Origin: Clostridia bacterium
GTDB lineage: Bacteria; Bacillota; Clostridia; Oscillospirales; CAG-272
Direction: 5' to 3'
Assembly: GCA_017451045.1 (NCBI GenBank)
Contig: JAFSSK010000098.1
Span: forward strand, 14,561 to 78,560
Length of the DNA: 64,000 nucleotides
Shown: positions 1 to 64,000 of the stretch, one piece after another
How the letters are laid out: every line of letters begins with the position of its first letter
How positions within the stretch are numbered: position 1 is the stretch's first letter
The notes under the pieces: model-generated
What the model saw: the letters and a program-made list of their open reading frames with translations, nothing else
Databases searched by the model: none
What the model was told of the DNA's origin: nothing
Translations under genes and position numbers: made by a program

Positions 1-1
1 C

Positions 2-1723
2 CCGGGCGAGGGCGGGGACGACTGGCTGGACGACGCCGTAAACTCGTTCCAGTCATCGAAAAAGACGGATCCGAAGATCCCGCAGAAGCCCCGTAAGGAG
101 CAGAAAGTCTGGGAGGTCCCCTACCGGGTGCTGGATCCCGAGACCGGCGAACCGGTCGAGGAATCTTCCAAAAATGCCGACAGCCCCATTTTCCAGGATC
201 TTGCGCCGCAGGAGGCGCCCGAGAGCGAACCTGTTCAGGCAGCGGATGCAGAAGAGGTCAAAGAGGTGTCGGAAGTAGAAAAGCCGGATCCCGTTGCGGA
301 AGATCCGGAGCCGGGCGAAGACGATTACATCGACTATACGGCCATGCTGCTCAGCGATGCCGGGGACGCAGAACGGGACCGTGAAGCACCGCAAGAAAAG
401 ACCGAGCACCCCGTCGTCTCAAAGATCAAGATCATCGCATTCGCTTCGGTGATGGCCGCGCTGTTCATCATCGGCCTTCTGATCCCGTTGAGGCCCGCTT
501 TCTCTGCGAACGAGAAAAGGACCCTTTCCGCGTTTCCTGAATTCACCTGGCAGACCTTTTTCTCCGGCGAGTTTTTCTCCGGCATCGAGACCTGGTACGC
601 GGATACCTTCCCGGGGCGTGACACGTTTGTCGCCATGAACGCGTCTTTCCAGTCCGCGTTCGGATTCGGGACCGACGCGATCTCGCCCGGCGGCACAGGC
701 GAGGACATTCCGGATATACCGGACGACATCGACAGCTACCTTCATGATCTGGAGAGCGAGACTTCCGACGAACCCGGGCAGCAGGAGCAGACCGGAGAAA
801 GCATCGACGGATTCTATGTGTCCGGTGACACGGCATACGAGCTGTACTACTACGTGCAGGCCAGCGCCTCCCGCTACGCCAAGCTGATCGCCGATGCGGC
901 GACAGAGCTGCGGAACGCGTTAGACGGCGTAACCGTATACAATATGATCGTCCCGCTTTCCTATTCCGTCCAGCTGGATGCACAGACCCAGCAGAAGATC
1001 AACGTGTCGGACGCCGGAAAGGCTATCCGGTACATGTACGACTTCACGCGCCAGCTCAATCCGGACGTCGTGACGATCTCCGTCCTGGATGCTCTGCTTT
1101 CGCACCGGGAGGAATACCTTTACTTCAGGACAGACCACCACTGGACCGCGCTCGGCGCCTACTATGCGTTCTGCGAATATGCCTCCGCCGCCGGCATCAC
1201 GCCGACGCCCCTTGAGAACTATACGCAGACGCGTACCTATACGGGCTTTCTCGGAACGCTGTACCAGAAGCTGGTCCAGGATCAGCCGAGAGCCGCCGCA
1301 AAACTGGAGGCGAATCCCGACGAGCTGCTGGTGTATGTCCCGAACGGAACGAACGACAACGTCATCACGTTTGAGGACGGGACCGTGAACCGCTCGTCGT
1401 ACGGCGTCATCAACCGCGTGGACAGGGCAGGCGCCGGAGACAAGTACGCCACGTTCCTGGGCGGAGACTTCCCGCTGTGCGCCATCCACAACAGCGCGAT
1501 CACCGACGGCTCGTCCGTCCTGCTGGTCAAAGACTCGTTCGGGAACGCCTTCGCGCCGTTCCTCGTCGACAGCTACGAATACGTATACGTCATAGACTAC
1601 CGCCTTTATACCGGCTCCCTTTCCGCTTTTGTGCGCGACAACGGCGTAAAGGACGTCCTGTTCCTCAATTACATTTTCACGACAGGATCCAAACAGGCCG
1701 AGCGGCTGCAGAACATCTATTGA
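2..1723 (+). CDS. DHHW-motif family protein (AlgX/AlgJ-like putative O-acyltransferase accessory protein). The 5' end runs off the window.
   Basis: The frame is open from the window edge. It has an acidic disordered N-region, one TM helix (IIAFASVMAALFIIGLLIPL), then the signature 'FRTDHHWTALGAYYAF'. Confidence 0.75.
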   Translation, partial: PGEGGDDWLDDAVNSFQSSKKTDPKIPQKPRKEQKVWEVPYRVLDPETGEPVEESSKNADSPIFQDLAPQEAPESEPVQAADAEEVKEVSEVEKPDPVAEDPEPGEDDYIDYTAMLLSDAGDAERDREAPQEKTEHPVVSKIKIIAFASVMAALFIIGLLIPLRPAFSANEKRTLSAFPEFTWQTFFSGEFFSGIETWYADTFPGRDTFVAMNASFQSAFGFGTDAISPGGTGEDIPDIPDDIDSYLHDLESETSDEPGQQEQTGESIDGFYVSGDTAYELYYYVQASASRYAKLIADAATELRNALDGVTVYNMIVPLSYSVQLDAQTQQKINVSDAGKAIRYMYDFTRQLNPDVVTISVLDALLSHREEYLYFRTDHHWTALGAYYAFCEYASAAGITPTPLENYTQTRTYTGFLGTLYQKLVQDQPRAAAKLEANPDELLVYVPNGTNDNVITFEDGTVNRSSYGVINRVDRAGAGDKYATFLGGDFPLCAIHNSAITDGSSVLLVKDSFGNAFAPFLVDSYEYVYVIDYRLYTGSLSAFVRDNGVKDVLFLNYIFTTGSKQAERLQNIY

Positions 1724-1748
1724 CTTTTTTGCGTTTTGAGCCTATAAT
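1720..1748 (+). promoter_or_regulatory. Sigma-A promoter for the riboswitch-folT-folC transcript
   Basis: TTGACT (1720-1725), 17-nt spacer, TATAAT (1743-1748). The -35 overlaps the upstream stop codon. The predicted TSS lies just before the riboswitch. Confidence 0.6.
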
Positions 1749-1757
1749 AATGGCAGT

Positions 1758-1862
1758 TCGAAGAGTAAGAATCCGGGCGTAAAGTGCAGGCGGAACGGGG
1801 AGTTGTCCGCCTGACGAAAAAACCAAAAGGTTTTGCGGTCCGTTTTCTGCATCCCGCTTCAT
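1758..1862 (+). promoter_or_regulatory. THF (tetrahydrofolate) riboswitch aptamer
   Basis: Matches the remembered THF-I aptamer almost block by block: GAAGAGUAAG..GCGUAAAGUG..CAGGCGG-AACGGGGAGUUGU-CCGCCUGACGAA..GCGGUC..UGCAUCCCGCUUC. The P1 (GAAGAG/CGCUUC) and P3 (CAGGCGG/CCGCCUG) pairings are intact. It lies directly upstream of a folate ECF S-component gene. Confidence 0.85.
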
Positions 1863-1901
1863 TCGGCCGCGATATAAGAACTCTGTTTCATTATTGTAAA
1901 A

Positions 1902-1950
1902 AGAGCCTCCTTTCCCAGCCTGATGTAAGTTGGAAGAAGGAGGCTTTTTG
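1902..1950 (+). terminator. Riboswitch expression platform: intrinsic terminator hairpin that also sequesters the folT Shine-Dalgarno
   Basis: AGCCUCCUUUCC ... GGAAGAAGGAGGCU stem followed by UUUUUGUU. The AGGAGG that forms the 3' arm is the RBS, about 8 nt before the ATG at 1953. Confidence 0.7.
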
Positions 1951-1952
1951 TT

Positions 1953-2555
1953 ATGAATCATGAAAACGATCAAATCGAACAGGAACAGTCCCAGGATAAG
2001 ACACCGTCGGGCCGCGACACGTTCAAACGGGATCTGAAACTGTTCGGAAACGTTAAAGTCCTTTGCGTTTCAGCCCTGCTGTGCGCCCTGACGTTCGTCC
2101 TGGCGTTCGCAGCGAAACTGATCCAGGGGACCAGTCCTTTGCGCTTCACCATCGAGGGACTGCCCATCATCCTATCGGGCATTCTTTTCGGGCCGCTGAT
2201 CGGCGCCGTCATCGGCGTCGGGTCCGATCTTCTGTCCTGCGCCCTGTCCGGTCAGGCCATCAATCCGCTGATAACGGTCGGCGTCGCCTGCATCGGGCTT
2301 CTGGCGGGACTGATCAGCCACTATATCAGGACAAAGCCGGGACTTCTGCAGATCATCCTCTGCGAATCCGTCTCCCACCTGGTCGGGTCGGTCGTCATAA
2401 AGTCCGTCGCCCTGCACACGTACGGGTACGAATGGGCCTATCTTGCGCTCAGGATTCCCATCTATATCGGCGTCATTGTCATCGAAAGCATACTGCTATA
2501 TCTGCTCCTGCAGAGCAAGATCATCCAGAAAGAGATAAGGAGGTTATACTCATGA
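1953..2555 (+). CDS. folT: ECF transporter S component, folate family
   Basis: 200-aa polytopic membrane protein of ECF S-component size and hydrophobicity pattern. It is preceded by a THF riboswitch and overlaps folC by ATGA. Confidence 0.75.
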   Translation: MNHENDQIEQEQSQDKTPSGRDTFKRDLKLFGNVKVLCVSALLCALTFVLAFAAKLIQGTSPLRFTIEGLPIILSGILFGPLIGAVIGVGSDLLSCALSGQAINPLITVGVACIGLLAGLISHYIRTKPGLLQIILCESVSHLVGSVVIKSVALHTYGYEWAYLALRIPIYIGVIVIESILLYLLLQSKIIQKEIRRLYS

Positions 2556-3823
2556 CGATAGCGGAAACCATGTCATACATCCATTCGGTGGAATGGCGGG
2601 GCTCCAGGCCGGGCCTGGAGAGGATCGGTCATCTTCTGCACGCCATCGGCGATCCGCAGAAAGGCATGCGGTTCGTCCACGTCGCGGGAACGAACGGGAA
2701 AGGATCCGTCTGCGCCATGACCGAATCGATCCTGCGCAGCGCGCATTACCGCACCGGGCTTTTCACCTCCCCGTATATATACGCTTTCAACGAGCGCATG
2801 GCAGTAGACGGCAATCCCATTTCAGACGAGGAACTGTCTGAGATCACATCTTTCATCCGTCCGTACGCCGACAAAATGGAGGACAAGCCCACGGAGTTCG
2901 AACTGGTCACGGCCATCGGCTTTGAGTATTTCAGGCGCCATAAGTGCGACGTCGTCGTGCTGGAGGTCGGCATGGGCGGCCGCCTGGACTCCACGAATAT
3001 CATCGAGGATCCCGTCGCCTGCGTCATCACGGGCATTTCAAAAGACCACACAAAGTATCTGGGGAACACCATAGCCGAGATCGCGGCGGAAAAGGCAGGC
3101 ATCCTGAAGCCGGGCGCACCCGTCGTCTTCGGCGGAGAGGATCAGGACGCCGTCGACGTCATCAGAAAGAGAGAGGACGAGATGCGCGAGCAGTATGTGC
3201 AGTTCAACCCCGCACGTCTGGAGATCCGAAGGGCGGATCTGTCCGGATGCGTTTTCGATTACCGCAGAAGGAAGGAACTCAGCATCGGCCTGGCAGGCCT
3301 TTATCAGGCGAGGAACGCGTCCGTCGTTCTCGATCTGATCGACCTTCTCAACGTCCGCGGATTCAGCATTTCCGAGGAACAGATCCGTGAAGGTCTTAAG
3401 AATGCCGTCTGGCGCGGCAGGTTCGAGATTCTTTCCAAGGATCCTCCGCTGATCTATGACGGCTCGCACAACCCGGAAGGGATCGGCGCCGCCGTGGCCA
3501 GCATCGGGCACTATTTCCCCGGGCAGAAGATCCATCTGCTTACCGGCGTGATGGCGGACAAGGACTTTGAGCTGATGGCGAAAACACTGGCGCCCGTCGT
3601 CTGTGACGCCGTTACCGTCCGCCCGGACAACCCGCGGGCCCTCGACGCGAAGGACCTGGCTGACGTCTACCGCCGGGAAGGCGTTCCCGCCAGGCCGGCA
3701 GCGGACATAAAAAGCGCCGTTCGGGACATTCTCGCGGCTGCCGCCGAAGACGGGAATCCGGCCTTCGCACTCGGGTCTCTCTATATGTACGGAGCGATCA
3801 AGGACGCCGTTTTGGAAAAATAA
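2552..3823 (+). CDS. folC: Folylpolyglutamate synthase / dihydrofolate synthase (Mur ligase family)
   Basis: Begins MTIAETMSYIHS..RPGLERIGHLL and carries the P-loop 'HVAGTNGKGS'. RBS AAGGAGG at 2537-2543. The longer 2063 start in the ORF track runs in an alternative frame through folT and is rejected. Confidence 0.9.
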   Translation: MTIAETMSYIHSVEWRGSRPGLERIGHLLHAIGDPQKGMRFVHVAGTNGKGSVCAMTESILRSAHYRTGLFTSPYIYAFNERMAVDGNPISDEELSEITSFIRPYADKMEDKPTEFELVTAIGFEYFRRHKCDVVVLEVGMGGRLDSTNIIEDPVACVITGISKDHTKYLGNTIAEIAAEKAGILKPGAPVVFGGEDQDAVDVIRKREDEMREQYVQFNPARLEIRRADLSGCVFDYRRRKELSIGLAGLYQARNASVVLDLIDLLNVRGFSISEEQIREGLKNAVWRGRFEILSKDPPLIYDGSHNPEGIGAAVASIGHYFPGQKIHLLTGVMADKDFELMAKTLAPVVCDAVTVRPDNPRALDAKDLADVYRREGVPARPAADIKSAVRDILAAAAEDGNPAFALGSLYMYGAIKDAVLEK

Positions 3824-3837
3824 TCACACATAGAAAT

Positions 3838-3873
3838 GCCGACACGGAAACAGCCCGTGCCGGCGTTCTTTTT
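3838..3873 (+). terminator. Intrinsic terminator after folC
   Basis: GCCGACACGG-aaacagc-CCGTGCCGGC stem (one mismatch) followed by GTTCTTTTT. It sits between convergent genes. Confidence 0.6.
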
Positions 3874-3879
3874 GTATTG

Positions 3880-4812
3880 TCAGGCTTTGGTGATCTTCTC
3901 CTGTTCCCTGAGGAACGCGAACACGTCCTCCCTGCGGGGCATCGCCGGTATGGCGCCTTCTTTCTGGACTTCCAGCGCGGACGCGGCCGTCGCCACCCGC
4001 ATGGCTTCCTTCAGCGTATAGCCCTGGTCCAGCATGGCCGCAAGCGATCCTGTATAGGCGTCGCCTGCGCCGACCGTATCCACGGCGTTCACCCTGAACG
4101 CCGGAACGAATTCGGTACCTTCCCTGTTGACCAGCACCGAGCCGACCGTCCCCAGCGTCACGATGACGTTCTGCACGCCGCAGTCCAAAAGTTTTCTGGC
4201 TGCGTCCGCATACGCCTGGACCGTCTTGAACGTGCGGTCCGTTTCCAGCAGCGCCGAGAGTTCCGTCTCATTCGGCGTCAGAAGGAACAGCCCGTCAAGG
4301 ATGCTTTTGTCCGTCTTTCTGGACGGCGCCGGATTGAGGATGAGTCTTTTCCCGTTTTCTCTGCACAGCCTTGCCAGTTCCGAAACCGTTTCGGAACCGA
4401 TTTCAAACTGCGAGACGACGTAGGACACCCCAAGAAGAGCCGGCATCACGTCGCTAAGATCTTCAGGAGAATAGTCCAGATTAGCTCCCGGCACGACGCA
4501 GATGCAGTTCTGCCCGCCTTCCTCAACGTTGATCAGGCAGGTGCCCGTGCAGCTGTCCGCCCTTTTGATGTGATTGGTGTCGAATCCTTCCTCCGCAAAG
4601 GCGCTGACGATCCTGTCGCCGAAACTGTCTTTCCCGACGGCCCCGGCCATCACTGTCTCAGAGCCCATCCTTTTTGAGGCGAAGGCCTGGTTGGCACCTT
4701 TGCCGCCGAGGATGTTGAACGACTTCCCCGTCACGGTCTCGCCCGGCCTTGGGATCCTGTCGCATCTGGCAACGCAGTCCGCGTTGAGGCTTCCGACCAC
4801 TAAAACGCTCAT
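3880..4812 (-). CDS. rbsK: Ribokinase (PfkB family)
   Basis: MSVLVVGSLNAD.., 'GGKGANQA', and the C-terminal 'DTVGAGDAYTGSL' anion-hole motif. RBS GGAGGAG lies 21 nt after the GH78 stop. Confidence 0.85.
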   Translation of the reverse strand: MSVLVVGSLNADCVARCDRIPRPGETVTGKSFNILGGKGANQAFASKRMGSETVMAGAVGKDSFGDRIVSAFAEEGFDTNHIKRADSCTGTCLINVEEGGQNCICVVPGANLDYSPEDLSDVMPALLGVSYVVSQFEIGSETVSELARLCRENGKRLILNPAPSRKTDKSILDGLFLLTPNETELSALLETDRTFKTVQAYADAARKLLDCGVQNVIVTLGTVGSVLVNREGTEFVPAFRVNAVDTVGAGDAYTGSLAAMLDQGYTLKEAMRVATAASALEVQKEGAIPAMPRREDVFAFLREQEKITKA

Positions 4813-4833
4813 GGCTGCTCCTCCGCACCTGTA

Positions 4834-7329
4834 TCAGACAGAAAACTCATACTTACCGCAGGCAAGTTCTATGGTCTCATCCTTGCCGGTGAAGCTGAAG
4901 CGCTGTCCGTTCTTCGTGTATGTCTTTTTCCCGAGGGAAGGCAACGTCAGCGTCGCGCTCGTTCCAGCCGGGACGGCACATTTGTAAACAAGCGTTCCCT
5001 CTTTCATTTCCCATCCGCTCTCGATCATGCCTGCAACGGATGCGTAGGTGGCTTTTGCATACGTGATCTTTTCCTGACCCTCGGGGATCTCCGCCGCCTG
5101 CCTCATATCCGGCCTTGGCTGCAGGAAGAAATGCCTGAAGGCGGGTTCTTTGACGTCGGGCTCGATCCCGCACATGAACCGGTACATCCATTCGCCTACC
5201 GCTCCGTACGCGTAATGGTTGAACGAATTCATCCTCATGTCGCCGAAGCCGTCGCGGATCGTATAGGAATTCCAGCGCTCCCACATGGTCGTCGCGCCCT
5301 GATTGACGCTGTACAGCCATGACGGGCATTCCTCCTGGAGCAGGAGCGAATAGGCGAGTCCGTCTTCTCCGCAGGCGCTCAGGACCTGGTTCAGAACGCC
5401 CGTCCCGACAAACCCCGTGCTCAGCCTGTACCCGTTCGCGCGGATCTTCTCCTTCAGCGCAAGGACCGTCTGCGCGACCTCTTCGCTCTCAAGGAATCCC
5501 GCAGCAAGCGGCATCAGATACCCCGTCTGGGAGGTCGGGACGACCTTGCCGTCAGAACCGATATACTTGTCGCGGTACAGTTTCTTTGCTCTTTCGAATT
5601 CCTGTTTGTAGTGTTCTTCTCTGTCCGGGTGTCCGGCCGGTCCGGACATTTGCGCCATGAGGGTCGTGTCCATGCCGTAAAAGGCAAGCGGGATGATGCC
5701 GGGGTCGATCGACTCGAACGACACCCAGTCGCTGTATCCGCTCTTCGGGCCGTCGTGCTCATGCAGGTACGCCATGTATTTTTCCATGGATTCGAAGTGC
5801 TCGGCCAGCAGTTCGGTGTCGCCGTACATCAGATACATGGTATAGGGAACGATGATCCCCGCGTCTCCCCATGCGGCGTTGCCTGAGCCGGTGATCCCGA
5901 GCCCCGGGATGATATCCGTATAGGCCCCGTCCTCTTTCTGGCTGTCCCTGGCGTCCTGAAGCCATTTATGGAAGAACGCGTCCACGTTGCCGTTATAGGA
6001 CGCCGTCCGGCAGAAGATCTCCGTGTCTCCCGTCCAGCCGAACCGTTCGTCCCGCTGCGGGCAGTCCGTCGGAACGGACAGGTAGTTGCCCCGCTGGCCC
6101 CAGATGATGTTTTCGATCAGTCTGTTGACGAGCGGATGGGACGTTTCAAGCGTCCCTGTCTCCGGGACTTCGCTCCCGATCACGACGCCTCTCACGGCGC
6201 TGATCTCCGCATCGCCGTCTGCATAGATCTCCACGTATCTGAATCCGTAAAACGAGAACATGGGAACGAATGTATCAGTATCCCCGCTGCAGACAATGCG
6301 CCCTTTGGCCTTGGCAGACCGGTAGTTGCTTGTGTAGAGCGAGCCCTGCGGGCCGTCGTTCCCGCGGTCTTTCGATCCGCTGTCGTTCAGCATTTCCCCG
6401 ACGCGGAAATGGACTTCCGTGCCGCGTTCCGCGCGGCAAGTGAGGACCGGCCAGCCGACCATTTCCTGTGCGAAATCGATCAGCAGCGTCTGGCCGCTGT
6501 GCAGAAGGACCTTTTCAAAGCCGTTCCCTCTTGCAGTCTCTTTCGTCTTTCCGAAGTCGCTCCCGTTCTCTGCGGAGCCGTCATATATGCAGAAGGAAGC
6601 GGGGGCCTGCTCCAGGAAGGAGCGGATTCGGATCTGCGGTCCTACGCGCCGGCCGATCTTGATCTCCGGGTGTTCGATCTTTTCGGCTTTTTCCCAGGAA
6701 AGACCTGCTTCGCTCCCGCCTGAGATCTGCGCAAAAGACGGGATCCTCGCGTCGTAGATTTCGCCGTCCCAGATGTCGGACGAGCGGACCGGTCCGCCGA
6801 AGGCGGTCTCCCAGTCCCTGCCGGTGCCGATCTCTGTGTTCCCGTTTTTCTTGCGCAGCTGAAGGCTGGCGCAGAAAGCGCAGGGCTGCCAGCCGTACTC
6901 GCCGCAGCTGATCCTGCCAGACCACCATCCCGGCGCCACGGCGGCCAGAAGGGTGTTCTCTCCGTTCCGGTCAAGATAGGGCGTCAGGTCATACGTGTCG
7001 CTAAGCACCCGTTTGTGATAGTCCGTCCAGCCGGGCTTCAGCTCATCGAAAACAGTTTTCCCGTCGTCCGTGCGTCCGACGCGTCTGCCGTTGCAGAACA
7101 GCTCATAGACGCCGAGCGCCGTCGCTTCGATCCCGCATTCGAGGACGTCTTTTCCCGAGAAGACCTTTCTGAAAAGGGAAAGTCCTCCCCGGTCTTTGAT
7201 CTCCTCTCCTTGCACGCTGCGCGGATCTGCTCCGTCCTGCAGCCCGAATCTGATCTTTTCCTCCAGGGTAAGGGCTGATCTGCAGATGATCCAGTCAGCC
7301 CCGTTCCGTCCCGCTTGTAAGGTTGCCAT
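4834..7329 (-). CDS. Alpha-L-rhamnosidase (GH78), no signal peptide
   Basis: 'PTDCPQRDERFGWTGDTEIF' GH78 signature and a typical length. The start is chosen at MATLQAGR (ATG 7329) because a GAAAGAGGAAAA RBS precedes it. Confidence 0.85.
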   Translation of the reverse strand: MATLQAGRNGADWIICRSALTLEEKIRFGLQDGADPRSVQGEEIKDRGGLSLFRKVFSGKDVLECGIEATALGVYELFCNGRRVGRTDDGKTVFDELKPGWTDYHKRVLSDTYDLTPYLDRNGENTLLAAVAPGWWSGRISCGEYGWQPCAFCASLQLRKKNGNTEIGTGRDWETAFGGPVRSSDIWDGEIYDARIPSFAQISGGSEAGLSWEKAEKIEHPEIKIGRRVGPQIRIRSFLEQAPASFCIYDGSAENGSDFGKTKETARGNGFEKVLLHSGQTLLIDFAQEMVGWPVLTCRAERGTEVHFRVGEMLNDSGSKDRGNDGPQGSLYTSNYRSAKAKGRIVCSGDTDTFVPMFSFYGFRYVEIYADGDAEISAVRGVVIGSEVPETGTLETSHPLVNRLIENIIWGQRGNYLSVPTDCPQRDERFGWTGDTEIFCRTASYNGNVDAFFHKWLQDARDSQKEDGAYTDIIPGLGITGSGNAAWGDAGIIVPYTMYLMYGDTELLAEHFESMEKYMAYLHEHDGPKSGYSDWVSFESIDPGIIPLAFYGMDTTLMAQMSGPAGHPDREEHYKQEFERAKKLYRDKYIGSDGKVVPTSQTGYLMPLAAGFLESEEVAQTVLALKEKIRANGYRLSTGFVGTGVLNQVLSACGEDGLAYSLLLQEECPSWLYSVNQGATTMWERWNSYTIRDGFGDMRMNSFNHYAYGAVGEWMYRFMCGIEPDVKEPAFRHFFLQPRPDMRQAAEIPEGQEKITYAKATYASVAGMIESGWEMKEGTLVYKCAVPAGTSATLTLPSLGKKTYTKNGQRFSFTGKDETIELACGKYEFSV

Positions 7330-7354
7330 ATGTTTTCCTCTTTCTCTTCCATAG

Positions 7355-7395
7355 CAAAAGGCCTGCGACACCTATTGGATTCCGTGCCACAGGCC
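7355..7395 (-). terminator. Intrinsic terminator after the efp / acidic-protein pair
   Basis: On the minus strand, GGCCUGUGGCAC-12 nt loop-GUGUCGCAGGCC (all paired, including two G-U pairs) followed by UUUUGCU. Confidence 0.65.
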
Positions 7396-7422
7396 CATTC
7401 GCTGGGTGTATCTCGAACCGAC

Positions 7423-7938
7423 TCAGTCGTCGTCTACTTTTTTGCAGTCAGCAAGGTCGATCTTGCATTTGAACTCTTCGCCGCAGGCAGGGCACCTCAG
7501 GTGTGCCAGATTGATGGACGTGTCGAAAACGACGGTTTCGCCGCAGGAAGGACAAACGATTTCATAGTATTCCGTTTCGTCATCCGGCTCATCTTCTTCG
7601 TCGGGTTCGTCTTCCTCGTCCTCGTCGTCCGGCTCGTCTTCGTCGTCGGGTTCGTCTTCCTCGTCCTCGTCGTCCGGCTCGTCTTCGTCGTCGTACTCTT
7701 CGTAATCGTCGTCTTCCTCGCCGTAAATGTCGTCTTCCACGTCGGCTAGGTCGGAATCCACTTCCTCGATGTACTCTTCGAGTTCGCCGAGATCCTCGTC
7801 GGTTTCTTCCTGTGCTTTGGCAAGTTCGCTGACCATGTCGATCAGTTCCGTGATCAGTTTGCCTTCTTTCGTGGTCTTGTCAAAATCAAGACCGTCTGCC
7901 AGTCCCTTGAGGTAAGATGCTTTTTCTGTCAGTGTCAT
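7423..7938 (-). CDS. Highly acidic protein with a C-terminal CxxC..CxxC zinc ribbon (resembles the 'CD1247 N-terminal domain' proteins of Clostridia, from memory)
   Basis: MTLTEKASYLKGLADGL.. N-domain, then roughly 90 aa that are almost pure D/E with DEP repeats, then 'CPSCGETV..LRCPACGEEF'. RBS AAGGAG before ATG 7938. Confidence 0.7.
   Translation of the reverse strand: MTLTEKASYLKGLADGLDFDKTTKEGKLITELIDMVSELAKAQEETDEDLGELEEYIEEVDSDLADVEDDIYGEEDDDYEEYDDEDEPDDEDEEDEPDDEDEPDDEDEEDEPDEEDEPDDETEYYEIVCPSCGETVVFDTSINLAHLRCPACGEEFKCKIDLADCKKVDDD
7596..7691. repeat. Perfect 45-bp tandem duplication (about 2.1 copies) inside the acidic-protein gene
   Basis: The unit tcgggttcgtcttcctcgtcctcgtcgtccggctcgtcttcgtcg recurs exactly 45 nt apart (7601 and 7646). 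It is in frame and encodes a 15-aa D/E/P unit. Confidence 0.9.
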
Positions 7939-7961
7939 GATAACTCCTTTCCGGCCCCGCA

Positions 7962-8519
7962 TCAGGCGCGGGACAGATACTCACCGGTTCTCGTATCGAT
8001 CTTAAGTTTGTCTCCGACATTGATGAAGAGCGGCACCTTGATCTCCGCGCCCGTCTCGAGCGTGGCGGACTTCAGTGCGTTCGTCGCGGTGTTTCCGGCA
8101 AAGCCCGGTTCCGTGTCCGTTACTTCCAGTTCAACAAATGTGGGAGGCTCGACGCCGAACACGTTGCCTTTGTAGGAAATGATCTTGCACATCATCTCTT
8201 CCTTCACGAATTTGAAGTTGTCGGGCATCTTGTCGGGAGCCAGAAGTGTCTCTTCCCAGGTTTCCGTATCCATGAAGTGGTACAGGTCGCCGTCAAAGTA
8301 GGAATACTGAAGATCTTTTCTTTCGATGTATGCGTTCTCGAACTTGTCTGTCGGCGAGAAAGTTCTCTCCACGACAGCCCCGGTGATCACGTTCTTCATC
8401 TTCGTACGGACGAACGCCGCACCTTTTCCGGGTTTGACATGCTGGAATTCGATAACCTGATAAACCTGTCCGTCGCATTCAAACGTAATGCCGTTCTTAA
8501 AATCGCCAGCTACTACCAT
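7962..8519 (-). CDS. efp: Elongation factor P
   Basis: [36 protein letters not shown].. is a full-length EF-P match. RBS GGAGGA before ATG 8519. The longer 8582 start is rejected. Confidence 0.95.
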
Positions 8520-8585
8520 ATATTTTGTGTCCTCCAAAATGGAATTTAAACGGCCGGATGTTCTCCGACTCATAAGATTCAACTA

Positions 8586-8614
8586 ATTATAATCGATTTT
8601 TTACTATTTTGCAA
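8586..8614 (-). promoter_or_regulatory. Sigma-A promoter of efp
   Basis: Minus strand: TTGCAA, 17 nt, TATAAT. Confidence 0.6.
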
Positions 8615-8689
8615 TAGTCTGCCCGTGATTTTTGTGCGCGCGAAAGCCTCCGTTCCGCATGAATTATTGTGTTTCGGGACGGCTTTCTA

Positions 8690-8698
8690 TGGTATAAT
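8690..8698 (+). promoter_or_regulatory. Extended -10 promoter element for the GH-A gene
   Basis: TGGTATAAT (TGnTATAAT) about 49 nt before ATG 8747. The -35 is weak. Confidence 0.45.
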
Positions 8699-8746
8699 GG
8701 ATTCACTGAACGAACGGTCCTTGCGGCCGCCAAGGAGGAAAACAAG

Positions 8747-9898
8747 ATGACAAAGCAGGAAATACTCAGCCGCTGCAACGGCTTTTTGAAAGGGATATGC
8801 CATCCGGGACAGAACCTGGACCTCGTCAAAGCGGCAGGATTCGGCTGGGTCCGCTGGGACGTCCCGTTCCCGTATGACAAAAACGGAAAAAAGGCCCCTT
8901 CCTTCGAACACTTCATCGGCCGCTGCAAAGCGTTTGCGGACATAGGGATCCGGACGATATGCGTCTCGCCGTACCCAAGGGACTTCCTCGAATGCGGGAT
9001 TGACGTAAGGACCGAGGAAGGGTTGGCGACCGTATCGGATATCTGCCGGAGGATGGCCGCAGACATGAAGGACGTGGTGGGCTGCTGGCAGGCGACCAAC
9101 GAGATGTTCGTCCCGGCGTTCCGCGCCCCGATCACGGAGGAGGAAGCTGTCGGTTTCGTGGCGGCAAGCATCCAAGGCCTTCGCGCCGCGGGGACTGATG
9201 CCCTCATCGGCCACAACTGCTACGCGTCCGGATGGGAAAAATACGCCCTTGCCATCGATGAGAGATCCGGCGGAAGCGACTACGCGGGTGTCGACCTGTA
9301 TGCAGGCACCTGGGGTCCGGGCGGTGTCGATTCCTACATTCCGGAACTGGAACGGGTGGCTGCCCTTGCCGGGCTCCCGGTCATCCTGATGGAATTCGGA
9401 TTCGCTTCGAAAGGCAGCAGCACGGATCTGTACAGCAACGGCCAGATCAACTGGGAAAACCCGGTCCTGAACTCATTTTTGAACCGCTTCTCCTTCAAGG
9501 ACGCGCATGAGGTGCTCGCCGAGCCTGACCGGTTCGTGCGCACCGTCCTGGACACATGCAGCCCCGACATGGCAAAAAGGGCGAGGGAATGCTCCCCTTC
9601 CGACAAGATCCCCTACATCATGCAGAGCGTCCCGCACCTGCTCAAATCCTGGCCGGCCAAAAGCGACACCGAGCATACGCCGCAGACGCAGGCCGAATTC
9701 TACACCCGCCTGCTCCCGCGCCTGATGGAGCACCCGCAGATCTGCGGAGCGGCCATCTACTGCATGTACGACAGCGACAACTGCTTCACCTGCGGGATGG
9801 AGGACTGTCCCTGCGAGACGGCCTGGGGACTTGTGAGACACGACGGAACGCCCAAGCCGGCCTACGAGGCGGTCGCTGCCGTTTTCAACGCCCGCTGA
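8747..9898 (+). CDS. Clan GH-A (TIM-barrel) glycoside hydrolase, family unassigned
   Basis: 'WQATNEM' (Asn-Glu acid/base) and 'VILMEFGF' (nucleophile Glu) at the usual spacing. The C-terminal 'WGLVRHDGTPKPAY' is typical of GH-A enzymes. RBS AAGGAGGA. No signal peptide. Confidence 0.6.
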   Translation: MTKQEILSRCNGFLKGICHPGQNLDLVKAAGFGWVRWDVPFPYDKNGKKAPSFEHFIGRCKAFADIGIRTICVSPYPRDFLECGIDVRTEEGLATVSDICRRMAADMKDVVGCWQATNEMFVPAFRAPITEEEAVGFVAASIQGLRAAGTDALIGHNCYASGWEKYALAIDERSGGSDYAGVDLYAGTWGPGGVDSYIPELERVAALAGLPVILMEFGFASKGSSTDLYSNGQINWENPVLNSFLNRFSFKDAHEVLAEPDRFVRTVLDTCSPDMAKRARECSPSDKIPYIMQSVPHLLKSWPAKSDTEHTPQTQAEFYTRLLPRLMEHPQICGAAIYCMYDSDNCFTCGMEDCPCETAWGLVRHDGTPKPAYEAVAAVFNAR

Positions 9899-9914
9899 CG
9901 CGATCATCTTATAG

Positions 9915-9943
9915 TTGACAAAAAATATAAAAAGTTTTATAAT
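9915..9943 (+). promoter_or_regulatory. Consensus sigma-A promoter of the yicC...rsgA block
   Basis: TTGACA, exactly 17 nt, TATAAT. Confidence 0.7.
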
Positions 9944-9968
9944 GTGGGGCAGTTAGGAGAGATGTTTT

Positions 9969-10856
9969 ATGATTGCTAGCATGACTGCGTTCGGAAGGAT
10001 CCGGCAAACGATAGACGGATTGAACATCACAGCCGAGATCAAATCGGTCAACGGCCGGTACCTCGACTGCAACTGCCGCCTGCCCAAGCCCTGGGCCTAT
10101 CTTGAAGAGAAGATCAAGCCTTTTTTGCTGGAAGCCGGCGTTACCCGCGGGAAGATCGATCTTTACGTGAGCTGTGAGGACCTTCGCGCAGCGACGGCCG
10201 TTCTGTCCCTTGACAAGGCCTATGCGGGCCAGTACGTCGCCGCGCTGCGCCAGCTGCGAGACGAGTTCGGGCTTCCCGACGACATCACGACCATGTCCGT
10301 CGCGGCCAATCAGGACGTCTTTTCCGTCGCCGCCCCCGAAGAAGACCCGGACCGGGACTGGCAGACGCTGAAAAAAGCGGTCTCGGCCGTCCTCGAGGTG
10401 TTCCTCAGGTCCAGGGAGGACGAAGGCGGCAGGCTGAAAGCCGACATCCTCAAAAAGCTTGAAGGGATCGGCAGCCGCGTCGAGCAGATCGCGAAGAAAT
10501 CCGAAAGCGATATCACCGGATACCGCGAGAAACTGGCGGACCGGGTCAGACAGGCGCTGCAGGACAACAAGATCAGCATCGACGAGAGCAGGATCCTGAC
10601 GGAATGCGCCATCTATGCGGACAGGGTCGCCATCGACGAGGAACTTGTCCGGCTGCGTTCCCACATCGAGGCTTTCACAGCCATCTGCGACGATCCCTCC
10701 CCTGCCGGGAAACGGCTCGACTTCCTGCTTCAGGAGATGAATCGCGAAGTCAACACCATCGGGTCGAAGTGCTCCGACGCGGAGATCGCGCATATGGTCG
10801 TAGACATCAAGAACGAACTGGAGAAGATCCGCGAACAGGTCCAGAACATAGAGTAA
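9969..10856 (+). CDS. yicC: YicC/YloC family endoribonuclease
   Basis: MIASMTAFGR..EIKSVNGRYLD.. N-terminus and 'LLQEMNREVNTIGSK' C-terminal motif. It occupies the yloC position before remA-gmk. Confidence 0.9.
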   Translation: MIASMTAFGRIRQTIDGLNITAEIKSVNGRYLDCNCRLPKPWAYLEEKIKPFLLEAGVTRGKIDLYVSCEDLRAATAVLSLDKAYAGQYVAALRQLRDEFGLPDDITTMSVAANQDVFSVAAPEEDPDRDWQTLKKAVSAVLEVFLRSREDEGGRLKADILKKLEGIGSRVEQIAKKSESDITGYREKLADRVRQALQDNKISIDESRILTECAIYADRVAIDEELVRLRSHIEAFTAICDDPSPAGKRLDFLLQEMNREVNTIGSKCSDAEIAHMVVDIKNELEKIREQVQNIE

Positions 10857-10868
10857 AGGGTTTGAACC

Positions 10869-11135
10869 ATGACAGATACATTCTTAAACGTCGGATTCGG
10901 GAATCTGGTTTCCCCGGACCGCATCATCGCGATCGTTGTTCCTGATTCCGCGCCTATCAAGCGCCTGGTCCAGGAAGCCAAGGACGGCGGGAACGCCATC
11001 GATGTTTCCTGCGGCCGCAAGACGAGATCCGTGCTGATCACGGACTCGGGACACGTCATCATGTCCGCCATCCAGGTGGACACCCTGAAGTCGCGTCTGT
11101 CCGGCAACAACGTCCCGGACGACGCAGACCAGTAA
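10869..11135 (+). CDS. remA: RemA/DUF370 family regulator
   Basis: 'LNVGFGNLVSPDRIIAIVVPDSAPIKRLVQEAKD' aligns closely with B. subtilis RemA. Confidence 0.9.
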   Translation: MTDTFLNVGFGNLVSPDRIIAIVVPDSAPIKRLVQEAKDGGNAIDVSCGRKTRSVLITDSGHVIMSAIQVDTLKSRLSGNNVPDDADQ

Positions 11136-11158
11136 TCTTTCACAGGAGCGTTACGCAC

Positions 11159-11779
11159 ATGAGTATGCAGCAGCCCGGTCTTTTGCTGGTCGTTTCCGGA
11201 CCGGCAGGCAGCGGGAAAGGAACCGTCAACCAGGAACTGCTGAAGACAGGGGATTTCGATTTCTCGGTCTCGGCCACGACCCGCGCCCCGCGTCCCGGAG
11301 AGGTCGACGGCGTCCATTACCATTTCATCTCCCGCGAAGACTTCACCGAGCGCATCCGCCGGGGAGAAATGCTGGAATACACGGAATATGTCGGGAACTA
11401 CTACGGCACGCCGCTGGACGGCGTCAGAAAATCCATCGCCGCAGGCCGTAACATGATCCTCGAGATCGAGCTGGAAGGCGCAAGGCACGTCAAGGAGAAA
11501 TATCCCGACGCGGTCCTCGTCATCCTGCTTCCCGTCACCTTCAAGACGCAGGAGGAACGCCTGCGCAAGAGAGGGACAGAGCCGGAGGAAAAAATCCGTG
11601 CAAGGCTCGAGAGGACCAAAGAGGAAATGAAATATCTCGACGTGTACGATTACATCGTATACAACCGGGACGGATGCGCAAAAGACGCGGTGAACGACCT
11701 GCTCGCCATCGTTAGAGCCGAGAAATGCAAGACGTCAAGACACCCTGACGCAGCTGATAAATATTTTGAAAAATCATAA
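11159..11779 (+). CDS. gmk: Guanylate kinase
   Basis: 'GPAGSGKGT' P-loop, 'SATTRAPRPGEVDGVHYHF' and 'YYGTP'. Confidence 0.95.
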   Translation: MSMQQPGLLLVVSGPAGSGKGTVNQELLKTGDFDFSVSATTRAPRPGEVDGVHYHFISREDFTERIRRGEMLEYTEYVGNYYGTPLDGVRKSIAAGRNMILEIELEGARHVKEKYPDAVLVILLPVTFKTQEERLRKRGTEPEEKIRARLERTKEEMKYLDVYDYIVYNRDGCAKDAVNDLLAIVRAEKCKTSRHPDAADKYFEKS

Positions 11780-11796
11780 GAAACAGAGGTAGACAC

Positions 11797-12072
11797 ATGC
11801 TTCACCCAACCGCACAGGAATTGTCCGAAAACAATAAATGGAACCGGTATGAGATTGCGCTCGCGGCAGCCAAAGGCGCCAGGATCATCACCAACGAGTA
11901 CGTCCGGCAGCACGACGCAGCTGAAAAGCAGCTGACCGGCAGCAAGGATACGGACAAGCCGCTGAACACGATGATCGACAAGGAGTTCCGGGACGTCAAA
12001 GCCGTGGAACTTGCCGTCGAATGGATGGAAAGCGGAAAATTCGAAGTCTTCATCAACGATGAAGAATCGTGA
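11797..12072 (+). CDS. rpoZ: DNA-directed RNA polymerase subunit omega
   Basis: 91 aa, 'NRYEIALAAAKGARII', in the conserved position after gmk. Confidence 0.85.
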   Translation: MLHPTAQELSENNKWNRYEIALAAAKGARIITNEYVRQHDAAEKQLTGSKDTDKPLNTMIDKEFRDVKAVELAVEWMESGKFEVFINDEES

Positions 12073-12101
12073 GCGTGGCTCAGACTCAGCTATCCCAACC
12101 A

Positions 12102-12125
12102 GGGCTGTCGCAGTTGCGGCAGCCC
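12102..12125 (+). other. Strong GC hairpin between rpoZ and priA (possible attenuator or processing site)
   Basis: GGGCUGUCGC-aguu-GCGGCAGCCC followed only by UUUGCC. The short U-tract means it is not a confident terminator. Confidence 0.35.
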
Positions 12126-12154
12126 TTTGCCGCTAACGACGATCGAGAGGAACC

Positions 12155-14668
12155 GTGACCATGTCCGACGCCCGTATCTGTGCCGACGTCCGCATCCTGG
12201 ACGTCCCGTACAGCATAGACAAAACGTATGAATATCTCGTCCCGGAGCACCTGAAGGATTCGCTCGTCCGCGGTTCGATCGCGGCCGTCCCGTTCGGCAG
12301 GGGCGACAAACTGCGCCTTTGCGTCGTGACGGACATTCACGAGAACCGGGAGGAATCCGCGCTCAAAAGCGTGGACGACGTAAGCCCGGACGGCTTTTCC
12401 GTCGACGAGGAGATGCTGCGGCTTTGCGGTTTCATGACGGAGCAGCTGCTCTGTACGTTCGGCGACGCGCTGAGGACCGTTTTCCCCGCGGGCGTGATCA
12501 TGCGTCTGCAGGACGGGTTCGCCGTCCCGGATGACGCGCCCGGCGAGCCCGAGATCCGCGACGGGGCGGAACTGGAAGTCTTCTCCTGGATCCGTTCGCA
12601 CCCGGGCGTTACTTTCCAGTCCCTGAAAGCGAGATTCGGGCCGGAAGCAAGACGGTACGTAGGTCGCCTGCTGGACAAGAAATACCTGACAAGGACAGGC
12701 CAGCTCACAGAGTCCTTGAAGCCCCGCTTTTTGTATGAGTACGAACTGGCGATCCCGTATGAAACGGCCAGAAGGCTTTCGGAAGGCGAAGCCTGCGACG
12801 GCTTAAAGAAAATAGCGGGAGACAAGCAGCGGGAAGTGCTGAGCGCGCTTCTGCGGCTGGAAGGTCAGGCGCCGCTGGAAGAGATCGAGAGCGAGTGCGG
12901 CTTCAAAGCCCGCGTCCAGCTGCAGAACCTGGCTGAGAAAAACATCATCCGGGAACTAAAAAAACCGCTGGACCGCAATCCGTACCGTGACAGGGATCAG
13001 GATCCCGCGGCTCCCGACTACGTGCTCAACGAGGAGCAGGCCAAGGCTGTCTTCGAGCTGACGGACCTCGCGGATTCCGGCGAGGCGAAAGGCGCGCTGC
13101 TTTACGGCGTGACCGGCAGCGGGAAGACCAGCGTGATCATCAAGCTGATCGACCACCTCATCTCGCAGGGAAAGGGCGTCATCGTCCTGCTCCCCGAGAT
13201 TGCGCTGACGCCTCAGTCTGTCAGGATCTTCAGCAGCCGTTACGGCAGCGATATCTCCGTCCTTCATTCCTCGCTGTCCGCGGGCGAACGGCGGGACGCA
13301 TGGTTTCGCATAGATTCCGGCCGGTGCAGGATCGTCATCGGCACAAGATCCGCCGTCTTCGCGCCGGTAAGGGACCTCGGCGCCGTCATCATAGACGAGG
13401 AACAGGAACATACATACAAATCGGACCAGAATCCGAAATACCACGCCAGGGACATTGCCAGATTCCGGTGCGCCCATCACAGGTGCCTGATGCTCCTGTC
13501 CTCCGCGACCCCTTCCCTGGAAAGCTACTACAAGGCCAAAGAAGGCGCATACAGCCTTCTGAAACTCTCTTCCCGGTACGGGAACGCCGAGCTGCCGCAG
13601 GTGGAGATCGTCGATATCCGCGAGGAGACAAGACAGGGCAACATCTCTCCCGTCAGCGGCCGCCTGCTCGACGCGCTGCGCGAGAACAACCAGAAGAAGG
13701 AGCAGGCCATCCTGTTCCTGAACCGCAGGGGGTACAACAACTTCCTGTCCTGTCCGAAATGCGGAGAGGCGGTCAGATGCCCCAGCTGTTCCGTCGCCAT
13801 GACGTACCACACCTACAGGGGGACTTATAAATCCGGCAGACTCGTCTGCCATTTCTGCGGCAGGACACAGCCGCTTCCCGACACCTGCCCTCAGTGCGGC
13901 GGGGCGGGACTCATCCGTTTCGGCTTCGGCACCCAGCGGGTGGAGCAGGATCTGACGAACCTTTTGCCGGAAGCCCGCGCCATCCGTATGGACGCGGACG
14001 CGACCGTCGCCAAATTCTCTACCGATGAGATACTAAGCAGATTCAGGAACCACGAGGCGGACATCCTGCTCGGGACCCAGATGGTCACAAAGGGCCACGA
14101 CTTCCCGAAAGTCACGCTGGTGGGCGTCCTGTGCGCAGACACGTCCCTGTACTTGGACGACTACCGCGCATACGAGCGGACTTTTTCCATGCTGACGCAG
14201 GTGATAGGCCGCTGCGGACGTGCCGATCTTCCCGGCAAGGCCTATATCCAGACGGCCAACCCGGGCCATGAGATCATCCGGCTGGCATGCGCCCAGGACT
14301 ACGACGGCTTTTACGAAAAGGAGATCAGGCTGCGCAAGGCGCTCGTATTCCCTCCCTTCTGCGACATCGCGCTGCTGACGCTGTCGGGGATCGCGGAAAA
14401 AGAGGTCGCTGCCGAATCGGCGGCACTAGCCGCCCGCATAGCGGAACTCACGTCCCCGCAGGGCAGCTTCTCCGACGTGCGCATCCAGATGTTCGGTCCT
14501 TTCGAAGCGCCCGTTTACAAGGTGGAAAACAAGTACCGGATGCGTCTGGTCATCAAATGCAAACTGAACAGACAGACGAGACAGCTGTTCGCAGAATGCC
14601 TGCGGGCCAACGGCGCCGACGCTGGGAAGCCCCTGCTGTCCGTCGATTTCAATCCCGCGTCCCTGTGA
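12155..14668 (+). CDS. priA: Primosomal protein N' (replication restart helicase PriA)
   Basis: 'GVTGSGKT' Walker A, 'IIDEEQE' DExx box, and Cys4 zinc motifs (CPKCGEAVRCPSC...CHFCG..CPQCG). The start could be GTG 12155 or ATG 12161. Confidence 0.95.
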   Translation: MTMSDARICADVRILDVPYSIDKTYEYLVPEHLKDSLVRGSIAAVPFGRGDKLRLCVVTDIHENREESALKSVDDVSPDGFSVDEEMLRLCGFMTEQLLCTFGDALRTVFPAGVIMRLQDGFAVPDDAPGEPEIRDGAELEVFSWIRSHPGVTFQSLKARFGPEARRYVGRLLDKKYLTRTGQLTESLKPRFLYEYELAIPYETARRLSEGEACDGLKKIAGDKQREVLSALLRLEGQAPLEEIESECGFKARVQLQNLAEKNIIRELKKPLDRNPYRDRDQDPAAPDYVLNEEQAKAVFELTDLADSGEAKGALLYGVTGSGKTSVIIKLIDHLISQGKGVIVLLPEIALTPQSVRIFSSRYGSDISVLHSSLSAGERRDAWFRIDSGRCRIVIGTRSAVFAPVRDLGAVIIDEEQEHTYKSDQNPKYHARDIARFRCAHHRCLMLLSSATPSLESYYKAKEGAYSLLKLSSRYGNAELPQVEIVDIREETRQGNISPVSGRLLDALRENNQKKEQAILFLNRRGYNNFLSCPKCGEAVRCPSCSVAMTYHTYRGTYKSGRLVCHFCGRTQPLPDTCPQCGGAGLIRFGFGTQRVEQDLTNLLPEARAIRMDADATVAKFSTDEILSRFRNHEADILLGTQMVTKGHDFPKVTLVGVLCADTSLYLDDYRAYERTFSMLTQVIGRCGRADLPGKAYIQTANPGHEIIRLACAQDYDGFYEKEIRLRKALVFPPFCDIALLTLSGIAEKEVAAESAALAARIAELTSPQGSFSDVRIQMFGPFEAPVYKVENKYRMRLVIKCKLNRQTRQLFAECLRANGADAGKPLLSVDFNPASL

Positions 14669-14714
14669 CGCGGACATAAGACATAACGCCAATTACAACA
14701 AGGAGAACGCAACG

Positions 14715-15197
14715 ATGGCAAAGCTGAAACTCATGATCTTAGGAAAAGACGACGATGTGCTGCGGGCGCACTGCCGCCCGGTCGACCAGATCACGGACAG
14801 GATCATAAGACTTCTCGACGACATGACCGAGACCATGCGGGCGAACAACGGATGCGGCCTGGCGGCGAACCAGGTCGGCGTGCTGCGCAGGGTTGTGGTG
14901 ATCGAGGTCGAGGAAGGAAACGTGATCGAACTCATCAATCCCAAGATCGTTGCCATGGCGGGCGAGCAGCACGAATCGGAAGGCTGCCTGTCCCTTCCCG
15001 GCCGCTGGGGCATCACCACGCGTCCCAAGTCCGTGACGGTACGGGCTCTTAACCGCAAGGGCGAAGAGTTCGAGATCACGGGCCAGGATCTTCTTGCCAG
15101 GGCTTTCTGCCACGAGCTCGACCATCTTGACGGGAAAATGTTCTCGGACAACGCGGAAATGATCGATCCGGACAAAGAGTCCCGCGGAGGGAACTGA
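14715..15197 (+). CDS. def: Peptide deformylase
   Basis: 'GCGLAANQVG', 'EGCLSLPG' and 'HELDHLDG' motifs. Confidence 0.95.
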   Translation: MAKLKLMILGKDDDVLRAHCRPVDQITDRIIRLLDDMTETMRANNGCGLAANQVGVLRRVVVIEVEEGNVIELINPKIVAMAGEQHESEGCLSLPGRWGITTRPKSVTVRALNRKGEEFEITGQDLLARAFCHELDHLDGKMFSDNAEMIDPDKESRGGN

Positions 15198-15199
15198 TC

Positions 15200-16153
15200 A
15201 TGCGGATACTCTTCATGGGTTCCCCGGATTTTGCCATACCCTCTCTTTCCGCGCTGCTTGACGCAGGCGAGAACGTCGTCGGCGTCGTAACGCAGACGGA
15301 CAAGCCGAAAGGCCGCGGATACGTCCTGACGCCGCCGCCAGTGAAGGTGTTCGCGCAGGAGCGCGGGATCCCCGTCTGGCAGCCGCGGACATTGCGCGAC
15401 GAGCAGTTCGACGCGCTCCTGAAGCAACTGGATCCGGAGCTGATCGTCGTCGTCGCTTTCGGCAAGATCCTGCCCGCGTCCGTTCTGTCCTATCCCCGCT
15501 TCGGATGCATCAACGTGCACGGCTCGCTGCTCCCTAAATACAGAGGCGCGGCCCCCATGCAGCGGTGTCTCATCGACGGGTGCGCCGAGACGGGCGTCAC
15601 CACGATGTTCATGGACGAAGGGCTCGACACGGGGGACATGCTGCTCTCCCAGGCCGTCCCGATCGGTCCCGACGACAATTTCGAAGACATCCACGACAGT
15701 CTGGCTGCGGCAGGCGCGGATCTTCTGATCCGCACGGTCCAATCGCTGAAGGCGGGAACGCTTGTAAGGCATAAACAGCCCGAGGAGGGCGTCAGCTACG
15801 CGGCCAAGATCGAATCGGCGGACTGCCTGCTCGATTTCTCATGGCCCGTTCAGCGCGTCCACGACAGGATACGGGGCCTTTCCCCCTTCCCGCTGGCTTT
15901 CACGCGCACGCCGGACGGGAAACTGCTCAAGGCCGTCCGCTCGTCCGTATACAGCAAAGATACGCCGACGCGCGGCCCGGGCGAGATCGTTCCCTCTCAA
16001 GACGGCAGGTTTCTGGTCTGCTGCGGTGACGGGGTCTTAGAACTTGTCACCGTGCTGCCCGAAGGAAAAGGCCGGATGCCGGGCAAGGATTATCTGCGGG
16101 GAAGAAAGTTCCCCGAGGGAAGCCGCCTCGGCGCGGGTGAGCAAAATGGCTGA
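15200..16153 (+). CDS. fmt: Methionyl-tRNA formyltransferase
   Basis: MRILFMGSPDFA.., 'NVHGSLLPKYRGAAP'. Confidence 0.95.
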   Translation: MRILFMGSPDFAIPSLSALLDAGENVVGVVTQTDKPKGRGYVLTPPPVKVFAQERGIPVWQPRTLRDEQFDALLKQLDPELIVVVAFGKILPASVLSYPRFGCINVHGSLLPKYRGAAPMQRCLIDGCAETGVTTMFMDEGLDTGDMLLSQAVPIGPDDNFEDIHDSLAAAGADLLIRTVQSLKAGTLVRHKQPEEGVSYAAKIESADCLLDFSWPVQRVHDRIRGLSPFPLAFTRTPDGKLLKAVRSSVYSKDTPTRGPGEIVPSQDGRFLVCCGDGVLELVTVLPEGKGRMPGKDYLRGRKFPEGSRLGAGEQNG

Positions 16154-17474
16154 CCGGTCCGCTCCAACCCCCCGCGCGCTGGCTCTCAGCATACTAAAGC
16201 GTTGCAGCGCGGCGGATTCCTATGCGAACCTCACGCTGGACTATGTGCTCCGAAGGCAGAATCTTTCCGCACAGGACAGCGCCCTTCTGACAGCGCTCGT
16301 GTACGGCACGATCGAGCGGCAGGTGTCTTTGGACTATTATCTTGCGCACTTTTCAGACTTACCGCTGAACAAAATAGACGAGGCCGTGCTGTGGATCCTT
16401 CGCACGGGTCTTTACCAGATCCTTTACATGGAGCGCATCCCGCCGCACGCCGCCGTCAACGAAAGCGTTTCGCTCGCGCCGCGCAGATCGGCAGGATTCG
16501 TCAACGCCGTTCTCCGCACATGCGTTCGCTGCAAGGAATCTGATTCCATGCCCCCGCTGCCGGCATCCCCCGAGGAGGCGCTGTCGGTCCGCTCGTCCGT
16601 TCCGCTGCCGCTGTGCCTGGAATTCATACGCATATTCGGCTTCGAGAAGACTGAAGCCATGTTCGCGGCGTGGCAGGCCGGCCGCAAACTCTGCCTGCGC
16701 GTCAATACGCTGAAGACGGACAGGGCCACGCTGACGGACCTTCTGAACCGTCACCAGATTGAAGCAATACCGACGTCTCTTTCTCCCAACGGGCTGCTGA
16801 TAGACGAGATGCCCGTTCAGAAGATACCGGGCTTTTCAGACGGTCTTTTCTTCATCCAGGACGAGGCGTCCCAGCTTTGCGTCGAGGCGCTGCAGGCGCA
16901 GCCCGGCGATACCGTCCTTGACTGCTGCGCATGCCCGGGGTCCAAATCTTTCGGGACCGCCATGCGGATGCAGGACAAAGGACTTGTCCTTGCCAACGAC
17001 CTTCACGCCAACAAACTGTCCCTGATCGCATCGGGCGCGGAAAGGCTGGGGGTCTCCGTGATAAAGACGAACGCGTCGGACGCCCGGACCTTTGCGCCGG
17101 CGGAAGGCGTCCTTTATGACAGGATCCTTTGCGACGTGCCATGCTCGGGCTACGGCGTGCTGGGAAAGAAGCCTGAGATCAGGCACAAGCCGCTCCAGAC
17201 CGCGGCAGGCCTCCCGGAGATCCAGCTGGCCATTCTGCGGCACGCGGCCACGCTTCTCGCCCCAGGCGGCAGACTCGTCTACTCGACATGCACCCTTCTG
17301 CCGCAGGAAAACGAGCAGGTCATCGAACAGTTTTTAGAGTCCCGTCCGGACTTCCGCCTGTGCCCGACGGCCGCAGGCGGTCTCGATATTTCGAAGGGGC
17401 TCATCACCCTGACGCCGGACATGTACGGCACGGACGGATTCTTCATCGCCGTCCTCGAAAGAAAGAACGACTGA
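16146..17474 (+). CDS. rsmB: 16S rRNA (cytosine967-C5)-methyltransferase
   Basis: NusB-like N-domain, 'FIQDEASQL', 'DCCACPGSKS', 'DVPCSG' and 'YSTCT'. The start is set at MADRSAP (ATG 16146), which overlaps the fmt stop by 8 nt. Confidence 0.9.
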   Translation: MADRSAPTPRALALSILKRCSAADSYANLTLDYVLRRQNLSAQDSALLTALVYGTIERQVSLDYYLAHFSDLPLNKIDEAVLWILRTGLYQILYMERIPPHAAVNESVSLAPRRSAGFVNAVLRTCVRCKESDSMPPLPASPEEALSVRSSVPLPLCLEFIRIFGFEKTEAMFAAWQAGRKLCLRVNTLKTDRATLTDLLNRHQIEAIPTSLSPNGLLIDEMPVQKIPGFSDGLFFIQDEASQLCVEALQAQPGDTVLDCCACPGSKSFGTAMRMQDKGLVLANDLHANKLSLIASGAERLGVSVIKTNASDARTFAPAEGVLYDRILCDVPCSGYGVLGKKPEIRHKPLQTAAGLPEIQLAILRHAATLLAPGGRLVYSTCTLLPQENEQVIEQFLESRPDFRLCPTAAGGLDISKGLITLTPDMYGTDGFFIAVLERKND

Positions 17475-17499
17475 TTTTACCGGAAAGGAGGCCAACACC

Positions 17500-18606
17500 A
17501 TGACAGACAGGCAGACTGAAAAACGGGATCTGCTCGGCATGCTGCCGGAAGAGTTGCAGACCGAACTGGCAAAATATGGAGAGCCCTCTTTCCGCGCCAA
17601 GCAGATCTTTTCCCAGCTCCACCGTGGCGTGCGGCCGGACGAGATGACCAACATAGGCGCCGCGGCTAAAGAGGCGCTGGCGTCCTTCTCCAGATATTAC
17701 CTGCCGCAGCCGGAGCAGAAACTCGTTTCTGCCATAGACGGAACCGTCAAGTACCTGTTCCGCCTTCACGACGGCAACTGCGTCGAGAGCGTCGTCATGA
17801 AGTACGAGCACGGACTGACGATCTGCATCTCCTCCCAGGTCGGATGCAGGATGGGATGTAAATTCTGCGCCTCCACCATCGGCGGACGCGTCCGGGATCT
17901 AGACACCGGGGAACTTGTCGGCCAGATCGTTGCGGCCCAGAAGGACCTGGGCGTTCGCATCGCCGGCATCGTGATGATGGGGATCGGAGAGCCGCTGGAC
18001 AATTACGACAACGTCGTCAGGTTCCTGCGCCTCGTCAATCACCCGGACGGTCTGAATATCGGCTACCGCCATATCTCGCTATCCACGTGCGGCCTGGTCG
18101 ACCGGATCTACGATCTGATGAAACTGGACCTGCCCATCACGCTGTCCATCTCCCTGCACGCGGCAGACGACGAGACGCGCTCTTCCATCATGCCAGTCAA
18201 CAAGCGCTACCCGATCGACACGCTGCTGGACGCCTGCGCCTCCTATTTTGCGCACACGGGCAGAAGGATCTCATTCGAATATACCCTGATCGCCGGGAAG
18301 AACGACTCGCCAAAGGCGGCAGTCGCGCTGGCTGATCTGCTCAACCGCAAGTTAAGACCGGAACGGCGCGGACCTGAAGGCGGCGCGGTCCCGATCCACG
18401 TGAACCTGATACCCGTCAACGAGGTCAGCGAGACCGGATTCACGCATTCGGAAAAGGCCGCCGTCAGGCGCTTTGCTGAGATACTCGAGCAGCACGGTAT
18501 CCGGGCGACGGTACGCCGCCGGCTCGGTTCGGACATCAACGCTTCCTGTGGCCAGCTGCGCCGCCAGGCGCTGGGGGCCTCCGGCCAGGGGGGTGACGCC
18601 TTATGA
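17500..18606 (+). CDS. rlmN: 23S rRNA/tRNA (adenine-C2)-methyltransferase, radical SAM
   Basis: 'FRAKQIF', 'SSQVGCRMGCKFCAS' and 'GIGEPLDN'. Confidence 0.95.
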   Translation: MTDRQTEKRDLLGMLPEELQTELAKYGEPSFRAKQIFSQLHRGVRPDEMTNIGAAAKEALASFSRYYLPQPEQKLVSAIDGTVKYLFRLHDGNCVESVVMKYEHGLTICISSQVGCRMGCKFCASTIGGRVRDLDTGELVGQIVAAQKDLGVRIAGIVMMGIGEPLDNYDNVVRFLRLVNHPDGLNIGYRHISLSTCGLVDRIYDLMKLDLPITLSISLHAADDETRSSIMPVNKRYPIDTLLDACASYFAHTGRRISFEYTLIAGKNDSPKAAVALADLLNRKLRPERRGPEGGAVPIHVNLIPVNEVSETGFTHSEKAAVRRFAEILEQHGIRATVRRRLGSDINASCGQLRRQALGASGQGGDAL

Positions 18607-19649
18607 GTCCTTCCGTTTCTTCAACGCCGGCACGGTACAGAACGCGCGGTCTTCTTCTGCGCGGGATAGGCGGACTGTATACCATCAGAGCGTACGGCCC
18701 CAAAAAGCACAGGGATTGCTTCGGTGAAACCGATTCCCCGCTTTGCGGACAGACCGTCTTCTGCCGCGCGAAAGGCGCATTCCGGCATGAAAACCTTTCT
18801 CCCGTCATCGGCGACACGGTAGAGATTTCCTATTCGGCCGCCTCCTTCTCCTGTGACGAAGCAGGTCGCCCCGTGCCCGATCCAGGCGGAGCCGATCTGC
18901 GGATCGAGGCTATCGTAAACAGAAGGAACTGTCTGATCAGGCCACCCGTCGCGAACCTGGACTTTCTTTTCGTCGTTTTCTCTCCGGTATATCCGGAAGT
19001 GAACCTCACCACGCTGGACGAGCTGATCTCCATCGCGGAATATAACCATATCGAACCAGTCCTTGTCATCACCAAGCAGGAACTGGATCCTTCCGCGACG
19101 CAGGAGCTCCGCACTTTATATGAGAATGCCGGCTTCCGCGTCTTCGTGCTCGGAGACCACGCGACGGACGGGATCCAGGCGCTCAGAGCGTTCGTTCGGG
19201 AATCGCTTCCCGGGCGTATCGCGGCATTCGCCGGCGCTTCGGGCGTCGGCAAATCCACGCTAGTCAACATGCTGTTCCCCGGGATCAGCCAGGTCGTCGG
19301 AGATCTCGCACGCAGAACAGAGCGAGGCAGGCAGACGACAAGACACGTGGAACTCTTCGAATTTCCGGGGCTTTCCGAGCCGGGGTATCTCGCGGACACG
19401 CCCGGGTTCTCCATGCTGGATTTCGTCCGCTTCGACTTTTTCGAAAAGCAGGATCTGCCCGAGACCTTCCGAGAATTCGTCCCGCTGCTGGGCAAGTGCC
19501 GATACACTTCCTGCACGCACACCAAGGAGGAAGATTGCGCCATCGTAAGAGCCGTCACGGACGGAAGCGTCGCCAAGTCCAGACATGACAGCTATCTTGT
19601 CATGTACGACGCGCTTAAAAACAAAAAAAGCTGGGACAGGAAGAACTGA
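18603..19649 (+). CDS. rsgA: Ribosome small-subunit-dependent GTPase A
   Basis: Circularly permuted GTPase: 'VITKQELD' (NKxD-like) precedes 'AGASGVGKSTLVN'. C-terminal Cys/His zinc motif 'CRYTSCTHTKEEDC'. ATGA overlap with rlmN. Confidence 0.9.
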   Translation: MSPSVSSTPARYRTRGLLLRGIGGLYTIRAYGPKKHRDCFGETDSPLCGQTVFCRAKGAFRHENLSPVIGDTVEISYSAASFSCDEAGRPVPDPGGADLRIEAIVNRRNCLIRPPVANLDFLFVVFSPVYPEVNLTTLDELISIAEYNHIEPVLVITKQELDPSATQELRTLYENAGFRVFVLGDHATDGIQALRAFVRESLPGRIAAFAGASGVGKSTLVNMLFPGISQVVGDLARRTERGRQTTRHVELFEFPGLSEPGYLADTPGFSMLDFVRFDFFEKQDLPETFREFVPLLGKCRYTSCTHTKEEDCAIVRAVTDGSVAKSRHDSYLVMYDALKNKKSWDRKN

Positions 19650-19683
19650 TGCGCCGTATGACACATTGTTCCCTGTCCCTTTC

Positions 19684-19715
19684 GGCCGCCTGTTTGGCGG
19701 CCTTTTCTGTTTTTT
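19684..19715 (+). terminator. Intrinsic terminator after rsgA (hairpin shared with convergent thiN)
   Basis: GGCCGCC-tgttt-GGCGGCC followed by TTTTCTGTTTTTT. Confidence 0.7.
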
Positions 19716-19733
19716 CAGTTTCCGTCCCGCGCG

Positions 19734-20360
19734 TCAGTCCATAGATTCGATCACCAGAAGCCCGCCTTTGCGCACGGCGACCAGTGCGCAGTTCCCGGTC
19801 AGTTCGTTGGACGTCGCGAACGCCTGCCTGCGCGTCAGCGTCCTGTTCTTCATTTCGTACTTGCAGCCCTCAACGGATACGCCCCTGCACCTTTCGTCGA
19901 CGCTGATGAGGCCCAGGTATTTGTATTTGCTCCTGGGGATCAGGATGCTGTTGTTGCGGATGAAATGGACGCGGTTCCGTCCGTTGCAGATCACCGTGAA
20001 GATCTGCTTTTCCCACAGATCCTCCAGAAGGCCCAGATTGGCCATCGTATGATCCATGCGTCCGTCAAGTCCCCCGATGATCACGATCTCCCCGGCGCCG
20101 TGCCTGATGGCCGTTTCCGCCGCGATCTGCGTGTCCGTCGCGTCCTTTTCGGCAGGCACCTGGAGCACCTCTGCCCCTTCCGGCGGCTGAATGGCGCCGA
20201 TCGAGTCCATGTCGCCAAGGAATATATCGATCCGCTTGACCCCGAGGGCCAGAGCGTTTTTGTACCCGGAATCGGCGGCTATGACGAGATCCTCCTCGTC
20301 AGGCTCCGTGGTGATGTTGTCCGGATAGACAGGTCCCCCCGTATAGATAAAAGCGCGCAT
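19734..20360 (-). CDS. thiN: Thiamine diphosphokinase
   Basis: MRAFIYTGGP.., 'IAADSGY', 'LGDMDSI', and a C-terminal thiamin-binding domain. RBS AAGGAGG before ATG 20360. Confidence 0.85.
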   Translation of the reverse strand: MRAFIYTGGPVYPDNITTEPDEEDLVIAADSGYKNALALGVKRIDIFLGDMDSIGAIQPPEGAEVLQVPAEKDATDTQIAAETAIRHGAGEIVIIGGLDGRMDHTMANLGLLEDLWEKQIFTVICNGRNRVHFIRNNSILIPRSKYKYLGLISVDERCRGVSVEGCKYEMKNRTLTRRQAFATSNELTGNCALVAVRKGGLLVIESMD

Positions 20361-20473
20361 CCCTGATACCTCCTTGATCTTCCTGCGTTCATTATATATC
20401 GCATCCTGTGTCTTTTGCAATTCTTTTTTTGCCGTTTACCTGCGCGCGTACGACGCACGATGCGGAAGAAAAC

Positions 20474-20502
20474 TTGAAATATCATAATACAAGTGTTATA
20501 AT
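20474..20502 (+). promoter_or_regulatory. Sigma-A promoter of the ABC/GldG-like module
   Basis: TTGAAA, 17 nt, TATAAT with a TGt extended -10. Confidence 0.6.
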
Positions 20503-20537
20503 AATCTATCCATAACTATGCAAAGGTCGGTATTTTT

Positions 20538-21686
20538 ATGATCAAGATTGACCATCTGGTAAAAAACTACGGAAGCAACTGCGCCGTGGATGATATCAGT
20601 TTTGAGATTCAGTCCGGTGAGATCGTTGGATTCCTGGGGCCGAACGGCGCCGGGAAGAGCACGACGATGAACGTCCTGACGGGTTATATATCCTCCACTT
20701 CCGGAAACATATCCATCGACGGGATCGATATTCTGGACGATCCGCTGGCCGTCAAGCAGAAGATCGGCTATCTGCCGGAGCAGCCTCCCCTCTACCTCGA
20801 TATGACCGTTCGGGAATACCTGAATTTCATATACGAGCTGAAAAGCTGCAAACTGCCCCGCGAGGAACACCTGAAGGAGATCTGCGAGACCGTGAAGATC
20901 CAGGACGTTTCCGGGCGCATCATCAAAAACCTTTCCAAAGGCTACCGCCAGCGTATCGGCGTGGCGCAGGCCCTGATCGGCAATCCGTCCGTCATCATCT
21001 TCGACGAGCCGACCGTCGGTCTCGACCCCAAGCAGGTCATCGAGATACGGCATCTCATCCGCGGCCTCGGCAAGAACCATACCGTCATCCTTTCCACCCA
21101 CATTCTGCAGGAAGTACAGGCGGTGTGCGACAGGATCATCATCATCAACAAAGGAAAGATCGTCGCAGACGAGAAGACCGAGAACATTTCCCGCGTGGTG
21201 GCCAGCAACCGGCGGTTCAACGCCAAGATCTGCGGACCCCAGAAGGACGTTCTCGCCATGCTGAAAGCCAAACAGGGCATCACATACTGCGAGGCGCTTG
21301 CCGAAAAGGACGGCGACGCCTGCACCTATCTGATCGAAAGCGAGCCCGGAACGGATATCCGCAAGAACCTGTTCTACTCGCTGGCCGAAAGGAACTGGCC
21401 GCTGATCGGACTGGAGGCGCTGGGCATGAACCTGGAAGACATCTTCATTTCCGTCGTCGACCAGTCTGACGCGAACGAAAAAGCAACCAAATACAGGCCC
21501 GCCAAGAAGAACCGCGCCAGGAACACCCGTTCGCAGCTGGAGACATCCGTCGCCACCGAAATGGTCGAGGAGGCGGAAAAGAAACGGGCGGACAGTCTGT
21601 CCGAACAGTCCCCTGCCGGGCAGAGCGGTCCGGATGCGGACGACAGGAGCTGGGACCGTCACGATCCCGCTCAGGAATCAAAGTAA
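20538..21686 (+). CDS. ABC transporter ATP-binding protein (ABC-2/GldA-like) with an approximately 80-aa disordered charged C-terminal tail
   Basis: 'GPNGAGKST' Walker A, 'LSKGYRQR' signature, 'IIFDEPT' Walker B. Confidence 0.9.
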   Translation: MIKIDHLVKNYGSNCAVDDISFEIQSGEIVGFLGPNGAGKSTTMNVLTGYISSTSGNISIDGIDILDDPLAVKQKIGYLPEQPPLYLDMTVREYLNFIYELKSCKLPREEHLKEICETVKIQDVSGRIIKNLSKGYRQRIGVAQALIGNPSVIIFDEPTVGLDPKQVIEIRHLIRGLGKNHTVILSTHILQEVQAVCDRIIIINKGKIVADEKTENISRVVASNRRFNAKICGPQKDVLAMLKAKQGITYCEALAEKDGDACTYLIESEPGTDIRKNLFYSLAERNWPLIGLEALGMNLEDIFISVVDQSDANEKATKYRPAKKNRARNTRSQLETSVATEMVEEAEKKRADSLSEQSPAGQSGPDADDRSWDRHDPAQESK

Positions 21687-21700
21687 GGAGGTGAGATCGA

Positions 21701-22471
21701 ATGCTGGCAATTTACAAAAAGGAACTGCGCGCCTATTTCATTAACCCGATCGGTTACGTGTTCATCGGCGTCTTCCTGACCTTCGCCGCGCTCAGCTGCT
21801 GCTACACGACCATCATCCAGGCCTCCTACAGCACGACGAACTACTTCACCATCATGATCTTCGCGTTCGCCATCCTGATCCCGCTTCTGACCATGCGGTC
21901 CTTCGCGGAGGAAAGGAAGTTGAAGACCGAGCAGCTGCTGCTGACGGCCCCGGTCACGATCACCGGGATGGTCTTCGGCAAATACCTGGCCGCGCTCACC
22001 ATTTACCTCGGTTCGATGCTCACGTCTCTTGTCAACCTGATCCCGATCTACGTGATCGGAAAACAGGAACGCGCGAACACATCCTATTCCGTCATCCATA
22101 TCGGCCCAGTCACCTCGCAGATCGTCGGCGAGTTCGTCGGCGTGCTGCTGCTGGGGGCGGCCTTCATCGCCATCGGCGTGCTGATCTCCTCCCTGACGGA
22201 GAACCAGCTGTCGGCGGCAGTCGTTTCGATCAGCGTCATCCTGGTCATGGTACTCATCAACCTGCTGAACAACGCCACGGACCGTGACGGTCAGCAGCTC
22301 ATTTCCAACTACGCGATCCGGTTTGTGCTGAACTGGGTCTCCGTTCTTGACCGCTACAGCATATTCGGGACCGGCAGGCTGGATCTGGCCGGGCTGGTCT
22401 ACTATGCCTCCCTGGTTTTCGTGTCCTTGTTTTTGACGATCAGGGTCTACGAAAAACGGCGCTGGAGCTGA
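21701..22471 (+). CDS. ABC-2 type permease (GldF-like)
   Basis: 256-aa polytopic membrane protein immediately after the ATPase. RBS AAGGAGGTGA. Confidence 0.8.
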   Translation: MLAIYKKELRAYFINPIGYVFIGVFLTFAALSCCYTTIIQASYSTTNYFTIMIFAFAILIPLLTMRSFAEERKLKTEQLLLTAPVTITGMVFGKYLAALTIYLGSMLTSLVNLIPIYVIGKQERANTSYSVIHIGPVTSQIVGEFVGVLLLGAAFIAIGVLISSLTENQLSAAVVSISVILVMVLINLLNNATDRDGQQLISNYAIRFVLNWVSVLDRYSIFGTGRLDLAGLVYYASLVFVSLFLTIRVYEKRRWS

Positions 22472-22490
22472 TAGCCGAGGAGGAACAGAC

Positions 22491-24572
22491 ATGAAACAGA
22501 TAACTGTCAACCGCAAAAAACTGAAGCACGGAAGCGTGTCGGTGGCCCTGACCGCCGTTGTCGTGGCGCTCGTCGTCATTTTCAATGTGATCATCACCCT
22601 GCTCGGGAACAAATTCAACCTGTATATCGACCTCACGGCCGAATCTCTCTATACCCTGTCCCAGGAATGCAAAGACCTTCTGCGCGAAAACTTCGAGGAT
22701 TTCGCAGAGAAAGCGGCCGAAGCCAACCCGGGCGTCGGCCGGGAGAACGAGGCTACGCTGCAGTCCAACGAGGAGATCAGCGGACAGATCCCTGCCTTTA
22801 CAGAGACGGTACGCGCACTCCATGACGAATACTACAACGGCTATCAGGAACTGTTCGATTTCTTTGAAAGCGACAGTCTTTCAAGCTACTACGCGCAGTA
22901 TCTTGCCGAATACCGCCAGGCATACGACGCCTATTTCGACAAATCCGGCGCCAGCCTTGCTGTCAGCGAACTGACCGACGACATGAAGAAATACAATGAC
23001 GCCGTCTCGCAGTTCAATACTAAGATCTCCACACTGAACAACTACATTTCGGGCATGAACCGGATCATCAAGCGGGCAAACGCCAGGATCGCGGTCCTGA
23101 ACGAGACCTCTGAGACGCCGGCTCCGGAGTACGAGCAGCTGTCCCGTTACGCAAAGCTCGCCGCTTTTCAGGAATCCACCGTGCAGATCATCTTCTGCAA
23201 AGACGCGGACAACCTGATGGCGGACGCATACTCCAATTACGTCTACCAGACCGCCCAGGAGCTTCACAACGCCTTCCCGGACATCATCGAGGTAGAATGC
23301 GTCAACATCTACAATAATCCGTCTGCCGTGCAGCGGTTCAAGGCGACTTCCGGCGCGACCATCTACGACACGGACGTCATCGTGGCCAGCGGCACAGAAT
23401 ACAGACTGTACGGACAGCGCACGTTCTTCGTGTTCGAGAATTCGTCTTCAACCACCCCGTGGGCCTACAACGGGGAGCGGTATCTGGCGACCGCGATCCT
23501 TGCCGTCACCAGGGCTCAGTCTCCCGTCTGCGCGCTCACCGTCAATCACGGCGAGACCGTATACGATTACGAACTGCTTTACAACCTGACCTACAGCGCA
23601 GGATACCAGATCATGTATCTTGATCTGCTGCGGGACGAGATCCCGGACGACTGCCGCCTGATCCTCACCTTCAACCCCAAGACCGATTTCATCAGCTACT
23701 TTGACGACGACAGCGTCGAGGACGGCGTATCCGAGATCGACAAGCTCGACAGATTTCTTGACAAGTCGAACAGCTTTCTTTTGTTCATCGATGCGTACAC
23801 GCCGGAGCTGAAGAACCTTGAGGAATATATGGAGGAATGGGGCATCACCGTCTGCCGCGCTAACGTCGACGGCGATAACTACAATTACCTGCTGAAAGAC
23901 CCCACGAACTCGCTGACTTCAAACGGCACGTCCATCCTGGCCGAGCCGGTCACGACAGGACTTGCCTCTACGCTGCTCCGTTCCATGACGGAAAGCACGA
24001 CCATGTTCCCGTCCGTCGTCTTCAAGAACTCGACTGCCCTGGGCGTTTCGGATATGTACAACCTTACGGACGTGGAAGCCGACGAGGACAGCGGGACCCC
24101 CGCCTTTACCTACTATGAGTATTACGGAAACGGCGTGACCCGCAGGCGCTTCGATATCTTCAAGACCAGCGAAGGATCCTACGCTGACGCTGCAGGCCAG
24201 AAAGTGGACGCGACAGGCCGTTACACCACCATGGTCGTAACGTATGAGGCGGACAGCGCCACGCTTGATTCATACGGCAATACCATTTCCAACCATCACT
24301 ATTTCGGCGTCATCTCCTCCACGGAGTTCGCCTCCGAGGACTTTCTGCAGTCCGCGACTTTCGGCAACACGGACGTCATGCTGTCCGTTCTCCGCACGAT
24401 GGGGCGCGAGAACGTGGGAGTCGGGCTGAAATTCAAGCCGTTCGCCGATGAGACGATCGACAGCATCACGACCGTGCAGATGGTGCGTGATACCGTTCTC
24501 CTGGCTGCCATACCGGCTGTGCTGGCTCTGGTGGCAGGCGTAGTCGTCATGATCAGGAGACGCAATACATGA
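22491..24572 (+). CDS. GldG-like 'ABC-type uncharacterized transport system' auxiliary protein
   Basis: N-terminal TM and C-terminal TM anchor (LLAAIPAVLALVAGVVVMIRRR) bracket a large extracytoplasmic domain. It occupies the position after the GldA/GldF-like pair. The family call comes from architecture and memory, not an alignment. Confidence 0.6.
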   Translation: MKQITVNRKKLKHGSVSVALTAVVVALVVIFNVIITLLGNKFNLYIDLTAESLYTLSQECKDLLRENFEDFAEKAAEANPGVGRENEATLQSNEEISGQIPAFTETVRALHDEYYNGYQELFDFFESDSLSSYYAQYLAEYRQAYDAYFDKSGASLAVSELTDDMKKYNDAVSQFNTKISTLNNYISGMNRIIKRANARIAVLNETSETPAPEYEQLSRYAKLAAFQESTVQIIFCKDADNLMADAYSNYVYQTAQELHNAFPDIIEVECVNIYNNPSAVQRFKATSGATIYDTDVIVASGTEYRLYGQRTFFVFENSSSTTPWAYNGERYLATAILAVTRAQSPVCALTVNHGETVYDYELLYNLTYSAGYQIMYLDLLRDEIPDDCRLILTFNPKTDFISYFDDDSVEDGVSEIDKLDRFLDKSNSFLLFIDAYTPELKNLEEYMEEWGITVCRANVDGDNYNYLLKDPTNSLTSNGTSILAEPVTTGLASTLLRSMTESTTMFPSVVFKNSTALGVSDMYNLTDVEADEDSGTPAFTYYEYYGNGVTRRRFDIFKTSEGSYADAAGQKVDATGRYTTMVVTYEADSATLDSYGNTISNHHYFGVISSTEFASEDFLQSATFGNTDVMLSVLRTMGRENVGVGLKFKPFADETIDSITTVQMVRDTVLLAAIPAVLALVAGVVVMIRRRNT

Positions 24573-27223
24573 GTACAGCAGGAAGCATCATCAACGTCAT
24601 ATTCGAACCGGCCCCCGGCATTTCCGACAGGCAGACGATGGAAGCCGTCACGGGGAAAACGTTCCCCACCCTTCCCGCCGCCAGGCGGAAGGGCTGGATC
24701 TTCACGGGCTGGTATACGGCGGAATCGGGGGGCGAGAAGATCTGCTCCGGCGATCCTGTCACACAGGAAGAGGACATCCGGCTCTATGCACACTGGCGCA
24801 GGCCGGACAGACAGACCGGCAGCACACCTGCCAGGAAGAGCCTGCCGCGCATGCAGCGGATCGCCATCTTCGCCGTGCTGGGCATCGTGATCGTTCTGGC
24901 CGTCGCCATCCCGCTGATCATTAAATACGTCGTCAACGTCTACAAGTTCGAAGATTCGGACGGGACGCTGTACTATATCCGCAGCGACGCGGGGGAATAT
25001 GCCCTTTACACCGCTGACGGGCAGAAACTGGCAAAGCACGTTTACGTTCCGGACGAGGATGAGAATACCGTTTACCACGTCTCCGGACAGGCTTCCACCA
25101 CCTACTACATCACCGCCAGCGGCAACCAGGTCGCCGTCGATCCCGACACGGGAAAGAACTACCTGTTCGCCGTCGTCGACACGGATGAGGGCGAAGTGGT
25201 CGGTCAGTCCACGCGGATCATGATGTTCGCGCAGATCGAGCAGACCAATATCCACCGGATCGAGGTGCACAACACCGAAGGAACGTTCGCCGTGTACACG
25301 GTGCGGCTTCCCAGCAGTTCCAACGCGGTCTATTTCGAAGGGTATGAGACGAACACGAACATCGCTTTCGACCCCGAGAAGTACGCAGGGCTCTGCGTCG
25401 GCAGCGGCTACACCCTTTCCAGGCTCCGCCTTGACCGCGCGGTCGTACAGGAACACGGCTATGAGGAATACGGATTCAACGTCCTTTACAGTGAGGACGG
25501 TTCCATAACCGCCGTCAACTCGGAGAACTACGTCATCGTGACGGAGCGGAAACTGGACAGCCGGACGGGCACATATCTGTCCGGAGAGGCCGGGATCTCC
25601 CATACCGTCTTCATCGGCGACCCGATCCCGACGGGCGCGGGTTACTATGCAAAGCTGGAAGGACGCGACACCGTTTACATCCTCAATGCCACGCTGGTCG
25701 AGTATCTCCTGAAGCCCATGAACTATTTCCTCGATCCCGTCGTCATCTATCCGCTGTCCACCAGCAACTACTACGACATGACGGATTTCCAGATCTACGA
25801 GATGGATTATTCCGTCAGCGACGAGACGGGAAACGACGAAGACATCATCGCGAACTGCAAGGTCTCCTTCTCTTATATCCCGATGGAGGCCCGCGAGCGG
25901 ACGATGGTCCTCAACGAGGCGTTCAGGTTCACGAAGCCTTTCTCCTATAAGTTCGGCGATTACGTCATCAGCGCCGACAAGGCCGCTCTTGCGCTAGGCA
26001 CCCTGCAGGTCATGAAAGCGACGGAAGTCGTAGTCGTGGATCCGGACGAGGCAGACCTGATCCAGTACAAGCTGGACAAGCCGAAATTCTGGATGCACTA
26101 CACCTACAACAACACAGACAGCTTCGGCAACACCACACCCATTGACACCGATCTTATGTTCAGCGCCAACATGGGCGGATTCTACTACTGCTACTCTTAT
26201 TTTTCCAACTGCATCCTGACGATCACGGAAGAGCAGCTGCGCTACCTGGAGTTCGACAGCACCGACTGGCTGGATCAGGGATACTACTCCTCCAACATCG
26301 CGTTCGTCGACGAATTCGATCTCAGGACCGCAGAAGGCACGTACCACTTCACGCCGGACAACAGCTGGAGCATGCACTTCCAGTACACCGCTGCAGAAGA
26401 CGTTTACCAAGCGCCCGATTATGCGTCCGTCGAAACGTCAGCGGACGGTTCATACACGGTTACCTACTACTGCTACTATCTGGTCCAGACCGGCGGCGCA
26501 TACGAGATGCACGCCTATTCCATCCTCGTCAGAATGAACGCGGACGACGAGGTGACCGGATACAAGAGCAACAACGACGATCACGTCGTCTTCAAAGACA
26601 ACGAACTGACCGCTTACATCAATTCCCTTGCGAGGAGCCGTTACGAATGTCTAAACTACCTGCAAAGGACCGGCAAGAAGGTTACCGAAACCGCGATGAC
26701 CGCGGCGGATCTGTCCGAGAACGTCCAGGTGTTTTTCGACATTAACGGATCCATGTTCGGTTATGACACCAGAGACGGAAAGATGTATGAGATCGCCTAT
26801 CAGCTGTCCTCCGAAAATCTCCAGGTCGCTTACGAATACAACGGTCAGACAGGTCTTATCCAGGATTCTACGCTGGTCAAGAACTTCCGGTACCTTTACC
26901 AGGAAGTCCTTCTGAACACGCTCGAGGAGCCGGACCTCACCGAAGAGGAACAGGCAGCCATCAACGCCCTGGACGATTCCGAGTTTCTGCTGGTGCTGAC
27001 CGTGAAGCTCTCGGACAACGCCTCGGTCGTCAACAGCTTCTGTGACGAGGACAACAGCCGGACGCTTGTCGTACGGTTCTACCAGTACAGCGAACGCCGC
27101 TGCTACGTGTCCGTCAACGGCGAAGGCGAATTCTTCGTCCTGACCCCGACCGTCAAAAAGATCATCGCCGACGCGGCACGCGTCATCGCGGGAGAGACCG
27201 TCGACATCGACGCCAAATATTAA
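24569..27223 (+). CDS. Large membrane-anchored protein: N-terminal Listeria-Bacteroides (Flg_new) repeat, one TM helix, then a long DUF4340-like ectodomain
   Basis: 'INVIFEP..GKTFPTLPAARRKGWIFTGWYTAESGG..IRLYAHW' is a textbook Flg_new repeat. The TM is IAIFAVLGIVIVLAVAIPLII. ATGA overlap with the GldG-like gene. The DUF4340 assignment is from gene context and memory. Confidence 0.55.
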   Translation: MSTAGSIINVIFEPAPGISDRQTMEAVTGKTFPTLPAARRKGWIFTGWYTAESGGEKICSGDPVTQEEDIRLYAHWRRPDRQTGSTPARKSLPRMQRIAIFAVLGIVIVLAVAIPLIIKYVVNVYKFEDSDGTLYYIRSDAGEYALYTADGQKLAKHVYVPDEDENTVYHVSGQASTTYYITASGNQVAVDPDTGKNYLFAVVDTDEGEVVGQSTRIMMFAQIEQTNIHRIEVHNTEGTFAVYTVRLPSSSNAVYFEGYETNTNIAFDPEKYAGLCVGSGYTLSRLRLDRAVVQEHGYEEYGFNVLYSEDGSITAVNSENYVIVTERKLDSRTGTYLSGEAGISHTVFIGDPIPTGAGYYAKLEGRDTVYILNATLVEYLLKPMNYFLDPVVIYPLSTSNYYDMTDFQIYEMDYSVSDETGNDEDIIANCKVSFSYIPMEARERTMVLNEAFRFTKPFSYKFGDYVISADKAALALGTLQVMKATEVVVVDPDEADLIQYKLDKPKFWMHYTYNNTDSFGNTTPIDTDLMFSANMGGFYYCYSYFSNCILTITEEQLRYLEFDSTDWLDQGYYSSNIAFVDEFDLRTAEGTYHFTPDNSWSMHFQYTAAEDVYQAPDYASVETSADGSYTVTYYCYYLVQTGGAYEMHAYSILVRMNADDEVTGYKSNNDDHVVFKDNELTAYINSLARSRYECLNYLQRTGKKVTETAMTAADLSENVQVFFDINGSMFGYDTRDGKMYEIAYQLSSENLQVAYEYNGQTGLIQDSTLVKNFRYLYQEVLLNTLEEPDLTEEEQAAINALDDSEFLLVLTVKLSDNASVVNSFCDEDNSRTLVVRFYQYSERRCYVSVNGEGEFFVLTPTVKKIIADAARVIAGETVDIDAKY

Positions 27224-27269
27224 ACAATCACCTCATGTCCCATCCTACAGAAAGGAAATCTATTGAGTT

Positions 27270-28277
27270 ATGAATGACCTGATCATACCGAAAGGATATA
27301 AACCGAAACTCAACGCCTACCAGACCCAGCTGGCCATCGAATTCGTCAAAAAGAATTTCCAGCGCGAGCTGGCGCAGAACCTCAATCTGAAGCGGGTGTC
27401 AGCTCCCCTGTTCGTGAGCGGCTCCTCCGGACTGAACGACAACCTCAACGGCGTTGAGCGGCCTGTGTCCTTCGACATACCCGCCGTCGGTTCGGACGCG
27501 GAAGTCGTGCAGTCGCTGGCCAAATGGAAAAGGCTTGCGCTCAAGCGCTACGGGTTCGAGACAGGGACGGGGCTCTATACGGATATGAATGCCATCCGAA
27601 GAGACGAGGATCTGGACAACATCCATTCCGTCTACGTGGACCAGTGGGACTGGGAAAAGATCATCACGAAAGAGACCCGGACAAGATTGTATCTTATGAG
27701 CACGGTCAGATCCATCGTCGACGCGATCTGCACCACGCACGAATACCTGAAAGTCGCCTTCCCGCAGCTGGAGACGGTCCTTTCCCGGGACGTCTGCTTC
27801 ATCACGACCCAGGAGCTGGAAGACAGATTTCCGGACGCCACCCCCCACGAACGCGAGAACCTTCTGCTGAAAGAGACGAAGACCGCGTTCATCATGCAGA
27901 TCGGCGGGAAACTGAAATCCGGCATAAAGCACGACGGGCGGGCTCCGGACTATGACGACTGGTCGCTGAACGGGGACATCCTGTTCTGGAACGATGTGCT
28001 GGGAAGAGCTTTCGAGATCTCGTCCATGGGCATTCGGGTAGACAGCGAATCCCTCGACAGGCAGCTGCGCGAGGCGGGCTGCGACGACCGTCGTGATCTT
28101 CCCTTCCACAGGATGCTGCTGCAGAACGAGCTTCCGCTGACGATCGGCGGCGGTATCGGTCAGTCCCGGCTGTGCATGCTGATGATGGGATGCGCGCATA
28201 TCGGAGAAGTACAGGCAAGTATTTGGGATAAGGAGACGGCCGACAGGTGCGAAAAGGCCGGAATCATGCTGCTATGA
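27270..28277 (+). CDS. asnA: Aspartate--ammonia ligase (asparagine synthetase A)
   Basis: Collinear with E. coli AsnA: '[23 protein letters not shown]', 'DNLNG.ERPVSF', '[10 protein letters not shown]', '[11 protein letters not shown]'. Confidence 0.9.
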
Positions 28278-29035
28278 AAAAAATCAATTTCAATTTTGAC
28301 ATGGACCGCTTCCTGGACAGCGTCGAGGAAAAACTGACGGTCCTCTCCAACACCGTCACGCTCGGCCGCACCATTCTGGGAAGGACCCGGAAGAACATCG
28401 AAGCCGAGATCCGCCGGGACGTCAAGGCCATCCGCGACCGCGACCCGGCCGCCAGAAGCGATCTGGAGGTCATGCTGCTGTATTCGGGGCTCCATGCCAT
28501 CCTGGCATACCGCGTGGCGCACAAGCTGTACGTCAGCGACTACTATCTGCCCGCAAGGATGATCAGCCAGCTGGCCAAGACGGTGACAGGCATCGAGATC
28601 CATCCCGGCGCCACGATCGGAAAATCCCTTGTCATCGACCACGGCTCGGGCGTCGTGATCGGGGAAACGGCGGAACTGGGAGACAACTGCACGCTGTATC
28701 AGGGCGTCACCCTCGGCGGGACCGGCAAAGACACCGGCAAGCGTCACCCGACGCTCGGAAACCACGTTATGGTCGGCGCGGGCGCGAAGATCCTGGGGCC
28801 CGTCCGGATCGGTGACTTCTCGAAGATCGCTGCAGGCGCCGTCGTGCTGAACGACATACCGGAAAACTCGACAGCCGTCGGCATCCCCGCTAAGGTGGTG
28901 CGCAAGAACGGCGAACGGATGGACGACCTGGATCAGGTCCACGTCGGCGACCCTGTCGGGCAGGAACTGTCCCGCATGCGTTCTGAACTCAAGGAACTGA
29001 AAACTAAAGTAGACAAAATAGAATCGAGCAAATAA
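28274..29035 (+). CDS. cysE: Serine O-acetyltransferase
   Basis: '[29 protein letters not shown]', then hexapeptide repeats '[25 protein letters not shown]'. The start at ATG 28274 overlaps the asnA stop (ATGA). Confidence 0.9.
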
Positions 29036-29055
29036 AAACACAGGCGGAAATCGGA

Positions 29056-31122
29056 ATGAAAAAAACATTTTGTGAGCGGACAGACGTTTTCTTAGGATCT
29101 TCGACCATAGATCTTCCGACAGCCGAGCGGCTGGCGGCGTCCTGGTTCTTTATCAAAGGGATCACCGGCAACACGCACCCCGGCGCGACACTGCCGTTCG
29201 GAAAATACTCCTGCTGCACCTATACGTCCGCCTACCCCACCGGTTACGGATGCAACTGGACGAACAGCTGCCCTTGGGACATGCGCCACTTCCCAGAAGG
29301 AGCGCGGTTCAAGGGCCTTTCCCATTTCCATCAGAGCGGAACGGGCGCGATCGGGCTATATTACAATTTTGCCCTGATCATTCCCTACACCGGAGACAGA
29401 CCGGAACAGAGCGGTGAGGACATACTCGAGGAAAAAGGATGTCCCGGCTACTATTCGGTCCGCAGCCGTGCCGGAAAAGATTCCATTCTTTCCGAAGCGA
29501 CCGTCAGCTCACGCTCAGTTTATCATCGCTTCACTTTCCCCCAAAAAGGCGGAAAGATCCGTCTGGACCTGACAAACGACGGGCTGAACCGCATCCTGAC
29601 GGGCGAAGTCGGCAAGAGTCTGGGCGGAAAGATCAAAATCCTTGGCGATTCTGACGTGTCAGCCGAGCTGAACCTCGACGAGCGGGTACACTATTTCCGC
29701 CTGCATTTCGATGGCGCATCCGTTAAATGCCTCCTCCACGGCGAAGACCGCCTTAGCGATAACGAAGTTTCCTTCGAAACTGTCGACCCCCATGACTTCT
29801 ACGGCGCCGAGCTGGAAGCGTCCGGCACGACGGTCCTGTCCCGCTTTTCCGACTCTCTCGTCAGCGCTGACAGAGCTGAAGAAGATATATCTGCAGACGA
29901 GGGCGGGTTCGACGCCGTCCGTAAGGCGGCAGACAGGATCTGGGAGGACATGCTCGGCAAAATCGAGATCGACTGCGACGATCCTTCAGAGCAGGAGAAA
30001 TTCTATTCGAACCTGTACCAGTCCCTGGTCAAGCCGTCGGACAGGCCGAAAGACAGCCCCATTTGGCCGGAAGACACCTATATGGTAGATTTCGCCACCA
30101 TGTGGGACATTTACAAAACGCAGCTTCCGCTGATCTTCACGCTTTACCCGGAGACCGGCGAGAAAATAATCGAATCCTTCCGCCTGTATGAAAAGCACAC
30201 GGGCGCCTTCCCTCACGCCGTGATGGTGGGCGGGAAAACGAACTGGCACTGGAGCCAGGCGTCCATGCTGGCGGAATACAGCATCTGCGACGCTTTCTGG
30301 CGTGGGATAAAAGCGGACTACAAGTCTTTGATGGAATCGATCAGGCGGGACATGCAAAGGCCCGAATATGCGGACATCATAGCGGGAAAACTGCCGATCA
30401 TGCTGACCCACTGGCTGGATATCACGGAGGCGTGCGGCGACGTCGCGGATATGGCGGACGCGCTGGGGCTGGGCGATGACGCGCAGAAACTGCGCAAGGT
30501 CTCCGAAAGATGGTCCGAGGCCTTCGATCCGGCGACGGGACTTCTTCGCAAGGACGATCACTGGTATTACGAGGGCAACCACTGGAACTATTCCTTCCGT
30601 CTTTTGCGTCATATGAAGAAGCGGATGGACATAGTCGGCCGCGACGCCTACATCGACCTTCTGGACCGATTCTTCGGCTTCAAGGACCCGATGGATATGA
30701 GCGGGAGATTCGAAGGCTTCAACAACGAATCCGACATGGAGGCGCCGTTCGCGTACCACGCGGCGGGCCGCATGGACAGGATCGCCGCCATCATGGACGC
30801 CATGCACGAATTCATCTTTACGACGGGCCGCGGCGGAATCCCCGGCAACAACGATTCCGGCGCGCTGTCCTCCCTTTACGTCTGGAACGTCCTGGGCATT
30901 TTCCCCGTGGCGGGCCAGAACAGGATGCTGATCGGTTCGCCCCGGTACAAAAAAGCCGTGCTTCACCTGCCGAAGGGAAAGGATTTCACGATCGTCAAGG
31001 AGGGCGAGGGCGGTTGCGTGATTGCGGCAGAGCTTGACGGTGAGCCGCTGGCGGACTTTTCCTTCACCGCTTCCCGCATGATGCAGGGCGGCACGCTCGT
31101 TCTGCGCACAGAGGCCCTTTGA
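29056..31122 (+). CDS. GH92 family alpha-mannosidase-like hydrolase, no signal peptide
   Basis: 'GNTHPGATLPFG' and 'GIPGNNDSGALSSLYVWNVLGIFPV' are GH92 hallmark motifs. Confidence 0.75.
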   Translation: MKKTFCERTDVFLGSSTIDLPTAERLAASWFFIKGITGNTHPGATLPFGKYSCCTYTSAYPTGYGCNWTNSCPWDMRHFPEGARFKGLSHFHQSGTGAIGLYYNFALIIPYTGDRPEQSGEDILEEKGCPGYYSVRSRAGKDSILSEATVSSRSVYHRFTFPQKGGKIRLDLTNDGLNRILTGEVGKSLGGKIKILGDSDVSAELNLDERVHYFRLHFDGASVKCLLHGEDRLSDNEVSFETVDPHDFYGAELEASGTTVLSRFSDSLVSADRAEEDISADEGGFDAVRKAADRIWEDMLGKIEIDCDDPSEQEKFYSNLYQSLVKPSDRPKDSPIWPEDTYMVDFATMWDIYKTQLPLIFTLYPETGEKIIESFRLYEKHTGAFPHAVMVGGKTNWHWSQASMLAEYSICDAFWRGIKADYKSLMESIRRDMQRPEYADIIAGKLPIMLTHWLDITEACGDVADMADALGLGDDAQKLRKVSERWSEAFDPATGLLRKDDHWYYEGNHWNYSFRLLRHMKKRMDIVGRDAYIDLLDRFFGFKDPMDMSGRFEGFNNESDMEAPFAYHAAGRMDRIAAIMDAMHEFIFTTGRGGIPGNNDSGALSSLYVWNVLGIFPVAGQNRMLIGSPRYKKAVLHLPKGKDFTIVKEGEGGCVIAAELDGEPLADFSFTASRMMQGGTLVLRTEAL

Positions 31123-31173
31123 GAAAAGGAACAGGCACAGAATTATTTGCAAAGATTATTTTTTGACAGACAA

Positions 31174-31203
31174 AACAGCCCGGCAGCTTCGTGCCGGGCT
31201 GTT
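31174..31203. other. Perfect 12-bp-stem hairpin of ambiguous orientation
   Basis: AACAGCCCGGCA-gcttcg-TGCCGGGCTGTT. The U-tract (UUUUGUCUGUC) follows it only on the minus strand, where no gene ends. On the plus strand it lies 52 nt after GH92 but has no U-tail. Confidence 0.4.
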
Positions 31204-31271
31204 CGCATGTAAATATTTGTTTACACCGCGATACAGACCTTTCTGCTTCCGGCGCAGCCCGCAACCAGAAC

Positions 31272-31299
31272 TTGACATTTTTGCGGTTATATGTATAAT
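31272..31299 (+). promoter_or_regulatory. Sigma-A promoter of the HTH-mutase operon
   Basis: TTGACA, 16 nt, TATAAT. It leaves an AT-rich leader of about 140 nt. Confidence 0.6.
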
Positions 31300-31333
31300 T
31301 TGAGGTGGACCGCGAGCTTTTATTAATCTATGT

Positions 31334-31348
31334 AAACTATTATAGTTT
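31334..31348. promoter_or_regulatory. Candidate operator: perfect 15-bp palindrome AAACTAT-T-ATAGTTT
   Basis: Located in the leader downstream of the promoter. Related cores are CTATAATAG at 31392-31400 and the half-site ATAGTT at 31423-31428. Confidence 0.4.
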
Positions 31349-31447
31349 CCCTGTTCCACGATTTCTTGCTTGTTTCCTGCTCATTTTACTTCTATAATAG
31401 TAATTGGTTATTTTTGTAAATAATAGTTCGCAGGAGGAAACTGATCC

Positions 31448-33118
31448 ATGACAATCGGTGAAAAGATCGCCAGACTGAGATCATATAATTGCGGCAAGCA
31501 GAGCATGTCGCAGGAAGAACTCGCGGATATTCTGAACGTTTCAAGACAGTCCGTCTCCAAGTGGGAAATGAACCAGGCGTCTCCGCGCATCGAGAATGTG
31601 CTGGAGATCTGCCGCCTTTTCAGCGTCAGCACGGATGATCTGCTTCGCGACGACCTGCCCCTTCCGGGCGGAAAAGAAGAGAAAAGCACTGCAGACGGTC
31701 GCGCGGGAAGATCCCTTCATTATTTCGGCACGGACGGCTTCCGCGGAGAGGCGGGCGCCGTGCTGACTTCCGAGCAGGCATTCAAAGTCGGCCGTTTTCT
31801 CGGCTGGTATTATACAAGCCCCCTGGCGAACAAGGCCACGGCAGGATCCGTCGTCGACAGGAACTACCGTCCCGGCATCGTGATCGGGAAGGATACCAGG
31901 CGCTCCAGCTATACGCTCGAGTACGCGATCGCGTCGGGCGTGACGGCTTCCGGCGCCGACGTGTACATGCTCCACGTCACGACGACGCCGAGCGTGTCCT
32001 ACGTCACCCGCCACGACAATTTCGACTGCGGCATCATGATCTCTGCATCCCACAACCCGTATTTCGACAACGGCATCAAACTCGTGAACCAGTACGGCGA
32101 GAAAATGGACGACGAGACGCTCCTTCTGATTGAGGCCTACCTCGACGGGAATCTTGACGAACTGGGCATCAGCGACCCGGATCTTCCCCTGGCGACACGG
32201 GAAAAGATCGGCGCCATCATCGACCACGTGGCGGGAAGAAACAGGTATATCGGCTACCTGATCTCCCTGGCGGCTCACTCCTACCGGGAACTCAAGATCG
32301 GTCTTGACTGCGCGAACGGCGCCTCGTGGATGATCGCGCCCTCCGTATTCGAAGCGCTCGGCGCGAAGACGTACGTCATCGGGGCCCAGCCGGACGGCCA
32401 GAACATCAACCGGGACATCGGCTCAACCCATATCGAAACGCTGAAGAAGTTCGTCCGGGACAACAACCTGGATCTCGGCTTTGCCTTCGACGGAGACGCG
32501 GACAGGTGCATCGCCGTCGATGAAAAAGGAAACGAGGTAAACGGCGACCACATCCTTTACATCCTGGGCAACAGGCTGAAAAGACTCAACAATCTGTCCG
32601 GGAACACGGTCGTCCCAACGTTCATGTCCAACGCGGGGCTTTTCAAGGCGCTGGACAAGGCAGGCATCAAATCGGTGCAGGCCAAGGTCGGCGACCGGTA
32701 TATCTGGGAAGTCATGCGCGAGAAGGGATACAGTCTCGGCGGCGAACAGTCCGGGCACATCATCATCCAGAAGTACGCGACAACGGGAGACGGGATCCTC
32801 ACGGCGATCATGCTCACAGAAGAGGTACTGGACCGCAAGATGCCGCTGAGCGCGCTGGCAGCGCCCGTCCAGATCTTCCCGCAGGTCCTGCGCAGCATCA
32901 AGGTGCGCAGCAAGCCCGAGGTGGCTGCCGATCCGGACATCAAGGCAAGCATCGCCTCCATTTCGGAAGAGCTCGGCGCAGACGGACGGATCCTGCTCCG
33001 CGAGAGCGGCACCGAACCTGTCGTTCGCGTCATGTGCGAAGGGACCGACGTCCAGAAATGCACCGAGTACGTCGATTCCGTCATCGATCTCATCATCAAA
33101 AAAGGATACAGCATATGA
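31448..33118 (+). CDS. Fusion protein: N-terminal XRE/Cro-type HTH domain plus a complete phosphoglucosamine mutase (alpha-D-phosphohexomutase)
   Basis: Residues 1-70 read 'MSQEELADILNVSRQSVSKWEMNQASPRIENVLEICRLF' (HTH_3). A linker of about 20 aa follows. The mutase part has 'YFGTDGFRGEAG', the catalytic 'SASHNPYFDNGIK', metal loop 'FDGDADR', sugar loop 'GGEQSGH' and phosphate loop 'RESGTEPVVRV'. It is a single uninterrupted ORF with no internal Met near the junction. RBS AGGAGGAA. Confidence 0.85.
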   Translation: MTIGEKIARLRSYNCGKQSMSQEELADILNVSRQSVSKWEMNQASPRIENVLEICRLFSVSTDDLLRDDLPLPGGKEEKSTADGRAGRSLHYFGTDGFRGEAGAVLTSEQAFKVGRFLGWYYTSPLANKATAGSVVDRNYRPGIVIGKDTRRSSYTLEYAIASGVTASGADVYMLHVTTTPSVSYVTRHDNFDCGIMISASHNPYFDNGIKLVNQYGEKMDDETLLLIEAYLDGNLDELGISDPDLPLATREKIGAIIDHVAGRNRYIGYLISLAAHSYRELKIGLDCANGASWMIAPSVFEALGAKTYVIGAQPDGQNINRDIGSTHIETLKKFVRDNNLDLGFAFDGDADRCIAVDEKGNEVNGDHILYILGNRLKRLNNLSGNTVVPTFMSNAGLFKALDKAGIKSVQAKVGDRYIWEVMREKGYSLGGEQSGHIIIQKYATTGDGILTAIMLTEEVLDRKMPLSALAAPVQIFPQVLRSIKVRSKPEVAADPDIKASIASISEELGADGRILLRESGTEPVVRVMCEGTDVQKCTEYVDSVIDLIIKKGYSI

Positions 33119-33795
33119 TTCCAGAAACAGTCAGGACCGAGAACCTGGTCAGTCCCGCCGGCACGCTGGCAGAAACGTACCTTCTGTCGTTCGCATACCC
33201 CTGGGAGGCGCTTGCCGGGATCAAAGACTATATCATCTCCCTCGGGGAATCGCTTCCCGCGACAGAATATGAAAAGGCCGGAGACGGCATCTGGGTGGCT
33301 AAGACCGCCGTCGTAGCGCCGTCCGCCTCCGTAGCGGGCCCCTGCATCATCGGGCCTTTTTCGGAAGTGAGGCACTGCGCCTATATCCGCGGCTCTGTGC
33401 TGATCTGCGCCCACGCCGTCGTAGGCAACTCCTGCGAATGCAAGAACAGCATCATCCTGGACAAATCTCAGGTCCCCCATTTCAACTATGTGGGCGACTC
33501 CATCCTCGGCATCGGCGCGCACATGGGCGCGGGAGCCGTCACGTCCAATTTCAGAAGCGACAAGAAGAACATATCGATCCATATCGGTCAGGAAACAGTC
33601 GTTCCCGGGCTGCGCAAAATGGGTGCCGTCATCGGCGACCACGCGGAAGTCGGGTGCGGCAGCGTCCTGAACCCCGGCACGATCCTTGGCAGAGACTGCC
33701 GCGTCTATCCGCTCTCTTCGGTGCGCGGATTCGTTCCGGCCGGTCACATCCATAAAACAGACGGCACGCTGACGCCGATCCTGCCGGACAGGTAA
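33115..33795 (+). CDS. Stand-alone left-handed beta-helix acyltransferase resembling the C-terminal (GlcN-1-P acetyltransferase) domain of GlmU
   Basis: Hexapeptide repeats run from about residue 75 to the end ('VGNSCECKNSIIL', 'NYVGDSILGIGAHMGAGAV', 'GAVIGDHAEVGCGSVLNPGTILG'). There is no N-terminal nucleotidyltransferase domain. ATGA overlap with the mutase gene. Confidence 0.65.
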   Translation: MIPETVRTENLVSPAGTLAETYLLSFAYPWEALAGIKDYIISLGESLPATEYEKAGDGIWVAKTAVVAPSASVAGPCIIGPFSEVRHCAYIRGSVLICAHAVVGNSCECKNSIILDKSQVPHFNYVGDSILGIGAHMGAGAVTSNFRSDKKNISIHIGQETVVPGLRKMGAVIGDHAEVGCGSVLNPGTILGRDCRVYPLSSVRGFVPAGHIHKTDGTLTPILPDR

Positions 33796-33836
33796 GCGGC
33801 CGTTCCCTCTCGTAAATATTTCAGAAGGAGATCATC

Positions 33837-34766
33837 ATGAGGATCATCGACACAGACTACATCATCCAGAACATGCGGGATGAAAACGCGTTCGTGCTGC
33901 GCTGCGAGGAACTCTTCCACGACAAGATCAGCACCACGTCGGCCAAGATCATAACCGCGCGGGACAAAGGCACCCGCATCGTCTGCCTGACAGGTCCCTC
34001 CGGCAGCGGCAAAACGACGACCGCCATGCGCATCAGGGACTATCTGCTGAATCTCGGCGTCCCCGTCATCATGATCAGCATGGATAACTTCTTCCTCCCG
34101 GCGCGCAAACGTCCGAAGGATCTTTTAGACTGGGAGTCTCCCCTTTGCGTGGATATCGACAGACTGATCGACAGTTTGAAGCGGCTGAGCGAAGGCGAAA
34201 GTGTCGAGATGCCGACGTTCGACTTTACCACCAGCGACTACGGTCCCATCTACACCGAACAGGGTTCGAAGGACGCCGTCATCATCGCCGAGGGCATCCA
34301 TATGCTCAACCCGCTCATCTTTTCAAAGCTGGAGGGCGCCGCCGTCGGCATCTATGCCGCGCCGCGCACCCGTGTCCTGACCAAAGAGGAAAAGGTCATC
34401 CATCCGCAGACGCTACGGATCGCAAGGCGCATGCTCCGCGACTACAACGGCAGAGGCCGCACGCTCCGCCAGACGGTCGAAAAAGCAGAAGAGGTCAACG
34501 AGGGAGAGGAAAAATACATCATCCCCTACCGGACGAACGCGTCCATCCACATCGACACCTTCCATGACTACGAGCCCTGCATCCTGGCGCAGCATCTGAT
34601 GAGCCTGCCGTCCTTCGGCGAGGATCTGACGGACGATTTCATTCAGACGCACGATCTGCAGGATCTGATCAAACTGGTACAGACGATTCCGCGCCTGACG
34701 ACCAAATACGTTCCCCTGGACTCCGTACTGCGCGAATTCGTGGGCGGAAGCAAATACAAATACTGA
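33837..34766 (+). CDS. Uridine-kinase/phosphoribulokinase-family P-loop kinase-like protein
   Basis: 'LTGPSGSGKTTTA' Walker A, 'ISMDNFF', 'FDF..S' and 'VIIAEGIHMLNP' follow the Udk pattern. It has extra N- and C-terminal regions. Confidence 0.6.
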   Translation: MRIIDTDYIIQNMRDENAFVLRCEELFHDKISTTSAKIITARDKGTRIVCLTGPSGSGKTTTAMRIRDYLLNLGVPVIMISMDNFFLPARKRPKDLLDWESPLCVDIDRLIDSLKRLSEGESVEMPTFDFTTSDYGPIYTEQGSKDAVIIAEGIHMLNPLIFSKLEGAAVGIYAAPRTRVLTKEEKVIHPQTLRIARRMLRDYNGRGRTLRQTVEKAEEVNEGEEKYIIPYRTNASIHIDTFHDYEPCILAQHLMSLPSFGEDLTDDFIQTHDLQDLIKLVQTIPRLTTKYVPLDSVLREFVGGSKYKY

Positions 34767-34783
34767 CCCCTGTCATACAGCAG

Positions 34784-34820
34784 GAGCGCAGCCCGAAGGG
34801 GCTGCGCTCCGCTTTTTTAT
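34784..34820 (+). terminator. Intrinsic terminator after the kinase-like gene
   Basis: GGAGCGCAGCCC-gaa-GGGCTGCGCTCC (perfect 12 bp) followed by GCTTTTTTATGTTTTTTT. Confidence 0.8.
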
Positions 34821-34841
34821 GTTTTTTTCGCGGCCGTTCCG

Positions 34842-37358
34842 TTATGCCTCTTCCAGCCTGTAGGTGCGAATGGAGAACGGCGGGAAATCGGCTTCGACAA
34901 CCAGCCTGTCCTTGTCGCGGCGACACCGGACTTCCCCGCCCGTGGGTCTTCCGTCCGGCGCTGTCTCGACGATGCCCGAAAACAGGCGCGCGTCGACCGT
35001 GAACACGCCTTTCGTTTCGCCGCTTGCGTTGAACAGGCGCAGATAGGTCTGCCCGTCCTGCCTGTAAAGCGCCCCGACCTCGAGACCGGGCGTCAGGATC
35101 TGTACGACAGAGCCTGACTGCACGTCCGGTCCGGTGCTTCTCGCCACGTAGGGCTTGTGCAGGAACCGCTCACACGCATGCCACAGTCCTGCGCGCCGCC
35201 AGTCGCCCGCATGCGGCATGATCCTGTAGCGCAATTCGTGCGCGCCCCGCAGGGTGCACCGTCCCCACCAGAAACCTCCGTCGTATCCCCAGGCGAGAGC
35301 CAGGCCGAAGGGGTATTCCCCGCCGTGGACGTATGCCGTCGTGTGGTCGGCGAAGACGCAAAGGCCCTCTTCGTCGTCCGATACGTCCGTCCAGTGCACA
35401 AGGATGTTGTGCTTGATGTCGTTCCATGACTTGAAATGCGTGTCGCTAAGCTTGCTGCGGCACACGTCATAGGCGCAGTCCTTGTCGATGTGAGCCTGCC
35501 TGAAGGACGTGGGAAAACAGGCGTTCAGGCGGTAGCGTCCGTCGTGGTATGTGCGGTGCGGATCGTGCACCTGCGACTGCTCGTTTTCCTCCTTCATCTG
35601 ATACGGCTCGCCGATAAGACATCCTTCTCCGAAATCGAAGCGGACAAAGATATCAAGACTTGAGGACCCGGCCTGAAGCGTCAGCCGCTGCTCGTAACGG
35701 GCGCATCCCACACGTCCGCGCAGGGTCATGACCGCTTCCAGCGGCCCGTTCCATTTGATGTCCGCCTTTGCCGGATACTCGGTATTCGAGCAGAAGCGGT
35801 CCTCCCCGATAAAATATCCTCTGTATTCGTTGAAATCCTTGCCGGGTGCCACCGCCTCGGTCCCCCGGTCTTTGGAAAAGTACGACTTTATAACGCCGCC
35901 GCGCTTCAGGTCGAACACGACCCTGACGCGGTCGTTTTCAAGGACTGCGGTATCGTCCGTGATCTCTGCCCTGATCGGAGCCGCCTGCTCCTCCTCTGAA
36001 ACGGGAACGACGGCAACGGCCTTTACGCCCATTCCTGAGAACGGGACGCGGACAAGCAGTTCCCCCGCGTTCCATGATCCGTCCCGGTGCCTTCGATGGC
36101 AGACGGCCTGAGCCGTGAGTTTATTCGTTCCGTCATAGACTTCGAACCCGCGCGTCCCGATCGGGGCGGTCATGGGGATCCGCACGATCCGTTCCTCTTT
36201 GTACGCCAGCGGGTTGAACAGAAGCATCGTTTCCCTGCCGGCGTCCGCAGCGGACGGGGCGGGCGTCAGCGCGTCAAACGCGTCCCGGCGCGCCTTGTCC
36301 ATGAGGAATTCGGCGGCATATACCTGTGCGGACGTTTTCCAGGCCCAGTTGTCCTCTCCAGACCCTGCCCTGGCGCAGATCCATCCGTCGTGGTGCTGTG
36401 TCATCAAAAGATGCCCCCAGATTTCTTCCATCCGGTCCGGAACGTCCTTTTTGCCGAGCACTGCGGATACTGCGCACAGCCGTTCGGTATCCAGCGTTTC
36501 GGCTTCGCACCGCCGCACCTGCCGCGCCATGCGCACAAGGGTCTGGTCTCCCCAGGGCAGCGCGCCCCGAAAGATCTCCTGACCGGGCTGCCAGACAGGA
36601 CGGGGACTCGTGGCGATCCGATCAAAGTATTCCCGCCAGATCGAATAAGCAATGCGGGGCGGCGTGACGCCGTCTTTTCCGCTCCTGCCGGGTCTTGCTC
36701 CCCAGCCGAGATCCTGGTAGTACATCCCCGTCGGATGCGGGATGCCCTCGCGCGCGCATTTATCGGCATACTCCTCACCGGCTTCGCACGCTTCCGTTTC
36801 GTAAACCTTCACCAGTTCCTCGCAGGCGTACCGCGGCGCGGTGGGGATCGATGTGCCGTCCGGTCCCGTCCAGTCGACGGTCTCGGCGTTGATGCCTTCA
36901 GTATATCCTCCCCAGGCCGTCGATGCGTTTTTCAAAGACGCCCGCTGAAAACCCAGCTGACAAAGGATCTGCGGAAGGGCGCTCGTCCAGCACGGTTCCT
37001 GTACGGCGTAGGTGTCCACCATTACCCACGGGAAGTGACGTTTGATAACGGCAAGTCCCATCGTCAGATGCCGGATGTTGCTCTCGCCGTCCGTGATCCA
37101 GCCGTAGGGTTGCGCGTAACTGCCCGAGACGATCTCCACCCTCGCGTCATCAGACCCGTCTTTTGTCATCTCGGCAAATTCTGCATACGCCCGGGGATCG
37201 CGGGATCTCAGATAGTCCCACGACACCGGCTCCACGTCGATGCTGAGACGCCACTCCGGATGCAATTTCATCTGATCGAGTATGTCCCGCCAGCTTCCGA
37301 GAGGCATGTGCCCCCGGATCCCGCCGTGATAGCCGTCCATATAGTATACTTGCGTCAT
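34842..37358 (-). CDS. GH38-like alpha-mannosidase family protein (divergent), no signal peptide
   Basis: 'EIVSGSYAQPYGWITDGESNIRHLTMG' and 'LLMTQHHDGW' parallel the GH38 'GGW..DEA..ES.IRQL' and 'QHHDAITG' blocks. The canonical N-terminal HxDxxW is replaced by 'YYMDGYHGG'. RBS GGAGGA before ATG 37358. Confidence 0.55.
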   Translation of the reverse strand: MTQVYYMDGYHGGIRGHMPLGSWRDILDQMKLHPEWRLSIDVEPVSWDYLRSRDPRAYAEFAEMTKDGSDDARVEIVSGSYAQPYGWITDGESNIRHLTMGLAVIKRHFPWVMVDTYAVQEPCWTSALPQILCQLGFQRASLKNASTAWGGYTEGINAETVDWTGPDGTSIPTAPRYACEELVKVYETEACEAGEEYADKCAREGIPHPTGMYYQDLGWGARPGRSGKDGVTPPRIAYSIWREYFDRIATSPRPVWQPGQEIFRGALPWGDQTLVRMARQVRRCEAETLDTERLCAVSAVLGKKDVPDRMEEIWGHLLMTQHHDGWICARAGSGEDNWAWKTSAQVYAAEFLMDKARRDAFDALTPAPSAADAGRETMLLFNPLAYKEERIVRIPMTAPIGTRGFEVYDGTNKLTAQAVCHRRHRDGSWNAGELLVRVPFSGMGVKAVAVVPVSEEEQAAPIRAEITDDTAVLENDRVRVVFDLKRGGVIKSYFSKDRGTEAVAPGKDFNEYRGYFIGEDRFCSNTEYPAKADIKWNGPLEAVMTLRGRVGCARYEQRLTLQAGSSSLDIFVRFDFGEGCLIGEPYQMKEENEQSQVHDPHRTYHDGRYRLNACFPTSFRQAHIDKDCAYDVCRSKLSDTHFKSWNDIKHNILVHWTDVSDDEEGLCVFADHTTAYVHGGEYPFGLALAWGYDGGFWWGRCTLRGAHELRYRIMPHAGDWRRAGLWHACERFLHKPYVARSTGPDVQSGSVVQILTPGLEVGALYRQDGQTYLRLFNASGETKGVFTVDARLFSGIVETAPDGRPTGGEVRCRRDKDRLVVEADFPPFSIRTYRLEEA

Positions 37359-37395
37359 GTTATGTCCTCCGTAAAGAGCTTGCCCGAGGAAAGGT

Positions 37396-40300
37396 TTACT
37401 CGTGCTTTCCCGCGTAACCGGCAAGACTTTTCACTTCCAGCGTCAGCGTGCGTTCGTTGGCGATCCGCATCTCTCCGCGCTGTCCCTCCTGCTCGGAATA
37501 AACCGTTTCTTTCAGAAGGCGGAACCCTTCCGTGTCCCTGGTCGCTTTCTTGTAGTCTGCGACCGTGAACACCTTTGCGTCCTTGTATTCCTTTCCGAAC
37601 ACGGGATCGAACCGAAAGATCGGCGTGTCGTCCGACGCCTGTGCCAGTTCCTTTTCGGGTATGCGCAGTTTGATGCAAAGCGTCATATATCCCGCCTGGA
37701 AGGGGACTCTGTTCCCGTACAAGTCGTGCGACCTCCCGCCGCCGGCAGCCGCCAGGACGACGCATCCGTCTTCCTTCCTGACGGGATTCGGATGCCTTGT
37801 CCCTACATACTGATCGGCCTGATAGCTGAACAGCGTTTTCACCGCCATGCTGTTGCCCGTTACAATCAGCTCCGAAGGCTCTTTCCCTTTGAACGCGATC
37901 TCCCCGGCAATGGCGGAAAACTCTGGGATGACCCTGTCGACCATGCCGCGGCCCAGAACGTCCCGACCTGCGTCCTTAAACGTCCGTCCGCCGCTGTCCT
38001 TGAGCGTTAGCGCGGCTTCGTCTGCCCCCTGAAGAGACCAGTGCCGGACGATGACGGGCGACGCGAAGCTGAACTTTTCTCCCGGACTCACCTTTTGCTG
38101 GAACAGGATGTCCTCTCCCGAACAGGTATCCGTGATGTCGTACGCGGATACGGGCTCGTCCGGCTCCCCGCAATCCTCTGCCCTGTCCGAATAAACGTCG
38201 ACCGCGACGATCATCGCCACGCTGTCGCTGCTGCTTCCGGTCGGGACGTCGATGAGGATCCTTAAAAACCTGGCCAGCTGCTCGGCAAAGGTGTCTGTCG
38301 TGACGGGCAGCTTGTTGTTCCTCCGTCCTGCTATATCCGCCCACTGCCCGTTCTGCAGGCACTGGATGCGGTACGTGTCCGTATTCCTGATGCTGTCGCG
38401 GCACAGACATTCCGCGTGGCGGATCACCACGTGGCTGAACCTGAGCCGTCTGCCCAGATCCAGAATCAGGTAGCCGCTGCCGCCGGCAGAGGCTTTCCAG
38501 CAGGTATCATTTCTTCCGTCCGTGACACGCTGCGCTTCGAATCCCTCCTGGCTGTTCTTCGCCATGACAGCGCAGCCGCGCGAAAGATTTCTGGCATAGG
38601 GCGTGTTCTTCACGCTGAATGATATATCGAAGGCAGGCATCAGGAACATGATTGAGGCGCCTTCGTACCGGCTTCCGTCCGCCCCGGTCCAGACCGTCCG
38701 GCCGTCCGCCTCGCCGTCATACGCAAGACATACGGGCCCGCCCTCGTGGTATGTGCCTGTCCCCCGCGCGCCGTCCGCGCGGACGGTATATTCCGCATAC
38801 TTTTTCTTGTGCAGCGCGATATCGGTCGCAAGTCTTGCGTACCCTTGCTGCTTTGTGCTACTGATCGCGGCGATCATCAGGTGCTCGTCTTCGGGCAGGA
38901 CAATCTTCCCGGCGCCAGCCGGCACGACGACCTCATACTGGTAGAAGGCGAACCGTCCGTATACGCGGTCGCCGGTCTTGTCGTGCGTGTGGGAGAAGGA
39001 CATAGCGACCCTGTCTTCCCTGATCCAGCCGAGGTGGCCGGATCCGTACTGGTCCCAGCCTCCGATATCGTCGTCATACGCCTGCACCCCGAACGTCACA
39101 GTGCCTGTCCCGGGAAGGAATCCGAGGCTGCAGGTGCCGTCTTCGTCGTCTCTGGCCGCCAGGAGGAACACCTTTTTAGCGCCTTCCGGAAGCTTGAGTT
39201 CCTGGCCGGCTGCCCGCAAAAACGTCAGCTCCCCGTCCTTTTCCGTGATCCCGAACGGGATCCCGGCGCAGACCCGGTGCGCGCAGATGAGATTTCTCGG
39301 CACCGTCGTGTTCTCCGGACCCAGTCCGTACTGTCCCGCCTCTTCGCGGCAGGACGTGAATTTTTCGCCCGCAGGCAGCGGGAGCTGTTCATAAACTTTG
39401 CGGGAAGCTTTTTGCGCAGGTTTTTTCAGCGTTAGCGCGAAGGTCTTCGGCGCAAACTTTTTGATGGAGAAATGAAGTTCACCGTTCCGCAGTTCCGCCG
39501 GGCCGATCTTTCTTTCGTACCCGTCCGTCTCTTTGGCGCACAGGATTCCCTGCGCCGCCGTGATGACAACATCTTCATGATCGCGTCCGAAGGATTCGCA
39601 CACCCGGACGATAACTTCGTTTGTATCTTCCGCTTTTTTAATCGCCTTCACGGCAATGCCCGGATCGTTCACCCGCAGAAGCGAGAAGCTGGCCGGCAGC
39701 ACGCCGGGATGAGCGTTTGTTTCTACGGCCATCAGCGGCTGGTTGAACCGCACGCCCGCCTGGTCGGCAAGGCTTTCGTTATAGTCTCCCGCGGCGCCGC
39801 GGACGGCGACGGAGAACACGTTTTCGCCCTGGTCCTGCAGATCCTGTCTTGTCTGCGGCAGGAACTGGTTGGCCGGCGTATGGATGCAGGTCAGGCGCAA
39901 AGTGCTTCCGCACTTGTCCATCCCGTATTTACAGTCGTTGAGGATCTGCACGTTGTATTTTTTGTCCCTGTCGAACATGGAAGCCCATTTGTGAACGGGG
40001 ACCTCGTATTTTTCAGGCGCCCTGTCCTCGCGCTCCACGTATCCGAGTCCCGCGTCGTAAACGGCCGTTTCGGACGAAAGAGAAAGCGGGAAGGCCATTT
40101 TCAACAGCGAACTCTTCTCGTTCCAGAACACCCTGCACCCGATCCTAACATAATCGTCTCCCGCGTCCAGCGACACGGTCATAAAGTATTTGCTGGTGCC
40201 GCAGCACCTCGTCACGCGAACGGCGATCCGGCAGGGACCTTGCTGAAGGACTTCGAATTCGGCGGGACCTGATACGACCGCTTTGGGCTCCGCGCAGATA

Positions 40301-41889
40301 TCGTCATATCCGATCTCCCATGCGCCGTACCCGCGGAAGCCGTTCTTCAGGATCTGAAAGCGCATCGGCTCCTTCAGAAGTTCAATCCCGTTTTTCTTGT
40401 CAAAGATCGAGGCGACGTCTCCGTTTTCGTCCAGGCTGACGCGCAGGATCCCGTTGTCAAGGACACGTTCCGAAACTGTCATGCCGGCGGCGTCTGCCGT
40501 CCCCGCTCTGAATGTATATACCGCATATCCGTTCCCCGGCACTGCCGCCCGGAAGAGGATATCGGCATAAAGCTTTCCGTCCCTTCTGTCCGTCGAGAGC
40601 ACCTGCACGGGCTGCTCGTCACCGTCTGCCCCGCAGGCCGTGATCCGTTCGGGGATCTTCCCTTCCGGCCAGCATATCCTTGCGCTGACCGTGTCCGTGC
40701 GGTCGAATCCGGCGGGATTGAAAACGACGGCGCAGCCGCCGCCTGCCCCGGCGGTATCCACCTGCTCCGCCACGGCGGTGAGCGCGTTCGAGATCATCCC
40801 GTCCAGGCGGTTGTTCACGACGATGTCGTCGTGGAAGGTCTCCCTGTACGCGCGCTGGCAGCTGGTGCCGGTCAGGTCGTCATGGAACTCGTGCCTGATA
40901 AAGTCGACCCAGGCCCGGCGGATGTCTTCGGCGGGATAATCGATCACGCCGATCCAGGATCCTAAAACGCTGAACCGCTCCGCGGCGTCTGCTTTCAGCT
41001 CGTTGGACCGGTGGAAGCGTTTGGTAGGCCCAACGGATGTGTAGCTGCCGACGCCGTGAACCACCATCAGCAGCTCCTCGTTGACGGAAGGAAGTTTTGC
41101 CGCCTCATCGGGCGTCAGTTCGTCCGCCAGCTGACCGGCGTAGGCGGAAACGACTTCGTTCATTCCGTCTTCCGTCAGGACCCCCTCGTTGACGAACCTG
41201 GCGGACGCGTCTGTCGGCGCGCCGCCTATGTCGCCCGTCCCGTAATACCGCATGTCACGCTCGAGCGGGAGGGCCTCCACCATATCGTGAAGGTCTTTGT
41301 TTTCTGCCGGGTTCTCTTTGAGGCTGTCCCCGTACGGACCCGGGTCGATCGAGGCGATGACCTCGCTCCCGTCTATCCCTTCCCAGCGTCCCACATGGAA
41401 CGGGGGCGGATATCCGTTGTTCCAGGTCAGTTTCTGAGAGGAGAAGGCCACAAGGCCCATATGCTTCATCAGGGTCGGAAGCGTCCACGGGAATCCGAAG
41501 CAGTCCGGCAGAAAGATGTCGTTGCTGATCCTGCCGAACTCCTGATCGAAGAACCTGTTCCCGTAAAGGATGTTGCGCATCAGTGTCTCCGGTTCCGGCG
41601 TCACGACGTCCCCGTTCTCCCAGGAAGATCCTGTCACGTGCCATCTCCCGGCCGCAACGTATTCCTTGAGCTTGCTGAAATACTCGGGGTAATACTCCTT
41701 GATCAGCGCGTACCTGTAGGCGCCCTCGAAATTGAACGCGTAATGCGGATAGTTCTCAAACAGCCTGAAGTTTTCAAGACACGTCGAAGGCAGATACTCC
41801 TTGATCGTCTGCTCCAGGGTCCAGTTCCAGACCGTATCGAGGTGAGCGGTCGCGACCTGGTATACTTTCGGTTTCTTTCTGTTAGCCAT
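37396..41889 (-). CDS. GH38 alpha-mannosidase (1497 aa) with a C-terminal F5/8 type C (discoidin/CBM32-like) domain and further extension, no signal peptide
   Basis: 'ATAHLDTVWNWT', 'WENGDVVTPEPETLMRNILYG' and 'IRHEFHDDLTGTS' are GH38 motifs. 'RVTDGRNDTCWKAS..GYLILDLGRRLRFSHVVI' is discoidin-like. Confidence 0.8.
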   Translation of the reverse strand: MANRKKPKVYQVATAHLDTVWNWTLEQTIKEYLPSTCLENFRLFENYPHYAFNFEGAYRYALIKEYYPEYFSKLKEYVAAGRWHVTGSSWENGDVVTPEPETLMRNILYGNRFFDQEFGRISNDIFLPDCFGFPWTLPTLMKHMGLVAFSSQKLTWNNGYPPPFHVGRWEGIDGSEVIASIDPGPYGDSLKENPAENKDLHDMVEALPLERDMRYYGTGDIGGAPTDASARFVNEGVLTEDGMNEVVSAYAGQLADELTPDEAAKLPSVNEELLMVVHGVGSYTSVGPTKRFHRSNELKADAAERFSVLGSWIGVIDYPAEDIRRAWVDFIRHEFHDDLTGTSCQRAYRETFHDDIVVNNRLDGMISNALTAVAEQVDTAGAGGGCAVVFNPAGFDRTDTVSARICWPEGKIPERITACGADGDEQPVQVLSTDRRDGKLYADILFRAAVPGNGYAVYTFRAGTADAAGMTVSERVLDNGILRVSLDENGDVASIFDKKNGIELLKEPMRFQILKNGFRGYGAWEIGYDDICAEPKAVVSGPAEFEVLQQGPCRIAVRVTRCCGTSKYFMTVSLDAGDDYVRIGCRVFWNEKSSLLKMAFPLSLSSETAVYDAGLGYVEREDRAPEKYEVPVHKWASMFDRDKKYNVQILNDCKYGMDKCGSTLRLTCIHTPANQFLPQTRQDLQDQGENVFSVAVRGAAGDYNESLADQAGVRFNQPLMAVETNAHPGVLPASFSLLRVNDPGIAVKAIKKAEDTNEVIVRVCESFGRDHEDVVITAAQGILCAKETDGYERKIGPAELRNGELHFSIKKFAPKTFALTLKKPAQKASRKVYEQLPLPAGEKFTSCREEAGQYGLGPENTTVPRNLICAHRVCAGIPFGITEKDGELTFLRAAGQELKLPEGAKKVFLLAARDDEDGTCSLGFLPGTGTVTFGVQAYDDDIGGWDQYGSGHLGWIREDRVAMSFSHTHDKTGDRVYGRFAFYQYEVVVPAGAGKIVLPEDEHLMIAAISSTKQQGYARLATDIALHKKKYAEYTVRADGARGTGTYHEGGPVCLAYDGEADGRTVWTGADGSRYEGASIMFLMPAFDISFSVKNTPYARNLSRGCAVMAKNSQEGFEAQRVTDGRNDTCWKASAGGSGYLILDLGRRLRFSHVVIRHAECLCRDSIRNTDTYRIQCLQNGQWADIAGRRNNKLPVTTDTFAEQLARFLRILIDVPTGSSSDSVAMIVAVDVYSDRAEDCGEPDEPVSAYDITDTCSGEDILFQQKVSPGEKFSFASPVIVRHWSLQGADEAALTLKDSGGRTFKDAGRDVLGRGMVDRVIPEFSAIAGEIAFKGKEPSELIVTGNSMAVKTLFSYQADQYVGTRHPNPVRKEDGCVVLAAAGGGRSHDLYGNRVPFQAGYMTLCIKLRIPEKELAQASDDTPIFRFDPVFGKEYKDAKVFTVADYKKATRDTEGFRLLKETVYSEQEGQRGEMRIANERTLTLEVKSLAGYAGKHE

Positions 41890-41900
41890 ATGATAGATTT

Positions 41901-41926
41901 AAAGCGGCTCCGAGCGACGGAGCCGC
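41901..41926 (-). other. Hairpin between rhaD and the large GH38 gene (weak terminator or mRNA processing/stability element)
   Basis: Minus strand: GCGGCUCCG-ucgcu-CGGAGCCGC followed by UUUAAAUC, 11 nt before the ATG. Confidence 0.4.
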
Positions 41927-41973
41927 CTTCCTTTCCGCAGGTTCCCCTGCTTCTATTCGTCAAGGTGCGGATA

Positions 41974-42807
41974 TTATTCTTTCATAGCCGCCATGATCTC
42001 CTGCGAGAGAGTGAAACCGAACGCCTTGGCCAGTTCGATGAAATCGTCCCGCGTGATCGTCTGCGTCTTTTTGTCTGTCATAGAGCGTACTTTTACGTAG
42101 ATCTCGGCGCTCTTCTCGACCGTGTGGGCCAGGCCGAACGTGGCGTCGAACGTGTCGCCGGAACAGAAGATGCCGTGGTGCGCCCAGACGGCGACGTCAT
42201 ATTTCTTCATCTTCTCGGACGTCGCAACCGCGATGTCCTTTCCGCCCGGGACCATCCACGGGATGACGCCCACGCCCTGCGGGAACACGACGGGGCATTC
42301 CGTCATGGACTCCCAGAGTTCTTTCGTGAAAACGGCGTCGTCCATCGGGAGGACGAACGTCATGGCGATGATGTTGGCCGGGTGGCAGTGATAGATCACC
42401 CGGTGCTTGCCGCCCGTGGCGGCCATCTTCACGGCGTGATTCATCAGATGGGAGGGCAGTTCGCTCGTCGGTCTTCCGCCTGTAGAAAATCCCCAGACGG
42501 TCCTGTACTGCGTTCCGGTCCCGTCGATCTGGATGATGCCGCAGGTCTCGGCGGGTTTTTCCAGAACGTTCTGGAAATACTGTCCCGTTCCCGTCACCAT
42601 GAAATAGGTATCGGCTAGCGTCGGGACCTCGGTCCCGATGGCCGTGAAAGGTCTGTCAAAAGAAAGCTGATCCCTGATCTCGGCGATCTCCTCCTCCCGG
42701 ATCCGGTAGGACAGGTTGCCGCCGTTCCGCTCGTGGAAGCCAAGCCTGAATCCGTCGTCGGCCAGCTTGCAGAATGATTTTACGAATGATGCCTCTGTAA
42801 CTTTCAT
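41974..42807 (-). CDS. rhaD: Rhamnulose-1-phosphate aldolase (class II aldolase)
   Basis: 'HERNGGNLSYR', 'FMVTGTGQYF', and the His-rich metal site 'HCHPAN..'. It follows rhaB-rhaA. Confidence 0.85.
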   Translation of the reverse strand: MKVTEASFVKSFCKLADDGFRLGFHERNGGNLSYRIREEEIAEIRDQLSFDRPFTAIGTEVPTLADTYFMVTGTGQYFQNVLEKPAETCGIIQIDGTGTQYRTVWGFSTGGRPTSELPSHLMNHAVKMAATGGKHRVIYHCHPANIIAMTFVLPMDDAVFTKELWESMTECPVVFPQGVGVIPWMVPGGKDIAVATSEKMKKYDVAVWAHHGIFCSGDTFDATFGLAHTVEKSAEIYVKVRSMTDKKTQTITRDDFIELAKAFGFTLSQEIMAAMKE

Positions 42808-42819
42808 GTCCCCTCCAGT

Positions 42820-44067
42820 TTACTGTCTCTTGGACAGAACTTTCTGCTCGTATTCCTTCACCTGCGCGTACCACTCCTCTGCGCACGGCACGCCGCAGCG
42901 GCGGCAGTATTCGTCCCAGACTGCCTCCATCGGGTACGTCTTGTACTCTTCCTGAAGGACCAGCACGTCCGTGAATTTCCCTTCGTTCTGCAGTTTCGCA
43001 AGTTCCTTGTGGGGCGTCAGGAGCGCGGATAGCAGCGCCTTGCGGACGTTGCGCATGCCGAGCACCCAGGCCGCGACCCGGTTGATGGATCCGTCAAAAT
43101 AGTCCAGCGCGATGAGCACGTCGTCCATGCGGCCGCTGGCCACGATCTCCTTGGCGATCTCCTTCGTCTCGTCGTCATAGCGGACCACGTGGTCGCTGTC
43201 CCAGCGGACGGGCCGCGTGATATGGAGCGCGAGTTTGTCCGAAAGCAGAAGGATCGAGGAGATCTTGTCCGAGACGGTTTCTGTCGGATGGTAGTGCCCG
43301 TTGTCCATCAGCGGGACGATGCCGCGGCTCAGCACGTAGCCGAGCGTGAATTCTGCGGAGCCGGCCGTGTAGGATTCAAGGCCGATCCCGAAGACTTTGG
43401 ACTCCAGCGTGATCAGCACTTTGGATTTGTCATACCCTGCCGCGAGAATCTCGTCAAGAGATTTCATATAACGGGCGCGGGGGCCTGTGCGGTCCGCGGG
43501 CGTGTCTTTCATGCCGTCCGGGATCCAGATGTTCATCACGCAGGGGTATCCCGTCTGTTCCGCAAGATATTCCGAGATGCGCAGGCAGGCGATCCCGTGC
43601 CTGACCCAGAATTTCCGGATCTCCTCGTCTGGGCTCGTTAAGGTGAAATGCGCAGCCTTGGGATGGGAGAAGAACGTCGGGTTGAAGTCGATGCCGATGT
43701 TCCTTTCTTTGGCATAGCGCACCCAGGGCTCGAAGTGCCTGGGCTCCAGCGCGTCCCGGTCGGCCCACTCGCCCTCTTTGAAGATCGCGTAGCAGGCGTG
43801 CAGATTCAGCTTGTGTCTGCCGCCGTCAAGCGACAGGGCTTTGTCGAAGTCGTCCATCAGCTCCTGCGGCGTGCGCGCCTTCCCCGGGTAGTTGCCCGTC
43901 ACCTGGATGCCGCCGGACAGACCCATCTTCTGGTCAAACCCGCCGACGTCGTCGCCCTGCCAGCAGTGAACGGATACGGTGATGTCCTTCAGCTTTTCAA
44001 GGACCTCTTCCGTGTCGATGCCGATCCCGGCGTATTTCTGTTTTGCGTATTCATACATATTTTTCAT
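42820..44067 (-). CDS. rhaA: L-rhamnose isomerase
   Basis: 'SVHCWQGDDVGGF' and 'HKLNLHACYA', about 415 aa, typical RhaA. Confidence 0.9.
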   Translation of the reverse strand: MKNMYEYAKQKYAGIGIDTEEVLEKLKDITVSVHCWQGDDVGGFDQKMGLSGGIQVTGNYPGKARTPQELMDDFDKALSLDGGRHKLNLHACYAIFKEGEWADRDALEPRHFEPWVRYAKERNIGIDFNPTFFSHPKAAHFTLTSPDEEIRKFWVRHGIACLRISEYLAEQTGYPCVMNIWIPDGMKDTPADRTGPRARYMKSLDEILAAGYDKSKVLITLESKVFGIGLESYTAGSAEFTLGYVLSRGIVPLMDNGHYHPTETVSDKISSILLLSDKLALHITRPVRWDSDHVVRYDDETKEIAKEIVASGRMDDVLIALDYFDGSINRVAAWVLGMRNVRKALLSALLTPHKELAKLQNEGKFTDVLVLQEEYKTYPMEAVWDEYCRRCGVPCAEEWYAQVKEYEQKVLSKRQ

Positions 44068-44082
44068 AACGACCCCCGTATA

Positions 44083-45468
44083 TTAAACTCTTTTAACTTC
44101 AAATGAATCGAAAACCGCCTTGCGTGCCTGCGCAAGATCCTTGAAAACGCCTGTCCCCAGCATCTGCGCCAGGATGTTGCCTATCGCGGTGGCTTCCGTA
44201 GGTCCTGCGTATACCGGCTTTCCAGTCTTTTCCGCGGTCAGCCTGTTCAGGTACCCGTCCTTGCTTCCCCCGCCGATGATATGCAGCGCGGCGATCGGCT
44301 TCCCCGTCAGGGCCTCGATCTCCTTCAGGGTCGCGTCATAGCACTCGGCCAGGCTCTGATACACCACAGCGACGCACTGCCCGACGTCAAGGTCCTTTCT
44401 GCCGAGACTTTCGCGGATCGCGTCCAGCATAGAGTCCGGCATCAGGAAGCGCGCGTCGTTCACGTCGATCCGCAGCGGGATGTCCGCGTTTTCCTCCGCC
44501 ATGCGGCAGAGATCGTCGAACGAGTACCGCCCCCCGCACTCTTTCTTGATGGACTGGATGATCCACAGCCCCATGATGTTCTTCAGGCACCTGTACCGCA
44601 TCCCGTACCCGCCCTCGTTGGTGACGTTCGCATCGTGAGAGGCTTCCGAGCAGATCGGCTGCAGACTCTCTATCCCGAGGAGGGACCACGTCCCCGAACT
44701 CAGGTATGCCACGTCGTCTCTGGACGTGGGCACGGCCAGAACGGCGGAGCCCGTGTCGTGCTCGGCCGGATGCATAACGGTCAGGTTGTATCCTACTTTT
44801 GCGCTGATCTCTTCTGTCAGCGGGCCGACCTTCGTCCCCGGCATGGCCAGCGGGCCGAACAGCCTTTCCGGGATCCCGATCTTCCGAAGAAGGTCTCTGT
44901 CCCAGTCGCCCGTCCTGATGTCGATCAGCTGCCCCGTCGTGGCGTCCGTATATTCCTGCTCCTTGATCCCCGTGAGAAGGAAGTTCAGATAATCCGGGAT
45001 CATGAGCAGCGACGCCGCCTGCTCCAGCTGCTCCGGATGGTTTTCCCGGATGGAGACCAGCTGGTATATCGTGTTGATGATCTGTTTCTGGATGCCGGTC
45101 CGCATGTACAGTTCCTTTTCGGATATGTCCCTGTACAGGATCTCGTCCATGCCGGCCGTCCGCTGATCTCTGTAGCCGACCGTGTCCCCGATGACCCGGT
45201 CGTTTTTGTCCAGAAGGACGAAATCCACGCCCCAGGTGTCGATCCCGAGGTATGACGGGCGCTTGCCCATCTCTCCCGCTTTCTTGATGCCCTCGACGAC
45301 ATGCCCGAACAGCGTCGGGACGTCCCAGCACATCGTACCGTCTTCCTTCCGAACAAGTCCGTTCGGGAACCGGTATATCTCTTCCATGCGGATCTTCCCG
45401 TCATCCAGCCAGGCGATCATGTGCCTGCCGCTGGAAGCGCCTATATCGATCGCAAGATAGTAAGTCAT
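44083..45468 (-). CDS. rhaB: Rhamnulokinase (FGGY family)
   Basis: 'YLAIDIGASSGR', 'GIDTWGVDFVLLD' and 'HIIGGGSKDGYLN'. The start is at MTYYLAID (ATG 45468). Confidence 0.9.
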   Translation of the reverse strand: MTYYLAIDIGASSGRHMIAWLDDGKIRMEEIYRFPNGLVRKEDGTMCWDVPTLFGHVVEGIKKAGEMGKRPSYLGIDTWGVDFVLLDKNDRVIGDTVGYRDQRTAGMDEILYRDISEKELYMRTGIQKQIINTIYQLVSIRENHPEQLEQAASLLMIPDYLNFLLTGIKEQEYTDATTGQLIDIRTGDWDRDLLRKIGIPERLFGPLAMPGTKVGPLTEEISAKVGYNLTVMHPAEHDTGSAVLAVPTSRDDVAYLSSGTWSLLGIESLQPICSEASHDANVTNEGGYGMRYRCLKNIMGLWIIQSIKKECGGRYSFDDLCRMAEENADIPLRIDVNDARFLMPDSMLDAIRESLGRKDLDVGQCVAVVYQSLAECYDATLKEIEALTGKPIAALHIIGGGSKDGYLNRLTAEKTGKPVYAGPTEATAIGNILAQMLGTGVFKDLAQARKAVFDSFEVKRV

Positions 45469-45548
45469 GTCTTCTCCCTTCAGCCCGTTTTCCGCCCGCT
45501 TAAGGGCCCTGCAACGGGCATATAGAGTTAAATGTATTATACACTTAC

Positions 45549-45577
45549 AATATATCACAAACATACATTTTTGTCAC
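45549..45577 (-). promoter_or_regulatory. Candidate promoter of rhaBAD-GH38-GH38
   Basis: Minus strand: GTGACA, 17 nt, TATATT with a TGa extended -10. Confidence 0.45.
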
Positions 45578-45598
45578 TACTTTTTTGCCGAGGTCCGC

Positions 45599-45627
45599 TT
45601 GCCATCCCATCCAAAACATGCTACAAT
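45599..45627 (+). promoter_or_regulatory. Candidate promoter of the GH95 gene
   Basis: TTGCCA, 17 nt, TACAAT with a TGc extended -10. It is back-to-back with the rha promoter, with 21 bp between the -35 boxes. Confidence 0.5.
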
Positions 45628-45696
45628 TTTCATGTCAGCCAGACATTTTTCTGCCGGCCATGCGGCCCGGCAGATACAGAAAGAAGGAGAACAGCC

Positions 45697-48303
45697 ATGG
45701 AATTGATGCTTCGCTATGACAGCCCCGCGCCGGACAGTGACGAAGGCTGGGAAAAATATTCCACACCCATCGGATGCGGATGGTACGGCGCCAACCTTTT
45801 CGGCGGTGTCGAACGCGACCGGATCCAGATCACTGAAAACGCAGCTGTCAATCCCTCTCACCTCGGCGGTCTGAACAGCTTCGCGGACCTGTACCTGAAT
45901 TTCCCCGGCGGAAACGTTACGGGATACAGAAGGACGCTGGACCTTTCCCGTTCGCTCGCTACCGTCCGGTATGAGAACGACGGCGTCTGGCTGGAGAAGC
46001 AGTATTTCGCTTCCTATCCCGACAGGGCGCTCGTGATCCGCGTGCGTTCCGCGGAGCCGGTCTCGTTCTCCGTGGAACTCAAGATCGCACATCTTACTGA
46101 AGAACCGGAGCGGAAAAAGGACGGCGTCGTCACAGTCGACGCGCCGAGGATCTTCATGAGCGGCAAGATGCATGCGATCGGATACCGCTTCGCGGCGGTC
46201 GCCACGGTCCGCTCAGACGGAACGGTCAGCAACGGGGATAATGTTCTCTGCGTCAACGGCGCGACAGACACGGACATCATCTTCTGCGGGGCGACGAACT
46301 ATGAACTGCGCCCGGAAGTCTTCCTGGAAGACGATCCGCAAAAGAAACTGCGCGACTTCGATCCGATGCCGCAGGCTCTGCAGCTCGCAGAGGCCACGAC
46401 CGCATATACGGCGGACGAGCTGCTGCAGCGCCATGTGGAAGATTATCAGACGATATTCGGCCGCGTGAGCCTGTCGCTGGGAGACGAAGAGATCCCGGGC
46501 GTCCCCACGGACAAGCTGCTCGAAGCCTACTCGAAAGGCAGCCGCAGCAAGTACCTCGAGGTCCTGTATTTCCAGTTCGGCAGATACCTTCTGATCTCCT
46601 CGTCAAGACCCGGAACGCTTCCTGCAAATCTGCAGGGCGTGTGGAACTGCCATGACCGGTCCCCCTGGGGCTCCGGGTACTGGCACAACATCAATGTCCA
46701 GATGAACTACTGGCCCGCGTTCGTAACGTCCATTCCGGAAACGTTCGAGGCCTATCAGGCCTTCTATGAGGCGTTTTTGCCGAAAACATGCCAGTTTGCC
46801 TCGGCTTTCGTCCGCGCGACCGTACCGGAAAACGCGACAGACGAACCCGGCGCGTGCGGCTGGGTCATCGGAACGGCGAACTACCCATATTCCGTATCAG
46901 GTCCGGGCGAGCATTCAGGGCCCGGGACAGGGGGTCTTACGAGCCAGCTGTTCTACGACCGTTTCGCGTTTTCCGCGAAGGACGACGATCTGCGTAAAAT
47001 AGCCCTTCCCGCCCTTTTGTCCATGGCAAAATTCTTTTTGCGCGTGGTACGCGATTACGACGGTCTCTACCTGTCCGTCTTTTCCGCTTCTCCGGAACAG
47101 ATCTTAACCTCCAACGGCTCCTGGCCGCCCGCCTACCACCATACCGTCGGCTGCGCCTTCGACCAGCAGATGATCTATGAAAACGCCAAGAACCTTCTGG
47201 ACTGCGTCAGCCGCGTAGGCGAAGAAACGCTTTCGGAGGAAGACCGCGCGATCGTTCAGGCGGTCCGCAAGCAGTTCGACCGTTACGACCCCGTCATCGT
47301 GGGCTGGAGCGGCCAGGTCAAGGAATTCCGGGAAGAAAAATATTACGGGGAGTACTGCGAGTACCGCCACAGACACATTTCCCAGCTGGTCGGCCTGTAT
47401 CCCGGGACGTCCATCTCAAGAGAAACGCCGGCCTGGCTGGATGCCGCGAAGGTCACTTTGAATCTGCGGTCTGACTTCTCGACCGGATGGGCGCTTGCGC
47501 ACCGGCTCAACGCCTGGGCGCGGACCGGCGACGGCAACCGGGCTTACCGGCTGTTCTCCAATCTGCTCGGCACCCGCACGCTGCCGAATCTCTGGGACTT
47601 CCATCCGCCTTTCCAGATCGACGGGAACCTGGGCGGCGTTTCCGGCGTAGCGGAGATGCTGGTCCAGAGCCACGAAGGCGTCATTCTTCCCCTTCCCGCC
47701 ATTCCTGATGAATGGGGCAGCGGTGAATTCAAGGGACTCTGCGCAAGAGGCGGATTCTCTCTGGACGTCCGCTGGGAAAACGGATGTGCGAAAGCCGTCA
47801 CGGTACACTCGCACGCCGGAAAACCCTGCCGGATCCGCTATCCGAGCCTTTCCAACGCAAAATTCGATTTCGGGCACCGGGTGGAGGACGCAGACACCGT
47901 CTGCTTCGATACGGAAGCGGGGCGTTCATACGAGATCCGCTCGATCCCGCCGTTCGTCAAAAAGCCGCACCCCGTTTCGCTCAAGGCGACAAGGCAGGGT
48001 GAGCTGTCCTGGGACTTCAAAGGGCCCGTGGACATCTGGCGCGCGGCAGACAGTTCCCCCGTATACGAAAAACTCGCAGGATACGTTTCCGGCGGAACGT
48101 GGCGCGTCCGGGACGATCTGTACAGCCGTTCGGAGACCGTCACGTACAAGATCACCCGAGCCGGCGAAGGGCCTTTGGCTGAAGGCGCCCGCGTCACGCT
48201 GAACCACTCGACGAAGCTGCAGCGCGAGCAGTACCGTTACCTGATCCGTCAGCTGAACCTTATCTGCGGCACTGCGGAAGCGACGGAATACCTGGGGGAG
48301 TAA
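45697..48303 (+). CDS. GH95 alpha-L-fucosidase family hydrolase, no signal peptide
   Basis: N-terminal 'W..YSTPIGCGWYGANLFGGVERDRIQITE' and 'LQGVWN..WGSGYWHNINVQMNYWPA' are GH95 signatures. RBS GAAGGAGA before ATG 45697. Confidence 0.8.
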   Translation: MELMLRYDSPAPDSDEGWEKYSTPIGCGWYGANLFGGVERDRIQITENAAVNPSHLGGLNSFADLYLNFPGGNVTGYRRTLDLSRSLATVRYENDGVWLEKQYFASYPDRALVIRVRSAEPVSFSVELKIAHLTEEPERKKDGVVTVDAPRIFMSGKMHAIGYRFAAVATVRSDGTVSNGDNVLCVNGATDTDIIFCGATNYELRPEVFLEDDPQKKLRDFDPMPQALQLAEATTAYTADELLQRHVEDYQTIFGRVSLSLGDEEIPGVPTDKLLEAYSKGSRSKYLEVLYFQFGRYLLISSSRPGTLPANLQGVWNCHDRSPWGSGYWHNINVQMNYWPAFVTSIPETFEAYQAFYEAFLPKTCQFASAFVRATVPENATDEPGACGWVIGTANYPYSVSGPGEHSGPGTGGLTSQLFYDRFAFSAKDDDLRKIALPALLSMAKFFLRVVRDYDGLYLSVFSASPEQILTSNGSWPPAYHHTVGCAFDQQMIYENAKNLLDCVSRVGEETLSEEDRAIVQAVRKQFDRYDPVIVGWSGQVKEFREEKYYGEYCEYRHRHISQLVGLYPGTSISRETPAWLDAAKVTLNLRSDFSTGWALAHRLNAWARTGDGNRAYRLFSNLLGTRTLPNLWDFHPPFQIDGNLGGVSGVAEMLVQSHEGVILPLPAIPDEWGSGEFKGLCARGGFSLDVRWENGCAKAVTVHSHAGKPCRIRYPSLSNAKFDFGHRVEDADTVCFDTEAGRSYEIRSIPPFVKKPHPVSLKATRQGELSWDFKGPVDIWRAADSSPVYEKLAGYVSGGTWRVRDDLYSRSETVTYKITRAGEGPLAEGARVTLNHSTKLQREQYRYLIRQLNLICGTAEATEYLGE

Positions 48304-48326
48304 TACCCCGCCAACAAAAAAACAGA

Positions 48327-48367
48327 CTCCTTTCACCGGTCATCCGGGGAGAGGGGCCTGCTTTTTT
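48327..48367 (+). terminator. Probable terminator after GH95
   Basis: CUCCUUUCACCGG-ucau-CCGGGGAGAGGGG (G-U rich stem) followed by CCUGCUUUUUU. Confidence 0.45.
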
Positions 48368-49141
48368 CTACCATTCGACTGCCGTTTCAAAAGTCTTCCC
48401 GAAGAATTCCCGGGCTTTTTCAACGGCAGCCCTGTCGGGCGGCAGCATTTCCTTATATGCATATTCTCTGCCGAGCGCTTCGTATTTTGCGGCGCCCAGC
48501 CTGTGGAACGGGAGAAGGTCTACATGACGGATGCCAGCCGCCGCCATCAGTTCCGCCATTTTTGAAAAACTATCCTGTGAAAGATTGAATCCGGGGATCA
48601 GGGGGATCCTGGCATGTACGCAATCTCCCCGCGCCACAAGACGCTGCAGGTTGCTTTTTATCAGCTGCAAATCGCCGCCGATCACGTCGCGACACAAGTC
48701 TTCATCCGCGGTTTTGACGTCGAAGTAATACATCTGGATCAGTCCGTCGAGCTTCTCAAAAGACTGCCACGGGACGCACCCGGCCGTATCGACCAGCAGT
48801 GGAATTCCTCTTTTACCAAGGGCCGCGGCCAGCTCCGCGACGCTTTCCGGGTGCAGCATGGGCTCGCCTCCGCTGACGGTCACGCCTCCGCCGTCCGCAC
48901 GGTAGAAATCTGTGTCTTCCGCGAGTTCTTCGACGAGCTGCCCGATTTCCGTCTCTTTTCCGTATAGCACGGTCTTCCCTGTCGCGCGATAGGTCAGGGT
49001 TTGCGGCCGGGCGTCGATGTTTTCAGGGTTGTGACACCACGGGCAGTGCAGATTGCATCCCTTTAGGAACACGGTGGTGCGGATGCCCGGACCGTCCCCG
49101 ACGGAAAACCGCTGGACGGATGATACGAACAGCGTCATCAT
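48368..49141 (-). CDS. Glycyl-radical enzyme activating protein (radical SAM, minimal PflA-like architecture)
   Basis: 'VQRFSVGDGPGIRTTVFLKGCNLHCPWCHNPE'. At 257 aa it has no ferredoxin-like CxxCxxCxxxC insert. ATGA overlap with the GRE gene. Confidence 0.9.
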   Translation of the reverse strand: MMTLFVSSVQRFSVGDGPGIRTTVFLKGCNLHCPWCHNPENIDARPQTLTYRATGKTVLYGKETEIGQLVEELAEDTDFYRADGGGVTVSGGEPMLHPESVAELAAALGKRGIPLLVDTAGCVPWQSFEKLDGLIQMYYFDVKTADEDLCRDVIGGDLQLIKSNLQRLVARGDCVHARIPLIPGFNLSQDSFSKMAELMAAAGIRHVDLLPFHRLGAAKYEALGREYAYKEMLPPDRAAVEKAREFFGKTFETAVEW

Positions 49142-51246
49142 ACCGCCTCGTGCTGCGTCCTGCTGAGGATGTCGTTCTGGACTTCCTTCGGCAGTATGAC
49201 GTACAGGGCCGAGAAGCCCGAAACACGGACGACGAGCGTCGGATATTTTTCCGGATGCGCGGATGCGTCCATGAGGACTTCTCTCGAGGTCGAATTGATC
49301 TGGATCTCCTGGCCGCCGCGGCTGAAATAGATGCGGATCAACTGCCTGAGTTTCTGCCGCTTTCCGTCCTGGAAGACCGACGGCGAGAATTTCTGGTTGA
49401 CGACCGTTCCGCAGGCACAGCGGGTATAGTCCGGTTTGGAGACGCTGAGCAGCGTGGCGGTCACGCCGCGCTCGTCCTTCCCGTATGTCGGGGACGCCGC
49501 GTCAGAAAGAGGCTGGCCGGCAAGTCTGCCGTCCGGGGTGGCTTTCAGGTCCTTCCCCGCATAGATGTTGGTTACGTTCGCGGCCATGGCGATGTAGTAC
49601 GGCCCGCCGTCGTACGTCCGCTTCCTGTCGAAAAGATCCGCCAGATATCCTGTGTACCAGACGGCGTATTTGTCCACGAAATCATTGTTGTTGCCGTATT
49701 TGGGCGCCGCCTTCACCAATTCATGCAGCGTTTCGAACCCTTCGAAGTTGGCGTTGATGGCGGCCGTGATATCGGAGAGCTTCGCTTTGTGATCCGTAAA
49801 CACGACCTGCTCGATGGCGGCCAGCGAGTCGCTGACCGTTCCGATGCCCATCAGCACGGCGCCGTGCGTGGACGGATATTTCGCGCCGCCCATGTTGATG
49901 TCCTTCCCGCGTTCGATGCAGCAGTCGCAGAAGCAGGACATAAAGGGGGATGTGCACATTTTCGGATCGGCAACGGCAGAAGCTCTGGAGAACCATTCCG
50001 TATATTTGTCGACACCCCAGGCAAGACGCTCCTTGTACCGTTCCATGAACGCGTCCATGGACGGGATCGCGTCCAGTTCCTCAGTAGGCGTTTTGCAAAG
50101 CACGTCCTCCAAAAACATGATCGGATCGAACCGTCCGTCTGACCACGCCGGCTGCTTCCCGGTTATGAAGTTTTCAATGCATCCGACCATGCAGTAATCC
50201 CGCACGTCCTCTTCCTCGTAACCGTACCTTCTCAAAGCCGCCATGTTGACACTGTCGTTCATCAAGGCGGGGTATCCGAGTCCTGTCCCGATGACTTTCA
50301 GGCATTCGTCCAGGAACTCGTCCGGCGCATCTTCCGGTACCCGCGCAGAAAGATTCTGGCCCGGCAGGTGCACTTCGTCGACCGCGTGCAGCACGCAGTA
50401 GCTCAGCGGATTGATGGCGCACTTTCCGTCCGGTGTCGTGCCGCCGATGCAGATGTTGATCACGTCGTATGTGCCGTCGCGGTATTTACTTTCGCCGATC
50501 TTGGCAAAGACGTTGGCAAGCAGTTCCTGCGCGCCGTCGTCCGTGAGGCGCCCGCACGCTATGTCGCTTTCATACAGGCTGTAAAGGAACTGATCGATCC
50601 GCCCCAGCGCCATGGCTCCCTTTCCTTCGCTGACGAAGCAGGTGTGGATCAGCCAGACGAGCTGAAGCCCCTGCGCAAAAGTCTGCGGAGCGTTCCACGC
50701 GATAGCTGTGCAGTTGTCCTGTATCATGCGCAGTCTTTCCGTGTCGTACCCTTCCGTTCCGATCAGTTCGCCTGCTTTCCTTGCGTAGGACAGAAGCAGT
50801 TCTCGAAACGCCAGAAGCGTGATCTTCATGCTTGAAAGATAATCGAGTTCGTCCTCGCTGTGTTGACCGTTCGCAGCCGAGCGGTCTATATGCTCCAGAA
50901 GACCCGGGATCCCGATCCGGGCAGCCGTCATGTAATCGGCCGCGAAATGATCTGCATTCGTATGGAAATTCCGTTCTTTGTGGATCTCCATCCACTTTTT
51001 TGCTTCTGCGGCTTCCGATTCGTTACTTACCATATAGAGCGGACGGATGCTGCCAACGATCAGGTCGTTTTGATAGATGAACGGTTCATATGACGTGAAA
51101 AGGGCAGCCAGCCCGTATGCGCGGCGGCGGTAAGGAGTGTCTTTCTCGTGCGCGGCGTATCCGCGCATGCGAAGCAGTTCCGGGGATAGTCTGCCGGCCG
51201 GCACCTGATCCAATTCAGTTTTCAAGGCTTCCGTGATCTTTCTCAC
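49138..51246 (-). CDS. Glycyl radical enzyme (PFL-like superfamily), 702 aa, substrate unknown
   Basis: C-terminal glycyl-radical motif 'VVRVSGFSALYV' and thiyl-loop 'YCMVGCIENF' (single Cys, Glu at +2). GTG start preceded by AAGGAGAGG. Confidence 0.85.
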   Translation of the reverse strand: MRKITEALKTELDQVPAGRLSPELLRMRGYAAHEKDTPYRRRAYGLAALFTSYEPFIYQNDLIVGSIRPLYMVSNESEAAEAKKWMEIHKERNFHTNADHFAADYMTAARIGIPGLLEHIDRSAANGQHSEDELDYLSSMKITLLAFRELLLSYARKAGELIGTEGYDTERLRMIQDNCTAIAWNAPQTFAQGLQLVWLIHTCFVSEGKGAMALGRIDQFLYSLYESDIACGRLTDDGAQELLANVFAKIGESKYRDGTYDVINICIGGTTPDGKCAINPLSYCVLHAVDEVHLPGQNLSARVPEDAPDEFLDECLKVIGTGLGYPALMNDSVNMAALRRYGYEEEDVRDYCMVGCIENFITGKQPAWSDGRFDPIMFLEDVLCKTPTEELDAIPSMDAFMERYKERLAWGVDKYTEWFSRASAVADPKMCTSPFMSCFCDCCIERGKDINMGGAKYPSTHGAVLMGIGTVSDSLAAIEQVVFTDHKAKLSDITAAINANFEGFETLHELVKAAPKYGNNNDFVDKYAVWYTGYLADLFDRKRTYDGGPYYIAMAANVTNIYAGKDLKATPDGRLAGQPLSDAASPTYGKDERGVTATLLSVSKPDYTRCACGTVVNQKFSPSVFQDGKRQKLRQLIRIYFSRGGQEIQINSTSREVLMDASAHPEKYPTLVVRVSGFSALYVILPKEVQNDILSRTQHEAV

Positions 51247-51309
51247 CCTGCGGCCTCTCCTTTTGCTCTTCCGACTTCTTTCGCATCTTTTGAAGAGCGG
51301 CTTTGATTT

Positions 51310-51338
51310 ATTATATCACACTCTCATGCAACTGAAAA
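51310..51338 (-). promoter_or_regulatory. Candidate promoter of the GRE-activase pair
   Basis: Minus strand: TTTTCA, 17 nt, TATAAT with a TGa extended -10. Confidence 0.45.
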
Positions 51339-51400
51339 CATCTGGCAGACAAAAAACGATGTCCGGGCGTTTTCCGACTTGCTCCCAGCCTTCCGTTTCC

Positions 51401-51429
51401 TTGACAGTAAGATATACAGATGCTATAAT
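51401..51429 (+). promoter_or_regulatory. Consensus sigma-A promoter of holA...rsmG
   Basis: TTGACA, 17 nt, TATAAT with a TGc extended -10. Confidence 0.7.
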
Positions 51430-51464
51430 TATTTTACTATTAAAATGGGAAGGAGGCACATATC

Positions 51465-52502
51465 ATGAAGGATCTGCTGCCCGGCGGCGAGTTTGAAAAA
51501 CAGATCAGGAATTCACCCGCTACCGGCTATCTGCTGTTCGGAGAAGAAGACTATCTCAAGCAGCATGCGGTATCTGTTGCACGGTCCGTCCTGTGCCCCG
51601 AACCCGAATTCGCAGCGTTCAACGACATAAAGGTCGACGCCCTCGAGTTTTCTCCAGACGTTCTGCTGGACAGTATCATGGCATATCCCATGATGGCCGA
51701 CAGAAAACTGATCACGCTGACCGGCCTTCAGCCGTCGGCCATGTCGTCTTCGGAGCTTTCGCAGCTGTGCGAGGTTTTGCAGGCGCTTGAGGAATACGAT
51801 TACAACACGCTGCTCCTCGTCGTTGCCTCGGACGGACTTGATCCGGGGTATCTCCCCAAGCGTCCGTCACCCGTCCTGAGCAAGCTGGGAGAGACGCTTG
51901 TACCCGTTCGGTTCGAAAAGAACACGCCGGCGAAACTGGCCGCCTGGGTCGGCCGCCATTTCACCCATTACGGTGTGAGTGCCTCCGGCGCTTTATGCCA
52001 GAAACTGATCGACTACTGCGGGACCGGGATGTACATCCTTGCCTCGGAGATCGAAAAACTTTGCTATTACATCCTGTCTCAAGGGCGGAAAGAGGCTACG
52101 GAGGCAGATATCGAGGCGGTGGCCGTCGCCGTTCCGGAATATGATTCGTTCGCCCTGACGAACGCGCTGCTGCAGCAGAAACCGGACGAGGCGCTGCAGG
52201 TACTTCAGAAACTCAAGAGCAGCCGCACGGATCCCGTCATCATCATGGCGGAGATTGACCGCTGCTTCTGCGAACTGTGCTACGTATGCGCCATGATCAG
52301 GCAGGGGCTCACCAACAGGGAGATCTCCTCGGCCACGAACATACACGAATTCAAGATCAACATTTACAGAAAAGCCTGCTCATCGATTCCTCCCGCAAAG
52401 CTGCGAACCATCTTAGACAGGTGCAGCGAAGCGGATATCGCGCTCAAGTCTTCGGTGCAGACGGGATACTCCGCCGTCGAAAGACTGATCTGTACATTCT
52501 AA
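51465..52502 (+). CDS. holA: DNA polymerase III subunit delta
   Basis: 'YLLFGEEDYLK' N-terminus, about 345 aa, with the clamp-loader delta pattern. Confidence 0.8.
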   Translation: MKDLLPGGEFEKQIRNSPATGYLLFGEEDYLKQHAVSVARSVLCPEPEFAAFNDIKVDALEFSPDVLLDSIMAYPMMADRKLITLTGLQPSAMSSSELSQLCEVLQALEEYDYNTLLLVVASDGLDPGYLPKRPSPVLSKLGETLVPVRFEKNTPAKLAAWVGRHFTHYGVSASGALCQKLIDYCGTGMYILASEIEKLCYYILSQGRKEATEADIEAVAVAVPEYDSFALTNALLQQKPDEALQVLQKLKSSRTDPVIIMAEIDRCFCELCYVCAMIRQGLTNREISSATNIHEFKINIYRKACSSIPPAKLRTILDRCSEADIALKSSVQTGYSAVERLICTF

Positions 52503-52523
52503 GCAGAACTGGAAGAAAAACTT

Positions 52524-53294
52524 ATGAAAATACTGACTATCGGAGACGTGGTCGGCAGCTGCGGCCTGAATTATCTTCAGGACCGGCTGTGGCAGTACCG
52601 CGACAAAACGGGTGTCGACTTCGTCGTCGCGAACGGCGAAAACGTCACGAACGTCCGCGGCCTGTCAAGAGCGGACGCAGAGGCGCTGCTCCGCTGCGGC
52701 GTAGACCTGATCACCCTCGGCAACCATGCTTTCGGCATGAAAGATCTGTACGGCTTCCTTGATGAAGACGAACGGATCATCCGTCCCGCCAACTATCCCG
52801 CGGGTTCGCCGGGCAACGGGTATGTGATCAGGAACGTCGACGGGTGGAGGATCCTCTTCATCAACGTCCAGGGCACCGTGTTCATGGAGCCGCTCAACAG
52901 TCCCTTCGAGGCGATCGAGCGAATCCTTTCCAGGGAGAGCGGTCAGTTCGACTCCGCTGTCATAGACGTCCACGCGGAGAGCACGTCGGAAAAACTGGCC
53001 GTGGCCCGCACTTTTTCCGGACAGGCGGCCGTGATCTTCGGCACGCACACGCACGTGGCGACGGCAGACGAGCAGATCCTTCCCGGCGGAACGGGGTACA
53101 TCACGGATATCGGCATGACCGGCGCTGTGGACAGCATCCTTGGCACCGTGACGGAAAACGTCCTCGTTCGTTTCAGAACGCATCTGCCCGCTCCGATGGA
53201 TGCGGCGGCCGGAAAAGCGTCCGCAAGCGGCGCCCTGTTCACCGTCGATCCTGCGAAAAACACATGTACGGCTCTGTCCCGCATTTCATTTTAG
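52524..53294 (+). CDS. ymdB: YmdB-family metallophosphoesterase (2',3'-cyclic-nucleotide phosphodiesterase)
   Basis: 'MKILTIGDVVG', 'VVANGEN', 'ITLGNHAF', 'VIDVHAESTSEK', 'GTHTHVATADEQILPGGTGYITDIGMTG'. Confidence 0.9.
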   Translation: MKILTIGDVVGSCGLNYLQDRLWQYRDKTGVDFVVANGENVTNVRGLSRADAEALLRCGVDLITLGNHAFGMKDLYGFLDEDERIIRPANYPAGSPGNGYVIRNVDGWRILFINVQGTVFMEPLNSPFEAIERILSRESGQFDSAVIDVHAESTSEKLAVARTFSGQAAVIFGTHTHVATADEQILPGGTGYITDIGMTGAVDSILGTVTENVLVRFRTHLPAPMDAAAGKASASGALFTVDPAKNTCTALSRISF

Positions 53295-53306
53295 AAAGGT
53301 TTTACT

Positions 53307-54548
53307 ATGAGCTCTATCAAAGACATAAAACTCGCCCCCTCCGGGCACGAAAAGATCAACTGGGTGAAGTCCTACATGCCCATTTTGAACCTGGTAGAGG
53401 AGGAATTCAGACGCACCCGGCCTTTTGACGGGATGAATCTGACCATGTCCATCCACCTGGAAGCAAAAACGGCCTACCTTGCGCAGGTACTGATGGCTGG
53501 CGGAGCCCGGGTCTTCGCAACGGGATGCAACCCGCTGTCCACGCAGGACGACGTCGCCGCGGCCCTTGCCGAGAGCGGCGCACAGGTCTTTGCCCACCAC
53601 GGTGCAACGGACGAAGAGTACACGGCGGATCTTTTGTCTGCGCTAAGCTGCTGTCCCGATCTGCTGATCGACGACGGCGGGGATCTGATCGCGCTGCTCC
53701 ACGGCGAGCACAAGGATCTGGGGAAGAATCTGATCGGCGGCTGCGAGGAAACGACGACGGGCGTCCACAGGCTGATGGCGAGGCAGGCGGCCGGGCTTCT
53801 CAACTATACCATGATCGACGTGAACGACGCGGACTGCAAGCACCTGTTCGACAACCGCTACGGCACCGGTCAGTCCACGCTCGACGGCATCATGCACTCG
53901 ACGAACCTGATCATTGCCGGCAAGACCGTCGTCATCGCGGGATACGGCTGGTGCGGAAAAGGTCTTGCCATGCGCGCCAAAGGAATGGGCGCTGTCGTGA
54001 TCATTACGGAGATCGACCCGGTGAAGGCGCTGGAAGCCGTCATGGACGGATTCACCGTCATGACCATGGACGAGGCCGCCCCGCTCGGAGATCTTTTCGT
54101 CACGCTCACGGGCTGCGAGGACGTCATCAGGGAAAGGCACTTCCGCGTCATGAAAGACGGTGCGCTGCTTGCAAACAGCGGACACTTCGACGTGGAGATC
54201 AACAAGAAGGAACTTTCTTCCCTGGCAGAGAAGATCTGGGTAAGGAAGCCGAACATCACCGGATACAGAATGCCCGACGGCAGGATCCTGAACCTTCTTG
54301 CAGAAGGGCGCCTAGTCAACCTGGCAGCAGGAAACGGACACCCGGCGGAGATCATGGACATGTCTTTCGGGATCCAGGCGAAATCCCTGGAGTACCTTGC
54401 CAAGACGAAAGGAACGCTCGAGAAGAAAGTATACGCCGTGCCGGCCGATATCGACCGGGCGGTCGCCGAGATCAAACTGAAGGCGATGAACATATCCATC
54501 GATTCGCTGACGCAAGCCCAGAAAGACTACCTTTCCCGCGTTGAATGA
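53307..54548 (+). CDS. ahcY: Adenosylhomocysteinase
   Basis: '[11 protein letters not shown]', '[17 protein letters not shown]', 'DDGGDL', 'GCEETTTGV', and NAD site '[11 protein letters not shown]'. Confidence 0.95.
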
Positions 54549-54562
54549 CCGGAAGGAAAGAA

Positions 54563-56473
54563 ATGGCACAACAGACAGACAACACAAATACGAATATCAT
54601 CAACAGGACCGAGGTAGGCGTCGTCGGAGCCGGACACGCGGGCATCGAAGCCGCGCTGGCCTGCGCGCGCATGGGCGTAGACACGGTCCTTTTCACGATG
54701 TCTTTCGAGTCCATCGCCAACATGCCCTGCAACCCCTCCATCGGCGGAACGGCAAAAGGCCATCTGGTCTTTGAGATCGACGCGCTTGGCGGCGAGATGG
54801 GCCGGGCGGCGGATCTCTGCACGCTCCAGTCCCGCACCCTAAATCTGGGAAAGGGCGCCGCGGTCCATTCCAAGCGCGTGCAGGCGGACAGGAAAAGATA
54901 TCACACCTACATGAAGCACCTGCTAGAAAAGACGCCCAACCTGCGCCTTGTCCAGGCGGAGGTCACAGAACTCGTCACCTCCGATCTCGGCGGCGGCAGA
55001 TATGCCGTTACGGGCGTAAAGACCCGGATGGGCGAAACGTGGGAATGCCGCGCCGTCATCCTCTGTACGGGCACGTACCTGGAAGGGGAGATCTTCGTGG
55101 GCGACGTCCATTACGGCGCCGGCCCTGACGGATTTCTTCCCGCGAAAGGCCTTTCGGCCAGCCTGCAGGCTCTCGGCGTCAGGCTGATGCGGTTCAAGAC
55201 GGGAACTCCCGCCCGCGTCAACAGACGCTCCATCAAACTGGACGAACTGGAACTTCAGCCGGGCGAGGCCGATATCACGCCGTACTGCTCCGAGCACAGC
55301 CCGGACATGTTCGAGGATCTTGATCAGGAGCCCTGCTACATCGTTTACACCAACAGCGACACGCATAAGATCATCCGGGACAACCTGCACAGAAGCGCCC
55401 TTTATTCCGGAAACATCCACGGAACAGGACCACGGTACTGTCCGTCCATCGAGGACAAAATCGTCCGCTTCTCGGACAAGGAACGCCACCAGCTCTTCGT
55501 GGAACCGCTCGGAGAGCAGACCGAAGAGATGTATATCCAGGGCTTTTCCACTTCCCTGCCGACCGACGTCCAGCAGAAAATGTACCGCACCCTGCCGGGA
55601 TTCGAGAACTGCGAGATCATGCGCTACGCCTACGCGATCGAATACGACTGCATCGACCCGACGCAGCTGTACCCGACGCTCGGGTTCAAGACAGTGGACG
55701 GGCTTTACGGCGCCGGACAGTTCAACGGCACCTCAGGCTACGAGGAGGCGGGCGCGCAGGGTCTTGTGGCCGGCATCAACGCAGCACTATGGATCCAGGG
55801 GAAAGAACCGCTGATCCTGGACCGCGCGGACAGCTACATCGGCACCCTGATCGACGACCTTGTCACCAAAGGGACGAACGAGCCGTACCGTATGATGACG
55901 TCCCGCTCCGAGTACCGCCTGGTTCTGCGGCAGGACAATGCCGATCTGCGGCTCACGCCGAAGGGCTATGCCTGCGGGCTCGTGCCGGAAGAGAAATACC
56001 AAAAATTCGTTTTGAAAAAACAGGCGGAGGAAGCCGAGATCGAGCGGCTGAATCATACCTATGTCAGTCCCGAGAAGGCCAATGCGCTGCTGGAAAGCCT
56101 GAACGAGTCTCCTCTTTCGTCCGGCGCGTCTTTAGCGGACCTGTTGCGCCGTCCGGCGGTGTTCTACGATTCGCTGGCAGCCATCGACGACAACCGTCCC
56201 GATCTTCCCCTTCCGGTGCGCCAGACCGTGGAGGTCAGCGTCAAATACCAGGGGTATATCGAGAAGGAACTGCAGGAGATCGTGCGGCATAAGAAAATGG
56301 AAACGAAAAAACTGCCCGAGGACATCGATTACAGCAAGCTGAAAGGCCTGCGTCTGGAAGCCGCTCAGAAACTGAACGACATCCGGCCGTTAACCATCGG
56401 GCAGGCCGCCAGGATCAGCGGGGTCAACCCCGCGGACATCTCCGTCCTGCTGATCCTTCTGGGTTTAAAATAG
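54563..56473 (+). CDS. mnmG: tRNA uridine 5-carboxymethylaminomethyl modification enzyme MnmG (GidA)
   Basis: '[12 protein letters not shown]', '[12 protein letters not shown]', '[11 protein letters not shown]' and '[13 protein letters not shown]'. The alternative start at ATG 54545 would overlap the ahcY stop (ATGA). Confidence 0.9.
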
Positions 56474-56508
56474 CGATTTCAAAAGAACAGATGGAGGAAT
56501 GGCTCGTT

Positions 56509-57933
56509 ATGGAACGCAGAAAGATACTGTCCGTCATCTCTTTTCTCCTGATTCTTCTGCTGATGCTCCCGTCCTGTACGGGCGGCGAACCCGCGGATCC
56601 CGGGTCACAGACCGAGGAGACGATGATCCCGCAGAAGGCGACCGAGCTGATCGTCTGGAAGCCGGGAGAATCGAGCAGCGATTACCGCATCGTCTACGAC
56701 GAGACCGCGGCGGAGCCGCTGACGGCGGAGGCGCAGATGCTCGCAGCCATGATCAAGAACTACACCGGCGCCGCCATAGAGACCGCCGATTCGGGGACCG
56801 CTTTTGCAAAAGAGATCGTCCTTTCCTCCTCCACCCGTCCCGAAACGGCAGAGATGCTGGAAGGACTTGAAGAGGGCGCTTTCTCCGTGCGGGCCGTTCC
56901 CGGCGACGCGGAAGGCGAGGGCAAGCTGTTCATCGCCACGACCACGTACGAGTCGGCTTACGCGTGCGCACAATACCTGCTCGAGTCCTTTTACGACCCG
57001 GAAACCGGTTTTCGCATCCCCGCAACACTGGATATTACAGATACTGCAAAGGAATACATCATGATCGAAAGTACGATTAGAAAACTGCGCGACCCCTGCA
57101 TCCTCGTGGAGGACGGCGTATACTATGCCTACGGGACAGGCTGGAAATGCTATAAGAATGCCAACGGCAAATTAAAAGGTCCCTGGACCGATCTCGGCGT
57201 CGTGGCCTCCGTTGCCAACCGCGATACGGACGGCGGCGATCACTGGGCTCCGGAAGTACACCGGTACAACGGCGAATACTATATGTTCACGACATACAAG
57301 AACAGCGCAACGTCGCACCGCGGGTGCATCATCCTGAAGTCTGCGTCCCCGGAAGGGCCTTTCGTCGAGGTCACGAACGGTCCCATCACCCCGTCAGACT
57401 GGGATTGCATCGACGGAACCTTCTACGTGGATCCGGACGGGCAGCCCTGGATGGTCTTCGTCCATGAATGGACCAGCATGCCGGACGGCGTGGGATCCTT
57501 TGCGGCGGCGAAGCTCTCCGAAGATCTTTCGCACTTCATCTCAGAACCCATCGAACTGTTCAAGGCGAACGAACCTGTCTGGGCCACGGAAGGCGTCACG
57601 GACGGGTGCTGGATGTATACGACCAAAGAAGGCGATCTTCTCATGCTGTGGTCCAATTTCGACGCTTTCGGCTACGTCGTGGCGGTGGCCAGGAGTTCCA
57701 ACGGGCGTCTGGACGGCGAGTGGATCCACGAGAAAAACCTTCTCTATTCAAAGGCTATGACCGGCACGTACGACGGCGGTCATGCCATGATCTTCACCGA
57801 TGTGGACGGACAGATGTATATGTCATTCCACTCTCCCAATACGTCTACCAGCAATTACCGTCTGGAAAAACCTGTCTTCTTAGCGATCGAGGAGAAAGAC
57901 GGCAAGCTCGTTTGGGCTGAGAATCAACAATAA
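56509..57933 (+). CDS. Lipoprotein with a C-terminal GH43 five-bladed propeller domain
   Basis: Signal peptide with lipobox 'LLLMLPSC'. GH43 blocks are 'RDPCILVEDGVYYAYGTG', 'HWAPEVHRYNGEYYMF' and 'CIDGTFYVDPDGQPWMVF'. The N-terminal domain of about 170 aa is unassigned. Confidence 0.75.
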   Translation: MERRKILSVISFLLILLLMLPSCTGGEPADPGSQTEETMIPQKATELIVWKPGESSSDYRIVYDETAAEPLTAEAQMLAAMIKNYTGAAIETADSGTAFAKEIVLSSSTRPETAEMLEGLEEGAFSVRAVPGDAEGEGKLFIATTTYESAYACAQYLLESFYDPETGFRIPATLDITDTAKEYIMIESTIRKLRDPCILVEDGVYYAYGTGWKCYKNANGKLKGPWTDLGVVASVANRDTDGGDHWAPEVHRYNGEYYMFTTYKNSATSHRGCIILKSASPEGPFVEVTNGPITPSDWDCIDGTFYVDPDGQPWMVFVHEWTSMPDGVGSFAAAKLSEDLSHFISEPIELFKANEPVWATEGVTDGCWMYTTKEGDLLMLWSNFDAFGYVVAVARSSNGRLDGEWIHEKNLLYSKAMTGTYDGGHAMIFTDVDGQMYMSFHSPNTSTSNYRLEKPVFLAIEEKDGKLVWAENQQ

Positions 57934-57935
57934 TC

Positions 57936-58688
57936 ATGCCAGCCGAAGAAATGTCTTATGACCGCTTCGAATGCGAAGCGCGCAGCATTTTCGCATGCAC
58001 CAGCCTTGACGATTCGCTCCTGGAAGACGGAAAATGCGGCAGGTACTACCAGTTTCTTTCCCGGATGCTGTCCGTGAACGGGACGATGAACCTGACGGCC
58101 ATCAGGAACATGCACGACTGCATTTGGAAGCACCTGGCCGATTCTCTGACCGTCTGCGGGAAGATCCCCGCGGGCGCGTCCGTTCTGGACATCGGCTGCG
58201 GCGCCGGATTTCCTTCCGTACCGCTTGCCATCGCCCGTCCGGACATCCGTGTCAGCGCTTTGGACAGCACGGGCAAAAAGACCGCCTTCGTAAGGGAGGC
58301 GGCCGAGATGCTTGGCCTTGAAAATCTCCGTACGCTGACGGGCAGGGCCGAGATGCTGATCCGCACGCAGCGGCTGCGAGGCGTTTACGACGTTGTTGTC
58401 AGCCGCGCGGTGGCAAGAGCGGATCTTCTTTCCGAACTGGCTCTTCCTTTCCTCAAGACCGGCGGGGTGCTCGTCATGATGAAGGGCCCGCAGGGAGGCG
58501 AGGAGCTCGAACAGGCGCAGGGCGGGATCAGACTGCTGGGGGGAGAAACAGACGCGCTGGAAGCGTTCGTCCTTTCCGACGGTATACAGCAGGAGCAAAG
58601 GATCAACATCATCATCAAAAAGACGGCTGTAACGCCGGAGCGGTATCCGCGCCCGTGGGCGCAGATGACAAAGTCTCCGCTACACTGA
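57936..58688 (+). CDS. rsmG: 16S rRNA (guanine527-N7)-methyltransferase
   Basis: 'MNLTAIRN....W.KHLADSL' and the SAM motif 'VLDIGCGAGFPSVPLAI'. The start is uncertain (ATG 57936 or 57951) and no clear RBS is present. Confidence 0.85.
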   Translation: MPAEEMSYDRFECEARSIFACTSLDDSLLEDGKCGRYYQFLSRMLSVNGTMNLTAIRNMHDCIWKHLADSLTVCGKIPAGASVLDIGCGAGFPSVPLAIARPDIRVSALDSTGKKTAFVREAAEMLGLENLRTLTGRAEMLIRTQRLRGVYDVVVSRAVARADLLSELALPFLKTGGVLVMMKGPQGGEELEQAQGGIRLLGGETDALEAFVLSDGIQQEQRINIIIKKTAVTPERYPRPWAQMTKSPLH

Positions 58689-58695
58689 GCCACTC

Positions 58696-58738
58696 AAAAC
58701 AGAAGCAGACCGGGTTTTCCCGGCCTGCTTCTGTTTTT
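58696..58738. terminator. Bidirectional intrinsic terminator between rsmG and GH2
   Basis: AAAA-CAGAAGCAGACCGGG-tttt-CCCGGCCTGCTTCTG-TTTTT, a 15-bp stem with one mismatch flanked by an A-tract and a T-tract. Confidence 0.8.
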
Positions 58739-58749
58739 CTTCTCTTGGC

Positions 58750-60477
58750 TTATTTTTCGATGGCTGCTTTCCTGCCGAAGATCTCGGCCAGTTCCTCAGG
58801 CGGGAATTTCGGCTCGCGTTTGTATGTGTAGATACCATTCTGCTCCTGCTCGATATCGGTAAGCTGCGTATAACAGAAGGCGAATATGTTCGGATTGTCC
58901 AGCAGCACGTCCGTCAATCCCTTCAGCCGTTCCATGAAGGCTTCTTTCGTCTTCGGGATATTTCCGTACCCCCAGGCGCCGTCTCCGACGGCCCAGCCGA
59001 TCCCGCCGTACTCGCTCACGAAGAAGGGCTTGTCCGAACGGTAGTTCTGTCTGTCGTGGAATCTGTCCTGGTACGTCCTGTCTTTTGCCAGCGACGCGAA
59101 GTTGGCCGCCAGTTTGGCAGGATCCCCTTCGTAGTCATGGACATCATAGATGTCTGTGATATTATCCACGTGGTAATTTCCGCTCGTGTCGATGCACGGA
59201 CGGGAGGGGTCTACGGCTTTCGTGACCTCGTATACCATGGCCAGCACGTCGTTGTGCTGCCGTCTGTAATGCTGGTCCCACGTTTCGTTGAACGGGCACC
59301 ATCCGACGATCGACGGGTGATTCATGTCCCGCTTCAGCTCCTCGACCCATTCGTGCATGATCGGATAGACGGCCAGCGGGTCCGTGTGATCGAGTCCCCA
59401 GTTCGGATATTCTCCCCAGACGATATATCCTTCCCTGTCGCAGTGGTACAGAAATCTTTCCTCGAAGATCTTTTCGTGCAGTCTTGCGCCGTTGAACCCG
59501 ACAGCCTGGGAGCGCTTGACGTCAGCCAGCAGCTCCTCGTCCGAGGGCGCCGTATAGATGCCGTCCGGATAGAACCCCTGGTCAAGGACTAGTCTTTGGA
59601 AAACGCTCTTGCCGTTCAGCAAAAACTCCCTGTCCGTGTATTCGATCTTCCGCAGGCCGAAATAACTCTTCAAAACATCTTTCCCGAAGGTGAAGTGCAG
59701 ATCGTAAAGCCGTCCTTTGCCGATCTCCCACAGATGCTTTTCAGCCAGCGGGATCTGCAAGGTAACCTCGCCGGAAGCTTTTTTCAGCGCGGCCTCCCCG
59801 ACCTTTTTGCCCTGGTACAGCACGTCCACGCTAAGGGGCGCGCTTCCCTTCAGTTCTGCCGTCACACTGACGGATTGGGTGTCAACGTTCGGCATGATGC
59901 GGATGCTGTCGATGTATGCGTCCGGCGTGAATTCCAGCCATACGGTCTGCCAGATGCCTGTCGTTCTCGTGTAGAAACAACCGCGGGAACTGAATTCCAT
60001 GCACTGCTTTCCGCTCGGGATCATCGGATCCCTTTCGTCGTCCCGCGCCTGCAGGGTGATAACGTTGTCGCCCGCGCGGACTAAAGACGAGATATCGAAC
60101 CGGAAGGAGACGTATCCGCCCTTGTGTACGCCGACAAGCTGCCCGTTCACCCAGACGGCCGTCCTGTAATCACAGGCCCCGAAATGAAGGAACACATGTC
60201 CTTTGCACTGCGCCGCCGTCAGCCTGACGCTCCTGCGGTACCAGACCGAACGGATGAAATCCGTCGTGCGGATACCGGAAAGTTTGGACTGCGGGCAGAA
60301 AGGCACGACGATCTTCAGCCGGAACGCCTCAAGAACGGCCGGCGTGTTCTCGGCCGCCTGGAGTTTCCTCGCTTCCCCGCTGTTTGCGTTGTCAATGGCA
60401 AAATCCCACTCCCCGTTCAGGTTCATCCATGACTCTCTCATCATCTGCGGCTTGGGATGCTCACATCTTGGAATCAT
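58750..60477 (-). CDS. GH2 family glycoside hydrolase (beta-galactosidase/glucuronidase-like), no signal peptide
   Basis: 'HPKPQMMRESWMNLNGEWDF' N-terminus, 'WCPFNETW' (acid/base) and 'FFVSEYGG' (nucleophile). RBS AAGGAGAA. Confidence 0.75.
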   Translation of the reverse strand: MIPRCEHPKPQMMRESWMNLNGEWDFAIDNANSGEARKLQAAENTPAVLEAFRLKIVVPFCPQSKLSGIRTTDFIRSVWYRRSVRLTAAQCKGHVFLHFGACDYRTAVWVNGQLVGVHKGGYVSFRFDISSLVRAGDNVITLQARDDERDPMIPSGKQCMEFSSRGCFYTRTTGIWQTVWLEFTPDAYIDSIRIMPNVDTQSVSVTAELKGSAPLSVDVLYQGKKVGEAALKKASGEVTLQIPLAEKHLWEIGKGRLYDLHFTFGKDVLKSYFGLRKIEYTDREFLLNGKSVFQRLVLDQGFYPDGIYTAPSDEELLADVKRSQAVGFNGARLHEKIFEERFLYHCDREGYIVWGEYPNWGLDHTDPLAVYPIMHEWVEELKRDMNHPSIVGWCPFNETWDQHYRRQHNDVLAMVYEVTKAVDPSRPCIDTSGNYHVDNITDIYDVHDYEGDPAKLAANFASLAKDRTYQDRFHDRQNYRSDKPFFVSEYGGIGWAVGDGAWGYGNIPKTKEAFMERLKGLTDVLLDNPNIFAFCYTQLTDIEQEQNGIYTYKREPKFPPEELAEIFGRKAAIEK

Positions 60478-60498
60478 ATTTGTTCTCCTTGATAATCT

Positions 60499-61173
60499 TT
60501 ACGAACCGCTGCCCGTGAATACGCTGACGACATATTTCAGCAGCGAGGGCAGGAATCTGAATAGAAGTCCCGCCAGAACGGCAAATCCGATCAGGGCCAG
60601 GATGGCCGGTAGCAGTCTTTCGGCGTTGCGGTCGTATCTGGTCCCTGCCAGATAGTTGCGTTTTTCCGGGATGTAAAAGTGATACTGATCGACCTCTTTC
60701 CAGTCGAACCGCCGTCCTCCGTCCTTCCCGATGAACCAGCGCCAGAACCGTACGAACAGATTCTTCGGCTTTGGCTTTTCCTCGGCCGGGTCCGGCTCCT
60801 GCGCATAGAAAGCGTCTTCTTCTGAACACGTGACGACTTCCCGCAGAGCCGAGTTGTATTTCAGTCCGTGTATGATCTTTTTCTTGCCCGCGAAGCCAAG
60901 TTCGGCCAGCGTTTTCGCGTTCTCCGGCGAATTCGCGTCCGCATGGAGCAGCGTCCGGACGAATGCGCCGTATTTACGTCTTGTCAGCACGGAAACAAGC
61001 GGTGCCACAGCCCCGCCTATGCACAGACCGAGGATCACAAAAATCAGCACCGTTGCGGCGTGACGCGTCATCCCGATCTGCCTGAAGCTGTTGATCAGAT
61101 TGTTCCACTGCTCCTGGAAATAAACGGACAGCTCATCCCATAGTGTTTCGGCCAATACCGTGCGTACTATCAT
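60499..61173 (-). CDS. Hypothetical membrane protein (two clear TM helices)
   Basis: TM helices are 'AATVLIFVILGLCIGGAVAPLV' and 'LLPAILALIGFAVLAGLLF'. It is tightly spaced between serS and GH2. No family recognised. Confidence 0.5.
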   Translation of the reverse strand: MIVRTVLAETLWDELSVYFQEQWNNLINSFRQIGMTRHAATVLIFVILGLCIGGAVAPLVSVLTRRKYGAFVRTLLHADANSPENAKTLAELGFAGKKKIIHGLKYNSALREVVTCSEEDAFYAQEPDPAEEKPKPKNLFVRFWRWFIGKDGGRRFDWKEVDQYHFYIPEKRNYLAGTRYDRNAERLLPAILALIGFAVLAGLLFRFLPSLLKYVVSVFTGSGS

Positions 61174-61187
61174 ACGTTCACCTTAAC

Positions 61188-62474
61188 TCAAGGTTTCCTG
61201 ATGACGTCGACCCCCAGATACTTTTTCAGCACATCTGGAACGTTGACGGAACCGTCTGCGTTCTGGTTCTGCTCGACGAGAGCCGGGAAGATGCGGCTGG
61301 TGGCAAGACCTGATCCGTTCAGCGTGTGAACGTACTCGATCCTTCCGTCCGCTCTCTTCACTCTGATCATGCCTCTCCTGGCCTGATAGTCTCTCGCGTT
61401 GGATACGGAAGACACTTCCTTATACCCGTTCATGGACGGGATGTTGATCTCGATATCGTAGGTCCTTGCCATGGAAGCCGAGCAGTCTTCGGCCGCCAGT
61501 TTGACCGTGCGGAAATGGAATCCCAGCCCTTTTACAAGGTTTTCCGCATTCTGGACAAGTTCCTCGAACGCCTCGTCGCTCTTTTCCGGAAGCGTATACT
61601 GCACCATCTCTACTTTGTTGAACTGGTGCCCGCGGACCATGCCGCGCTCGTCGGCACGGTATGAACCCGCCTCCCGGCGGAAGCACGGGGTGTATGCGAA
61701 ATATTTCTTCGGAAGATCGGACTCGTTCAGGATCTCGTCACGGTGCAGGCTCACGAGCGCTGTCTCCGCGGTGGGAAGCATGAAATGTCTCCTCTCCTCT
61801 TCGTCCTGCTTCTCGAGCCAGTATACTTCATCCTGGAATTTAGGAAACTGTCCTGCGGTGAAGCCGCATTCATAACCCAGCATATGGGGGAGAAGCATGA
61901 ACTGGTAGCCGTTTTTCGTATGGAAATCGATGAAATAGTTTAAAATCGCCCATTCGAGTCTTGCGCCCATGCCGGAATAGATCCAGTAGCCGGAGCCGGA
62001 GATCTTCGCAGCGCGCTTGTAATCGATAAGCCCGAGATCCGTGCACAGATCGACATGGTTCTTCGGTTCGAAATCGAACACCCTCTTCTCGCCGAAGTAC
62101 CGCAGGGGCTCGTTATTCTCTTTTCCGCCGCCCTTAAGGTCTCTGTCCGGCAGGTTGGGAAGGCTGAGCATAAGCGTTGAGATCTCGCCCTCGATCGTCT
62201 TGAGAAGATCGTCGTTCGCTTTCGTTTTGGAACCGATTTCCTTCATCTGTGCGAAGATGGGAGCGACGTCTTTTCCTTCCTTTTTATATTGAGGAATGAG
62301 CTTGTTCGTCCTGTTCTGCTCCGCTTTCAGAGCCTCGTTTTCAACGATGATAGCCCGTCTTTTCTCATCCAGTGCGACGATTCTGCGGATCTCCTCGGCA
62401 GCTTCCTTTCCCTTCAGGGAGAGCCGCTGGATGACTTCCTCAGGTTTTTCTTTTATATACTTGATATCAATCAT
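61188..62474 (-). CDS. serS: Serine--tRNA ligase
   Basis: 'MIDIKYIKE' coiled-coil N-arm and class II motifs 'FRREAGS', 'RGMVRGHQFNKVE' and 'TLNGSGLATSR'. Confidence 0.95.
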   Translation of the reverse strand: MIDIKYIKEKPEEVIQRLSLKGKEAAEEIRRIVALDEKRRAIIVENEALKAEQNRTNKLIPQYKKEGKDVAPIFAQMKEIGSKTKANDDLLKTIEGEISTLMLSLPNLPDRDLKGGGKENNEPLRYFGEKRVFDFEPKNHVDLCTDLGLIDYKRAAKISGSGYWIYSGMGARLEWAILNYFIDFHTKNGYQFMLLPHMLGYECGFTAGQFPKFQDEVYWLEKQDEEERRHFMLPTAETALVSLHRDEILNESDLPKKYFAYTPCFRREAGSYRADERGMVRGHQFNKVEMVQYTLPEKSDEAFEELVQNAENLVKGLGFHFRTVKLAAEDCSASMARTYDIEINIPSMNGYKEVSSVSNARDYQARRGMIRVKRADGRIEYVHTLNGSGLATSRIFPALVEQNQNADGSVNVPDVLKKYLGVDVIRKP

Positions 62475-62511
62475 TTTGTTTGCCTCTAATTATGAATAAT
62501 TTTTTACTGTA

Positions 62512-63411
62512 TTAATTTTTGCCGCTCTTGAAAAACTCTTCGCCGCAAAGCTTTGAAAGAATAAATTCAAGATCTGCGTCATCATTGTATGTAAGTTCGA
62601 TCGTTTTCTTCTTAGCGGTATTGACGATGCGAACCTTGCGCTCCAGAAGGGAAGAAGCCTTATGCTCAAGATCCTTCATATAAACGCGTCTTTGTGAGTT
62701 CGAATCGGCTGCTTCGCCTTTTTCTTCCTCTTTACTGTCGTTGATTGACTGCACTGTACGTTCCACGTCGCGCACAGAAAGCCCTTTATCGATGATCTTC
62801 TGCGTCAGCATGATGGCTGTATCGGGATCTTTCAGCCCCAAGAGTGCTCTTGCATGACCTGCGGAGATATTCCCGTTCTTCAGCTGTTCAAGGACCTGAT
62901 CGGGAAGATCCAATAGTCTTAACGCGTTAGCGACCGTAGATCTGTTCTTATTGACCTGCCTAGCGATCTGATCCTGGGTAAGACCGTATCTTTCTGCCAT
63001 CGCATGATAGGCAAAAGCTTCCTCAACAGGGTTCAGATCAACTCTCTGCAGGTTTTCAACGAGAGAAAGCTGCGTCGTGTTGAAATCGTCACTGTCAATG
63101 ATAATAGCGGGAATTTCGTTGAGGCCTGCCATTTTAGCCGCTCTCCACCGTCTTTCACCGGCGATGATCTCGTAATGGCCGTTGAAATTCGGGTTTTCAC
63201 GTACAATGATAGGCTGGAGAACACCGTAAGAGGAGATAGACTCAGCCAGCTGTTCCAAAGATTCATGGTCAAAATCTTTCCTGGGCTGATCGGATCTTGG
63301 CTCAACGGACGTGATTTTCAAAGCTGTAGAGGCCCCGCCTCTGGATTCTATGACGTTTTCATCCAGAATACTGAAGAAATCTTTTCCGAGACTAGTCTTT
63401 TTATTAGCCAT
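62512..63411 (-). CDS. parB: ParB/Spo0J chromosome partitioning protein
   Basis: 'QPRKDFD..L.QLAESI...GVLQPIIVRE', 'IIAGERRWRAAKMAG', HTH 'TQDQIARQVNKNRSTVANALRLL'. RBS AAGGAGGA before ATG 63411. Confidence 0.9.
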   Translation of the reverse strand: MANKKTSLGKDFFSILDENVIESRGGASTALKITSVEPRSDQPRKDFDHESLEQLAESISSYGVLQPIIVRENPNFNGHYEIIAGERRWRAAKMAGLNEIPAIIIDSDDFNTTQLSLVENLQRVDLNPVEEAFAYHAMAERYGLTQDQIARQVNKNRSTVANALRLLDLPDQVLEQLKNGNISAGHARALLGLKDPDTAIMLTQKIIDKGLSVRDVERTVQSINDSKEEEKGEAADSNSQRRVYMKDLEHKASSLLERKVRIVNTAKKKTIELTYNDDADLEFILSKLCGEEFFKSGKN

Positions 63412-63421
63412 ATTATCCTCC

Positions 63422-64000
63422 TTAGATTCTATCAATCAGTTCTTTGGTAACGGACATATACTCCTGCGCACCTTTTCCGTTGGGATCATATTCACAGATA
63501 GGTTCTCCGTGGGCCTGTGCCTCAGACATCTTTACCGATCTGGAGATCATTGTACCAAACAATTTGTCTGAGAACTTGGCCGAAAGCGAATCGATCGCAG
63601 CGTTCGTAAGGATCAGTCGGGCATTGAACATTGTAACAACGATACCTGTAAGAGACAATTTGTCATTATAGTGTGACATAACATGCTTGATCGTACTGTT
63701 CAGGTCGTTTAAACCCTGTAACGAGAAGATCTCACACTGGACAGGAATGATCACACCGTCGCTGGCAGCCAAAGCATTCGTGGTCAGTAACCCAAGCGCA
63801 GGCGGGCAGTCAATGATTACATATTCATAAGAATCTGCGACTTCATTCAATGCATCGCGAAGTCTGAAAATGGAATTATCCATATTTTGCAAAGCCAGTT
63901 CTGCGCCCGCAAGCGAGTTTGAGGCCGGAAGAACGTTCAGATTCGAATATTTCGTAGCTCTTATTACTTCTGATGCCTTACAATCCTGGTCAAGAACATC
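63422..64000 (-). CDS. parA: ParA/Soj ATPase. The 5' end runs off the window.
   Basis: The frame stays open to position 64000. Motifs include '..NLNVLPASNSLAGAEL', 'YEYVIIDCPPALGLLTTNAL' and 'VIIPVQCEIFSLQGL'. Confidence 0.9.
   Translation of the reverse strand, partial: DVLDQDCKASEVIRATKYSNLNVLPASNSLAGAELALQNMDNSIFRLRDALNEVADSYEYVIIDCPPALGLLTTNALAASDGVIIPVQCEIFSLQGLNDLNSTIKHVMSHYNDKLSLTGIVVTMFNARLILTNAAIDSLSAKFSDKLFGTMISRSVKMSEAQAHGEPICEYDPNGKGAQEYMSVTKELIDRI

Follow-up and report, generated by a model that had tools for sequence, protein, structure and literature searches.

The fusion gene and its transcription unit

In the window, by which we mean the whole 64-kb stretch of DNA that was analysed, an uninterrupted open reading frame on the + strand (31448..33118) encodes a 556-aa protein in which an XRE/HTH_3 domain is followed by a disordered linker of ~22 aa and a complete phosphoglucosamine mutase, GlmM. 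The frame starts with ATG, ends with the stop codon at 33116-33118, and is preceded by the ribosome-binding site AGGAGGAA (31432-31439), 8 nt 5' of the ATG. It is part of a three-gene transcription unit with the following features.

31208..31225, no strand: distal palindrome TGTAAAtatttgTTTACA, recognised from sequence and of putative function
31261..31275, no strand: operator-like site GCAACcagaaCTTGA, matching 8/10 positions of GCAAC-N5-GTTGC
31272..31299, + strand: consensus sigma-70-type promoter, TTGACA-16-TATAAT, 12/12 matches
31306..31447, + strand: AT-rich 5' leader of ~140 nt, its extent deduced from the promoter
31448..31651, + strand: XRE/Cro-C1 HTH domain, residues 1-68, five helices (Pfam, AF2, family alignment)
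31652..31717, + strand: linker, residues 69-90, predicted to be disordered, pLDDT <50 at residues 75-86
31718..33118, + strand: GlmM part, residues 91-556, four phosphohexomutase domains (Pfam, TIGR01455, motifs, AF2)
33115..33795, + strand: 226-aa stand-alone acetyltransferase of the left-handed beta-helix type, similar to the C-terminal GlcN-1-P acetyltransferase domain in archaeal-type GlmU
33837..34766, + strand: uridine-kinase-like gene (PRK family), 309 aa, third gene of the unit
34783..34820, + strand: intrinsic terminator with a 12-bp GC-rich stem and a T run, closing the three-gene unit

The genome loci that we compared are the best 80 genome matches, comprising 55 fusion loci and 25 loci with an unfused GlmM of the same subfamily. 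The acetyltransferase gene begins with an ATG that shares bases with the fusion gene's stop codon (ATGA), and its position directly after the fusion gene is conserved in 49 of the 55 fusion loci. The uridine-kinase-like gene is third in the unit in this lineage only, and is not found beside the fusion gene in other lineages. No second glmM, glmS or glmU was found within the 64-kb window.

In the full protein, Pfam assigns HTH_3 (PF01381) to residues 17-65 with an E value of 3.4e-13 and 49.9 bits (gathering score 23), and residues 1-90 scored alone still give HTH_3, at 52.0 bits against the cutoff of 23. The AF2 model consists of a confident five-helix HTH (residues 3-12, 22-29, 33-40, 48-58 and 62-66; helices 2-3 make up the helix-turn-helix), a disordered tether and a four-domain mutase; pLDDT is mostly 84-88 in the HTH block and 65 over residues 11-20. 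The closest solved HTH domains by sequence are those of P22 C2, ICEBs1 ImmR and CylR2 (E 4e-5 to 3e-4). Across the fusion family the recognition region VSRQSVSKWE is near-invariant, and mean pairwise identity is 61% for the HTH, 74% around the recognition helix, 47-78% for the enzyme domains and 13% for the linker, which varies in both length and sequence. As judged from the family alignment, purifying selection on the HTH is as strong as that on the enzyme.

The domains PGM_PMM_I-IV follow in order over residues 92-547, each above its Pfam gathering score, and the glmM equivalog TIGR01455 (NCBIfam) scores 488.9 bits at residues 93-549 against a cutoff of 447.55. The models for archaeal GlmM, PMM/PGM and PGM all fall far below their own cutoffs on this protein, and B. 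subtilis GlmM (7ojr) matches it with an E value of 1.7e-119. The translation contains the catalytic motifs YFGTDGFRG, ISASHNP, FDGDADR, GGEQSGH and RESGTEP. Among 120 protein clusters of the family, all 120 retain the metal loop and the serine loop, [ST]ASHN, while 119 retain the sugar loop and 116 the phosphate loop.

The preliminary description of this DNA had proposed a single-frame fusion of an N-terminal Cro/C1-type HTH to GlmM, and the domain and family scores and the five-helix bundle of the AF2 model bear this out. Its claim of a catalytically complete enzyme likewise agrees with the five motifs and the TIGR01455 score, from which an intact active site is predicted. Unfused relatives begin MGKYFGTDG, in keeping with its statement that GlmM normally starts 2-4 residues before the FGTDG motif. 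The start that it gave, 31272, is a real feature, the promoter -35, and not the start of the gene, which is 31448. It had also held that the fusion is no gene-calling artefact, and this is well founded: the RBS lies at the HTH start, and in the window sequence the junction (residues 69-92) has no in-frame ATG, GTG, TTG or stop.

An identical copy of the protein occurs on two independent metagenome contigs. The next-best 119 clusters at 90% identity, which share 61-68% identity with the window protein at 97-100% coverage, have HTH_3 and four mutase domains in 119/119 cases, so that the fused architecture is present in 120/120 best protein clusters. Fusion carriers include at least 54 species-representative MAGs from Clostridia and some Bacilli. 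We therefore rejected, as having next to no probability, the explanation that assembly or gene calling joined a small XRE gene to glmM, since the continuous frame recurs across independent samples and assemblers, the same architecture is found in at least 120 clusters and at least 54 species, and the junction offers neither a stop nor an alternative start.

A search of 1.84 billion representatives with residues 1-125 gave as its top matches multi-HTH repeat proteins and pieces of family members cut off at contig ends; in that set, full-length fusions have apparently been absorbed into clusters that other sequences represent. The preliminary description knew of no described example and allowed that the architecture might prove common and already characterised. 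Common it is, in at least 54 species and at least 120 clusters, but it is uncharacterised: in the searchable literature we found no description of an HTH or XRE fusion to GlmM or phosphoglucosamine mutase.

A palindrome upstream of the fusion genes

Within 300 nt upstream of the fusion gene, a perfect GCAAC-N5-GTTGC palindrome is present in 38 of the 55 fusion loci and a site with at most one mismatch in 49, leaving six without one. The 38 perfect sites fall in 16.5 kb of upstream sequence, where ~0.016 would be expected, and the other 555 kb of the same loci contain none. The two closest homologues of the window protein carry one perfect site each, at -95 and -117, and no further site with at most one mismatch in ~11 kb. 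The half-sites are invariant and do not covary, which fits a protein site and not an RNA stem.

At the 25 loci with an unfused GlmM from the same subfamily, there is neither a palindrome close to the gene nor, within ~6 kb on either side, a related HTH gene. In the tree, four unfused genes nest inside the fused clade and lack both features, which indicates that the HTH and the palindrome were lost together. One fusion with a divergent HTH (~40% identity; L060) has no palindrome. This strong co-occurrence of the conserved palindrome with the fused HTH is comparative evidence for a predicted binding of the protein to DNA at its own promoter, and is confounded in part by the shared ancestry of the fusion-bearing lineages.

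A metagenome scan for the extended form TTGCAAC-N5-GTTGCAA gave, among the matches listed, mostly chance matches from soil and water, and no further regulon members could be inferred from them. At one of the 80 scanned loci (L121), a related HTH gene lies ~80 nt from the site; it encodes an HTH-membrane protein.

The window itself has no GCAAC-N5-GTTGC with at most one mismatch anywhere in its 64 kb. The right half of the operator-like site GCAACcagaaCTTGA overlaps the -35 hexamer, and the match is weak alone, because 24 such 8/10 matches occur in the window. At other fusion loci, weak distal TGYAAA-N5/6-TTTRCA palindromes precede the main operator by 62-94 nt, and the distal palindrome TGTAAAtatttgTTTACA resembles these. 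Since the candidate operator of the window is degenerate (8/10, on the -35), the case for regulation in this organism is drawn from the family.

The region 31300-31447, the leader, had earlier been put forward as the place where the protein might bind. This proposal did not hold up, as the conserved operator predicted for the family lies outside it, at or upstream of the promoter. The leader has two palindromes, AAACTATTATAGTTT (31334-31348) and CTATAATAGT (31392-31401), both specific to the window; we rejected them as operators, CTATNATAG being found upstream of none of the 55 other fusion loci. A riboswitch or attenuator in the leader was also rejected, because the leader has no Rfam match, a fold z-score of -0.17 relative to shuffled sequences and no conservation. 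The leaders of relatives are much shorter than the ~140 nt seen here. At the gathering score, Rfam found nothing in the whole window but one THF riboswitch elsewhere, and a permissive RNA-family scan of 31150-31470 gave noise only.

Proposed autoregulation and its alternatives

We consider it probable that the fusion protein is both a GlmM and an autoregulator that acts on its own operon through GCAAC-N5-GTTGC, most likely as a negative autoregulator dimerised by its GlmM body; DNA binding, the sign of regulation and dimerisation through GlmM are the steps that we infer. The protein would be an active phosphoglucosamine mutase, converting GlcN-6-P to GlcN-1-P, and its N-terminal XRE-type HTH would bind the 15-bp palindrome in the promoter region of the operon from which it is expressed, which comprises HTH-glmM and the GlcN-1-P acetyltransferase-like gene, followed by glmS in some species and by the uridine-kinase-like gene here. 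GlmM forms dimers both in crystals and in solution (PMC8573169, PMC6368335). To read a palindrome a single HTH must dimerise, and a dimeric GlmM body, with two HTHs hanging from it on flexible linkers, could bring this about. The most likely output would be negative autoregulation, steadying the levels of the early UDP-GlcNAc pathway enzymes.

It is possible, although we hold it only tentatively, that DNA binding is also coupled to ligands, as the preliminary description had suggested, with occupancy by GlcN-6-P or GlcN-1-P, or the phosphoserine state, altering it; in an extension of that idea, the protein would act as an amino-sugar sensor that functionally replaces the glmS ribozyme. A sensor of this kind might exert feedback on glmS-glmM expression and have displaced the ribozyme in many uncultured gut Clostridia and Bacilli, a reading that we hold just as tentatively. 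In some fusion species glmS is the next gene of the operon, and in five such loci (L003, L006, L022, L036 and L050), where the gaps before glmS are 19-105 nt, Rfam detects no glmS ribozyme before it. An unfused locus with the same gene order, L074, keeps the ribozyme between the acetyltransferase gene and glmS (8145-8308, 75.6 bits), and RbkR, an HTH-fused riboflavin kinase, is a precedent (PMC5397151). However, the ribozyme contrast has L074 as its single unfused example, L071, likewise unfused and with glmS, has no glmS ribozyme either, and the operon of the window lacks glmS. Nothing in the sequence points to such coupling: the linker, at 13% identity, is unconserved and predicted to be disordered. 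No enzyme residues are specific to the fusions: just two columns differ, both common to the nested unfused proteins, and we see no sign of a docking surface since no residues separate fused from unfused enzyme bodies. A surface on the enzyme for docking of the HTH was rejected on the same two columns.

The sign of the predicted regulation depends on where the sites lie. In the Clostridia-type loci (44), the perfect site is upstream of the promoter, the strong site is mostly centred near -65, and a weaker second site at +22/+23, with at least 7/10 matches in 24/44, ends where the -35 begins. This geometry would also fit activation, in which HTH-GlmM, sitting at about -65 and -43, would touch RNA polymerase in the manner of lambda cI at OR2. 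In the Bacilli-type loci, by contrast, the palindrome is placed 28-33 nt ahead of the ATG, with the -10 on one side and the RBS on the other, and in the window the site overlaps the -35; both are repressor-like arrangements as predicted from site position. The -35 and -10 hexamers of the promoters are also good, an unusual trait for promoters that depend on an activator, and the window's promoter, at 12/12 consensus matches, should need no activator. Most XRE-family autoregulators are repressors. We consider activation of the operon by HTH-GlmM unlikely, and the protein is probably a repressor dimerised through GlmM.

Catalytically silent, enzyme-derived sensor domains are common in bacterial regulators, as in the ROK, SorC and RpiR families, and the mutase body might similarly be a mere dimerisation or sensor scaffold of a transcription factor, with a separate, unfused GlmM carrying out housekeeping catalysis. 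We judge this improbable, as every catalytic loop is kept in 116-120 of the 120 clusters and the cutoff of the GlmM equivalog is passed. Fused and unfused proteins are encoded beside the same acetyltransferase gene and resemble one another to about the same degree (55-64% against 54-65%). In addition, the unfused genes nested in the fused clade form the pattern of one orthologous housekeeping gene that gains and loses a domain. A weaker point against the scaffold is that no assembly contributed both forms among the best 80 genome loci.

It is very unlikely, finally, that the palindrome belongs to a different, lineage-specific regulator and that the fused HTH is vestigial or has another role, such as protein contact. 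The co-occurrence is correlative, and most carriers form one clade, as this explanation would have it. Yet site and HTH are found together in Clostridia-type and Bacilli-type loci despite the differing position of the site, both are missing in the four nested unfused lineages, the divergent-HTH fusion has no site, selection on the HTH is as strong as on the enzyme, and no other regulator gene is conserved beside the locus.

Relation to known systems and significance

The fusion protein has the same four-domain body and the same phosphoserine, metal, sugar and phosphate loops as canonical GlmM (B. subtilis 7ojr, S. aureus 6gyz, B. anthracis 3pdk). The alignment with B. subtilis GlmM begins at residue 4 of that chain, and the fusion protein differs by ~90 extra N-terminal residues, the HTH and linker. 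Its gene adjoins that of a stand-alone acetyltransferase-like protein, in contrast to the cdaA-cdaR-glmM arrangement of Bacillus and Staphylococcus (PMC8573169). P22 C2, ICEBs1 ImmR and CylR2 have the same five-helix fold and bind palindromic operators as dimers; they dimerise via their own C-terminal domain or the HTH, whereas the sole other part of HTH-GlmM is its 466-residue enzyme.

In BirA, NadR and PutA, catalytic state is known to control DNA binding, a link that is hypothetical for HTH-GlmM. HTH-GlmM resembles these trigger enzymes, which carry a DNA-binding domain of their own (Commichau and Stulke 2008, cited in PMC5397151), in joining a metabolic enzyme and a DNA-binding domain in one polypeptide, and its predicted operator, present at 49 of 55 loci, stands before genes of the enzyme's own pathway. 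The class of HTH differs, being XRE/Cro-C1 in HTH-GlmM, a winged HTH in BirA and ribbon-helix-helix in PutA. RbkR is an archaeal riboflavin kinase with an HTH, from Archaea without FMN riboswitches, whose DNA binding is improved by a kinase co-substrate (PMC5397151). Both proteins have an N-terminal HTH on an essential pathway enzyme, fused forms in some lineages and unfused ones in others, seemingly with secondary loss of the domain, palindromic sites upstream of their own operon, and host lineages apparently without the riboswitch that controls the same pathway in other organisms. In contrast, RbkR has a winged HTH, is archaeal and is a proposed activator, and experiments have established its DNA binding, its effector response and its structure, whereas HTH-GlmM is known from sequence.

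The glmS ribozyme (RF00234), GlmY/GlmZ/RapZ and the GlmM-CdaA interaction likewise adjust the early UDP-GlcNAc pathway, but they are RNA-based or protein-protein systems, none of which has a DNA-binding domain on a pathway enzyme; the ribozyme has the same operon position in the unfused relative L074. UDP-GlcNAc synthesis is essential for the cell wall, and to our knowledge its known controls are all RNA-based (glmS ribozyme, GlmY/GlmZ) or protein-protein (GlmM-CdaA, GlmR). The combination of HTH-GlmM with a matching palindrome before its own gene, which we found described nowhere, suggests that the protein may control its own operon. If this is true, an enzyme of the UDP-GlcNAc pathway that reads DNA would be a third kind of control, and the short list of trigger enzymes (BirA, NadR, PutA, RbkR) would reach cell-envelope metabolism.

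Members of the fusion family are plentiful in the Firmicutes of animal guts, most of which are known solely as MAGs. Fusion entries examined from all sources are labelled plain "phosphoglucosamine mutase", so that existing annotation overlooks the presumed regulatory part. With a predicted operator of 15 bp, synthetic genes would be enough to put the hypothesis to a direct test in vitro, and the organisms need not be cultured. A single orthologous group in which the HTH has been gained and lost naturally is also a clean setting in which to study how an enzyme comes to take on a regulatory role.

The fusion protein and its family

The fusion gene (31448..33118, + strand) is open throughout and encodes 556 aa. 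The preliminary description had read it as one ORF joining a helix-turn-helix (HTH) to a phosphohexomutase, with intact catalytic motifs, no alternative start at the junction and a ribosome-binding site (RBS) at the HTH start, and this reading was confirmed. All five listed motifs were found in the protein, no in-frame ATG, GTG or TTG is present at the HTH-enzyme junction, and the RBS, AGGAGGAA, lies at 31432-31439, with the ATG 8 nt further on. Pfam placed HTH_3 at residues 17-65 (49.9 bits versus a gathering score of 23), and the separate profile check that had been recommended for the N-terminal part gave 52 bits for residues 1-90 taken alone, again over the cutoff. Four phosphohexomutase domains, far over threshold, occupy residues 92-547. 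The NCBIfam GlmM equivalog model, TIGR01455, scored 488.9 bits and so passed its curated cutoff (447.55), while the NCBIfam archaeal GlmM, PMM/PGM and PGM models each fell far under their own cutoffs. The closest solved structures to the enzyme part are bacterial GlmMs, in alignments starting at their residue 4 (B. subtilis GlmM 7ojr, E 1.7e-119), and those closest to the first 80 residues are the P22 C2 repressor, ICEBs1 ImmR, CylR2 and a PbsX-family regulator. By all of the sequence criteria applied, the enzyme half is GlmM; the N-terminal half belongs to HTH_3.

In an AlphaFold2 model, for which a 32-sequence family alignment served as input, the HTH is modelled confidently as five helices (pLDDT of most blocks 84-88), residues 75-86 are disordered (pLDDT below 50) and the mutase has its four domains. 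The window protein carries a four-residue insertion between HTH helix 1 and helix 2 relative to all other aligned members (SYNCGKQS region, residues 12-20, 31448-31520). The block pLDDT is 65 at this insertion, and a degenerate operator is found in the same lineage.

An assembly or gene-calling artefact is excluded, as the preliminary description had argued. The identical protein is encoded on two independent metagenome contigs, with identical neighbour genes, and HTH_3 is combined with PGM_PMM_I-IV in 120/120 of the best clusters from a 5.8-billion-protein collection (61-68% identity, 97-100% coverage, 536-586 aa). When a single genome from each GTDB species was scanned, at least 55 fusion loci (L006-L060), in 55 separate assemblies, matched the N-terminal 168 residues. 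The match covered residues 1-168 in 52 of the 55, residues 1-159 in L053 and L055, and residues 18-168 in L059, where it begins late because the contig ends. All 55 listed are MAGs, from animal gut, rumen and digesters, and are labelled Clostridia, Eubacteriales, Acutalibacteraceae, Ruminococcus sp., Oscillospiraceae, Christensenellaceae or Lachnospiraceae in a first group, and Bacilli, Bacillales or Erysipelotrichaceae in a second. Where the sources name family members, they do so as "phosphoglucosamine mutase" alone. In a further 25 loci listed, the match was limited to residues 85-168; these encode unfused GlmMs of the same subfamily, which start MGKYFGTDGFRG, and include the cultured species Faecalimonas umbilicata, Dorea sp. 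5-2 and Lachnobacterium bovis.

Mean pairwise identity within the fused family
HTH: 61%
HTH recognition-helix region: 74%; VSRQSVSKWE nearly invariant
Linker: 13%; length variable too
Four enzyme domains: 47-78%

Of the 120 best clusters, 116-120 retain the catalytic loops. From these identities and the retained loops it follows that both halves are under purifying selection.

A palindrome upstream of fusion genes

The palindrome GCAAC-N5-GTTGC (the candidate operator) is evident in the 200 nt upstream of fusion genes. When the 300 nt upstream of each fusion gene were searched in 55 loci (L003, L006-L058 and L060), 38 had a perfect copy and 49 had one with no more than a single mismatch. The 38 perfect copies in 16.5 kb of upstream DNA compare with approximately 0.016 expected by chance, and the other 555 kb of these loci contained no perfect copies and seven with one mismatch. 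The nearest relatives of the window protein, L086 and L087, have exactly one perfect site apiece, at -95 and -117. Among the 25 unfused loci, none had the palindrome near glmM, and none had a related HTH gene within ~6 kb on either side of it.

In a neighbour-joining tree built from the enzyme parts only, 57 of 58 fused proteins formed one clade. Four unfused genes (L061, L062, L063 and L067) are nested within this clade, and each lacks both the HTH and the palindrome; loss of one has therefore gone hand in hand with loss of the other. The sole fused outlier, L060 (1074-2699), has no GCAAC palindrome; its XRE HTH is merely ~40% identical to the family HTH, and its enzyme part is sister to that of an unfused gene. 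In another locus, L066 (5983-7530), GlmM has ~65 extra N-terminal residues with a weak HTH_17 match (E 0.0023, under the cutoff). DNA-binding domains may have been fused to GlmM independently in L060 and L066.

The half-sites are fixed in sequence, with no covariation, and their centres are 10 bp apart, or one helical turn, which is the spacing expected for an HTH dimer. The tracking of the HTH by the palindrome across these genomes is the chief new result, and it provides comparative evidence, short of proof, for binding of the fused HTH to its own promoter. As a single case, metagenome contig L121 carries TTGCAAC-N5-GTTGCAA at 203-221, ~80 nt ahead of an ORF (260-1204) for an XRE HTH with a multi-pass membrane domain, the recognition helix of which (VSRQAVSKWE) is a near-match to that of the GlmM-fused HTH.

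In most Clostridia-type loci (n=44), the perfect site, O1, begins 94-131 nt before the ATG, and in 24 of the 44 a weaker copy, TCAAt-N5-GTTGg, begins 22-23 nt downstream of O1 and finishes at the start of the -35 element. Many loci (including L008, L010, L017, L026, L029, L033, L041 and L042) also have degenerate distal palindromes, TGYAAA-N5/6-TTTRCA, upstream of O1 at distances of ~62, 73, 83 or 94 nt. These distances are near whole helical turns, which is only a hint of looping because the best site was picked within a range, a biased statistic. In Bacilli-type loci (n=7), the site, perfect or nearly so, precedes the ATG by 28-33 nt and falls between the RBS and a -10-like hexamer, the classical position for a repressor. 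The corresponding region of the window, which has an unusually long leader, contains the following:

31208-31225, palindrome TGTAAAtatttgTTTACA, grouped with the weak distal palindromes of the other loci
31261-31275, sole candidate operator, GCAACcagaaCTTGA; right half overlaps the -35 TTGACA
31272-31299, 12/12 consensus promoter upstream of the fusion gene
31334-31348, perfect 7-1-7 palindrome AAACTATTATAGTTT
31372-31381, 10-nt stretch complementary to the RBS (31432-31441)
31392-31401, related palindrome CTATAATAGT, 46 nt downstream of AAACTATTATAGTTT

The window operator is degenerate, matching the family palindrome at 8/10 positions, which is weak by itself, since the 64-kb window contains 24 matches of this quality; no palindrome with one mismatch or fewer was found anywhere in it. 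The leader features (AAACTATTATAGTTT, CTATAATAGT and the RBS-complementary stretch) are conserved in no other fusion locus, and the stability predicted for the leader fold does not exceed that of shuffled sequence.

Operon and pathway context

33115-33118, ATGA, overlap of the fusion-gene stop and acetyltransferase-like start
33115-33795, acetyltransferase-like gene
34783-34820, strong terminator, after the uridine-kinase-like third gene

These genes constitute a three-gene unit, within which no promoter was predicted. The acetyltransferase-like protein (226 aa, left-handed beta-helix) matches archaeal-type GlmU in its C-terminal acetyltransferase half alone (TIGR03992 positions 214-392), and its nearest structure is the acetyltransferase domain of Sulfolobus tokodaii ST0452 (2ggo/5z09, E 3e-25). 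Its gene is found downstream of the fusion gene in 49 of 55 loci (L006-L060, genome scan) and of glmM in 13 of 25 unfused loci, making this stand-alone protein of ~220 aa a conserved partner of the GlmM subfamily. In the species of L003-L005, L006, L022, L036 and L050, glmS is next, after gaps of 19-105 nt. By family homology, GlmS converts Fru-6-P to GlcN-6-P, GlmM yields GlcN-1-P and the acetyltransferase GlcNAc-1-P; the conserved unit thus covers consecutive steps of UDP-GlcNAc synthesis. That the acetyltransferase half of GlmU stands alone implies that these Firmicutes have split the function of GlmU. The surrounding genes included no uridylyltransferase, and the 64-kb window contains no second phosphohexomutase, glmS or glmU.

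The window is chromosomal DNA (PriA, AsnA and PFL genes). Glycosidase genes surround the operon (GH92, two alpha-mannosidase-like GH38, and GH95; 29056-31122, 34842-37424 (-), 37396-41889 (-) and 45532-48303), one GH38 protein having 1497 aa and F5/8 type C domains. This set is typical of host N-glycan breakdown; its placement is not kept in other fusion loci. Elsewhere, a THF riboswitch (RF01831, 85.8 bits, 1759-1861, +) lies upstream of ORFs 1953-2555 and 2063-3823, the latter with Mur-ligase/FolC-type domains.

Regulation and relation to trigger enzymes

A single XRE HTH must pair with a partner to read a palindrome. In the simplest model, the GlmM dimer would be the dimerisation module, and two HTHs on linkers of ~20-30 residues would reach both half-sites. 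GlmM forms dimers both in crystals and in solution (PMC8573169, PMC6368335). The operon would thereby be autoregulated, in a concentration-dependent manner, by one of its own products; the evidence for regulation is comparative throughout. Repression by HTH-GlmM is favoured because the promoters are near consensus, because the sites of the Bacilli type and of the window coincide with transcribed DNA or with core elements, and because XRE autoregulators are usually repressors. Nevertheless, HTH-GlmM may activate its own operon, as the Clostridia-type sites lie at -65/-43.

The substrate or phosphorylation state of GlmM may alter DNA binding, as the preliminary description had proposed. In favour of this, fused operons with glmS have no room for a glmS ribozyme, and the acetyltransferase-glmS gaps of L003, L006, L022, L036 and L050 (19-105 nt) gave no Rfam match to one, whereas L074, with the same order of unfused glmM, acetyltransferase-like gene and glmS, keeps a ribozyme before glmS (8145-8308, 75.6 bits). 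Thus, RNA-based control may have been replaced by protein-based control in the fused operons. However, this contrast involves one unfused locus, and unfused L071 also has no ribozyme. Against an effect of substrate or phosphorylation state, the linker is predicted to be disordered and is unconserved, and the enzyme bodies of fused and unfused proteins differ in just two alignment columns, both of them common to the nested unfused genes.

BirA, NadR and PutA are listed together as trigger enzymes with their own DNA-binding domain (PMC5397151). HTH-GlmM as a whole shares their architecture and would work as they do, which places it within the trigger enzymes rather than in a separate category. 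Its nearest published parallel is RbkR, an HTH fused to riboflavin kinase, in which fused and unfused forms alternate across lineages, palindromic sites precede its own operon, and the protein occurs where the FMN riboswitch is absent (PMC5397151). The two differ in HTH class and pathway. The preliminary description had allowed that the architecture might be common and already characterised; it proved common, and a literature search, with subscription journals partly covered, found no published HTH-GlmM fusion. Support for HTH-GlmM now exceeds what a first reading could provide, and comparative analysis identifies it as a widespread, uncharacterised family with a predicted operator.

Follow-up and report, generated by a model that had tools for sequence, protein, structure and literature searches.

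A compact glycyl radical enzyme and an activase without auxiliary clusters in uncultured Clostridia: a candidate diol or polyol eliminase

To judge from their sequences, the glycyl radical enzyme (GRE) and activase described here are most likely a working pair from a large gut and rumen clade of uncultured Clostridia. We propose that the GRE is a C–O-cleaving eliminase whose substrate is a diol or polyol, though neither glycerol nor 1,2-propanediol, that a dehydrogenase handles the carbonyl product, and that the activase has been secondarily reduced; our probability for this reading is about 0.5. An earlier note on this DNA assigned the GRE no substrate, and neither do we. Both genes lie on the minus strand of the window, meaning the whole 64-kb stretch of DNA analyzed.

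Glycyl Radical Enzyme Gene and Protein

The GRE gene (49138..51246, minus strand) begins with a GTG at 51246 and encodes 702 aa. Its translation contains the glycyl radical loop RVSGFSA (aa 674–680; 49207..49227, minus strand), in which Gly677 aligns with Gly763 of the B12-independent glycerol dehydratase (GD), and the Cys loop MVGCIENF (aa 353–360; 50167..50190, minus strand), which aligns with GD Cys433 and Glu435. The single Cys of this loop, Cys356, has Glu358 at +2, giving a CXE motif. Pfam models for PFL-like (E 1e-110) and Gly_radical (E 3.8e-26) both matched. The identification as a GRE and the eliminase-type Cys loop (C356-I-E358) reported in the earlier note are thus upheld; the glycyl motif was also read correctly, but Gly677 is 25 residues from the C-terminus rather than about 27.

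An AF2 model (pLDDT 85.9, pTM 0.88), whose confidence is poor at residues 556–589 in part of the pocket lining, was compared to solved structures using Foldseek. TM scores were 0.82–0.88 to about 50 GRE chains, and 0.85–0.88 to GD, 1,2-propanediol dehydratase (PD), CutC, and HypD; the ten-stranded GRE barrel fold is present in the predicted structure. Given its RVxG motif, its fold, and the adjoining radical-SAM activase, the 702-aa protein is a GRE of the PFL-like branch. It is 100% identical to MBQ7153100.1, which is labelled “hypothetical protein.” The other named NCBI relatives among the matches listed carry the same label, so that microbiome surveys of GREs likely miss the clade.

Upstream of the gene is a ribosome-binding site, AAGGAGAGG (51254..51262, minus strand), with AGGAG 10 nt 5' of the GTG, and beyond it a sigma-70-like promoter match, TTTTCA-17-TATAAT with an extended TG (51310..51338, minus strand), which is a match to consensus only. 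That the pair has its own promoter, as had been suggested, is plausible from the sequence: the match exists, but promoter-like matches in the GRE region (3, vs. 1.7 +/- 1.2 in shuffles) are not enriched over chance. An Rfam search found no regulatory RNA upstream of the GRE, and its sole match in the window is elsewhere.

The protein was singled out as unusually short, and it is indeed shorter than every characterized member; characterized full-length PFL-like GREs among the PDB matches run from 759 to 1150 aa. A deletion variant of an 800-aa enzyme, with orthologs of 800 aa or more, is ruled out: apart from one outlier of 748 aa and three entries that are truncated, the best 120 relatives are 695–735 aa, and neighboring 50%-identity clusters are 690–726 aa. 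Gut and rumen metagenomes hold more than 1000 close relatives, and those among the matches listed are again 695–735 aa. Judged by these sequences, a length of about 700 aa is a trait of a deep clade spanning several phyla and is not peculiar to the window gene. PDB chain 38la (687 aa) was considered as a short-GRE precedent and rejected; its alignment ends at query residue 613 and the glycyl domain is apparently absent, making it probably not a short GRE. Our literature search found no paper on this chain.

Catalytic Residues and Substrate Pocket

Residues were mapped in the alignment used for neighbor-joining (NJ) trees, with GD numbering, and conservation was assessed across 44 family members. 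Residues H100, C356, E358, D370, and G677 of the GRE are equivalent to H164, C433, E435, D447, and G763 of GD; all five are invariant in the 44 relatives and kept almost throughout the wider short clade. Also invariant in the family are the whole Cys loop and, in the Gly loop, R674-V675-S676-G677 and S679-A680, with F678 nearly so. The CXE motif occurs in all GRE eliminases and isomerases, and Glu435 and His164 have the acid/base roles in GD (2026 review, PMC13450708). The His/Glu/Asp set is common to dehydratases and the PflD isomerase, and it therefore does not separate elimination from isomerization.

The substrate pocket is another matter. Four GD pocket residues are replaced in the GRE (S282 by A211, Y339 by V262, Y640 by A555, and S642 by N557), and these replacements are recurrent in the family and, for the most part, in the wider short clade too. 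Because the pocket differs from those of GD and PD at four substrate-binding positions, the substrate is probably a different one, a neutral diol, polyol, or sugar derivative that is likely larger, rather than glycerol or propanediol.

All NCBIfam equivalog models scored about a third of their cut-off or less on the GRE (195–336 bits for CutC, HypD, HpsG, HpfG, HPAD, IAD, and PflD, vs. cut-offs of 1000–1150). The PFL2/glycerol dehydratase subfamily model TIGR01774 fell short of its cut-off (399.9 vs. 678.2 bits), with the match starting at profile position 146. Identity to solved GREs in structural alignments was at most 28%. The NJ trees are rough, with 94% support for the GRE family and 40–59% for deeper nodes. 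By these sequence comparisons the GRE lies outside every characterized clade; placement within one, with conserved substrate residues, would have contradicted the earlier note, and we found no equivalog cut-off reached and the pocket residues replaced.

The protein does not have the glycerol-binding residues of the B12-independent glycerol dehydratases, having Ala211, Val262, and Ala555 for Ser282, Tyr339, and Tyr640, though the His, Glu, and Asp are kept. Nor does it have the pocket residues of the GRE 1,2-propanediol dehydratases, whose Ser/Phe/Tyr/Val are Ala/Val/Ala/Asn here, and shell genes were seen neither in related loci nor in those portions of the window that were annotated. Pyruvate formate-lyase differs in its loop (C-C-V-S in PflB vs. 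G-C-I-E) and its model (TIGR01255, 120.9 bits vs. 994). The single-Cys-plus-Glu loop and low model scores rule out a PFL, decarboxylase, or X-succinate synthase. A C–S lyase of the IslA/HpsG type was rejected on the lack of a conserved basic residue at the one nearby column examined (GD 160) and on scores of 274 bits (HpsG) and 283 bits (HpfG) vs. cut-offs of 1000. A choline lyase was rejected in turn: at GD His164/Tyr339/Asp447 the GRE has His/Val/Asp, and in CutC the Val is replaced by Phe and the Asp by Ser.

Activating Enzyme

The activase ORF (48368..49141, minus strand; 257 aa) shares 4 nt with the end of the GRE ORF; its identical counterpart in the database is 256 aa and begins at the second Met. 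Matches to Pfam Radical_SAM and Fer4_12 and to TIGR02494 identify it as a radical-SAM activating enzyme, and it has no auxiliary clusters. The CX3CX2C radical-SAM motif CNLHCPWC (aa 29–36; 49034..49057, minus strand) is its sole cluster motif: there are no Cys residues from CX3CX2C to SGGE, Cys 122, 150, and 174 make no CX2CX2CX3C motif, and there is no Fer4 dicluster Pfam match, unlike in the activase of related locus L013. The reported absence of a two-cluster ferredoxin insert is therefore borne out, and the alignment reveals no auxiliary-cluster cysteines that had been overlooked.

CX3CX2C and SGGE lie 65 aa apart in the window activase, 78–86 aa apart in one-cluster forms, and 105–108 aa apart in two-cluster forms, the one- or two-cluster insert of related activases comprising 15–45 extra residues. 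Alignment with the L013 activase reveals a remnant linker, YRATGKTVL (approximately aa 51–59; 48964..48990, minus strand), at the site of the insert. The model for the glycyl-radical enzyme activating protein family (TIGR02494, PFLE_PFLC) was passed at 244.1 bits (cut-off 174.35), in two segments, with profile positions ~40–98 left out. The PflA models failed (TIGR02493, 160.1 bits vs. 231.75; NF008356, 124.4 bits vs. 375), and identity is 36% to PflC, the closest E. coli activase, and 28.5% to PflA. Since the protein passes TIGR02494, is only 28.5% identical to PflA, and keeps the linker, its resemblance to PflA reflects convergent reduction rather than common descent. The earlier label of a minimal PflA-type activase thus describes the architecture but not the ancestry, which the sequence traces to the eliminase type (TIGR02494) with loss of the ferredoxin insert.

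Within this one GRE family, activases have two, one, or no auxiliary clusters, and those of family GREs that are 46–50% identical still carry the insert. This distribution indicates that absence of the clusters is a secondary loss, repeated within the family. The family thus provides orthologous GRE-activase pairs of each of the three kinds. Insolubility and reconstitution are the main bottleneck in GRE work (2026 review, PMC13450708), and small cluster-free activases might ease these problems.

Gene Neighborhood and Conserved Partners

The pair is flanked by a GH95 gene (45532..48303, plus strand), rhaB, rhaA, and a class II aldolase (41974..45564, minus strand), and holA (51465..52502, plus strand). 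No microcompartment, aldehyde dehydrogenase, alcohol dehydrogenase, or transporter genes occur in the annotated flanks, in keeping with the initial description, which had listed all but alcohol dehydrogenase.

Partner genes were counted in 58 unique related loci with enough downstream sequence. The activase is adjacent in 52 of these, a Zn-dependent polyol-type alcohol dehydrogenase (Zn-ADH) is present in 45, a SASA-family esterase in 17, and one or other of the latter two in 50; a divergent AraC regulator was found in 19 of 63 related loci (~30%). The partner ADH is a Zn-dependent MDR enzyme with best matches, all sub-threshold, to threonine 3-dehydrogenase, idonate 5-dehydrogenase, and scyllo-inosose 3-dehydrogenase. 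The description of the GRE as an orphan hence holds for the window copy, as tblastn found no ADH, SASA esterase, or AraC homologs in the 64 kb, but not for the family. Additional neighbors in related loci are sporadic: GFO/IDH/MocA, aldo-keto reductase, and SDR oxidoreductases, a xylose-isomerase-like TIM-barrel protein, and, in one locus (L038), a GH78 rhamnosidase upstream.

The GH95 and rha genes beside the pair had suggested a link to deoxyhexoses. The adjacency is real but not conserved: homologs of rhaA, rhaB, the aldolase, and GH95 (E <= 1e-10) were found in 0 of 97 related loci, as were those of holA and GH43. This makes it doubtful that the GRE is a trimmed B12-independent 1,2-propanediol (or glycerol) dehydratase for propanediol derived from rhamnose or fucose through the adjoining rhaBAD and GH95. 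In its favor, both sequence and fold match GD and two PD structures best, the catalytic His, Glu, Asp, and Cys are all kept, the L038 rhamnosidase would fit, and a GRE–activase–ADH module would suit the conversion of propanediol to propanal to propanol. On the other hand, all four far-end substrate positions are changed (S282A, Y/F339V, Y640A, S/V642N), identity to GD and PD is only ~28% in structural alignments, TIGR01774 reaches 400 bits vs. a cut-off of 678, and there are no microcompartment genes, unlike for the GRM3/GRM5 propanediol dehydratases (PMC12756279).

The dehydrogenase is also compatible with a YbiW/PflD-like isomerase that would open a cyclic ether or rearrange a non-phosphorylated anhydro- or deoxy-sugar, leaving a ketose for the Zn-ADH or a GFO/IDH/MocA enzyme, a reading drawn by analogy that we consider unlikely. 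The CXE and His are common to the GRE and YbiW/PflD, and Asp370 to PflD; replacement of two Tyr by Val and Ala points to a larger pocket; the partner dehydrogenase is of the polyol type; and the hosts carry many glycoside hydrolases. The sporadic GFO/IDH/MocA and xylose-isomerase-like proteins would also agree with it. The PflD equivalog, however, gave 292 bits vs. a cut-off of 1109, the gene neighborhoods show no conserved PTS, kinase, or aldolase gene, and we found no conserved phosphate- or sugar-binding signature.

Among loci with a GRE at least 62% identical to that of the window, ADH and/or SASA genes occur in 14 of 14, and the window copy has neither. It also has Lys209-Gly210 where at least 90% of relatives have Arg-Tyr. 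Both observations would fit a decaying or non-functional remnant, no longer used after losing its dehydrogenase, esterase, and regulator. We regard this as very unlikely: neither ORF is disrupted, the two are translationally coupled, a ribosome-binding site and promoter-like site are present, all catalytic and cluster residues are retained, Gly at position 210 occurs in other short-clade members, and the missing partners may be encoded at another place in the genome. Even so, with the dehydrogenase, esterase, and regulator absent, the pathway drawn from relatives may not apply unchanged to the window pair.

Proposed Function

Under the preferred reading of an eliminase acting on a diol or polyol, and following family chemistry, the single [4Fe-4S]/SAM site of the activase would take a hydrogen from Gly677, and the radical would move from Gly677 to Cys356. 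The resulting thiyl radical would take a hydrogen from the hydroxyl-bearing carbon of the substrate, Glu358 would deprotonate the substrate hydroxyl, and His100, supported by Asp370, would protonate the vicinal oxygen leaving group. A carbonyl product would make the GRE a C–O-cleaving 1,2-eliminase (dehydratase) or possibly a ring-opening isomerase. In most relatives the co-transcribed Zn-ADH would then reduce the carbonyl product or, alternatively, make the substrate; the SASA-family esterase is often next, and the AraC regulator often upstream. The window pair appears to have become separated from all three in its genome.

The pocket is unlike that of any characterized eliminase, and so the clade probably stands for an as yet undescribed anaerobic pathway that handles a diol, polyol, or sugar derivative. 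More tentatively, the compact clade may perform an undescribed GRE elimination or ring-opening on a neutral C4–C6 diol, polyol, or deoxy-/anhydro-sugar that feeds a dedicated Zn-dependent polyol dehydrogenase, and the activase series may show that eliminase-type activases can do without auxiliary Fe–S clusters. Our literature search found no papers treating the compact GRE clade, eliminase activases that lack the ferredoxin part, or a GRE that acts as a butanediol dehydratase.

Comparison With Known Systems

The closest known system is DhaB1/DhaB2/DhaT of Clostridium butyricum (PDB 1R8W/1R9D), in which DhaB1 is the B12-independent glycerol dehydratase, DhaB2 the activase, and DhaT a 1,3-propanediol dehydrogenase; DhaB1 is the best match of the GRE (phmmer E 7e-96, TM 0.88). 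The two share the CXE loop, His164, Asp447, and the Gly loop, and dhaB1-dhaB2-dhaT has the same order of GRE, activase, and alcohol dehydrogenase as most relatives. The window GRE is ~85 aa shorter, however, with several loops trimmed and ~56 residues absent from the segment equivalent to YbiW 80–157; its identity is ~28%, and glycerol-binding Ser282, Tyr339, Tyr640, and Ser642 are Ala, Val, Ala, and Asn. Unlike DhaB2, the window activase lacks the ferredoxin insert, and whereas DhaT is an iron-type ADH, the family partner is a Zn-dependent MDR enzyme.

Propanediol dehydratases from Roseburia inulinivorans (5I2A/5I2G) and Raoultella planticola (9RCO-9RCR) have the fold (TM 0.87) and catalytic residues in common with the GRE, but they are ~790–845 aa vs. 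702 aa, and their pocket Ser, Phe, Tyr, and Val are replaced. GRE propanediol dehydratases are microcompartment-associated (PMC12756279); the annotated flanks in the window and the related loci have no shell genes.

YbiW and PflD, the 1,5-anhydroglucitol- and 1,5-anhydromannitol-6-phosphate isomerases (PDB 8ID7, 8ID0), act in carbohydrate metabolism. Their CXE loop and His are present in the window GRE, which shares the Asp with PflD. They are 765–810 aa and form a separate clade in the NJ tree; the GRE is far from their equivalog cut-offs and has no PTS/aldolase context. PflC, the PflD activase, is also reduced, with a four-Cys insert as in the one-cluster forms of the family. E. coli PflA (246 aa vs. 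257 aa) is, like the window activase, a single-domain protein with only the radical-SAM cluster; the window activase differs from it in sequence and in its 14-residue remnant linker at the former insert site.

Gene Pair and Genomic Neighborhood

The glycyl radical enzyme (GRE) of the window is encoded at 49138..51246 (-), with a GTG start at 51246 and an AGGAG 10 nt upstream. It is 702 aa long, and the gene for its radical-SAM activase (48368..49141 (-), 257 aa) overlaps its stop codon by 4 nt. Translation and Pfam matches (PFL-like, E 1e-110; Gly_radical, E 4e-26) bear out the two motifs read earlier from the sequence, the glycyl loop RVSGFSA (residues 674–680) and the thiyl loop MVGCIENF (residues 353–360). 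The protein is identical to MBQ7153100.1, whose NCBI label "hypothetical protein" fits with its 400 bits against a TIGR01774 cut-off of 678. The glycyl loop fits the RVSG[Y/F]SA of benzylsuccinate synthase-type enzymes, unlike the RVSGYAV of pyruvate formate-lyase, PFL (2026 GRE review, PMC13450708), a likeness that may bear on activase specificity.

Annotation confirms that the pair lies beside GH95 (45532..48303 (+)) and the genes for rhaB, rhaA and a class II aldolase (41974..45564 (-)), as the earlier note described; holA starts at 51465 (+). In its annotated parts the window showed no gene for an alcohol or aldehyde dehydrogenase, a microcompartment shell protein or a transporter. The promoter proposed for the pair stands as a good consensus match at 51338..51310, yet a comparison with shuffled sequence shows no enrichment of such matches in this region. 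As listed, the divergent ORFs of rhaB (-) and GH95 (+) share 33 nt at their 5′ ends (45532–45564), and the rhamnulokinase model match in rhaB starts only at residue 37; the true start codon of one or both probably lies further in.

Glycoside hydrolases are abundant in the window (GH38 twice, GH92, GH95, GH43, GH2). The two GH38 alpha-mannosidase-like genes, one encoding 1497 aa with F5/8 type C domains, are grouped with the GH92 gene (34842–41889 (-), 29056–31122 (+)), which suggests a cluster for mannoside or N-glycan degradation. A phosphoglucomutase/phosphomannomutase ORF (31448–33118 (+)) carries an HTH_3 (Cro/C1-type) DNA-binding domain at N-terminal residues 17–65, either as an unusual fusion or through an over-extended start that joins two genes. 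A tetrahydrofolate (THF) riboswitch at 1759–1861 (+) scores 85.8 bits (gathering score 36), with a 586-aa ORF (2063..3823) beginning about 200 nt downstream. GC content is 0.46 at 62001–64000 vs. about 0.58 before, and this drop beside parB, serS, rsmG and mnmG suggests that the window lies near the chromosomal origin of replication.

A Compact Clade of GREs

A search of 5.8 billion proteins with the window GRE gave 1090 matches, the best 120 of which are 56–66% identical to it and 695–735 aa long, apart from three incomplete entries and one 748-aa outlier. The hosts of these 120 are uncultured Clostridia, Oscillospiraceae, Christensenellaceae and Eubacteriales, and the close relatives come from gut and rumen metagenomes. 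When 1.84 billion cluster representatives were searched exhaustively with HMMER, lengths of 690–726 aa persisted among the nearest 50%-identity clusters down to about 38% identity, and the classical enzymes of 780–800 aa appeared below about 36%. Short length is thus a trait of the clade: the earlier description of the enzyme as unusually short holds against the classical GREs but not among its own relatives, which also speak against a deletion variant of orthologues of 800 or more aa. Relative to YbiW and PflD, the protein lacks about 56 residues equivalent to YbiW 80–157 (window 69–92) and loops of 9–13 residues after residues 257 and 387. Since the helices of the conserved GRE dimer interface sit at the N-terminus (PMC13450708), loss of the N-terminal segment could possibly alter oligomerization.

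In a rough neighbor-joining (NJ) tree the short enzymes cluster together, apart from B12-independent glycerol dehydratase (GD), 1,2-propanediol dehydratase (PD), choline lyase (CutC), YbiW and PflD, with bootstrap values of 94% for the immediate family and only 40% for the entire short clade. More distant short members come from metagenome-assembled genomes of Armatimonadota, Elusimicrobiota and Lentisphaerota. At the related locus L016 (2519–4757) the GRE is broken up between ORFs of 408 and 382 aa that overlap, the cause being a frameshift, decay to a pseudogene or a fault in the assembly.

None of the NCBIfam equivalogs comes near its cut-off with the window GRE. Scores are 336 bits for HypD (cut-off 1100), 323 for CutC (1050), 292 for the PflD type (1109), 283 for HpfG (1000), 274 for HpsG (1000), 243 for HPAD (1150) and 121 for PFL (994). 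This places the enzyme outside the characterized clades, a test that the earlier note had set. Readings as a PFL, decarboxylase, choline lyase or sulfonate lyase are rejected on the basis of motifs and model scores.

Active Site

The nearest solved structures are GD 1R8W (E 7e-96), then the PDs 9RCO and 5I2A. An AF2 model of the window GRE (pLDDT 85.9, pTM 0.88) superposes on GD, PD, CutC, HypD and PflD with TM 0.85–0.88 at 23–28% identity. Through sequence alignment, GD His164, Cys433, Glu435, Asp447 and Gly763 map onto His100, Cys356, Glu358, Asp370 and Gly677; all five catalytic residues are invariant in 44 relatives and kept almost throughout the wider short clade. The remainder of glycerol or propanediol is contacted by GD Ser282, Tyr339, Tyr640 and Ser642. 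All four of these positions are replaced in the alignment, by Ala211 (Ser in PD), Val262 (Phe in PD), Ala555 (Tyr in PD) and Asn557 (Val in PD), respectively. Residues 209–210, which align with GD His281 adjoining Ser282, are Lys-Gly in the window GRE and Arg-Tyr in at least 90% of the 44 relatives; several short-clade members further away from the window GRE likewise have Gly at position 210.

In GD, Glu435 deprotonates the C1 hydroxyl and His164 protonates the leaving hydroxyl, and the CXE motif is kept in all eliminases and isomerases (PMC13450708). The thiyl loop had been called eliminase-type; its CXE motif is indeed kept and aligns with GD Cys433 and Glu435. Because the catalytic set and CXE are retained while the contact residues have changed, the enzyme is most likely an eliminase or isomerase whose substrate is neither glycerol nor propanediol. 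The same motif would suit a YbiW/PflD-like isomerase acting on a non-phosphorylated sugar derivative, a reading that we consider unlikely.

Gene Partners in Related Loci

We gathered 97 related loci (84 unique). Among the 58 unique loci with at least 2.3 kb downstream, 52 encode an activase, 45 a Zn-dependent MDR alcohol dehydrogenase (ADH) of about 364 aa, 17 a SASA-family (PF03629) esterase, and 50 an ADH or SASA. A divergent AraC-type regulator with an HTH_18 domain (Pfam) is present in 19 of the 63 loci with enough upstream sequence. The typical order is GRE, activase, ADH and, where present, SASA; in L038 and L056 the esterase lies between GRE and activase. Both catalytic and structural zinc motifs can be read directly in the ADH, whose top matches, all sub-threshold, are threonine 3-dehydrogenase, idonate 5-dehydrogenase and scyllo-inosose 3-dehydrogenase; its nearest solved structure is the T. 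maritima protein 1VJ0. One copy of this ADH lies at L001 10880–11974. Across these loci there is no recurrent kinase, aldolase, shell protein or transporter. Sporadic neighbors include GFO/IDH/MocA oxidoreductases, a xylose-isomerase-like TIM-barrel protein, an SDR and an aldo-keto reductase fused to an Fe-S domain. This last fusion (379 aa, 4Fe-4S dicluster) occurs in three loci, L021 (10795–11934), L045 and L065, and in L021 it comes directly after the GRE-activase-ADH-SASA module.

The window copy is an exception, an atypical and stripped family member. Searches with tblastn found no ADH, SASA or AraC homolog in the whole 64 kb, so the enzyme is an orphan, as first described, in this window but not in its family. 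Each of the 14 loci with a GRE that shares 62% identity or more with it has ADH and/or SASA, and its nearest relatives (L046, L004, L020, L063) have GRE, activase and SASA without ADH. That the pair is a decaying remnant would agree with these missing partners; set beside the intact catalytic residues and the adjoining activase, we find it very doubtful.

Homologs of the window rhaA, rhaB, aldolase, GH95, holA and GH43 occur in none of the 97 related loci, so the deoxyhexose neighborhood, earlier taken as a possible clue to the substrate, looks incidental. A GH78 rhamnosidase in a single locus, L038, is a weak second hint of such a link. A divergent dehydratase for propanediol or glycerol with a link to rhamnose or fucose, to which the rha genes and the nearest structures would point, is quite improbable in view of the replaced contacts and this lack of shared context.

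Activase Ancestry and Cluster Loss

Most GRE activases have a ferredoxin domain, of reportedly unknown structure and function, and only those of PFL and RNR are without one (PMC13450708). CNLHCPWC is the sole cluster motif of the window activase. It passes TIGR02494, the model for ferredoxin-bearing GRE activases (244 bits, cut-off 174), through two separate segments that leave out the insert positions, and falls below the PflA equivalog (160 bits, cut-off 232). The absence of a two-cluster insert is therefore borne out, and the "PflA-type" label holds for architecture but not for family. Identities are 41% to a one-cluster family activase (L094), 39% to a two-cluster one (L067), and 36, 30 and 28.5% to E. 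coli PflC, YbiY and PflA. Its 120 best homologs, nearly all of 254–260 aa (a few up to 289 aa), all lack a Fer4 dicluster domain.

Sorted by the distance from CX3CX2C to SGGE, family activases take three main forms: without auxiliary clusters (63–65 aa, rarely 72–76, with 0–2 Cys between; the window and most loci), with one cluster (78–86 aa, 4–5 Cys; L094, L097, L089, L068) and with two (105–108 aa, 7–9 Cys; L067, L013, L081). The shortest, in L084, has 49 aa and 1 Cys. The corresponding distances in E. coli are 51 aa in PflA, 81 aa with four Cys in PflC and 109 aa in YbiY. Pfam finds Fer4 dicluster matches in the L013 activase. In the GRE tree, a single clade (59% support) unites 38 sequences that are all paired with cluster-free activases, and L076 and L084 have such activases too, but with GREs outside this clade. 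One-cluster forms arise at least twice, as a trio (100%) and as L089 nested in a two-cluster pair (100%), and the NJ topology suggests at least five independent losses of the insert. With TIGR02494 passed, PflA failed and the cluster forms mixed on the tree, the PflA-like architecture of the window activase is the outcome of repeated secondary loss.

At L035 (1197–4724 (-) and 4389–6518 (+)), a short GRE (58% identical) stands back-to-back with a distant GRE (27% identical). The short GRE has no adjoining cluster-free activase and a two-cluster activase is present at the locus; a single activase might serve both GREs.

Proposed Function and Comparison with Known Systems

The favored reading, to which we give a probability of about 0.5, is an active pair in which the GRE would act as a C-O-cleaving 1,2-eliminase, its substrate being a neutral diol, polyol or sugar derivative, and the dehydrogenase co-conserved in the compact clade would take on the carbonyl product. 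Interest lies in this family rather than in the stripped window copy. A literature search covering part of the journals returned no paper on the clade, on the dehydrogenase that accompanies it or on eliminase-type activases that lack the ferredoxin domain. The chemistry is probably a familiar radical elimination; the undescribed features are the compact architecture, the altered pocket, the dedicated Zn-ADH partner and the series of activase reductions. In layout, the GRE-activase-ADH order of the relatives parallels dhaB1-dhaB2-dhaT.
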